Shown: positions 1 through 35,032, counted from the stretch's first letter. The stretch: 35,032 nt of DNA from Aciduliprofundum sp. (GCA_002878135.1 PNIT01000176.1:1-35032), one strand, 5' to 3'. Numbers and translations are program-made. Notes: generated by a model from the letters alone, not told the origin.

Positions 1-786
1 TGCATAATCATCAGTATCTATATTTCTCACCAGCCTAAGGAAAAGGTAATTATAGCTTACACTATTGTTATATTTTCTGAGTATCTTCATTGCATCAACT
101 ATTTTGAAATGCTTTTCCAGGCTTTTTTCAATAAAAACCTCATGTATGAGTGGTGAGAAATTGCTTGTACCGCAAACACCCCCAGATGCACCCATGAGAA
201 CTGAGGGTAGGAGTAAATCATCCCTCCCCTGGAATACGTATACCTTTCCTGGTAGATCCGTGAAATAAAGGTTGAATTTTCTCATGTCACCCGAACTATC
301 CTTTACACCAACTATGTTTGGATATTCCACCATCAGCCTCGAAATTGTTGATGCATCAATATAATTCCCTGAAAGCTCTGGATTGTTGTATATGAATATA
401 TCCATGTCTAAATTTTCAGCAATGATCGAATAATAGTTGTAGAGATCTTCCTGCCCGAATTTCAGATAGTATGGAGTTATGACAACCGCACCATCATAGC
501 CCAGGTCCACAGCCTTCCTTCCAAGTTCAACAGTTTCATCAATGTTGTTCCTGCTTATGCCAGCAAGTTTTATAACGTTCTTCTTCAGGTTTTTTGCCAC
601 GTATTCAAGTATCTTCTCATGGTCCTTCATTGAGAATAGTGTAAAGGCACCTGTAGATGATCCTGGAAAAACACCCTCAATGCCATTTTCAACCAGGAAA
701 TCCAGCAAAAATCCAAGTGATTCATAATCAACATTATTCTTCCTCACCGGTGTTATTAGTGGAGTTATTATGCCTCCATAATTCAT
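1..786 (-). CDS. DapA/NanA-family class I aldolase (dihydrodipicolinate synthase-like), 3' end runs off the window edge
   Basis: Absent from the ORF track; translated by hand from ATG at 786: MNYGGIITPLITP...GVFPGSSTG...VITPYY...IFIYNNPELSG...IVGVKDSSGD...FQGRDD...GASGGVCGTSN. Has the Schiff-base Lys (KDSSGD) and the YNxP Tyr. No stop codon before position 1. Confidence 0.9.
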   Translation of the reverse strand, partial: MNYGGIITPLITPVRKNNVDYESLGFLLDFLVENGIEGVFPGSSTGAFTLFSMKDHEKILEYVAKNLKKNVIKLAGISRNNIDETVELGRKAVDLGYDGAVVITPYYLKFGQEDLYNYYSIIAENLDMDIFIYNNPELSGNYIDASTISRLMVEYPNIVGVKDSSGDMRKFNLYFTDLPGKVYVFQGRDDLLLPSVLMGASGGVCGTSNFSPLIHEVFIEKSLEKHFKIVDAMKILRKYNNSVSYNYLFLRLVRNIDTDDYA

Positions 787-791
787 GGAGA

Positions 792-1517
792 TCAGACCTC
801 CTGCAGGATAGATCTCTCAACAGGTTCTACATTGCCGGAAATAACCCTGTGCTCAAGGTCTATGAGGCCAAGGTAGTATGCGATGGTGGATGAAACAACT
901 GCCCTGTTATCTCCTTCAAGGTATTTGAACAGTGTGAGATATTTTTCCCTTGTGCTGAATTCTGAATAATAATATCCCCTGAGGGAGGATCTACTGTTAA
1001 CAAGGAACATCAGGTTGAGAGTCTCGTTTGCCCCCAGGTCGTGAACAGTATCTATCATCTTTCTAATTCTTGTGTATGAATCACCATCCATAATGGATAG
1101 AATGAATGCAAGCACCTCAGTATCAGTCTTATTCCTGAACTCAATGTTGAACTCCTTACCGAGTATCTCCTTCTTCACATGGCCATTGTGCGCTATGTAT
1201 ATTGTCTCCTCACCCTGAACCCTGTAGGGGTGTGAATCGTTTGCACCATTTATGGGCTCCCCTGTTGAAGCAAGCCTTGCATGGAACATGGCATAGGATC
1301 TTTCTGGAAAGATGTTCAATGGCATAATATACTCATATATTGGAATTGAACTCCTCCAGTAAATCTCCTCATTCTCGGAGAGTATTGCAATACCCCAGCC
1401 ACTGTTGTGGGATCTGTTTTCAAGGAAAACATCCCTTTCAGATGCAAAGAGAAGTGATCTGTAAAGCCTGGCATTGAAATTCCTATCGCCTGAGGAAATA
1501 AACATTCTGCAGTCCAT
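792..1517 (-). CDS. class II (Ntn-fold) glutamine amidotransferase, YafJ/EgtC-like
   Basis: N-terminal CRM, HNSGWG, FHARLAS, DSHPY, AHNG and TDTE motifs typical of the GATase_4 family. Confidence 0.85.
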   Translation of the reverse strand: MDCRMFISSGDRNFNARLYRSLLFASERDVFLENRSHNSGWGIAILSENEEIYWRSSIPIYEYIMPLNIFPERSYAMFHARLASTGEPINGANDSHPYRVQGEETIYIAHNGHVKKEILGKEFNIEFRNKTDTEVLAFILSIMDGDSYTRIRKMIDTVHDLGANETLNLMFLVNSRSSLRGYYYSEFSTREKYLTLFKYLEGDNRAVVSSTIAYYLGLIDLEHRVISGNVEPVERSILQEV

Positions 1518-1539
1518 AGGGAAAGTATATCATTTTTAA

Positions 1540-2517
1540 TTATTTCATCTTTGGCTTTACCTTCTTAAGGTATTCCCTTATCTCATTCCTCATTGATCTT
1601 ATCTGGTTTTCAAGTGACTTTGCCTCTTTCTTTAGGTCATCAACATTCTTTTCATAGAGTAGTTTGTCTTCAATTAGATCATCCATCTCCTTCATGTATT
1701 TCTGCAATTTTAATCCCCTCCTTTCCAAATCCTCCTCAAGATTTTTTATGAACGAAACTGAGAGACCAAGGTCCATAAGACCTTCGAGATAATCCACAAG
1801 CCTGATGAACTGCTCAACACCAAGACCCCTTTCATTCATGGTCCTTATTGCCCTTGAAATCTCCATGAGGTCCTTCTTGCTGTAATTGAGTTTCTTTGCA
1901 TCGAGGATGAAATCCTTTATGTCCTCGTGACCCATATCAAGATGTCTTTCCATGAAAAGAAGTATTTCTAGGTATTCTTTTCTTCTATTTATTTCCCTTT
2001 CCAATTCAAGGACCCTCTCTTCAAGTTCCCTTTCTTTGGACTCAAGCTCTGATATCCTTCTTTCGCTGGAATCAATATTTTCCTTCAATTCCCCAGCTCT
2101 TAAAACCATCCTATCAAGTGCCTGCGGTATCTCGGAATAGTCTATTCCAGAATATCTGTTCAATTTCATCATTCTCAGTGAATTCTCTATTAGAGATTTT
2201 CTCCTATCTTCTTCCATATTCTTCAGTGAGATTATGAACCTCATTACCTCCTCCTTATCCATATCCCTGAATATCTCGTAATAATAGTATCCTTGGACTA
2301 TGTCCTCAGGTTTAAGATCCTTCTCAAGCATCAAAGATGCAATCTGCCTGATGTAATAATCATCATCGTAGAGCTTGAAATAACCGTTTATCCATTCATT
2401 CAATATCCTCTTAATCTCTTCAATTTCAATGTTGTATTCCCTTGATAAATCGCTTAAATTTTTCCCCTTCAGGTAGGATCTAATCAATTCTCCTTTTATC
2501 TTTAATGGAATTTCCAT
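1540..2517 (-). CDS. hypothetical protein with N-terminal HTH and two coiled-coil segments
   Basis: 325 aa ORF. N-terminus KGELIRSYLKGKNLSDLSREYNI...IKRIL is HTH-like; E/K/R-rich heptads at about aa 135-185 and 280-320. Confidence 0.7.
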   Translation of the reverse strand: MEIPLKIKGELIRSYLKGKNLSDLSREYNIEIEEIKRILNEWINGYFKLYDDDYYIRQIASLMLEKDLKPEDIVQGYYYYEIFRDMDKEEVMRFIISLKNMEEDRRKSLIENSLRMMKLNRYSGIDYSEIPQALDRMVLRAGELKENIDSSERRISELESKERELEERVLELEREINRRKEYLEILLFMERHLDMGHEDIKDFILDAKKLNYSKKDLMEISRAIRTMNERGLGVEQFIRLVDYLEGLMDLGLSVSFIKNLEEDLERRGLKLQKYMKEMDDLIEDKLLYEKNVDDLKKEAKSLENQIRSMRNEIREYLKKVKPKMK

Positions 2518-2664
2518 AGGGATGAAAATAGGGAAATATATATTAAATTATCCAGAAATCTTACTTTTAATTTAAAAAATTTTTAAAGGTAATCTATTTC
2601 CTGCACAAACCTTTAAAAATAAATTAATATACATAAATTCTTTTATCCTATTGAGTGATCTTAG

Positions 2665-3807
2665 ATGAGAGTAATTGTTGTTGGTGGCGGAGCAGGAGGA
2701 ACAATCGTTGCAAACAGGCTTTCAAGATTGCTTTCAGATAACGTTGACAGGGGTGAGCTGGAGATCGTTGTTCTTGACAAGAGTGAATATCACTATTATC
2801 AGCCAGGATATCTATTTGTAGCCCTGGGGGAGGAAGAACCTGAACATTTCATAAGAAAGGAGAGGGAACTCCTTGATGAAAATATTAAATTCTTCCATGG
2901 TGACCAGGGTGAAGTTGTGAAGATTATGGCTGCAGAGAATAAACTCCAGACAAAGGATGGAAGGATATGGGATTATGATTATATTGTACTTGCACTGGGA
3001 TCCATTCCGTACCTAGATGCAATACCTGGTCTGAAGGAGGGATCATACAGTTTCTATACAATGGAGGATGCAATCAAGCTGAGGGATGCCATCAATGATT
3101 TCAGGTCGGGGAAGGTTGTGGTGGGTGTTTCTTCATTACCATATAAATGCCCCGTTGCACAGTACGAGATACTCTTTGCACTCCATGATCTTTTTATAAA
3201 GGAAAAGAAGGATGCAAAGTTTGAGTATTTCTTCCCACTAAAGGGTACACATCAGCACCCTGCAGTAAGTCCTGTGGGTGAGAGATGGATGGTGGAGAAG
3301 GGTATAAAGATAATATCACCATTCAATGTTACCAGGGTGGATCCGGATAAGAAGGTAATATACTCAAAGGAAAATATTGAGATAAAATACGATATGCTGA
3401 TTGTTATTCCACCTCACATCTCACCAAGGGTGGTGAGGGATTCGGGCCTAGCTGATATGTGGGTTCCCACGGATCCATACACGCTTAAGTCTTTAAAATA
3501 TGACAATATGTATCTTCTGGGGGATATTACGGACATACATGGTGTACCCAAGGCAGGTTCTGTGGCAGAATACCAGGCTTCAGTTGTGGCCAAGAACATT
3601 GCATCCAGGATAAAGAAATCCGGTACAGTTTACAAATATGATGGAAGCGCATTCTGTTTCATAATGCACAGCATGGATGAGGCAGGTTATCTCTACATGG
3701 CATACACAAAACCACCCGTAATATCACTTCCATCAAAGTATGCAAAATGGATGAAGATGCTATACAATGAACTTTATTGGGGAATGTCTGCAAAGGCGGA
3801 GATATGA
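2665..3807 (+). CDS. sqr: sulfide:quinone oxidoreductase / FCSD-family FAD-dependent oxidoreductase (type III-like)
   Basis: GGGAGG FAD-binding motif, HYYQPG, YKCPVA (first Cys), LGD, PKAGS, YDGSAFCFI (second Cys), C-terminal amphipathic helix. Confidence 0.8.
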   Translation: MRVIVVGGGAGGTIVANRLSRLLSDNVDRGELEIVVLDKSEYHYYQPGYLFVALGEEEPEHFIRKERELLDENIKFFHGDQGEVVKIMAAENKLQTKDGRIWDYDYIVLALGSIPYLDAIPGLKEGSYSFYTMEDAIKLRDAINDFRSGKVVVGVSSLPYKCPVAQYEILFALHDLFIKEKKDAKFEYFFPLKGTHQHPAVSPVGERWMVEKGIKIISPFNVTRVDPDKKVIYSKENIEIKYDMLIVIPPHISPRVVRDSGLADMWVPTDPYTLKSLKYDNMYLLGDITDIHGVPKAGSVAEYQASVVAKNIASRIKKSGTVYKYDGSAFCFIMHSMDEAGYLYMAYTKPPVISLPSKYAKWMKMLYNELYWGMSAKAEI

Positions 3808-3818
3808 GGTGATGAAAT

Positions 3819-4658
3819 ATGGTAAAGAAAACGGATGTAGCAAACAAAAATACGCACTCACTGCTTGAATTGATGGATCTTGTTAAGAGGGACGAACTTG
3901 TAAGGGTAATAAACAAGGTAATAGAGCTCCAGAAGGATGGCACAATAGATAAACTCCTCGCCGTTCTTGAGATACTTTCAAAGGATAAGACAGTTGAAAG
4001 GCTTTACTTCAAGGTTCAGGATCTATCAGAGAAGGGAACATTATCAAAGATGCTGGAGGGTAATCTACTGGACAGGCAGCTTGATGCACTCCTCAAGCTC
4101 TTACAGGATGGATCCCTGCTTAAGCTGATAGACATAGTGCTTGATCTCCAGAAGAAGGGTATACTGGATCAGCTTGTTGATCTACTTTCAAAATCCACAG
4201 TTCTACTGGATAGGCTCATGGAACTCCAGAAACAGGGATATATCGATATAAATTCAATATCCAGGTTGCTTGAGAAACTCCTTGTGATGATGAAGGAGGG
4301 AACGTTTGAAAAGCTACTCTCATTGCTGTCACCTCAGCTCATAGAGCTGGCATCCGCTCTTGTTGATTTGCTTAACTCTGAGGAATACAAGGAATATGTT
4401 CTAGAGCTCGGTTCCAAACTCTTCATACTTGTGGATAAGATAATTGAGCTTGACAGGAGGGGAATGCTGGATATTTCAAAGATATCCTCCCTTGTTGAGA
4501 AGTTTGTATATATGCTCAACAATGGAACATTCGACAAGCTCATAGATCTATTGACAATGCTATCTGCTCTTCTGGATGCGCTCAATGATGAGATGGTTAA
4601 GAGCATCGCACAGAAGGCAAACAAGGCCCTTGAGATGCTTGAGCCAGGAAAATTATAA
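3819..4658 (+). CDS. repetitive all-helical Leu-rich protein, DUF1641-like partner of SQR
   Basis: GAGGTGA RBS, 11 bp after the sqr stop. Eight LxxxG(T/I)(L/F)DxL-type motifs and a C-terminal DALNDEMV resembling proteins encoded downstream of type III SQRs. Confidence 0.6.
   Translation: MVKKTDVANKNTHSLLELMDLVKRDELVRVINKVIELQKDGTIDKLLAVLEILSKDKTVERLYFKVQDLSEKGTLSKMLEGNLLDRQLDALLKLLQDGSLLKLIDIVLDLQKKGILDQLVDLLSKSTVLLDRLMELQKQGYIDINSISRLLEKLLVMMKEGTFEKLLSLLSPQLIELASALVDLLNSEEYKEYVLELGSKLFILVDKIIELDRRGMLDISKISSLVEKFVYMLNNGTFDKLIDLLTMLSALLDALNDEMVKSIAQKANKALEMLEPGKL
4188..4553 (+). repeat. intragenic 47-codon duplication (4188-4328 and 4413-4553)
   Basis: SKSTVLLDRLMELQKQGYIDINSISRLLEKLLVMMKEGTFEKLLSLL aligns without gaps to SKLFILVDKIIELDRRGMLDISKISSLVEKFVYMLNNGTFDKLIDLL, offset 75 aa. 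Confidence 0.85.
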
Positions 4659-4666
4659 AAAATTTT

Positions 4667-5857
4667 TTATGTTTTTTCTTCTGCAGCGTAGAGTTCAAGC
4701 AACCTTTCAGGCTTTGTGAGGTCGAAGTAGAGATCGAATATATTGTCTATCTGTGACTGCAGTGTCATCCAGTATATCCTTGCCATCATCATCTTCATTA
4801 GATGCTTGAGCCTATCGGGTGGATATGGTACAACAGGATGCTCGTAATCTGCGATAACGAATGTTCCAAGACCATAACCTAGGTCAAAGGGGCAGTTTAT
4901 CCTTCCATTGAATTTAGAATCCAGCCCATGGAATAGATCCGCCACCACCTTTGCCTCAAGGTGTGCAGTAACACCTGTCTTGGATGTTGGCAGATTGTTT
5001 GTATCCCCCAGGGCAAATGCATCATCGAAGCCATTCACCCTCATGATGTACTTGTCCACCTTGACAAAACGGTCATCATCTATCACATTCTCCGGCTCAT
5101 ACTTGATCCTCACACCCCTGCAGGGTGGAACAATGGCAGGGAAATCGTATTTGATCTCCTCCCCCTCCATGGATATTATCTTTCTGTTAACTGGATCCAC
5201 GCTATCAACATTGAAGAATGGTACTACCTCTATACCCCTTTCCTTAACAATGGGCTCCACTATCCTGTTCATGGGCTCTGCAGGATATGCCCTTGGGAAT
5301 GGTGTAAGGAATATGAACCTGGTCTTGTTCTTCAGTCCCTTTTTATTTATGTACTCTTCGGCCATTAAAATACCCTCAAGCATGGATGGCGGGCATTTGC
5401 ATATTGTGCTTGATTGTGCGAGGACGAATGTTCCACCGTTGAAATCCTTGAACTTATTCCATAGCTTCCTTGCATTATCAAGTGTGCTGTGATAATCACC
5501 ATATTCATTATGAACAGTTTCAAGACCGGGTATTGTGGATACATCTGGTGTGGTTCCGGTACATATGGTGATGAAATCATAGTCATACTTCCTTTCAGAT
5601 ATTGTCTTCACATACCTGTCATTCAGGTTTATCTCCACCACCTCATCCTTGTAGAATTTAACGCCTGGTTTTATCAGGTCACTTATTCTCCTGTATATCT
5701 TCCTGTTTGATCCCTTGAATGCCACGTAAAGGTACCAGGGCTGATAGTAATGGTATTCGCTCTTATCAATTATTGTAATTTCATAATCTTTCAGGTTCAG
5801 GGAATTTGCTAGTATGATACCGCATCCACCACCGCCTATTATAAGTACCTTCTTCAT
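4667..5857 (-). CDS. sqr: second sulfide:quinone oxidoreductase-family flavoprotein
   Basis: Start moved to ATG 5857 (MKKVLIIGGGGCG, GGTGAT RBS upstream). HYYQPW, CKCPPS, LGD, SKTG, FNGRINCPF. Confidence 0.78.
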   Translation of the reverse strand: MKKVLIIGGGGCGIILANSLNLKDYEITIIDKSEYHYYQPWYLYVAFKGSNRKIYRRISDLIKPGVKFYKDEVVEINLNDRYVKTISERKYDYDFITICTGTTPDVSTIPGLETVHNEYGDYHSTLDNARKLWNKFKDFNGGTFVLAQSSTICKCPPSMLEGILMAEEYINKKGLKNKTRFIFLTPFPRAYPAEPMNRIVEPIVKERGIEVVPFFNVDSVDPVNRKIISMEGEEIKYDFPAIVPPCRGVRIKYEPENVIDDDRFVKVDKYIMRVNGFDDAFALGDTNNLPTSKTGVTAHLEAKVVADLFHGLDSKFNGRINCPFDLGYGLGTFVIADYEHPVVPYPPDRLKHLMKMMMARIYWMTLQSQIDNIFDLYFDLTKPERLLELYAAEEKT

Positions 5858-5971
5858 CTTATCACCGAATATCGTAATCAAATTTCTCTATAAAATATTT
5901 TCCAATTCCTAAATTTTTAAAAAAATTTCCTTAAAAATTTATCGAAATTAATCATTAAAATAACGAAAAAT

Positions 5972-6751
5972 TCAAACACCTGCCTCCTCCAGTACCCTTC
6001 TGCACTTTTTTGAATCAACCCTTTCAATATCATTTACTGAGGCCTTCAGTACCTCCTTTGCCTTGTACTCATTTTCCTTCATTATTTTAATTACCTCCTC
6101 CGCAGTTACAGGTTTTTCTGCCCATACATCGTAGTCCGTAATGGTGGCAAGGGTGCTGTAGCACAGTCCAAGTTCCCTTGCAAGGTTTATCTCGGGAACA
6201 AGTGTCATCCCTATGATATCGGCAAAGTTCCTGAAAATCCTCGATTCTGCCCTTGTTGAGAACCTTGGTCCCTCTATGCAGATGTATGTTACATTCTCAT
6301 GCACCCTGTAACCCAGGTTCTTTGCATTCCTTGCCATTATTCCGTTCATATCCTCACAGAATGGGTCAGCCATGGATACATGAACCACCTTGGGACCATC
6401 GTAGAATGTGTATTCCCTTCTCTTAGTGAAATCTATGAACTGTGAAACTATGGCAAGATCCCCCGGCCTTAGATTCTCCTTCAAAGATCCAACAGCGCTT
6501 ATTCCTATGATCTTCTCTATACCTATCTCCTTCAGGGCAAAGATGTTTGCCCTGTAGTTAATTTTATGCGGAGGTATCCTGTGCCCCTTATCGTGCCTGG
6601 GAAGGAATGCCACAGTAACACCAGATATGGTACCTATGCTTATGTAGTCCGAGGGTGAACCGTACGGTGTGTGCAAGATCATCTTTTCCTTCTCTTCGAA
6701 AATATCGCCTATACCGCTCCCACCTATTATTGCTACCTTTGCCTTCTCCAT
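5972..6751 (-). CDS. mtnP: S-methyl-5'-thioadenosine phosphorylase
   Basis: [44 protein letters not shown] motifs. Confidence 0.93.
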
Positions 6752-6775
6752 AAATTTGCATGGGGAATTGGTATT

Positions 6776-7945
6776 TTAAGATTTTTTGGGTATGTAGAAC
6801 ATCATCAGGGAGCCTGCTATTGATATCACACCTATGATTATGAATGCAAGGTAGATGTTCAACGTCTGTGCAAAAACGCCTATGGCAATGGATCCAAGGG
6901 CACCTCCAATGCCACCCCCCAGACCGAATATGACGGCAGAATTCTCAGCCAGTTCCTCATCACTGGATAGCTCACCCACAAAGACCATGAGGAGTGGGAA
7001 ATTGGACATACCGAAGAAGTATGTAACTATGAATATGATTGATACGGTGTAGACATTGGAAACAAACATAAGGAGTATGAGCAGTATGCCAGGTATGAGT
7101 GATGTAACTATCAGCATTGTTTTTCCTCCATACCTGTCCGAGAGATATCCAAGGAATGGCTGCCCTACAATAGCAGTTGAATTCGCGATGAAAAGTATTA
7201 TGGCTATCAGGAAAGATGAGTAGTGCAGCGTGCTGTTCAGGAATGCTGGTAAAAGGTTGAAACCTCCCTGTATGGCTGTGTTTCTCAGGATTGTTGCAAC
7301 AAGGAAGAATGCTATTGGCAATGAAAACCTGAACACACCCCTCTTTATCTTCTTTTCAACGTATATCTCCTCCTTCCTCATATCATAGGCCACATAAAGT
7401 GATATTGCACCCATTATGAATGAGATTGATATTATTGAAAACACAAAATTTTTGTTGAATGCTGCAAGGAAACCCTCCATGATGACAGGGAAGAGTGCCC
7501 TCCCAAGGCTTCCGCCTATACCATTTATGCCAAGTACTGTCCCTGCATAATCCCTGTATCTGTAGTTGAGAATCATGGATCCTATGGGATGGTAGATTGT
7601 CGAAAATATGCTAATTATGAACATTGAAAACATGAATGATGGTATCGCGATGTACTGTGGATAAGGAGGTACAAGGAGAAGGAATGATAGGCTGAAGAGG
7701 AACATACCTATACCCATGAAAAGGCCCTTTTTCCTCGTACTGTCTATGTACCTGCCCATATATGGTGAAACAATGGCACTTCCTATGTAATAGCTCATGA
7801 GTATCATGGATTCTGCAAAGAATGAAAGATTGTAATTCTCCTTTATCATTATTATGAGGAAGAATGGAAGATAGGACAGGCCATCGTTTATGAAATGTGC
7901 AATGGTTGTATCGATCAAAATTCTATCAATCTTTATCCTTGTCAT
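6776..7945 (-). CDS. MFS transporter (FSR-like)
   Basis: About 12 hydrophobic segments; AHFIND, GRYIDS and GYLSDRYG (motif A copies), YHP. Confidence 0.9.
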   Translation of the reverse strand: MTRIKIDRILIDTTIAHFINDGLSYLPFFLIIMIKENYNLSFFAESMILMSYYIGSAIVSPYMGRYIDSTRKKGLFMGIGMFLFSLSFLLLVPPYPQYIAIPSFMFSMFIISIFSTIYHPIGSMILNYRYRDYAGTVLGINGIGGSLGRALFPVIMEGFLAAFNKNFVFSIISISFIMGAISLYVAYDMRKEEIYVEKKIKRGVFRFSLPIAFFLVATILRNTAIQGGFNLLPAFLNSTLHYSSFLIAIILFIANSTAIVGQPFLGYLSDRYGGKTMLIVTSLIPGILLILLMFVSNVYTVSIIFIVTYFFGMSNFPLLMVFVGELSSDEELAENSAVIFGLGGGIGGALGSIAIGVFAQTLNIYLAFIIIGVISIAGSLMMFYIPKKS

Positions 7946-7985
7946 TTAAAACAAAAAGTGAAAGCAATCCTGTAATTAAAACTTT

Positions 7986-8816
7986 TCAGAAGATGGTCTT
8001 CTTTTTTACACCCTGTGGAAGTATCCTGGATGCAACCTGAAAATTCCTTCCATCCCTTGAAATGAAATCCATGAGAACATAGCCCCTAGCAAAGTAATGC
8101 TGGTAAACATCAGATGTCATGATCCTCCAGTTTATTGCATCCTCAAGGTTCTTCTTCTTAATGGTATTTATATCCCTTGGTATCTCAATCAGGATATAAT
8201 CATCTGAGAGTGTGAGATCGATGTCCTTAGGTATCCTGTAATCACCCTTCTCCTCCGTTATTATTGCCTGGGGTAATTCACCGTAGCTATTATATTCCCT
8301 GTTCAGCCTTGATTTCACATGCCCGGAAAGAACGTACCACTCAGCCACCACCCTGTCCGATGGTATGCCAAAGTTCAGTGAATCCATCATGGTTCCGTAG
8401 TGGTTCTTCCTGTATGTCCTGGCTATGGCACCCAGCTTGTGGAGGTTGAAGTTTGAATTAAGACCCTGCAGCGGATCGAATGTCCAGGCAACAAGATCAA
8501 AACCCTTCTCCATGGCCCATTCCCTCTGCCTCAGCTTCAGGGAATAGCCAAGCTCAGTCTTCCTGAATTCGGGTATAACACCCGTCATATGTGAATAGAG
8601 GAAGAGGTTCCTATTCCTCTGGGCCAGCAGGGAGAAGGATATGCCCACCACCTGATCACCCTCGTATGCTAGAAGTACCAGGCCACCCGTGAATTTTATG
8701 GCTGTGAGGAGATCCTTCATTATTGTGCTCATATCCGTAACTCCCCATGCCTGTTTTATTACCTCAACACCCTTCCTTATCTCATCGGGGTTTTCAGCTA
8801 TCTCAATCCTTGGCAT
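7986..8816 (-). CDS. GNAT-family acyltransferase, probable D-amino acid N-succinyltransferase
   Basis: GGLVLLAY, LYSHMTGV, LKLRQREWA, WTFDPL, NLHKLGA, YG...N.G.PSDR..AEW motifs of the GNAT subfamily found next to NSAR genes. ATG at 8816 follows GGAGG and overlaps the M20 stop. Confidence 0.82.
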   Translation of the reverse strand: MPRIEIAENPDEIRKGVEVIKQAWGVTDMSTIMKDLLTAIKFTGGLVLLAYEGDQVVGISFSLLAQRNRNLFLYSHMTGVIPEFRKTELGYSLKLRQREWAMEKGFDLVAWTFDPLQGLNSNFNLHKLGAIARTYRKNHYGTMMDSLNFGIPSDRVVAEWYVLSGHVKSRLNREYNSYGELPQAIITEEKGDYRIPKDIDLTLSDDYILIEIPRDINTIKKKNLEDAINWRIMTSDVYQHYFARGYVLMDFISRDGRNFQVASRILPQGVKKKTIF

Positions 8817-9918
8817 TTTCAATCATCCTCCTGTAGATATCCCTGAATGTGATGAGCCTTTCAAGTGTAATATGCTCATCTGATCCATGGGCATTGTCAA
8901 GTGCAAAATCACCAGGACCGAATACAACAGTCTCAATGCCGTAGGCAATCATGTAGTTTGCATCATTGGACCCCTTACCCCCTATCGGTTCAGGAAATCT
9001 GCCCGTAACATCATGCACAGCCCCCTTCACCATACCAATGACATTGGAATCCAGGGGAATCTCCGCCGGTGGTACCTGATGTATTATCTCCACACTCATA
9101 TCCTTTCCCGTCAATCCTATCTCCTTTTTTATTCTTTCCATCAGGCCATCAACATCCATGGATGGTATTGTCCTTATGTCAAGAGTTGCCTCAGCATGGT
9201 CGGGTATAACATTCACCTTCTCACCACCATGGAAGGTGGTGCCCAGTGCCATGGTGGGATCCGGCAGATATTGATGCTTCCTGAAATCCATTCTAATGGA
9301 CTTTAGCCTTAACAGTAAGTCAGCAAGATTCATCACTGCATTATCACCAAGTTCAGGATCACTTCCATGGGCACTTTTTCCCCTGGAGATAATTTTTAAC
9401 CAGAGTGTTCCCCTTATACCCGGCCTGTAACATATCCTACCGTTAAAAACGGAACCTTCCATCACCACACCGTACCTTGCCCTGAGTTCCTCCAGTATAC
9501 TCCTGGTTCCAAGCTCTCCACCCTGTTCCTCATCAGCAACAAATGCAAATTTAAATTTTTTCAGCATATCCTTCTCTCCACGATCAACAATCTCCTCAAT
9601 GGCAACTATGAGGCTTGCCAGCGCTCCCTTCATATCCGAGGATCCCCTGCCGTAGATTATGTTACCCACGATCTCACCGTACGGGTTGTGTGTCCAGTAT
9701 CTGCCCACGGGCACGGTATCCATATGGCCGTTGAAAACAAGAAGATCCCCTGTGCCGAAGATAAGATTTACCCTGTTCTCACCCCTCCTTATTTCCTTCA
9801 GGTCCAGATAGTCCCTGAGCCTGGATTTGATAACATCCGCAACACCAGATTCATTCCCCGGTGGATTTTCACTCCTCTCCCTTATAAGCTCAAGTGTAAG
9901 TGCAGCAAGATCATCCAT
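8803..9918 (-). CDS. M20 family metallo-hydrolase (ArgE/DapE-like), probable N-succinyl-L-amino acid desuccinylase
   Basis: SENPPG, NGHMDTVP, GRGSSDMKG, DEE, AHGS, NVIP and AHGSDE metal-ligand motifs. Confidence 0.85.
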   Translation of the reverse strand: MDDLAALTLELIRERSENPPGNESGVADVIKSRLRDYLDLKEIRRGENRVNLIFGTGDLLVFNGHMDTVPVGRYWTHNPYGEIVGNIIYGRGSSDMKGALASLIVAIEEIVDRGEKDMLKKFKFAFVADEEQGGELGTRSILEELRARYGVVMEGSVFNGRICYRPGIRGTLWLKIISRGKSAHGSDPELGDNAVMNLADLLLRLKSIRMDFRKHQYLPDPTMALGTTFHGGEKVNVIPDHAEATLDIRTIPSMDVDGLMERIKKEIGLTGKDMSVEIIHQVPPAEIPLDSNVIGMVKGAVHDVTGRFPEPIGGKGSNDANYMIAYGIETVVFGPGDFALDNAHGSDEHITLERLITFRDIYRRMIENAKD

Positions 9919-9924
9919 AAGGAA

Positions 9925-11013
9925 TCACCCTATCCTAAATGCATACCTGCTGTAACTTGATTTTTCAATGAATTCAATGTCGGGTTCAACACCTATTCCA
10001 TTGCCAGAGGGCACTGCAATGGTACCCTTCTCCATAATGAATGGCCTTTTTATTACATCCTTTTCAAAGTATCTGTCGCTCGGGCTTGTATCACCGGGCA
10101 GGGTGAACTCCTTCCTTGACTGCACTATAACATTCAGTGCCCTTCCTATACCCGTTTCCAGCATTCCACCGCACCATATTGGAATACCATTCTCCCTTGA
10201 GAAATCTATTATCCTCAGTGATTCAGAAAGTCCACCTACCCTGCCTATCTTCAGGTTTATTATCCTTCCAGCATCCATCTCATACATCCTCTCGGCATCC
10301 TCCACCGAATGTATGCTCTCATCAAGGCATATGGGTGTACTCATCTCCCTCTGAAGTTTTGAATGCCCGAGGAGATTCCTCTCATTCAGGGGCTGTTCTA
10401 TCATCAGGAGCTCGTATCTGTCAAGCATCTTTACCCTTTCCACATTTTTTTCAAAGGCCTGGTTTGCATCCACCGTAAGAGGTATATCACCGAATTCCTC
10501 CCTCACCCTCTTTACAACATCAACATCCCAGCCAGGCTTCACCTTCAGCTTTATCCTCTTGTATCCCCTATCAAGGGAATTCCTTATCATGGAAAGTAGC
10601 TTTTCCATGGGAAGTATGCCTATGCTTATTCCGGAATCTATCTTCTCCTTACTACCACCAATGATTTCCTTAAGGCTTTTACCCTTCCTCTTTGCCTGGA
10701 GGTCCCAGAGCATGGTTTCAACTGCAGATTTTGCCATATTGTGACCCTTAATCTTTCTTGCCCTTGAAATGAATTCCATTGGATCCTCAGTTTCCTTAAG
10801 TATTTCAAGGAGATAGGTCCTGAATATGTAGAGTGCAGTACCATTATCCTCATAGCTGTAACCAGGATATGAGTCTGTAACACTCTCCCCCCAGGCCTCT
10901 ACATCCCCAGAATATCTGAAAAGCAGGACATCCCTGACATTCTGCACGCCGAAGCTTGTTTCAAAAGGTACCTTGAGGGGAATTTTCATATTATAAACAA
11001 TGATCTCCGCCAT
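9925..11013 (-). CDS. menC: N-succinylamino acid racemase / o-succinylbenzoate synthase (NSAR/OSBS subfamily, enolase superfamily)
   Basis: FETSFG, KLK, DAN, EQP, LDE, NLKIGRVGG, WCGGMLETGIG and PGDTS motifs. Confidence 0.88.
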   Translation of the reverse strand: MAEIIVYNMKIPLKVPFETSFGVQNVRDVLLFRYSGDVEAWGESVTDSYPGYSYEDNGTALYIFRTYLLEILKETEDPMEFISRARKIKGHNMAKSAVETMLWDLQAKRKGKSLKEIIGGSKEKIDSGISIGILPMEKLLSMIRNSLDRGYKRIKLKVKPGWDVDVVKRVREEFGDIPLTVDANQAFEKNVERVKMLDRYELLMIEQPLNERNLLGHSKLQREMSTPICLDESIHSVEDAERMYEMDAGRIINLKIGRVGGLSESLRIIDFSRENGIPIWCGGMLETGIGRALNVIVQSRKEFTLPGDTSPSDRYFEKDVIKRPFIMEKGTIAVPSGNGIGVEPDIEFIEKSSYSRYAFRIG

Positions 11014-11101
11014 TGGAAAGATTATCCTGATTTACAATAAGAAATTTTTCCTTCATGGATTGACAAAAAAATAATAATCATAAAGATTTTTCAATGAATG
11101 C

Positions 11102-11746
11102 ATGAAAATCTCAAGGGAGTATGGTGGCTGGGTAACAGCATCCCTCACCTTCATATTATCCCTATCACTCTGTTTTAAATCTGGTAGAATTTCCATTGTT
11201 TGCATAATAATATGGATACCAGTATTCATCGGTCTTATATTTTTTGATAACAATAAGGATGAGATTCCAGTTTATATGAAGATAACAATTGTGATATTAT
11301 TCGTAATATCATTATTTTTATATATATATATAATTATACCCTACTCCTTTTTTCTTTCCTCCTATGTTCTGAAACATAAAAGGATGAAAAACTATCTTGT
11401 TACGCTCACAGGAATTGCGGGAGAATCACTTATGCTTGCAGTATCCATGAGCATCTCCGGGTATTCCAGCTTTTATGTTCCAGCCCTCATATTCATATAT
11501 CTCTATGGTGCAGAATTCGGTGTACAGTCCTTCATCAGGAGGAATTTTTACGTATCCCTCTACAACATTCTTCCGGCGATATTCTTCATCCTTGGTTACA
11601 GTGCATTCATTATCTGTCTTGTAAGGCTTTCCTATTTTAAATTAAAAAATATAAAAATTCTGGGAGTTCTGGAAACAATGCTCTACGCAATAATCATAAT
11701 ATCAATCATGGCAGGGTTTAAAATTCCCCCGTTTGGCCAGGTTTAA
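11102..11746 (+). CDS. hypothetical multi-pass membrane protein, possibly YwiC-like
   Basis: 214 aa, mostly hydrophobic with about 7-8 TM segments; N-terminal SREYGGW resembles the PxxHGAW start of YwiC-like proteins. Confidence 0.6.
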   Translation: MKISREYGGWVTASLTFILSLSLCFKSGRISIVCIIIWIPVFIGLIFFDNNKDEIPVYMKITIVILFVISLFLYIYIIIPYSFFLSSYVLKHKRMKNYLVTLTGIAGESLMLAVSMSISGYSSFYVPALIFIYLYGAEFGVQSFIRRNFYVSLYNILPAIFFILGYSAFIICLVRLSYFKLKNIKILGVLETMLYAIIIISIMAGFKIPPFGQV

Positions 11747-12395
11747 GGATCACCACCTCTGAAACACCCTTCAATTCCTTTTTCAGCATTTCAGGATCCT
11801 GCCTTATTGCATCAAATGTGTTATAGTGTATGGGTATTACAATCTTTGATCCAAGCATCTTTGCAGCGAGTGCAGCCTCCCTTATGCCCATGGTGAAAAA
11901 GCCACCTATGGGCAGGAGAGATATCTCAGGCCTGTAGAGTTCACCTATGAGCTTCATATCACCGAATATGCCCGTGTCCCCAGCATGGTAAACAGTCCTT
12001 GTACCCCTGATGACAAATCCGCAGGGAAGGCCACCTGAATGATCGAAGTTGTCCATGCTGATACCTGCAGAATGTAGTGCATAAACCATGGTAATGGTCT
12101 TTCCCTTGAACTCAAAGGACCCTGAGAAGTTCATGCCAATTGCGTTCACACCCTTTGATGAAAGATATTCTGCAAGTTCATAGATGGCCACTATACTCAC
12201 ATTGTTTTCCTTTGCTATCTCTATGGCATTTCCGAGATGGTCACCGTGCCCATGCGTAACTAGGATTATGTCAGGGTGAAGATCGGATGCCTTTACTGGT
12301 GAAAGTGGATTTCCCTCTATGAAGGGATCTATCAATATCTTAACGCCATCGTCCACCATAACTGCGGAATGCCCGTACCAGGTTATCTTCATCAT
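11718..12395 (-). CDS. metallo-beta-lactamase fold hydrolase (UPF0173 / UlaG-like)
   Basis: WYGHS, IDPF, THGHGDH, ALHS, YHAGDT, LPIGG, PIHYNTF. Confidence 0.9.
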   Translation of the reverse strand: MMKITWYGHSAVMVDDGVKILIDPFIEGNPLSPVKASDLHPDIILVTHGHGDHLGNAIEIAKENNVSIVAIYELAEYLSSKGVNAIGMNFSGSFEFKGKTITMVYALHSAGISMDNFDHSGGLPCGFVIRGTRTVYHAGDTGIFGDMKLIGELYRPEISLLPIGGFFTMGIREAALAAKMLGSKIVIPIHYNTFDAIRQDPEMLKKELKGVSEVVILKPGQTGEF

Positions 12396-12403
12396 TCATC
12401 ACC

Positions 12404-12940
12404 TCATATATTTGCCCTGCACTTGGGGCAAACGTACATGTTCTTGTAGAAAACAAGACGTGTGGAAAAATGGCCACATACATCACAGAGACCCGCAAAA
12501 AATTCCTCCTCCTCACCCTTTTCCTCGTACTCCCTTGATTTTTCAGAAGCTATCAGGAGCAAATCTGGAGATATCTTAACTATGTCATTTTCCGAGAGGA
12601 GGCCCACGATCCTATCATCGCTCACCACAGGCAATTTCCTTATCTTCTTCTTGTTCATCATGCTTGCTGCCCTCTCAAGCCTCTCATTCTCATCAACAAC
12701 AACAAGTGGTGATGACATGATATCACCCAGCTTAATCTCTGATGGATTAATGTCCCTTGCAACCACCTTTACCACAAGATCCCTGTCCGTTACAATGCCA
12801 ACGGGGATACCTTCCTTGGTTACTATGATCGTACTTATGCCCCTCTGAACCATCCTCTTAACAGCAGATGAAACATCTGTGTTCATATCCAGAACCATGG
12901 GGCTCCTTGACATTACCTCCTTTACCCTGATCTCCTTCAT
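12404..12940 (-). CDS. CBS-pair protein with C-terminal zinc ribbon
   Basis: VKEVMS...GIVTDRD...DIMSSP...IRKLPVV...GLLSEND, then CDVC...CPKC. Start at ATG 12940 (GGTGT upstream) preferred over 12961. Confidence 0.88.
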   Translation of the reverse strand: MKEIRVKEVMSRSPMVLDMNTDVSSAVKRMVQRGISTIIVTKEGIPVGIVTDRDLVVKVVARDINPSEIKLGDIMSSPLVVVDENERLERAASMMNKKKIRKLPVVSDDRIVGLLSENDIVKISPDLLLIASEKSREYEEKGEEEEFFAGLCDVCGHFSTRLVFYKNMYVCPKCRANI

Positions 12941-12997
12941 CTTTACACCCATGATAATCATGGATAAAATATTAGATAAATTTTTTTGTTCAATACT

Positions 12998-13012
12998 GAA
13001 AATGTTTTTAAA
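12998..13012 (+). promoter_or_regulatory. BRE/TATA promoter of mutS (probably leaderless transcript)
   Basis: GAAAATG-TTTTTAAA ending about 25 nt upstream of ATG 13037; no GGTGA-type RBS. Confidence 0.5.
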
Positions 13013-13036
13013 CCTCCTATTTTTCCTTAGGATTGA

Positions 13037-15526
13037 ATGGAAACACCTCTGATGAAACAGTATTACGAGATAAAGAAAAAGTACAAGGACATGATTCTAT
13101 TCTACAGGGTAGGTGACTTCTACGAGACCTTCGGCGATGATGCAAGGGTTGTTTCCAGGGAACTGAACATAGTGCTCACATCAAGGAACAGGGAAAGGGA
13201 GAACATACCAATGGCAGGAATACCATACCATGCTCTCTACTCCTACATTGGTAAGCTCGTTAACAGGGGTTACAAGGTGGCACTCTGTGAACAGCTCGAG
13301 GACCCCAGGTATGCAAAGGGCATAGTGAAGAGGGATGTTGTCAGGGTATTCACTGCAGGAACTGTATACGAGGATGAGCTCATAACATCAGTGACAAACT
13401 ACATATGCTCCATAGATCTTGAAAATAGAGGAGCAATAGTCTTTGCTGATGTATCAACAGGTGAATTCAGGGGAACATGGTTCGATGAGGATCCCATTGA
13501 AAATATAATTTCAGAGATACAGAAGATAAATCCAAGGGAGGTGGTATTTGCAAATGCCATAAATGCTGAGATCAAGAACCTCCTTGAACAGAAGAACATA
13601 CCCTACAACGTGGAGGATATTGACAGATTTGAATCCACGGACATAATGAAAAGGCATTCAATGAATTCAGGAATGCTCGATAACGATGAGATTCTCAACG
13701 CCACGGGTGCCCTCCTTAAATATCTTGAGAGGACGAACATTGATGCATTCAGGTCCCTTGGTGATCTCAGGATATACAGGAGGGGGGATTACCTGATCAT
13801 GGATGATACAACACTGAAAAATCTGGAGATTTTCAGTGATATCAGGGGTGAGGTAAAGAATTCGCTTCTCGGTATTCTTGATCACTGCAGCACAAGGATG
13901 GGCAGCAGGATTCTCAGGAGATACCTCTTTCATCCATCCATAGATCCAGATGTTATAAGGGAAAGGCAGGATATGGTATCATCCTTCCTGGGGGATACGA
14001 TATCCAGGCTATCAATCATAGATCTACTGAGGAAATTACCTGACATTGAAAGGATCTGGTCAAGGGTGGAGGCTGGAAGGGCCTCACCCCAGGATCTAAT
14101 ATCCCTGAAGAGGGCATCCTTCGTTATAAGGGATATCCTGGCTATACTCTCCTCCATGAAGAATATGGAGGATCTGAAGAACAGGATCTGGTCCATGGAT
14201 ACACTTGCAGAAAAGATTGATAGGGCAATAAATGAGGATTTTACCACAAGCAGGATAAGGGATGGCTATGATCAGGTCCTGGATAGCTACAGGAGGATAA
14301 TATCTGAAAAGGAAAGGCTGATAGGTGAGATAGAGAGGAAGGAGATAGCCGCAACAGGTATAAAGAATCTGAGGATTGGCTACAATGAGGTATTCGGTTA
14401 CTACATAGAGGTGCCAAAATCCCAGGCATCCAGGGTACCTGCATACTACATAAGGAAACAGACACTTAAGAATGTGGAGAGGTACACAACTCAGGAATTA
14501 CAGAACCTTGAATACAGCGTACAGGACGCAAGGCTGAACATTGAATCCAGGGAGGAGGAGATATACAGGAATCTACTTGATGAGTTATCAGGAATGGGAA
14601 ATGTTAGGTCAAGTGCCCTTGCCCTGGGGGAACTGGATTTCTATGTTACCATGGCCGACCTCGCTGCGAAGAGGAGGTATTCCAGACCCGTAATAGATGA
14701 ATCCACAGATATAGAGATAAAGGAAGGAAGGCATCCAGTTCTTGAGCTTCAGGGTGATTTCATACCAAATGATGCAATCCTTGATACTGATGGGAATAGG
14801 TTCATCATATTAACCGGCCCGAACATGGCGGGAAAGAGCACATACATGAGGCAGATTGCACTCATCATAATAATGGCGCAGATAGGGAGCTTTGTACCTG
14901 CTGGAAGTGCAAGGATAGGGGTTGTGGACAGGATATTTACGAGGATAGGTGCAAGTGATGACATACTCAGGGGAAGGAGCACATTTCTTAACGAGATGGT
15001 TGAGCTATCAAACATACTGAACAATGCCACGAAGAGGAGCTTCATAATACTCGATGAGGTGGGAAGGGGGACCAGCACCTTTGATGGCCTGAGCATAGCC
15101 TGGGCAGCGGTGGAATACATACACAACAGGATAGGTGCAAAGACAATATTCGCCACACATTACCATCAGCTCATTGAGATGGAGAACAATCTTGAGGGTG
15201 TCAAGAATTACCATATGCCCGTCATTGAGGAGAACGGCAGGCTTGTTTTCACAAGGAAGGTAAGGAGGGGAGGCATAAGCGAAAGCTACGGTATAGAGGT
15301 GGCTGCAATGGCAGGTCTCCCCGGGGATTTCCTTGAAAGGGCAAGGGAGATACTTAAAAAGATAGAGGAGGAGAATGTCCTGGAGGTAAGGAAGCACAAA
15401 ATAACCCAGAGGAGCCTCCTTGAATTGTTCATAATGGAGGAGTTGAGGGGCATAGATCCAGATAAGATTGATGGTGAAAAGGCAAGGGAATTAATTAAAA
15501 GGATAAAGGAGATGATTCAGGGGTAG
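13037..15526 (+). CDS. mutS: DNA mismatch repair protein MutS (MutS1)
   Basis: TPLMKQY, GDFYE (mismatch-binding Phe-X-Glu), PMAGIP, GRHPVLE, Walker A GPNMAGKST, Walker B ILDEVGRGTS, FATHY, SYGIEVA. Confidence 0.97.
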   Translation: METPLMKQYYEIKKKYKDMILFYRVGDFYETFGDDARVVSRELNIVLTSRNRERENIPMAGIPYHALYSYIGKLVNRGYKVALCEQLEDPRYAKGIVKRDVVRVFTAGTVYEDELITSVTNYICSIDLENRGAIVFADVSTGEFRGTWFDEDPIENIISEIQKINPREVVFANAINAEIKNLLEQKNIPYNVEDIDRFESTDIMKRHSMNSGMLDNDEILNATGALLKYLERTNIDAFRSLGDLRIYRRGDYLIMDDTTLKNLEIFSDIRGEVKNSLLGILDHCSTRMGSRILRRYLFHPSIDPDVIRERQDMVSSFLGDTISRLSIIDLLRKLPDIERIWSRVEAGRASPQDLISLKRASFVIRDILAILSSMKNMEDLKNRIWSMDTLAEKIDRAINEDFTTSRIRDGYDQVLDSYRRIISEKERLIGEIERKEIAATGIKNLRIGYNEVFGYYIEVPKSQASRVPAYYIRKQTLKNVERYTTQELQNLEYSVQDARLNIESREEEIYRNLLDELSGMGNVRSSALALGELDFYVTMADLAAKRRYSRPVIDESTDIEIKEGRHPVLELQGDFIPNDAILDTDGNRFIILTGPNMAGKSTYMRQIALIIIMAQIGSFVPAGSARIGVVDRIFTRIGASDDILRGRSTFLNEMVELSNILNNATKRSFIILDEVGRGTSTFDGLSIAWAAVEYIHNRIGAKTIFATHYHQLIEMENNLEGVKNYHMPVIEENGRLVFTRKVRRGGISESYGIEVAAMAGLPGDFLERAREILKKIEEENVLEVRKHKITQRSLLELFIMEELRGIDPDKIDGEKARELIKRIKEMIQG

Positions 15527-16449
15527 ATCCAGGTTCCAGATTTACCCTCGTATGATTCCTTCAGTTTCTCGGGGCTGGTGATTAGCACCTTCCTTCCACC
15601 ATTCTCAAGGAACCTCATGGCCGCAAGGATCTTGGGTCCCATGCTTCCTGGCTTGAAATGTCCCTGCCTGTAATATTCCCTCATCTCCCTGAGGGTGGCA
15701 CTATCTATGCCCTTCTGGTTCTCCTTCCCATAGTTCAGGTATACCATATCCACAGCAGTCAGTATAATGAGCTCTATTGCATCTATGTCCTTTGCAAGTG
15801 TTGCAGCCCCAAGGTCCTTGTCTATTACACCCTCAACGCCTATCAAAGTTCCATTTTTCCTTATCACTGGTATACCACCGCCACCCACACCTATGACAAT
15901 AAATCCAGCCTCAAGCAGGGAAAGGATTGCACCACTCTCAACAATCCTCCTTGGATCGGGGGATGGCACCACCCTCCTCCAGCCCCTGCCTGAATCCTCC
16001 ACCATTCGCCAGCCCTTCTCCCTTATGAGCTCCTGGGCCTGGTACCTGGTGTAGAATGGGCCTATTGGCTTCGTAGGATTCTTGAAGGCAGGGTCGTTCT
16101 CATCCACCTCCACCCTTGTGAGAAGTGTAATTATATCCCTGTTTATACCCCTTGCCTTGAGCACATTGTTGAAGCTCTGTTCAAGCATGTAACCTATCAT
16201 ACCCTGTGATTCAGCACCGCAGACATCCAGGGGCATGGGTGGAACAATATCCCTCGCATGCTCATTCTGCAGAAGGATAGCACCCACCTGCGGCCCATTT
16301 CCATGCGTCAGTGCCACCTGCCTGTCCTCGAATATCCAGGATATATATTCTGCCGTTTCCCTTGCCCTCCTGAACTGTTCCTCAGAAGTACCCTTATCAC
16401 CTGGCCTCAGAAGGGCATTACCGCCCACAGCTATTACCACCCTTTCCAT
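15517..16449 (-). CDS. arcC: carbamate kinase
   Basis: True start ATG 16449 (GGTGA RBS): MERVVIAVGGNAL, THGNGPQVG, PTKPIG, RRVVPSP, GGGGIP, VIDKD, GSMGPK. Confidence 0.95.
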   Translation of the reverse strand: MERVVIAVGGNALLRPGDKGTSEEQFRRARETAEYISWIFEDRQVALTHGNGPQVGAILLQNEHARDIVPPMPLDVCGAESQGMIGYMLEQSFNNVLKARGINRDIITLLTRVEVDENDPAFKNPTKPIGPFYTRYQAQELIREKGWRMVEDSGRGWRRVVPSPDPRRIVESGAILSLLEAGFIVIGVGGGGIPVIRKNGTLIGVEGVIDKDLGAATLAKDIDAIELIILTAVDMVYLNYGKENQKGIDSATLREMREYYRQGHFKPGSMGPKILAAMRFLENGGRKVLITSPEKLKESYEGKSGTWIYP

Positions 16450-16543
16450 CTTTTCACCCTGAGAGAATTGGAGAATGTTTTTGAAATATTTAAAAAAAAC
16501 TGATGGAAAATAAAATATACAGGTTTTTACCTTATTGGATATT

Positions 16544-17809
16544 ATGAGCATTTTAATTAAGGGAGGAATGGTTGTTACCCAGAACCTTGATAGAAAGATC
16601 ATGGATGCTGATATTTACATTGATGAGAACTTCATAACAGAGATAAATAGAAACATATCCGTTGAGGCGGACCATGTGATAGATGCAAGGAACAGGATAG
16701 TGATGCCCGGATTGATAAATACTCACACCCATGTGGGCATGTCCATGTTCAGGGGTGCCGTTGAGGATATGCAGCTGGACAGGTTCCTGGAGAAGACTTT
16801 TAAACTGGATGCCCAAAGAACAGAGGAGGACATTTATTATTCATCCCTACTTTCAATGGCGGAGATGATAAGGACAGGTACCACATCATTCCTTGATCTA
16901 TACTATGACGAGCATATAGTTGCAAGGGCAGTGGAGAAATCAGGAATGAGGGGATTCCTATCATGGGTAACGCTGGATAGGGAGTTCACCACCCAGAAGG
17001 GCGAACCATTGAAGAATGCTGAGGAGTTTATCTCATCACACAGGGGAAAGGAGAGGGTAGTTCCATCCATAGGGTTCCAGGGCGTTTATGTATGCTCAGA
17101 TGAAACACTCCTAAAGGGAAAGGAGATAGCTGAAAGGTACGGTGTAATAGAGCACATGCACCTTTCAGAAACAAGGAAGGAGGTCTACGATTATTTAAAA
17201 AAGAAGAACAAAAGGCCTGTGGAGCATCTCAAGGAGATAAATTTTCTCAGCAATAATCTGGTGGCCGCCCATACCGTATGGTTGACCGTAAGGGAGATAG
17301 ACTATCTGGGACAATCTGGTGTAAGCGTTTCACATAATCCTGTTAGCAACATGAAACTTGGAACCGGGGGTGCTGCACCTGTACCAGAGATGATGAAAAG
17401 GAATGTTAATGTTACACTTGGCACGGATAGTTCTGTGACAAACAACAACCTCGATATGTTCGACGTGATGAAGACGGCAGGATTGATGCACAAGAATGAT
17501 AGATGGGATGCATCTGTATTACCATCACAGTCGATACTTGATTTTGCCACCATAAATGCTGCAAAGGCGCTGAAGGTATCATCGCTCCTTGGATCCATAG
17601 AGGAGGGTAAGCTCGCGGACATCATAATCCTGGATCCTTTCCCATCAGGTATTCCATTGAAGAAGGAGAACATAGTTGCAAACATAGTGTATGCTCTAAA
17701 GGGTCTGAATGTTACACATACAATAGTGGATGGCAGGATACTTATGTCCTCCGGTGTAATAAGATCATTCGATGTTGGTGAGGTATTATCCTTCATGGAA
17801 AAGATCTAG
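16544..17809 (+). CDS. amidohydrolase, MTA/SAH deaminase-like (COG0402)
   Basis: PGLINTHTH, GTT, HLSET, AHTV, HNPVSNMKL, LGTD, GKLAD. Confidence 0.85.
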   Translation: MSILIKGGMVVTQNLDRKIMDADIYIDENFITEINRNISVEADHVIDARNRIVMPGLINTHTHVGMSMFRGAVEDMQLDRFLEKTFKLDAQRTEEDIYYSSLLSMAEMIRTGTTSFLDLYYDEHIVARAVEKSGMRGFLSWVTLDREFTTQKGEPLKNAEEFISSHRGKERVVPSIGFQGVYVCSDETLLKGKEIAERYGVIEHMHLSETRKEVYDYLKKKNKRPVEHLKEINFLSNNLVAAHTVWLTVREIDYLGQSGVSVSHNPVSNMKLGTGGAAPVPEMMKRNVNVTLGTDSSVTNNNLDMFDVMKTAGLMHKNDRWDASVLPSQSILDFATINAAKALKVSSLLGSIEEGKLADIIILDPFPSGIPLKKENIVANIVYALKGLNVTHTIVDGRILMSSGVIRSFDVGEVLSFMEKI

Positions 17810-19011
17810 GTTACATATAGAAGTGCAAATACAACGGCATCTTTAACAAGGTTATCAATCTTGCAGTATTCATTGGGACTGTGTTCAACAGGATCCAGCG
17901 TTGACCATACAACAGCGGGAAATCCCCTTCTCCTCAGGATTGCTGCGCATGTGCCTCCACCTATACCCACCAGCTTTGGCTCTATGCCCCTCTTTTCCCT
18001 GAGTATCCTGAGCAGCTTCTGTACGATCTCAGAATTCCTATCGGTTGTTCCAGCACTATCCGCCCTCTGAACGATGGAAAAATCTATGGTTGCTCCTGTG
18101 TTCCTCTCTACCCTGGCACATATGTTTTTAACATCCTCAATTACACTATCTATGGAATACTGTGGAAGTATCCTGCAGTCAAAGTAGAACCTTTCCTTTC
18201 CAGGTATTGTGTTTATGTTCTGCACGTTCGCTTCCCTCTTTGTGGGTTCAAAGGTGGAGTATGGTGGTATGAATATATCATCCCTCGCATCATATTTTAC
18301 GTGCAATTCTTTATCTATTTCAACTGCAATTTCATTGGCTATCCTGTGCGCATTCAGGCTGAGATCGGGTCTTGAGCCATGGCCCTGCCTTCCATTGACT
18401 GTGATGGAGAACCAAAGAATACCCTTTTCAGATATCTCCACCTCTGTACCATCCTCATTCCCTGAATCTGGTACAAGGAATTCATCCCCATCACCGAATT
18501 TATAATTCCGTACAACATACTCAAGGCCCCATCTGCTTCCCATCTCCTCATCTGATGCGAATATGAGGCCAATGGAATTCCTTGGCCTAATGCCAGATAT
18601 CTTCACAGCCTTGAATGCGTAGAGGGCACCAACAAGTGACTGCCCATTATCCTCACTGCCTCGGCCATATATCTTACCATCCTTTATGTAGGGCTTGAAC
18701 GGATCCCCTTCCCAGAGGCTCCTGTCGCCCTCTGGCACAGTATCCATGTGGGCCACTATCCATATTGTCTTTTCCCTGTTCTCACCATAGATCCTTGCCA
18801 ATATGTTTGGCCTTATGATACCCCTGTCATCCCTGGCATCCACCCTTATTATCTCATCAGGTCCTATCTCCCTGAGCTTTTTCTCCAGAAAGTTTGCCCT
18901 ATCAAGCTCACCCTTGCCACCGGATTCAGGGCTTATTGCCACAATGGGTATCATCTCCATTAGCGTATTTACCATATCATCCTTCATGGATAGTACAATA
19001 TTTTCAATCAT
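17806..19011 (-). CDS. M20 family metallo-hydrolase (DapE-like / dipeptidase)
   Basis: SPESGGKGE, AHMDTVP, GRGSEDNGQ, DEE, VPD, EKG, HGS, GGGT, HSPNE. Confidence 0.9.
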   Translation of the reverse strand: MIENIVLSMKDDMVNTLMEMIPIVAISPESGGKGELDRANFLEKKLREIGPDEIIRVDARDDRGIIRPNILARIYGENREKTIWIVAHMDTVPEGDRSLWEGDPFKPYIKDGKIYGRGSEDNGQSLVGALYAFKAVKISGIRPRNSIGLIFASDEEMGSRWGLEYVVRNYKFGDGDEFLVPDSGNEDGTEVEISEKGILWFSITVNGRQGHGSRPDLSLNAHRIANEIAVEIDKELHVKYDARDDIFIPPYSTFEPTKREANVQNINTIPGKERFYFDCRILPQYSIDSVIEDVKNICARVERNTGATIDFSIVQRADSAGTTDRNSEIVQKLLRILREKRGIEPKLVGIGGGTCAAILRRRGFPAVVWSTLDPVEHSPNEYCKIDNLVKDAVVFALLYVT

Positions 19012-19195
19012 CCCTTTTCACCTCTGCAAGTTCAGGGAGGAGCATTGGAATGCCCTCCTCTATCCTGTATATCCTTCCGCACTTCCTGCATCTAAGAGTT
19101 CCTCTCCTGATATCACCATTGCCCTCGATCACGCTTAGATCGAACTCCCCGAGGCAGACGGGGCACCTCAGTATCTCAAGTGTTTCAGCTTTCAT
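19004..19195 (-). CDS. trm112: Trm112-family zinc-binding methyltransferase activator
   Basis: MKAETLEILRCPVC...GTLRCRKC...YRIEEGIPMLL; start at ATG 19195, just after the sdhD stop. Confidence 0.85.
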   Translation of the reverse strand: MKAETLEILRCPVCLGEFDLSVIEGNGDIRRGTLRCRKCGRIYRIEEGIPMLLPELAEVKRDD

Positions 19196-19199
19196 CTTA

Positions 19200-19574
19200 T
19201 TATGTAAGGAAATAGTTAGATGTACCAATTATGGCATAGAGCAGCCATATGGCATATATGATCGTGGCAATGGCTACTATCCAGAATATTATGTTTATTA
19301 GTTTTATTCTCTTAACTCCCATGTCAAGTATTATTCCCCTGAGACCATTGAGCGCATGGTATGTGACCGATATTATGAAGGCTATGTAGAAGGCCTGCCA
19401 CCACGGGTCCTGCAGCCTCTCAAGTATCTTCTGGAAAAGTATGTTATTTATGCCATACGCATGTGCTATTATGAGATGAACACCTAGGAAGAAGACCATG
19501 AAGACTGCTGTAACCATCTGGAATAGCCAGGCCAGGGGCTCCATGCTTTTCTTAACACTCTCATTGAATGCCAT
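19200..19574 (-). CDS. sdhD: succinate dehydrogenase / fumarate reductase hydrophobic anchor subunit D
   Basis: WLFQMVTA, GVHL, YHALNGLRGIILD; three TM helices; operon position. Confidence 0.88.
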   Translation of the reverse strand: MAFNESVKKSMEPLAWLFQMVTAVFMVFFLGVHLIIAHAYGINNILFQKILERLQDPWWQAFYIAFIISVTYHALNGLRGIILDMGVKRIKLINIIFWIVAIATIIYAIWLLYAIIGTSNYFLT

Positions 19575-19964
19575 CTATGCTCCCCCCATGAAGCTTTCCA
19601 CAACAAAGTATGTTAGTATTAACCATCCTATAAGACCGAGGACCATCATTATCCAGAAGAATAGCTTCCTCTTCCTTGTTCCTATGCCAAACTCCTGGAC
19701 AACAAGTCTCACACCATTTGCACCATGGTAGAATATAACCAGGAATAGCAGTATATCAAGAACAACGAACGGAGGAGATTCGACAGTTGAAAGAAAATTC
19801 CTGTAAGCAATACCACCGTTGAGGAGCTGTGAGAGTGCTGTGAGATGCATGTAAAGGTAGAGAAGAATTACAAGCCCCGTCAATCTATGGAGAATGAAAG
19901 CTATGCCGCTCTGCAAATGCCTACCCTTTATGTTTATCCAGTTAAGTGAATCCTTGAAAGACAT
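19575..19964 (-). CDS. sdhC: succinate dehydrogenase cytochrome b subunit C
   Basis: ILHRLTG, LYMHL, YHGANGVR; three TM helices. Confidence 0.9.
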   Translation of the reverse strand: MSFKDSLNWINIKGRHLQSGIAFILHRLTGLVILLYLYMHLTALSQLLNGGIAYRNFLSTVESPPFVVLDILLFLVIFYHGANGVRLVVQEFGIGTRKRKLFFWIMMVLGLIGWLILTYFVVESFMGGA

Positions 19965-20687
19965 CTATTCCTTCACCCCCAGATGTAAAAATTTCTTCAG
20001 TTCATAACCGGCAGCCTGTACCTTAAGCTTCTGTATTGCACCTGCCGGATCAATGTCCTTGGGGCATGCCTCGGAACATTCAGAGGAGAAGTGGCATCTC
20101 CAGCATCCCTCTGCATCGCTAACAACCGCCAGCCTAAGGTTTTTACCCTGGTCCCTGCTATCGGCATTGAACCTGTATGCCGCAGCAAGTGCTGCTGGGC
20201 CAAGATAGAAAGGATCGCTTACGGCCACCGGGCATGCGGCAAGGCACGCACCGCATTTTATACATAGTGTAAATTGCTTGTATTTTGCAAGCTGTTCAGG
20301 GGATTGAAGCAGCTGCCCCTCAGGATTATCCTTCCTTATGAGATATGGTTTCACACTCTCATGCTTCTTGAAGAAACCATCAAAATCAACCACAAGATCC
20401 CTTATCCAGGGATAGCCTGCCAGTGGTTCAAGTGTTATCACCTTCTTACCAATGGTTTTTATCTGTGTGGAGCATGCAGTTCTTGGAAAATTGTTAACCA
20501 TTACTGCACAGGATCCGCACACCTCCATCCTGCATGATGCCCTGAAGGAGAGTGTTCTGTCAATGTTATCCCTTATGTAATAGAGGGCATCCAGTATAGT
20601 GGTACCATTCTCCACTGGCACCTCATAATCCCTGTATTCCCATTTTTCTGGCGTACCCTTCTTTATCCTAAAGATTACCTTATCCAT
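19965..20687 (-). CDS. sdhB: succinate dehydrogenase / fumarate reductase iron-sulfur subunit
   Basis: SCRMEVCGSC...AC (2Fe-2S), CIKCGACLAACP (4Fe-4S), CHFSSECSEACP (3Fe-4S). Confidence 0.95.
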   Translation of the reverse strand: MDKVIFRIKKGTPEKWEYRDYEVPVENGTTILDALYYIRDNIDRTLSFRASCRMEVCGSCAVMVNNFPRTACSTQIKTIGKKVITLEPLAGYPWIRDLVVDFDGFFKKHESVKPYLIRKDNPEGQLLQSPEQLAKYKQFTLCIKCGACLAACPVAVSDPFYLGPAALAAAYRFNADSRDQGKNLRLAVVSDAEGCWRCHFSSECSEACPKDIDPAGAIQKLKVQAAGYELKKFLHLGVKE

Positions 20688-20696
20688 ATGATCACC

Positions 20697-22397
20697 TCAG
20701 TACTTCCTTTCCTCCGGTTTCCATTTTGTTACCCTTACAGGTATGTAGCTGAGCTGTATCTCCCCATTGACCTTCTGTGCAATTGTATGTTTCATCCAGT
20801 TCACATCATCCCTCTTTGGATAATCTGTTCTATAGTGAGCACCCCTGCTTTCCTTCCTCGCAATTGCTCCAAGTATTACCACCTCCGCCACCTCCAGTAA
20901 GTTATCAAGCTCAAGGTAAGTGAACAGGTTTGTGTTGTATTCCATCACCCTGTCCTCCACATATACATTCCTGAACCTCTCCTGGAGTGATTTAACAATC
21001 TTCAGTGCGTCAAGGAGATCCTTCTCATTCCTGAATATGCCCACCTTCTCCTGCATGGTGTTGTTAAGTTCTCTCCTCAGAAGTGGGACTGTTTCATCAC
21101 CCCTCTTCTTGAAAGCCTCAACATAGATCCTGTTCTCCTCCGCCTTCACCTTCTCCATGTCTATGTCGTTCATCCTTGCATTCTTAACATATAGTGCCGC
21201 ATTCCTTCCGGAAATGTCACCGAAAACAAGGCACTCTGCAGTTGAATTTGATCCAAGCCTGTTTGCACCATGTATGCTTATGCATGAGGCCTCACCTGCT
21301 GTGAATATTCCCTTTACCGGTGTGCTTGTATCATTATCCGCATGTATTCCACCCATGGTGTAATGTGCAGCAGGCCTAACAGGCAATGGTTCATCCTTTG
21401 GATCTATTCCATTGAATTTAATTGCAATATCCCTTATGGCGGGTAATCTTTCCCTTATCTTTGCATCACCCAGGTGCCTCAGGTCAAGGAGCAGGTAGGG
21501 TCCCCATGGACCTGTAAAGCCCCTGCCCTCCTGTATCTCCCACATCATGGATCTTGAAACAACATCCCTGGGTGCAAGTTCCATCTTCTGCGGTGCATAT
21601 TTCTGCATGAACCTTTCATTCTTGTTGTTGAGGAGATATCCTCCCTCACCCCTTGCACCCTCGGTTATGAGTATGCCGGATGGTACTATACCAGTGGGGT
21701 GGAACTGAATGAACTCCATGTCCTTCAGCTGCATGCCTGCCTTCAGTGCCATTGCAGCACCATCACCTGTGACCGTATGTGAATATGTGGTGAATGAGTA
21801 TAGCCTCCCCAGGCCTCCGGTGGCAATTATCAGGGCCTTTCCCCTGAAGAGAACAAATTCACCATTCTTCATGTTTATGGCGGTGAGTCCTGAGAATCCC
21901 TCCTTATTTATTATGAAGGATGTTACGAAATACTCCTGGTACCTCTCTATGTTTTCATAGAAAAGCATCCTCTCATAGAGGGTATGAAGCGCATGAAAAC
22001 CTGTCCTGTCTGCAGCGTATGTTGCCCTGGGGAAGCTGTGACCACCGAATGGTCTCTGTGCAATCCTTCCATCGGGTAACCTGCTCCAGGGACATCCCCA
22101 GTGATCAAGGTCAAGAATCTCCTTGGGCATTGTCCTTACGAATATTTCAACGGCATCCTGATCCGCAAGGTAATCGCTACCCTTTATAGTATCGTAAGCG
22201 TGTAAATCATAGCTATCACCCTCATAAAGAACGGCTGCTGTACCTCCCTCTGCCGCTACAGAATGGGATCTGAGGAAAAATAGCTTTGATATGACTGCAA
22301 TCTTTATGTTCTTATCTGTTTCGGCAGCGGATATTGCTGCCCTGAGTCCCGCGAGACCTGCACCAAGTATCAATAAATCTGCCTCAATCTTCTCCAT
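20697..22397 (-). CDS. sdhA: succinate dehydrogenase / fumarate reductase flavoprotein subunit
   Basis: GAGLAG, RSHSVAAEGG (covalent-FAD His), QFHPTG, TEGARGEGG, LAPRD, HYTMGG, HGANRLG, ESRGAH. Confidence 0.97.
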   Translation of the reverse strand: MEKIEADLLILGAGLAGLRAAISAAETDKNIKIAVISKLFFLRSHSVAAEGGTAAVLYEGDSYDLHAYDTIKGSDYLADQDAVEIFVRTMPKEILDLDHWGCPWSRLPDGRIAQRPFGGHSFPRATYAADRTGFHALHTLYERMLFYENIERYQEYFVTSFIINKEGFSGLTAINMKNGEFVLFRGKALIIATGGLGRLYSFTTYSHTVTGDGAAMALKAGMQLKDMEFIQFHPTGIVPSGILITEGARGEGGYLLNNKNERFMQKYAPQKMELAPRDVVSRSMMWEIQEGRGFTGPWGPYLLLDLRHLGDAKIRERLPAIRDIAIKFNGIDPKDEPLPVRPAAHYTMGGIHADNDTSTPVKGIFTAGEASCISIHGANRLGSNSTAECLVFGDISGRNAALYVKNARMNDIDMEKVKAEENRIYVEAFKKRGDETVPLLRRELNNTMQEKVGIFRNEKDLLDALKIVKSLQERFRNVYVEDRVMEYNTNLFTYLELDNLLEVAEVVILGAIARKESRGAHYRTDYPKRDDVNWMKHTIAQKVNGEIQLSYIPVRVTKWKPEERKY

Positions 22398-22461
22398 GGG
22401 ATCTACCTCTTTAAATTCAATGATACCTCTATTGAAACTCCATATTTAAAAGATTCGAAAT

Positions 22462-23313
22462 CTATTCCTCAAATTCAAGATCCATCTCCCTGCTACCCTG
22501 CTTGTATAGATCCTTCCTGTGTGCCTCCAACATGTTTATTTCCTCATTGTTCATCTCCGCGTATGTGAAGATATTACCATTTTTATAAACATCCCCCAGC
22601 CTTTCCCTGTAGCTAAGGTCCCTGAGCAGATGGTGATCAAGAACCACTCTATCTATCTCTTTTGATATTTTTTTCAGGTTTTCAATGCTCCTCTCGAGAT
22701 CCCTCTGGGAGAATCTGTAGCCAAGGAAATATGTTGGTGGTCCATCAATGATGGCCAGATCAGGATTCTCATTTATTATGTAATCTGCAACGGATTCAAC
22801 AATCGGCCCTTCAACATCTGAAGAAAATAGTACCTTACCATTCCTTTCCACTGTTACTGAGAATACGAAACCCAGTTTCGATTTCTCATCCCCGTGATGG
22901 AATGGGGGTGAAATCTTTATCCTTGTTCCTGAGATATCAAATGTGTTTGAGTCACCTATCTCATATTTTTTTATCCTGTTTATGAAATACTCAGCCCTTA
23001 TCCTCTGGCTCCTGTTTATGTTTTTCTCTGGATTCTTAATTATTAGCCTCTTGTTGTCATAAAAATTCCCCTCAGGGTCATAGTGATCATAGTGGTAATG
23101 AGTGATAATTATTATGTCCGAAGCTTCTGCAAGTGAATTTATTTTCTTCTTGCACTCCTGGAGCTTCCTGTACTCAATCTCCGTTGGTCTCAGGCCATAC
23201 CTGTAAGGTCCAAGCGATGCCGATGGATCTATGGATATCTTGATGCCAGAATCTATGAAAATTGCCATGGACCTCACACCCTGTGAATCTGAACAAATAA
23301 ACCTGAGATCCAT
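22462..23313 (-). CDS. MBL-fold metallo-hydrolase, UPF0282-like
   Basis: DSQGVRSM, IDP, THYHYDH, HG, SDVEGP, GPPTY, DHHLLRD. Confidence 0.85.
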   Translation of the reverse strand: MDLRFICSDSQGVRSMAIFIDSGIKISIDPSASLGPYRYGLRPTEIEYRKLQECKKKINSLAEASDIIIITHYHYDHYDPEGNFYDNKRLIIKNPEKNINRSQRIRAEYFINRIKKYEIGDSNTFDISGTRIKISPPFHHGDEKSKLGFVFSVTVERNGKVLFSSDVEGPIVESVADYIINENPDLAIIDGPPTYFLGYRFSQRDLERSIENLKKISKEIDRVVLDHHLLRDLSYRERLGDVYKNGNIFTYAEMNNEEINMLEAHRKDLYKQGSREMDLEFEE

Positions 23314-23379
23314 ATTTCACAATATGATCTCTTTTATTTACTTTTTTGGGGGAATTTTAAATAACCTGAAATTTTAAGG

Positions 23380-24921
23380 GTGAGTATGCAGGTAACAAGA
23401 TCCGAAATAAGGGCACATAAAAGGAAGATCTACATCTCCGTTCTGAGGTTTCTCCTGATAATAAGGAAGATCCATAGATATTCAAAGAAGGGCAGGAGTG
23501 AAAAGGTGAGGAAGCTTGCGGAGAAGAATGTTGAAATATTCTACAGGCTGGGCCCTACATTCATAAAATTTGGGCAGGCCCTTTCATCCAGGGGTGACAT
23601 GTTCCCCCAGGAGTACATAGACAAGATGTCGGAGCTACAGGATATTGTTCCACCAGCTCCATTCGAGGAGATAAGGAAGGAGATAGAGGAGGAGTACGGA
23701 AGACCACTGGAGTCCGTCTTTGAAGAATTTGAAAGTGAACCAATCTTTTCAGCAAGCCTTGGACAGGTTCATCTGGCAAAGCTCAATGGAAGGAGGATAG
23801 TTGTTAAGGTCCTCAGGCCGGGGATAAGGAGGAGGGTGGAACTTGACCTGGGTGCAATAAAGAGCATGAAGTTTCTTTTTAAGGTCCTGATGGGCGATGA
23901 ATTCTACTTCATGGCACAGAGGATGATATCAACATTTGAAAGGAGCATATACGACGAGATGGATTATAGAAAGGAGGCAAGGAACCTTCTTGAGATATCT
24001 GGAAATCTTTACTCAAGGGAAAAGGACCTGAGGATACCAGGCATATACTTGGATCTTGTGAGGGAAAAGGTTCTACCAATGGAGTACATACCCGGAATTA
24101 AGATAACGGATGTTGAAAAACTCAAGGAGAAGGGATTTGACCTGAAATCACTTGCATCCAGGGTGGTCGAGGTATTCACCACCATGGTTATTAAGGATAA
24201 TGTTTTCCATGCCGACCCACATCCAGGTAACATATATGTGGATGAGGATGGGTCTCTGATACTCTACGATTTTGGTATGGTGGGAAGACTGGATAAAAAG
24301 ACGAGAAGGAACCTATTCCTTCTCTACAATGCCCTCATATCCAAGGATCCTGATATGATAATAGATGCCATGATAAGGCTCGATGCCCTTGATCCTTACG
24401 CTGACAGGTATGTTATAAAGAAGGGAATTGCTCTTGCCCTGAGGTCACTTGAGGGGCAGCAGGTAAGCGAATACGAAGTAAGGGAGCTAGTAAACTTTGC
24501 AAATAGGATATTCTATGAGTTTCCATTCAGGCTTCCGGATAACCTGGCACTATTCATAAGAATGTACGTTCTCATGGAGGGTGTTGCCCTTACCCTGGAT
24601 CCTGAGTTCAATATGCTCGCCACTGTTGGAAGGATACTCGATTCACCTGGAATGAGGAGGGAGCTCATAACTAGTACATTATCATCAGAGTTTGAATCAA
24701 TTGTTTCAAATTACAGGGCAATTATGAGGATAATACCAAAGCTTGATGATTATCTCGACATGCAATCTAACTATAAAAGGGAGGATAAAAAGATCTATGA
24801 TTATATGATTCCTGGTTCGATACTGGTTGGAAGCTCAATACTTGCTCTGAGCTATCCCCTGATTTCTGCCGTGGGATTCACTTTATCTGCTTTACTCTTC
24901 ATCTATTTTTACTTTAAATGA
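23380..24921 (+). CDS. ABC1/AarF/UbiB family atypical kinase
   Basis: LGPTFIKFGQ (KxGQ), LQD, SASLGQVH, VKV.RP, E.DY..EA, FHADPHPGN, DFGMVG; two C-terminal TM helices. Start is GTG 23380 or ATG 23386. Confidence 0.92.
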   Translation: MSMQVTRSEIRAHKRKIYISVLRFLLIIRKIHRYSKKGRSEKVRKLAEKNVEIFYRLGPTFIKFGQALSSRGDMFPQEYIDKMSELQDIVPPAPFEEIRKEIEEEYGRPLESVFEEFESEPIFSASLGQVHLAKLNGRRIVVKVLRPGIRRRVELDLGAIKSMKFLFKVLMGDEFYFMAQRMISTFERSIYDEMDYRKEARNLLEISGNLYSREKDLRIPGIYLDLVREKVLPMEYIPGIKITDVEKLKEKGFDLKSLASRVVEVFTTMVIKDNVFHADPHPGNIYVDEDGSLILYDFGMVGRLDKKTRRNLFLLYNALISKDPDMIIDAMIRLDALDPYADRYVIKKGIALALRSLEGQQVSEYEVRELVNFANRIFYEFPFRLPDNLALFIRMYVLMEGVALTLDPEFNMLATVGRILDSPGMRRELITSTLSSEFESIVSNYRAIMRIIPKLDDYLDMQSNYKREDKKIYDYMIPGSILVGSSILALSYPLISAVGFTLSALLFIYFYFK

Positions 24922-25320
24922 TCATTCCACCTTTATCTTTGAAGCCTTTCCTATTGGAACAGTCACAGTCAAAACTCCATTCTCATACTTTGATGTTGCT
25001 TTTTCCTCCTCAACATTCACGGGTAATAATATTCTCTTATAGAATCTCTCAGGTCTCTGCCTCACATGTACAAGTGATTTTTCACCGTAATCTATCTTCC
25101 TGTTCACCTGTATCTTGAGGTATGCGGAGCTGATCTCCACGTTTATGTCCTCTTTCCTTAGACCTGGCAGGTCAGCGGTGATTACAAGATTGTTGTCTAT
25201 CTCCACTATATCCACTGGAGGTAGCACCGATTCAAAAAATCCCTTTCTCCTTTCAGCCATCAATTTCTCCACATCGTTTTTAATATCCTCCGTGAAGAAT
25301 TTTAGCCAAGTTTCCACCAT
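24922..25320 (-). CDS. hsp20: small heat shock protein (Hsp20/alpha-crystallin)
   Basis: PPVDI.E, ADLPG..KEDI, YENGVLTVTVP and C-terminal IKVE motif; AGGTGA RBS. Confidence 0.92.
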   Translation of the reverse strand: MVETWLKFFTEDIKNDVEKLMAERRKGFFESVLPPVDIVEIDNNLVITADLPGLRKEDINVEISSAYLKIQVNRKIDYGEKSLVHVRQRPERFYKRILLPVNVEEEKATSKYENGVLTVTVPIGKASKIKVE

Positions 25321-25668
25321 CTTATATCACCTATAAATTATAAGATGGTTTACTTAATTAATTTTTTGTTATAATTTTTGCCAATTTTATCAGGAATAAA
25401 CAGGTAAAAATCCTCTCAGAAAGATTAATTCTTCATAATTTTCCTTTATTTCTCTTTTAAATTAAAGACATTAAAAAAGATTAAAAGGATGATGTTAAAT
25501 AGAGTTCATAGATTAAAGATTTCTTAAAAAGCCCGTATTTACTAATGAATTAAAGTACCCGAAGAATTTAAGATGTAATTCTCATCGCTATGGAATTTTT
25601 TTTTTGGGATCACGATTTCTGTGCACTGGTAATTATTTATATCAGAAACATTTTATGGGGTATATATA

Positions 25669-26715
25669 ATGGAAACAGTTAATAGAAAACCGTACATATC
25701 GGTGATAATAACTGCCCATAACAGGAAGGAATTTCTTAAGGAAGCCATTCAGTCTGCATTAAATCAAACACTTGAAAGATCAAACTATGAGATCCTGGTA
25801 ATCAAGAATTTTAAGGATGAAGAGATAGACAGAATTATAGAGCAAAATGGTATAAGAAACATATTCACCAGGGATGAAAGCACGATAGGGGAAGATCTTG
25901 CACTAGGAATTGAGAAATCGGAGGGGGATGTCTTATGTTTTCTGGATGATGATCTATTTTTCCCTGAAAAATTGCAGACTGTTTTTAATAAATTTAAGAA
26001 ATACGATGAATTATCCTATTTCCATAATGGTGCATACTTCATAGATGAAAAAGGGAATTCCATAAAATTCTGGATAGAAGAACTGGACCAAGATTTAGTC
26101 TTTAAAGAAATCAAAAGTCTTGATCAACTATTAAAATTAATTGGTTATGGACTTTTCTTCAATATGAGCAGTATCAGTGTGAAAAAAAATAAAATTTCTC
26201 CATATCTGAATGAATTAAAATTAATTTCAACGAATCCTGATGTTTTTATGTTTTTTATATCAGTTTATCAAGAACCTAGGATGTTTATTCTCTCAAGAGA
26301 AAAATTGACGAAATACAGGGTGCATCAAAGTTCTTCAGTCTTCATTGGCACGGATGAAAAAGATTTAGCAAGAAATAAAATAGAATTCTGGTACAAGTCA
26401 ATCAGGAGTAATGGAATAATCTATGAAATAATAAAAAAGGATAAGTTCTTAGCACCTATAATTGATTATCATATAATTAAAAATAAATTTTTCATTCATT
26501 TATATGGAGAAAGAATTAATATTTCAATTATAGAAATTTTTAAATATATAAATTATGCAATTAAAGAAAAAGATTTGAAAGAATACATTGATGCCTTCTA
26601 TCACATATCCCTGATTTTACTGTCAAAGATCTTTTATGAAAAGATTGTTATTTACTATAGAAGAAGAAATTTTATGTATCTTAAAAGAAAATATGAATAT
26701 TATATTAATAAATAG
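25669..26715 (+). CDS. family 2 glycosyltransferase
   Basis: ISVIITAHNRKEFL, SALNQ, FLDDD, FNMSSI, LTKYRVH; visibly AT-rich, especially the 3' half. Confidence 0.88.
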   Translation: METVNRKPYISVIITAHNRKEFLKEAIQSALNQTLERSNYEILVIKNFKDEEIDRIIEQNGIRNIFTRDESTIGEDLALGIEKSEGDVLCFLDDDLFFPEKLQTVFNKFKKYDELSYFHNGAYFIDEKGNSIKFWIEELDQDLVFKEIKSLDQLLKLIGYGLFFNMSSISVKKNKISPYLNELKLISTNPDVFMFFISVYQEPRMFILSREKLTKYRVHQSSSVFIGTDEKDLARNKIEFWYKSIRSNGIIYEIIKKDKFLAPIIDYHIIKNKFFIHLYGERINISIIEIFKYINYAIKEKDLKEYIDAFYHISLILLSKIFYEKIVIYYRRRNFMYLKRKYEYYINK

Positions 26716-26815
26716 GGGTGTATATTTAAAAATCTCGGGAATCAAAGTAAAATTTCTCAGAAGGGTGTAATGAAAAATTATATCTACAATTAAGGAATTC
26801 ACTTATTAAGGTGAT

Positions 26816-29485
26816 ATGATGAAATACATTTACTTTTTCGAGGAAGGAAACAAGGATATGAAGGATCTTTTAGGTGGGAAGGGTGCAGGTCTCTCTGAGA
26901 TGACAAACATAGGTCTTTCTGTTCCTCCCGGTTTTACCATCACAACTGAAGCATGCAAGGTATACATAAAAACAGGGAATTTTCCTGAGGGGCTCTGGGA
27001 TCAGGTACTCGAATCCATGAAAAAACTTGAGGAAAAGGCAGGTAAGAAGTTCGGTGACGAAAAGAATCCACTTCTTGTGTCTGTTCGATCAGGTGCACCT
27101 GTTTCAATGCCAGGTATGATGGACACAGTATTGAATGTAGGCCTAAACGATAAAACTGTGAAGGGCCTGGCCAAAAAGACAAACAATGAAAGGTTTGCTT
27201 ACGATTCATACAGAAGGTTAATTCAGATGTTCGGTAGGATAGTTTTAAACGTACCCGGAGAAAATTTTGAAAATGCCATGGATGAGATTAAGAAAAAATA
27301 CAACGCAAAGAATGACATAGATCTTAACACTGAATCACTGAAGGAGCTTGTTGAGGTGTACAAAAAAATCATTAAGGATCATGGAAAGGAATTCCCACAG
27401 GATCCCTACAAGCAGCTTGAATTATCCATCAGGGCTGTTTTTGAATCCTGGAACAATGAGAGGGCGAAGGTCTACAGGAAGCTCAACAATATTCCAGAGG
27501 ACCTGGGTACAGCAGTTAGCATAGTTATGATGGTATTTGGGAATATGGGACCAGATTCCGCCACAGGTGTTGCATTCACCAGGAATCCAAGCACAGGTGA
27601 AAAGGTGCTTTTCGGTGAGTACCTGACCAATGCCCAGGGTGAGGATGTTGTTGCAGGTATAAGAACACCAAAGCCCATTGCTGAGATGGAAAAGGAGATA
27701 CCTGAGGCTTACAGGGAGCTGGTAAGGAGTGCAGAGATACTGGAGAAACACTACAGGGATGTGCAGGACATAGAATTCACAGTGGAGAAGGGTAAATTCT
27801 ATCTACTTCAGACAAGGAGTGCGAAGAGGAATGCAAGGGCAGCGGTCAAGATAGCTGTGGATTTCTTCCATGAAGGTATAATAGATAAGGAAGAGATGAT
27901 AATGCGCGTAGAACCATCCACTGTTGATCAGCTCCTGCATCCACAGGTGGATGAGAGGGCACAGAAGACATTGATTGCAAAGGGCCTGGCAGCATCACCA
28001 GGTGCAGGCATAGGAAAGGTGGTTTTTGATCCAGATACCGCTGTAATACTGTCACAGAAGGGTGAAAAGGTGATACTGGTGAGGCCAGAGACCATGGCGG
28101 ATGATGTCCATGGAATAGCTGTGGCCCAGGGTGTTCTGACGTCCAGGGGAGGAATGACATCCCATGCTGCGGTGGTGGCAAGGGCAATGGGTAAACCCGC
28201 CGTGGTAGGTTCAGAGGAAGTAAAGATAGACATGAAGGCAAGGATCTTCCAGTCAAGGGGATTCACAGTGAAGGAGCTAGACGTTATAACGGTGGATGGT
28301 ACCACAGGATCCGTTTATCTTGGTGCTGTGCCAGTCTCGGTTCCTGGACTTTCACCTGAGCTGAGGGAATTCCTGAAATACTGCGATGAGGTGAGGAAGC
28401 TCGGCATAAGGGCCAATGCCAATACCCCGGAGGAGGCAAGCATAGCCAGGGAATTTGGTGCTGAGGGCATAGGTCTTGCAAGGACAGAGAGGATGTTCCT
28501 CGGTGCTGACAGGCTCCCAATAATGCAGGCCATGATAATGAGCAAAACAAAGGAGGAGAGGGTGGAACATCTGAACAGGCTGCTTGATATGCAGACAAAG
28601 GACTTCGTGGAATTCTTCAGGATAATGGACGGATTCCCCGTTATAATAAGGCTCCTGGATCCACCTCTGCATGAGTTCCTTCCTAAGCATCTTGAGCTAA
28701 TAAATGATATAAATGAGCTTAAGATGAAGCTCAGGGAATCTAAAACACTCAAGGAGATGGATGCAATCATAGAGGAAATCAACGAGAAGGACAGGATCCT
28801 CAGGACGGTAATGGCACTGGAGGAATTCAACCCCATGATAGGTTTCAGGGGATGCAGGGTGGGAATAATCTATCCTGAGATATATGAGATGCAGGTGAGG
28901 GCCATAATCAGGGCAGCTGTGAAGGTGAAGGAAGAGGGGAAGAATGTGATACCTGAGATAATGATACCCCTTGTGGGTATTGAGGGGGAGATAAGAATAC
29001 TCAGGGAGAGGCTCATACCCATAGCCGAGGAGGAATCAAAGGGAAGGATAAAGTACATGTTCGGAACGATGCTCGAGGTGCCCAGGGGTGCCCTTGTTGC
29101 GGATAAGATAGCAAAGCACGTGGACTTCTTCTCATTTGGAACAAATGACCTTACACAGATGACGTTTGGATTCTCCAGGGATGATGTGGAGGCCATATTC
29201 ATGAACAAATACCTTGAACTTGGTGTCCTGAAGGACAATCCTTTCGAGATTCTGGACAGGGAAGGCGTTGGTGAACTGATGAAGATAGCAAAGGAGAAGG
29301 GCAGAAGGGGCAATCCAAACCTTGAGCTGGGTATATGCGGTGAACACGGTGGAGAACCCTCCTCAATCGAATTCTGCCATATCATAGGTCTTGACTATGT
29401 TTCAGCATCACCCTACAGGATACCCATAGCAAGGCTTGCGGCAGCACAGGCAGCAATCAGACATAAAAAGGATTTAAATAAATGA
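26816..29485 (+). CDS. ppdK: pyruvate, phosphate dikinase
   Basis: LLGGKGA, SVRSGA..SMPGMMDT, GEDVVAG, GGMTSHAAVVAR (phospho-His), GIGLARTE, RLLDPPLHEF, SFGTNDLTQ, GICGEHGG. Confidence 0.97.
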   Translation: MMKYIYFFEEGNKDMKDLLGGKGAGLSEMTNIGLSVPPGFTITTEACKVYIKTGNFPEGLWDQVLESMKKLEEKAGKKFGDEKNPLLVSVRSGAPVSMPGMMDTVLNVGLNDKTVKGLAKKTNNERFAYDSYRRLIQMFGRIVLNVPGENFENAMDEIKKKYNAKNDIDLNTESLKELVEVYKKIIKDHGKEFPQDPYKQLELSIRAVFESWNNERAKVYRKLNNIPEDLGTAVSIVMMVFGNMGPDSATGVAFTRNPSTGEKVLFGEYLTNAQGEDVVAGIRTPKPIAEMEKEIPEAYRELVRSAEILEKHYRDVQDIEFTVEKGKFYLLQTRSAKRNARAAVKIAVDFFHEGIIDKEEMIMRVEPSTVDQLLHPQVDERAQKTLIAKGLAASPGAGIGKVVFDPDTAVILSQKGEKVILVRPETMADDVHGIAVAQGVLTSRGGMTSHAAVVARAMGKPAVVGSEEVKIDMKARIFQSRGFTVKELDVITVDGTTGSVYLGAVPVSVPGLSPELREFLKYCDEVRKLGIRANANTPEEASIAREFGAEGIGLARTERMFLGADRLPIMQAMIMSKTKEERVEHLNRLLDMQTKDFVEFFRIMDGFPVIIRLLDPPLHEFLPKHLELINDINELKMKLRESKTLKEMDAIIEEINEKDRILRTVMALEEFNPMIGFRGCRVGIIYPEIYEMQVRAIIRAAVKVKEEGKNVIPEIMIPLVGIEGEIRILRERLIPIAEEESKGRIKYMFGTMLEVPRGALVADKIAKHVDFFSFGTNDLTQMTFGFSRDDVEAIFMNKYLELGVLKDNPFEILDREGVGELMKIAKEKGRRGNPNLELGICGEHGGEPSSIEFCHIIGLDYVSASPYRIPIARLAAAQAAIRHKKDLNK

Positions 29486-29503
29486 TGAACATAAGGTGAA
29501 AGC

Positions 29504-30712
29504 ATGAGCATTATAGACAGCGTTAACATCCGGAAGATACTTGACTCAAGGGGCAATCCAACCGTTGAGGTGGATGTATTGACCATCTCAGGTGCATTCG
29601 GCAGTGCAATTGCACCTGCGGGGGCGAGCAAGGGGTCCCATGAGGTGAAGGATTATCCACCCAAGGGTGTGGATGAGGCAGTAAGGATTTTCAAGGAAAA
29701 GGTGGTTCCAGAGCTGATAGGCCTGGATGCCCTTGATCAGAAGGGCATAGATTCCATTCTCCATGAGATAGATGGCACAGATAATTTTTCAAACATAGGG
29801 GGCAATGTGGCCATAGCCACATCAATTGCAGTTGCCAAGGCTGGAGCAGATTTTCTCGGTATACCACTTTACAGGTATGTGGGTGGAATTAACTCCATAA
29901 GGATACCATTCCCCCTGGGTAATGTGATAGGTGGTGGAAAGCATGCAATCAATGGAACAACGATACAGGAATTCCTTGTTCTAACAATGGCAGATAGTGT
30001 GAAAAACTCAGTATTCACAAATGCTGAGATACACAAGGCCATAGGTAAAAAGCTCAAGGAGAAGATGCCAGGTGTATCCATAGGCATGGGGGATGAGAAG
30101 GCATGGGTGGCTTCAATAAAGGATGAGGATGCCTTCCAGATACTTGTGGATGTTATAGATGAGTACAGGTCCTCAACTGGATACAAGATATATCCAGCCG
30201 CTGATTTTGCAGCATCCTCATTCTATGTGAATGGAAAATACAGATACAGGGACAGGGAGCTTTCAAGGGAGGAACAGATAAATTATGTTGCAGAGCTTGT
30301 TGAAAAGTATGGTCTCTTCATTGTAGAGGATCCACTTGAGGAGAATGATTTTGAGGGATTTGCAAAGCTCACAGAGATGGTGGGCTCAAAGTGCCTCATA
30401 GTTGGTGATGATCTCTTCGTAACAAATATTGAGAGGTTGAGGAAAGGCGTTGAAATAAATGCTGCAAATGCGATACTCCTCAAACCAAACCAGATAGGGA
30501 CCCTTAGCGATTTCATAAAGACAGTGAATTTTGCTAAGGAATCTGCATATTCAACAGTCTTCTCCCACAGGAGCGGGGAGACTGAGGATTCAGCCCTGGC
30601 TGATATAGCGGTGGGTCTTAACGCTGATTACATAAAGACTGGAACTGTTGGCGGTGAAAGGACCGCAAAATTGAACCAGCTGATAAGGATAGAGGAAGAG
30701 ATGGAGGAATAA
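29504..30712 (+). CDS. eno: enolase (phosphopyruvate hydratase)
   Basis: [48 protein letters not shown]. Confidence 0.96.
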
Positions 30713-30714
30713 GG

Positions 30715-31311
30715 ATGGTTGAATTGCTTGTATCAGAGGAGGAATATCTCAAGGCAGGTGTGCAGATAGGAACGCAGGTGAAATCAAGGCAGATGGTACC
30801 ATTCATCTTCAAGGTACGCTCAGATGGCCTGAACATACTTGACATTGCAAAGACTGATGAGAGGCTGAGGATAGCATCAAAATTCCTATCAAGGTTTGAC
30901 ATGGATAAGGTGCTTCTAGTAGCACAGAGACAGTACGCACAGCAGCCAACAAAGATGTTTGCAAAGGTAACAGGTGCAAAGTACATAGTGGGAAGGTTCA
31001 TACCTGGCACATTAACCAACCCAAATCTACCCAACTACACAGAGATAGATGTTCTTCTGGTGAATGATCCCATAACGGATTCACAGGCCATGAACGAGGC
31101 TGTGAAGATAGGGGTACCCATTGTTGCTCTTTGCGATGCAAACAACAGGATATCATATGTTGATGTAGTTATTCCCACAAACAACAAGGGAAGAAAGGCC
31201 CTTGCTCTCGTATACTATCTCATGGCGAGGGAGGTATCACTTCTGAAGGGTAAGATAAAGTCCTACGATGAGTTCCCATACAAGGTAGAGGATTTCGAGG
31301 CACCTCTATGA
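30715..31311 (+). CDS. rps2: 30S ribosomal protein S2 (uS2, archaeal)
   Basis: [42 protein letters not shown]. Confidence 0.96.
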
Positions 31312-32123
31312 GGGAGCCAGCAGTAGCAGGTGAATTTTATCCATCGGAACCTGGGGAGCTCCTGAGGGCCATTGAGCTCTCCTTCCTTCATCCCATAGGC
31401 CCTGGAAGGGTACCTGTGCTTTCAGAGAGAAGGGAAGGAAGGATACTTGGGGGTGTTGTGCCCCATGCGGGATACATATATTCGGGTCCGGTTGCTGCGC
31501 ATTTCTATGCTGAACTTGCCATGGATGGTTTTCCTGAGACATTCATAATTATAGGGCCAAACCATACGGGCATGGGATCACTTGTCTCCATTACCATGGA
31601 GGATTTCAGGACACCCCTGGGGGTAGCAAGGGTGGATAAGGAGATTGCAAGGGCAATACACAGGGACATCGTGGATCTTGACAGCGATGCACACGCATAT
31701 GAACATTCACTGGAGGTACAGATACCATTTCTGCAGTTCTTCAGGAGGGATGTGAGGATAGTTCCAATAGTTATGATGGCACAGGAGTACGATTTTGCCC
31801 TTGAGCTCTCAAAGATCATAAAGGATGCAATCACAGGAAGGGATGTGGTTATAATAGCGTCATCTGATTTTTCCCATTATGTACCCAGGGAAATTGCTTA
31901 CGAGAGGGATATGAAGGGCATAGAAAGGATACTGGAGGGGGATGTGAAGGGTTTTTACGAAGCCCTGAGGAGATACAATATAACCGCATGCGGCTATGGT
32001 CCAATAGCCACCATGCTCCTTGCAACTGGTGGAAGGGCAAGATTGCTGAAGTATGCCACAAGCGGTGATGTTTTCAGGATGAATGATGTTGTAGGTTATG
32101 CATCAATTGCTGTAGAGAGGTGA
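31308..32123 (+). CDS. MEMO1-family protein (AmmeMemoRadiSam protein B)
   Basis: [53 protein letters not shown]; ATGA overlap with rps2. Confidence 0.93.
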
Positions 32124-32129
32124 TATATT

Positions 32130-33494
32130 ATGGATGAAAAGATAGGATGGCTGAAGATAGGTGAAAAGGAGAAGGATGAGATAATGGATTTTTCCAGGGA
32201 TTACATGGAATTCCTCAGAAAGGTAAAGACAGAGAGGGAGGCAGTAACATACTTCCTCAACCTTGCTGAGAAGAAGGGGTTCAGGCCCCTGGGAAAGGGA
32301 ATAAAGAAGAATGGTAAGTACTACCTGGTAAAGAATGAGAAGGCAGTTGCATTCGTATTCATTGGGGATGATCCGGAGAAACCATACAGGATAATAGCAT
32401 CACACATAGATTCACCAAGGCTTGATCTCAAGCCTGCGCCCATAGTTGAGGATAAGGATTCCCACCTTGTTCTCTTCAAGACACATTACTACGGTGGGAT
32501 AAAGAAGTATCAGTGGGTATCAAGGCCCCTTGCAATACACGGTATAGTGGTGACAAAATCTGGTAAAAAGGTGAACATTGTTGTTGGCGAGGAAGAGGAT
32601 GATCCAGTTTTCACAATACCCGATCTACTTCCACACCTTTCAAGGAAGGTACAGGGTGAGAAGAAGTTACTGGAGGGATTTGAGGGTGAGGATCTACAGC
32701 TCCTCATATCACACATACCGGAGAAGGATGAGGAGAAGAGCCCATTCAAGAAGGCTCTTTTGAAGCTCCTGAAGGAGAAGTATTCGATAGAGGAAGATGA
32801 TCTCTATTCAGCTGACCTTGAGGTGGTTCCGGCCTCACAGCCAAGGGATGTGGGTCTTGACAGATCCATGCTCGGTGCCTACGGACAGGATGACAGGATA
32901 TGTGCATACACATCAGTCAGGGCACTGCTTGATTCAAGGCCTGAGAATAATACAATCGTAATACTGTTTGATAAGGAGGAGATAGGAAGCGATGGAAATG
33001 TTGGTGCCCAGAGCAACCTTGTGGAATATGTTATCACCAAGGTACTCGATGCATCCGGTAGGGATTATTCCTACGGTAAACTCCTGGACATAATGCACTC
33101 ATCAAAGGTGATAAGTGCCGATGTTAACGCCGTTGTAAACCCACTGTTCAAGCAGGTCCATGATATGAACAACGCAGCAAGGGCGGGGAATGGTGTAATA
33201 GTTACAAAGTACACAGGAAGCGGTGGAAAGTACAGTTCAAGTGAGGCACAGGCAGAACTCATGGCTGAGATAAGGAACATATTCGATTCAAAGGGTGTAA
33301 TTTACCAGTTCGGTCTTCTCGGTAAGGTGGATGAGGGCGGCGGTGGCACTGTGGCAAAATACCTGGCAAGGTATGGCATGAACGTTGTTGACATTGGACC
33401 AGGTCTCCTGAGCATGCATTCACCCTTCGAGGTCGTGAGCAAGCTTGATCTATGGAGTGCATACAGGGGATATAAGGCATTCATAGAGGCCTGA
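32130..33494 (+). CDS. M18 family aminopeptidase
   Basis: KTERE, SHIDSPRLDLKP, YYGGIKKYQW, GQDDR, KEEIGS, SADV, GGGT, SMHSP. Confidence 0.93.
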   Translation: MDEKIGWLKIGEKEKDEIMDFSRDYMEFLRKVKTEREAVTYFLNLAEKKGFRPLGKGIKKNGKYYLVKNEKAVAFVFIGDDPEKPYRIIASHIDSPRLDLKPAPIVEDKDSHLVLFKTHYYGGIKKYQWVSRPLAIHGIVVTKSGKKVNIVVGEEEDDPVFTIPDLLPHLSRKVQGEKKLLEGFEGEDLQLLISHIPEKDEEKSPFKKALLKLLKEKYSIEEDDLYSADLEVVPASQPRDVGLDRSMLGAYGQDDRICAYTSVRALLDSRPENNTIVILFDKEEIGSDGNVGAQSNLVEYVITKVLDASGRDYSYGKLLDIMHSSKVISADVNAVVNPLFKQVHDMNNAARAGNGVIVTKYTGSGGKYSSSEAQAELMAEIRNIFDSKGVIYQFGLLGKVDEGGGGTVAKYLARYGMNVVDIGPGLLSMHSPFEVVSKLDLWSAYRGYKAFIEA

Positions 33495-33496
33495 TC

Positions 33497-33940
33497 ATGA
33501 ACATAGAGGAGATCCTTTTGAATACAAAAAAGATCGCCGTCATAGGGGCCTCCACGGACAGAACCAAGCCCAGCAGGAGCGTCATGAGGTATCTCATGCG
33601 CCATGGTTACATATGCTATCCCGTGAACCCTAAGGCAGAATACATAGGTGGCATAAAGGCATACAGGAGCATACTTGACATACCCGATGAAATAGATGTC
33701 GCAGATGTATTCCTTCCGAGCGAAAAGGTGATGGATGTCATAGACGATATTGTAAAGAAAAGGGTGAAGGTTCTCTGGCTCCAGGAAGGCATAATAAATG
33801 AGAAGGCAGCAGAGATAGCAAGGAGGAATGGCATAGATGTGGTAATGGACAGGTGCATGATGAAGGAGCACGTTAAACTCAGGAAGGAGGGAAAGATAGA
33901 ATCAAGGCCCGTTCTTCAGAATATTCCCGATGAATTTTAG
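33497..33940 (+). CDS. CoA-binding protein (YccU-like)
   Basis: IAVIGAS, YPVNP, D..DVF, WLQEG, VMDRC. Confidence 0.9.
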   Translation: MNIEEILLNTKKIAVIGASTDRTKPSRSVMRYLMRHGYICYPVNPKAEYIGGIKAYRSILDIPDEIDVADVFLPSEKVMDVIDDIVKKRVKVLWLQEGIINEKAAEIARRNGIDVVMDRCMMKEHVKLRKEGKIESRPVLQNIPDEF

Positions 33941-33951
33941 AAACCCGTACC

Positions 33952-33966
33952 AAAGAATTTTAAATA
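33952..33966 (+). promoter_or_regulatory. BRE/TATA promoter of dedA (probably leaderless)
   Basis: AAAGAA-TTTTAAATA ending about 24 nt before ATG 33990. Confidence 0.45.
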
Positions 33967-33989
33967 CTATTATTATTTTATCTTTTTAA

Positions 33990-34616
33990 ATGAGTATAAC
34001 GGAGATAGCCATAGCCCTTATAATCGATTTCCTTGCGAAGTACGGTTATGCTGCAATATTCTTCCTCATGCTCCTTGAGAGCATGATGCTACCAATACCC
34101 TCGGAGGTGGTGATACCATTCGGCGGATATCTTGCATACAAGGGTGTATTGAACATATATGGTGTAATATTATCTGCCACCCTAGGTGGCCTTGCTGGAT
34201 CCTACATAGCATTCCTCATAGGTTACTATGGTGGAAGGCATTTCATAATTAAATATGGAAAATACATGCTTATAGACAGGGAGAACCTGGAGAGGGCAGA
34301 GAGATGGTTCAGCAGGTATGGTAGTATATCTTTATTCACAACAAGGCTTGTGCCCGTAATAAGGACATTCATATCCCTTCCAGCGGGCATAGCAAGGATG
34401 GATACCTACAGGTTCCTTCTTTACACATTCCTTGGATCCCTCATATGGAGCATATTTTTGGGTGTATTTGGTTATCTTCTTAAGGAGAGATGGACCATAA
34501 TATTCACGGCATTCTCAAGGCTTGATCCAGTGATAGTGGGTATAGGGATTGCAATCCTAGGATATATTATATATAAATTGTATAAAAATTATAAAAAAGA
34601 TTTGGGAATTCAGTAG
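33990..34616 (+). CDS. dedA: DedA family membrane protein
   Basis: LES..LPIPSE, GY, GYYGG, F.RYG, RLVPVIRTFISLPAG. Confidence 0.93.
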   Translation: MSITEIAIALIIDFLAKYGYAAIFFLMLLESMMLPIPSEVVIPFGGYLAYKGVLNIYGVILSATLGGLAGSYIAFLIGYYGGRHFIIKYGKYMLIDRENLERAERWFSRYGSISLFTTRLVPVIRTFISLPAGIARMDTYRFLLYTFLGSLIWSIFLGVFGYLLKERWTIIFTAFSRLDPVIVGIGIAILGYIIYKLYKNYKKDLGIQ

Positions 34617-34963
34617 GATTTAAGTCCCTCTATGATGGATTTAATCTCCTCAATCTTCTTGTTAAGATCATTCTCTATCTCTGCAACAATCTCTGAGAAG
34701 GGCTTGCTCAGCCTGTATTTATAGACGGGCCTTCCCTTTCCTTCCTTCTTTATGTCCTTCTTTACTATCCATCCCTTTTTCTCAAGTAGCTGCATTGCAA
34801 TTGATACCTCAGGCTGCCTCAATCTTGCTGCCCTCTCAATCTCAACTGATGTTGATTCCTCTACCTTCTTTAGATAAACGAGCGCCTTTGCAATGTTCCT
34901 CTGTAAACCTGCCTTTACAAGATTCTTTATGAGCTGCTCATCCTTCTCATCAAGTTCCGGCAT
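34610..34963 (-). CDS. winged-helix transcriptional regulator (archaeal TrmB/ArsR-like)
   Basis: SVEIERAARLRQPEVSIAM..L...GW...GKGRP.Y.Y.L; ATG 34963 preceded by GGGTGA. Confidence 0.85.
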   Translation of the reverse strand: MPELDEKDEQLIKNLVKAGLQRNIAKALVYLKKVEESTSVEIERAARLRQPEVSIAMQLLEKKGWIVKKDIKKEGKGRPVYKYRLSKPFSEIVAEIENDLNKKIEEIKSIIEGLKSY

Positions 34964-35032
34964 AACATTCACCCAATATATATAAATAGATTAAATATAT
35001 AAAGTTTTCTAAAATCTCTCATTAATAATTTT

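Follow-up and report, generated by a model that had tools for sequence, protein, structure and literature searches.

The window (the whole stretch of DNA that was analysed, 35,032 nucleotides in length) contains 35 open reading frames (ORFs) of at least 70 aa, which were called and scanned with NCBIfam or Pfam. The ORF coordinates bear out the original prediction of four co-oriented minus-strand genes at 6776-11013, and the features of this region are as follows:

11102-11746, plus strand: neighbour gene across the divergent intergenic region from the racemase gene (ORF call)
11014-11101, no strand: AT-rich, 88-bp divergent intergenic stretch upstream of the racemase gene, a likely promoter region on our reading of the sequence
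9925-11013, minus strand: NSAR/OSBS-subfamily enzyme of the enolase superfamily, a predicted N-acyl(succinyl)amino acid racemase (362 aa; TIGR01928, MR_MLE_N and MR_MLE_C)
8803-9918, minus strand: M20 metallohydrolase of the DapE/ArgE type, a predicted N-acyl-L-amino acid deacylase (371 aa; Peptidase_M20 and M20_dimer)
7986-8816 (ATG start at 8816, 276 aa) or 7986-8822 (TTG start, 278 aa), minus strand: GNAT-fold protein, a predicted amino acid N-acyl(succinyl)transferase (by fold and family)
6776-7945, minus strand: MFS transporter (389 aa; MFS_1), whose membership of the module is uncertain

The claimed spacing was also recovered. The racemase and M20 genes are separated by 6 bp (9919-9924), the M20 and GNAT genes overlap by 14 bp if the latter starts at ATG 8816 (20 bp with the TTG start), and the GNAT and MFS genes lie 40 bp apart (7946-7985). 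The ATG at 8816 has an AGGAGG 10 nt upstream and agrees with the N-termini of the protein's relatives. The GNAT-fold gene is 1.1 kb from the racemase gene within the same gene run, and the first three genes show spacing of the translational-coupling type. As for a tightly packed four-gene operon, the packing and the shared orientation stand, but the run does not stop at the fourth gene: an MTA phosphorylase gene (5972-6751) follows 24 bp after the MFS gene, and an SQR-like gene lies 90 bp past it in the same tightly packed, co-oriented run, so that packing alone sets no operon boundary. The window further encodes archaeal-type uS2, Trm112, Hsp14 and MreA, and the nearest relative of the GNAT protein (99% identity) comes from a Thermoplasmata MAG; judged by its sequence, the source organism is an archaeon of the Thermoplasmata.

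The racemase scores 347.7 bits against TIGR01928 (cut-off 200.65) and shows the two-domain architecture of the enolase superfamily (MR_MLE_N, 31.5 bits; MR_MLE_C, 159.5 bits), with the N-acylamino acid racemase of Amycolatopsis as its best solved relative (1sja, E 3.9e-90). Both motifs claimed for it were found, F-E-T-S-F-G at residues 17-22 and K-I-G-R-V-G-G, an instance of K-x-G-R-V-G-G, at residues 255-261. In an alignment of 46 subfamily members, including the enzyme encoded in the men operon of Enterococcus faecalis, residues K155, K157, D182, E206, D231, K255 and R258 are invariant (46/46) and align to 1sja, which means that the KxK motif and the second catalytic lysine, the three metal-binding acidic residues and the second-shell arginine (R266 in Amycolatopsis numbering) are all kept. 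By sequence, the protein is a full member of the NSAR/OSBS subfamily with its catalytic residues intact. The original prediction had taken the second-shell arginine as a pointer to NSAR activity, a reading that does not hold: as the residue occurs in all 46 members, the E. faecalis o-succinylbenzoate synthase (OSBS) among them, it is a mark of the subfamily rather than of NSAR function, in line with its conservation throughout the subfamily in the passages of the Glasner-lab texts that deal with it. At the level of sequence, neither the arginine nor the loop motif separates NSAR from OSBS, and the TIGR01928 score of the genuine men-operon OSBS of E. faecalis is 351.9 bits, against 347.7 for the racemase in the window.

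The second gene encodes an M20 hydrolase with both Pfam domains above cut-off (Peptidase_M20, 113 bits; M20_dimer, 76.2 bits), which passes no equivalog model and falls just short of TIGR01910 (203.6 bits, cut-off 217.6). Among proteins of solved structure it comes closest to succinyl-diaminopimelate desuccinylases (7uoi, E 2.2e-27), and its metal-site motifs align to those of the DapE 7uoi. DapE cleaves off an N-succinyl group at an L-centre, and M20 deacylases are generally known as L-specific. Among 80 GNAT loci sampled, an orthologue in the same position was found only in the closest relative of our locus, L001 (61% identity), where the M20 gene follows the racemase gene after 24 bp and overlaps the GNAT gene by 8 bp. 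The M20 hydrolases of L003, L033, Lysinibacillus, Priestia and Bacillus sp. F19 belong to the TIGR01891 subfamily, unlike the DapE/ArgE-like one in the window, which matches that of the Lysinibacillus operon only distantly (E 3e-9 over 196 residues), and most archaeal loci have no adjacent deacylase. An M20 gene does lie between the other two, as the claim of a full GNAT, NSAR and M20 set has it, but this hydrolase is of another subfamily than the TIGR01891 enzymes of the bacterial operons.

The product of the third gene is, according to its modelled structure, a GNAT-fold protein. It scores only 20.7 bits against Pfam Acetyltransf_6, below the cut-off of 22, and its assignment rests on this match together with the fold: in the AF2 model (pLDDT 95.8), residues 1 to ~165 match 2r7h and Naa50 (3tfy) in Foldseek with E ~1e-7 and target-normalised TM-scores of 0.78-0.81, followed by an extra C-terminal domain of ~100 aa beyond the GNAT fold. 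Its profile matches YqjY (1mk4, E 1.8e-4), and relatives pass Acetyltransf_1 with 35-39 bits (cut-off 20.7). The family consensus carries a G-x-G loop, of which the first Gly is a Glu in the window protein. With 3864 cluster representatives at E<=1e-3 and relatives in the genomes of at least 600 species, this is a large family, and its members neighbour NSAR genes in Lysinibacillus, Bacillus, Priestia and Deinococcus; the window protein is homologous to the NSAR-adjacent GNAT of Lysinibacillus (29% identity, E 7e-35) and to the GNAT of D. radiodurans (34% identity, E 6e-41). No Geobacillus protein was found among the named relatives of a Bacillaceae member of the family.

The association of this GNAT family with NSAR genes extends well beyond the window. 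Of the 80 GNAT loci (36 archaeal, 44 bacterial), 44 (24 archaeal, 20 bacterial) have an NSAR/OSBS gene no more than 1.5 kb from the GNAT gene, while the next commonest neighbour family is found in 6. A recurrence on this scale, in independent loci from two domains of life, is not due to chance. The original prediction called for a search of archaeal genomes for synteny of NSAR, M20 and GNAT genes, and the GNAT-NSAR pair proves common there, which removes the implied rarity of the archaeal case: it is present in Thermoplasmatota, Thermoproteota, Nitrososphaerota and Asgard lineages, and in a quick tree the racemases fall into lineage-coherent clades, on one side in Thermoplasmatota with Nitrososphaerota and on the other in Thermoproteota with Asgard. 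In 29 of the 80 loci (7 archaeal, 22 bacterial), the GNAT gene has full flanks and no nearby NSAR gene, so that the family may also serve other roles.

Given the NSAR linkage of the GNAT family and the existence of bacterial operon counterparts, the best reading of the genes at 7986-11013 is a route of acylation, racemisation and deacylation, and we consider it probable that they encode an N-acylamino-acid racemisation route with a net flow from D to L. The GNAT-fold enzyme would N-acylate a free amino acid, most likely the D-enantiomer and most likely with succinyl-CoA as the donor; the NSAR/OSBS enzyme, by way of its two catalytic lysines and an enolate stabilised by Mg, would turn N-acyl-D forms into N-acyl-L forms and back; and the M20 hydrolase would strip the acyl group off the L-form, for a net irreversible D-to-L conversion at the cost of one thioester. 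The DapE/ArgE-type M20 would appear to replace, in this lineage, the TIGR01891-type aminoacylase of other operons. We infer the acyl donor, both stereospecificities, the D-to-L direction, the role of the M20 hydrolase and the ecological rationale of this route.

That the racemase homologue is instead the organism's OSBS, working in menaquinone synthesis beside genes unrelated to it, would fit a subfamily in which genuine OSBS enzymes carry the same motifs and reach the same HMM score, as well as a window that covers 35 kb of the genome and shows by its genes that the organism uses quinones (the quinone-dependent SdhABCD and SQR-like enzymes, and a UbiB-like protein). We nevertheless regard it as highly improbable in view of the strong linkage of NSAR genes to the GNAT family and of the genomic context. 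As originally predicted, no other men gene is found in the window, neither by NCBIfam and Pfam scans of the 35 ORFs nor by tblastn with MenB, MenE, MenF, MenD and MenH of E. faecalis, and none occurs in 83 related loci, nor is one found next to the 45 NSAR genes of loci L001-L080. In the survey passages of Zhi et al. (2014) that address archaea, the classical pathway is limited to Halobacteriaceae, and ‘MenC’ is listed without MenF or MenB in 5 of 30 crenarchaeal proteomes. The functional unit might also, though improbably, be just the GNAT-NSAR pair, next to which a biosynthetic DapE/ArgE-type M20 and an MFS transporter belonging with the MTA phosphorylase would sit incidentally. The M20 type of the window accompanies the pair in 1 of 80 loci, and in that locus, L001, the synteny extends to the MFS, MTA phosphorylase and SQR genes, an order that may reflect close kinship. 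For the MFS protein (MFS_1, 158.2 bits over residues 15-337; no NCBIfam subfamily model passed), the only orthologue in the sampled loci is again in L001 (58% identity), where a gene on the opposite strand stands between it and the GNAT gene and it travels with the MTA phosphorylase and SQR genes as part of a general synteny; it shows no sequence similarity to the MFS genes near the module elsewhere, and a putative TATA-like AT stretch can be made out by eye ~29 nt ahead of its start. The transporter may import the pathway's substrate, but calling it the pathway's own, as the original prediction did, goes too far, and it is the weakest link of the proposal. As to the M20 hydrolase, a merely incidental place is improbable: its gene is squeezed in between those for NSAR and GNAT, with co-translation-type spacing both in the window and in L001, and M20 hydrolases of another subfamily hold the equivalent place in other lineages.

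It is likewise unlikely, if less so, that the three enzymes do work on N-acyl amino acids but with another purpose or chemistry than in the Geobacillus scheme, be it with acetyl in place of succinyl groups, in the detoxification of D-amino acids or analogues, in the salvage of N-acylated amino acids released when peptides are broken down, or with a flow from L to D. The donor and the stereospecificities are predictions, the type of deacylase varies by lineage (DapE/ArgE-like, TIGR01891, or none adjacent), GNAT genes with full flanks do occur away from NSAR genes, and the peptide transporters, S9 peptidase and beta-lactamase-family gene in the Bacillaceae operons (Lysinibacillus, Bacillus sp. 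F19) hint at peptide-derived substrates. The L-specificity of M20 deacylases, however, favours D-to-L flow. The preference for N-succinyl substrates, described for characterised NSAR enzymes in the published passages drawn on here, also speaks for the Geobacillus-like scheme.

Should the racemisation route be confirmed, genes labelled menC, GNAT or hypothetical, and dapE-like in many archaea would belong to D-to-L conversion rather than to the synthesis of menaquinone or lysine, and their annotations would need correction; the labels menC, GNAT and hypothetical are indeed what pipelines give for these genes, largely as foreseen. It would also account for ‘orphan MenC’ homologues in archaea without the rest of the classical pathway, and raise the question of why peptidoglycan-free or wall-less archaea, many of them from hot or acidic habitats, retain such a route. 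More tentatively, and with some doubt on our part, the GNAT-NSAR pair could be an old, largely vertically inherited archaeal system for salvaging or ‘repairing’ amino acids without L-chirality, be they racemised by heat or acid or derived from bacterial debris, in which different M20 subfamilies fill the deacylase step in each lineage and the DapE/ArgE type was recruited in this Thermoplasmata clade. N-acyl racemisation would then be a route by which archaea in general maintain chirality, of which we found no description in the literature searched. The gain in the present case is modest, as bacteria are already known to have this type of pathway and the cluster adds a variant deacylase and no new chemistry.

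Among known systems, the D-amino acid utilisation cluster of Pyrococcus horikoshii, as outlined in the relevant parts of its description (PMC13628549), likewise couples an archaeal racemase, the PLP-dependent broad-specificity PH0138, to a putative transporter (with an FFRP regulator), but there free amino acids are racemised directly and reversibly, with PLP and by unrelated families, without acylation or deacylation. The OSBS of E. faecalis shares with our racemase the subfamily, the catalytic residues, the second-shell arginine and the TIGR01928 score, but is encoded in a menB-E-F-D-H-C operon for menaquinone synthesis, whereas the window has GNAT and M20 genes and no men gene. The solved N-acylamino acid racemase of D. 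radiodurans (e.g., 1r0m) is of the same subfamily (E 1.6e-86) and is encoded near a same-family GNAT, in the order menC, ABC substrate-binding protein, GNAT on megaplasmid MP1, but its stretch differs in the gene set between racemase and GNAT, where the substrate-binding protein gene stands, and in lacking an M20 gene. Closer are the Bacillaceae plasmid operons, annotated as peptide MFS, M20 aminoacylase, GNAT and menC in Lysinibacillus fusiformis (pMGMM7) and as Opp/Dpp ABC, menC, GNAT, M20 aminoacylase and S9 peptidase in Bacillus sp. F19, which combine the same GNAT family and NSAR subfamily (41-44% identity) with a transporter and an M20 gene, but with TIGR01891-type M20 hydrolases, unrelated transporters and a different gene order. 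The D-to-L pathway of GNAT, NSAR and M20 enzymes was, according to those parts of the source texts that describe it, first found in Geobacillus kaustophilus (bioRxiv 10.1101/2022.03.03.481873; PMC12006748), and the Glasner-lab texts, in the passages concerned, place the NSAR/OSBS genes of Lysinibacillus and Roseiflexus in operons of the same pathway. The window differs from the Geobacillus system in its archaeal host and DapE/ArgE-like M20, and its cluster is known from the genes alone, with GNAT and M20 likened by superfamily; what the two have in common is a cluster made up of the three enzyme superfamilies, with a racemase of the same NSAR/OSBS subfamily, and the cluster is thus a further example of a known pathway type and not a singular archaeal oddity.

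ORF calling places four co-oriented genes on the minus strand, at exactly the positions claimed in the original prediction, which had read them as a complete D-to-L amino acid succinylation and racemisation operon:

9925-11013, minus strand: enolase-superfamily protein (the racemase), 362 aa; ORF calling and family scans
8803-9918, minus strand: M20 hydrolase, 371 aa; ORF calling and family scans
7986-8822, minus strand: GNAT-like protein, 278 aa; ORF calling, a sub-threshold Pfam match and structure
6776-7945, minus strand: MFS transporter, 389 aa; ORF calling and family scans

The spacing is borne out as well, with 6 bp between the racemase and M20 genes, 40 bp between the GNAT and MFS genes, and a 14-bp overlap of the M20 and GNAT genes provided that the latter starts at ATG 8816, which has AGGAGG upstream at 10-nt spacing and matches the N-termini of relatives. 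The packed, co-oriented run is, however, not confined to these four genes: an MTA phosphorylase (MTAP) gene (5972-6751, minus strand) comes directly after the MFS gene, with a 24-bp gap, and a gene resembling sulfide:quinone reductase (SQR) another 90 bp on. The archaeal origin of the window is upheld by its genes for archaeal-type uS2, Trm112, Hsp14 and MreA, and the closest relative of the GNAT protein (99% identity) comes from a Thermoplasmata MAG; no tRNA genes were found in the window. A full-length, bacterial-type MutS1 is also encoded (13037-15526, plus strand; 909.5 bits), and the G+C content, 0.42-0.47 in the rest of the window, falls to 0.31 at ∼25000-27000, around the genes for a small heat-shock protein (24922-25320) and a family-2 glycosyltransferase (25669-26715). 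Two type III SQR-like paralogues (2665-3807, plus strand, and 4667-5881, minus strand; 284 and 235 bits against NF049943, both far under the cut-off of 525) flank a gene (3819-4658, plus strand) for a helical protein of 279 aa, repetitive and rich in leucine, with no family match; paired SQR-like genes likewise occur in L001, the locus of the closest relative, from a Thermoplasmata MAG.

The surroundings of the GNAT gene were compared in a locus scan with one genome per GTDB species and a 19-sequence GNAT alignment as its basis, which yielded at least 601 pattern matches, at least 600 of them confirmed; the best 80 (36 archaeal, 44 bacterial) were analysed by tblastn of the window's four proteins. 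The archaeal loci belong to Thermoplasmatota, Thermoproteota (including Sulfolobales and Acidilobales), Nitrososphaerota, Marsarchaeota and the Asgard groups Jord-, Freya-, Thor- and Heimdallarchaeota.

Distance of the NSAR/OSBS gene from the GNAT gene in the best 80 of at least 600 loci
Within 300 bp: archaeal 20/36, bacterial 17/44
300 bp to 1.5 kb: archaeal 4/36, bacterial 3/44
About 2 kb: archaeal 0/36, bacterial 1/44
None, flanks of at least 2.5 kb on both sides: archaeal 7/36, bacterial 22/44
None, flank too short to judge: archaeal 5/36, bacterial 1/44

GNAT-NSAR synteny in archaeal genomes is thus confirmed, with NSAR within 1.5 kb in 24 of the 36 archaeal loci, and the commonest arrangement among the best 80 is GNAT followed by NSAR on the same strand. 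As a control, every neighbouring ORF at these 80 loci was clustered into families, which gave GNAT at 64 loci and NSAR at 35, with the next family, an M16 peptidase, at just 6; GNAT and NSAR thus make up a genuine two-gene unit, conserved in archaea and bacteria alike. In three loci from Thermoplasmataceae and relatives (L005, L006 and L007), two glycine-cleavage P-protein subunit genes lie directly upstream of the GNAT-family gene; an NSAR gene is found only in L006, divergent and beside GNAT, and none in the stretch examined of L005 and L007.

Because Pfam support for the GNAT call is sub-threshold (Acetyltransf_6, 20.7 bits, under the cut-off of 22), it was tested by structure. An AlphaFold2 model built from a 91-sequence alignment (mean pLDDT 95.8) matches many GNAT structures over residues 1 to ∼165 (E ∼1e-7, target-normalised TM 0.78-0.81); the extra domain of ∼100 residues had no solved full-length counterpart in the structure comparison. 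The family profile gives weak GNAT matches to solved structures, and several relatives exceed the Acetyltransf_1 cut-off; bromodomain matches of the sequence to solved structures were discarded as chance. The family is large: a phmmer search of 1.84 billion cluster representatives gives 3864 matches at E<=1e-3, 2795 at 1e-10 and 444 at 1e-30. We found no Rosetta-stone fusions in proteins 488-2000 aa long (weak evidence), longer members adding only uninformative GIY-YIG, DUF309 or FGE-sulfatase pieces. Three members (P0017, P0026 and P0323) bear the source name 'chorismate synthase' without domain support, which looks like a propagated misannotation.

The M20 hydrolase of the cluster is DapE/ArgE-like: it scores 203.6 bits against TIGR01910, slightly below the cut-off of 217.6, and its best solved relatives are succinyl-diaminopimelate desuccinylases. 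These take the N-succinyl group off an L-centre, a chemistry that, by analogy, would fit the proposed deacylation step. A same-position orthologue occurs in one of the best 80 of at least 600 loci, L001 (61% identity), where the NSAR-M20-GNAT order is as in the window and the M20 and GNAT genes overlap by 8 bp. Most archaeal loci among these 80 have no adjoining hydrolase gene, and elsewhere the place is held by a different subfamily, TIGR01891 (amidohydrolase, CpsA-like), also present in the Lysinibacillus, Priestia and Bacillus operons and only distant kin of the DapE/ArgE-like type (E 3e-9 over 196 residues). The window having its own M20 type, the choice of deacylase thus appears, on sequence grounds, to be lineage-specific, the single departure from described operons. 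In two other Thermoplasmata loci (L003:4990-6979 and L033:6819-8789) the GNAT-family gene is immediately preceded by a TIGR01891-type M20 gene, with no NSAR gene within the 6-8 kb flanks; acylase and deacylase would there be a futile pair unless a racemase is encoded elsewhere. A second M20 hydrolase in the window (17806-19011, minus strand; PRK13983, 544.8 bits against a cut-off of 333), 8 kb from the cluster and adjoining a Trm112 gene and an SdhABCD operon, could be a housekeeping deacylase, freeing the cluster M20 for the racemase route.

The claim that the operon has its own MFS transporter proved weak. Its sole orthologue among the best 80 of at least 600 loci is in L001 (58% identity), with an RNase H-like gene on the opposite strand lying between it and GNAT, and it has no significant similarity to the MFS genes that neighbour the module in L006, L009 and Lysinibacillus. 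MTAP and SQR genes come after the MFS gene in L001 and the window alike, an order that looks like general synteny of close relatives. On these three grounds the MFS was downgraded as a module member. An import role is possible, because transporters of several kinds recur near the module in bacteria (Lysinibacillus, Bacillus sp. F19, D. radiodurans). A PRK06380-type amidohydrolase of the MTA/SAH-deaminase group (16535-17809, plus strand; 605.8 bits) lies 10 kb away, and the MFS may be part of methylthioadenosine salvage instead of going with the racemase genes.

In a quick tree built by maximum likelihood from 46 racemases (root arbitrary; five truncated sequences of <300 residues excluded), the window racemase groups with that of L001 (support 100), nested in a clade of Thermoplasmatota and Nitrososphaerales (support 99). 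The archaeal label takes 2 changes against a shuffled mean of 15.8 (0/500 shuffles as low), which speaks for a long archaeal history of the racemase and against recent transfer.

In the route we favour, the GNAT protein would acylate a free amino acid, by analogy a D-amino acid with succinyl-CoA as donor, NSAR would equilibrate the N-acyl enantiomers, and the M20 would hydrolyse the L-form; as a whole, we consider it fairly probable. The racemase scores 347.7 bits against TIGR01928, which in NCBIfam carries the name menC_lowGC_arch, and shares 40-45% identity with N-acylamino acid racemases that have been characterised. The predicted F-E-T-S-F-G (residues 17-22) and K-I-G-R-V-G-G (residues 255-261) motifs are present, and the 46 aligned homologues all share the catalytic residues, the metal-binding residues and the second-shell Arg. 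The Arg and its motif had been taken as a mark of NSAR, but the enzyme of the E. faecalis menB-E-F-D-H-C operon has the same features (351.9 bits against TIGR01928), and Glasner-lab texts describe the Arg as conserved across the whole NSAR/OSBS subfamily. Motifs and residues fail to separate NSAR from OSBS, so that NSAR as the biological role has to be argued from gene context and one published survey. As predicted, family scans of 35 ORFs, each 70 aa or longer, detected no men gene in the window, nor did MenB/E/F/D/H of the E. faecalis operon match there as tblastn queries; in the best 80 of at least 600 loci these five had no match beside any NSAR gene, the only matches being a generic crotonase in two NSAR-less loci and one acyl-CoA ligase. 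The survey restricts the classical menaquinone pathway among archaea to Halobacteriaceae and lists a 'MenC' without MenF or MenB in 5/30 crenarchaeal proteomes and one korarchaeal (Zhi et al., 2014). A true OSBS role is very improbable.

The same three enzymes might instead handle another acyl group, or serve another purpose or direction, a reading that we regard as unlikely. That the M20 and MFS genes adjoin the pair by chance would suit the finding of this M20 type beside it at one of the 80 loci, set against the M20-GNAT overlap seen in the window and in L001, and we give it little credence.

The D-to-L pathway favoured here was first found in G. kaustophilus as GNAT succinyltransferase, NSAR/OSBS and M20 L-desuccinylase, and Lysinibacillus and Roseiflexus NSAR/OSBS enzymes are encoded in operons of this pathway, according to Glasner-lab texts (bioRxiv 10.1101/2022.03.03.481873; PMC12006748). 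Bacterial operons taken from an annotated plasmid collection comprise, in Lysinibacillus fusiformis pMGMM7, a peptide MFS transporter, M20 aminoacylase, GNAT and menC; in Bacillus sp. F19, five Opp/Dpp ABC genes, menC, GNAT, M20 aminoacylase and S9 peptidase; in Priestia, an amidohydrolase gene 1.5 kb ahead of GNAT-menC; and in D. radiodurans MP1, whose racemase has solved structures, menC, an ABC binding protein and GNAT. On the Bacillus sp. F19 plasmid (L085, 1-11095), the five-gene Opp/Dpp ABC set lies ahead, and past the M20 aminoacylase the S9 peptidase is followed by a beta-lactamase-family gene, which suggests peptides with D-residues as the real feedstock in that bacterium. Full-length homology of the window GNAT to those of Lysinibacillus (29% identity, E 7e-35) and Deinococcus (34%, E 6e-41) links it, by sequence, to the acyltransferase that the bacterial operons encode, and is no proof of orthology to the G. 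kaustophilus enzyme; in a set of 88 relatives of a Virgibacillus member of the family, only part of which carry names, none is named as a Geobacillus protein.

Our literature searches turned up no characterised archaeal NSAR/NAAAR, and genome-context papers (Odokonyero et al., 2014, 2018) may already list archaeal members; the 2024-2025 literature examined has no mention of archaea in an NSAR context, and a review from 2024 on the chirality of amino acids has nothing on the succinyl route. A single archaeal cluster for the use of D-amino acids came up in these searches, that of Pyrococcus horikoshii, and it is PLP-dependent (PMC13628549). The window is not singular, because the GNAT-NSAR pair is common in archaea, and its main value lies in annotation correction and as a way into the question of why archaea retain the route. 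Set beside the bacterial operons, its cluster is an uncharacterised case of an already known pathway type, with a variant deacylase.
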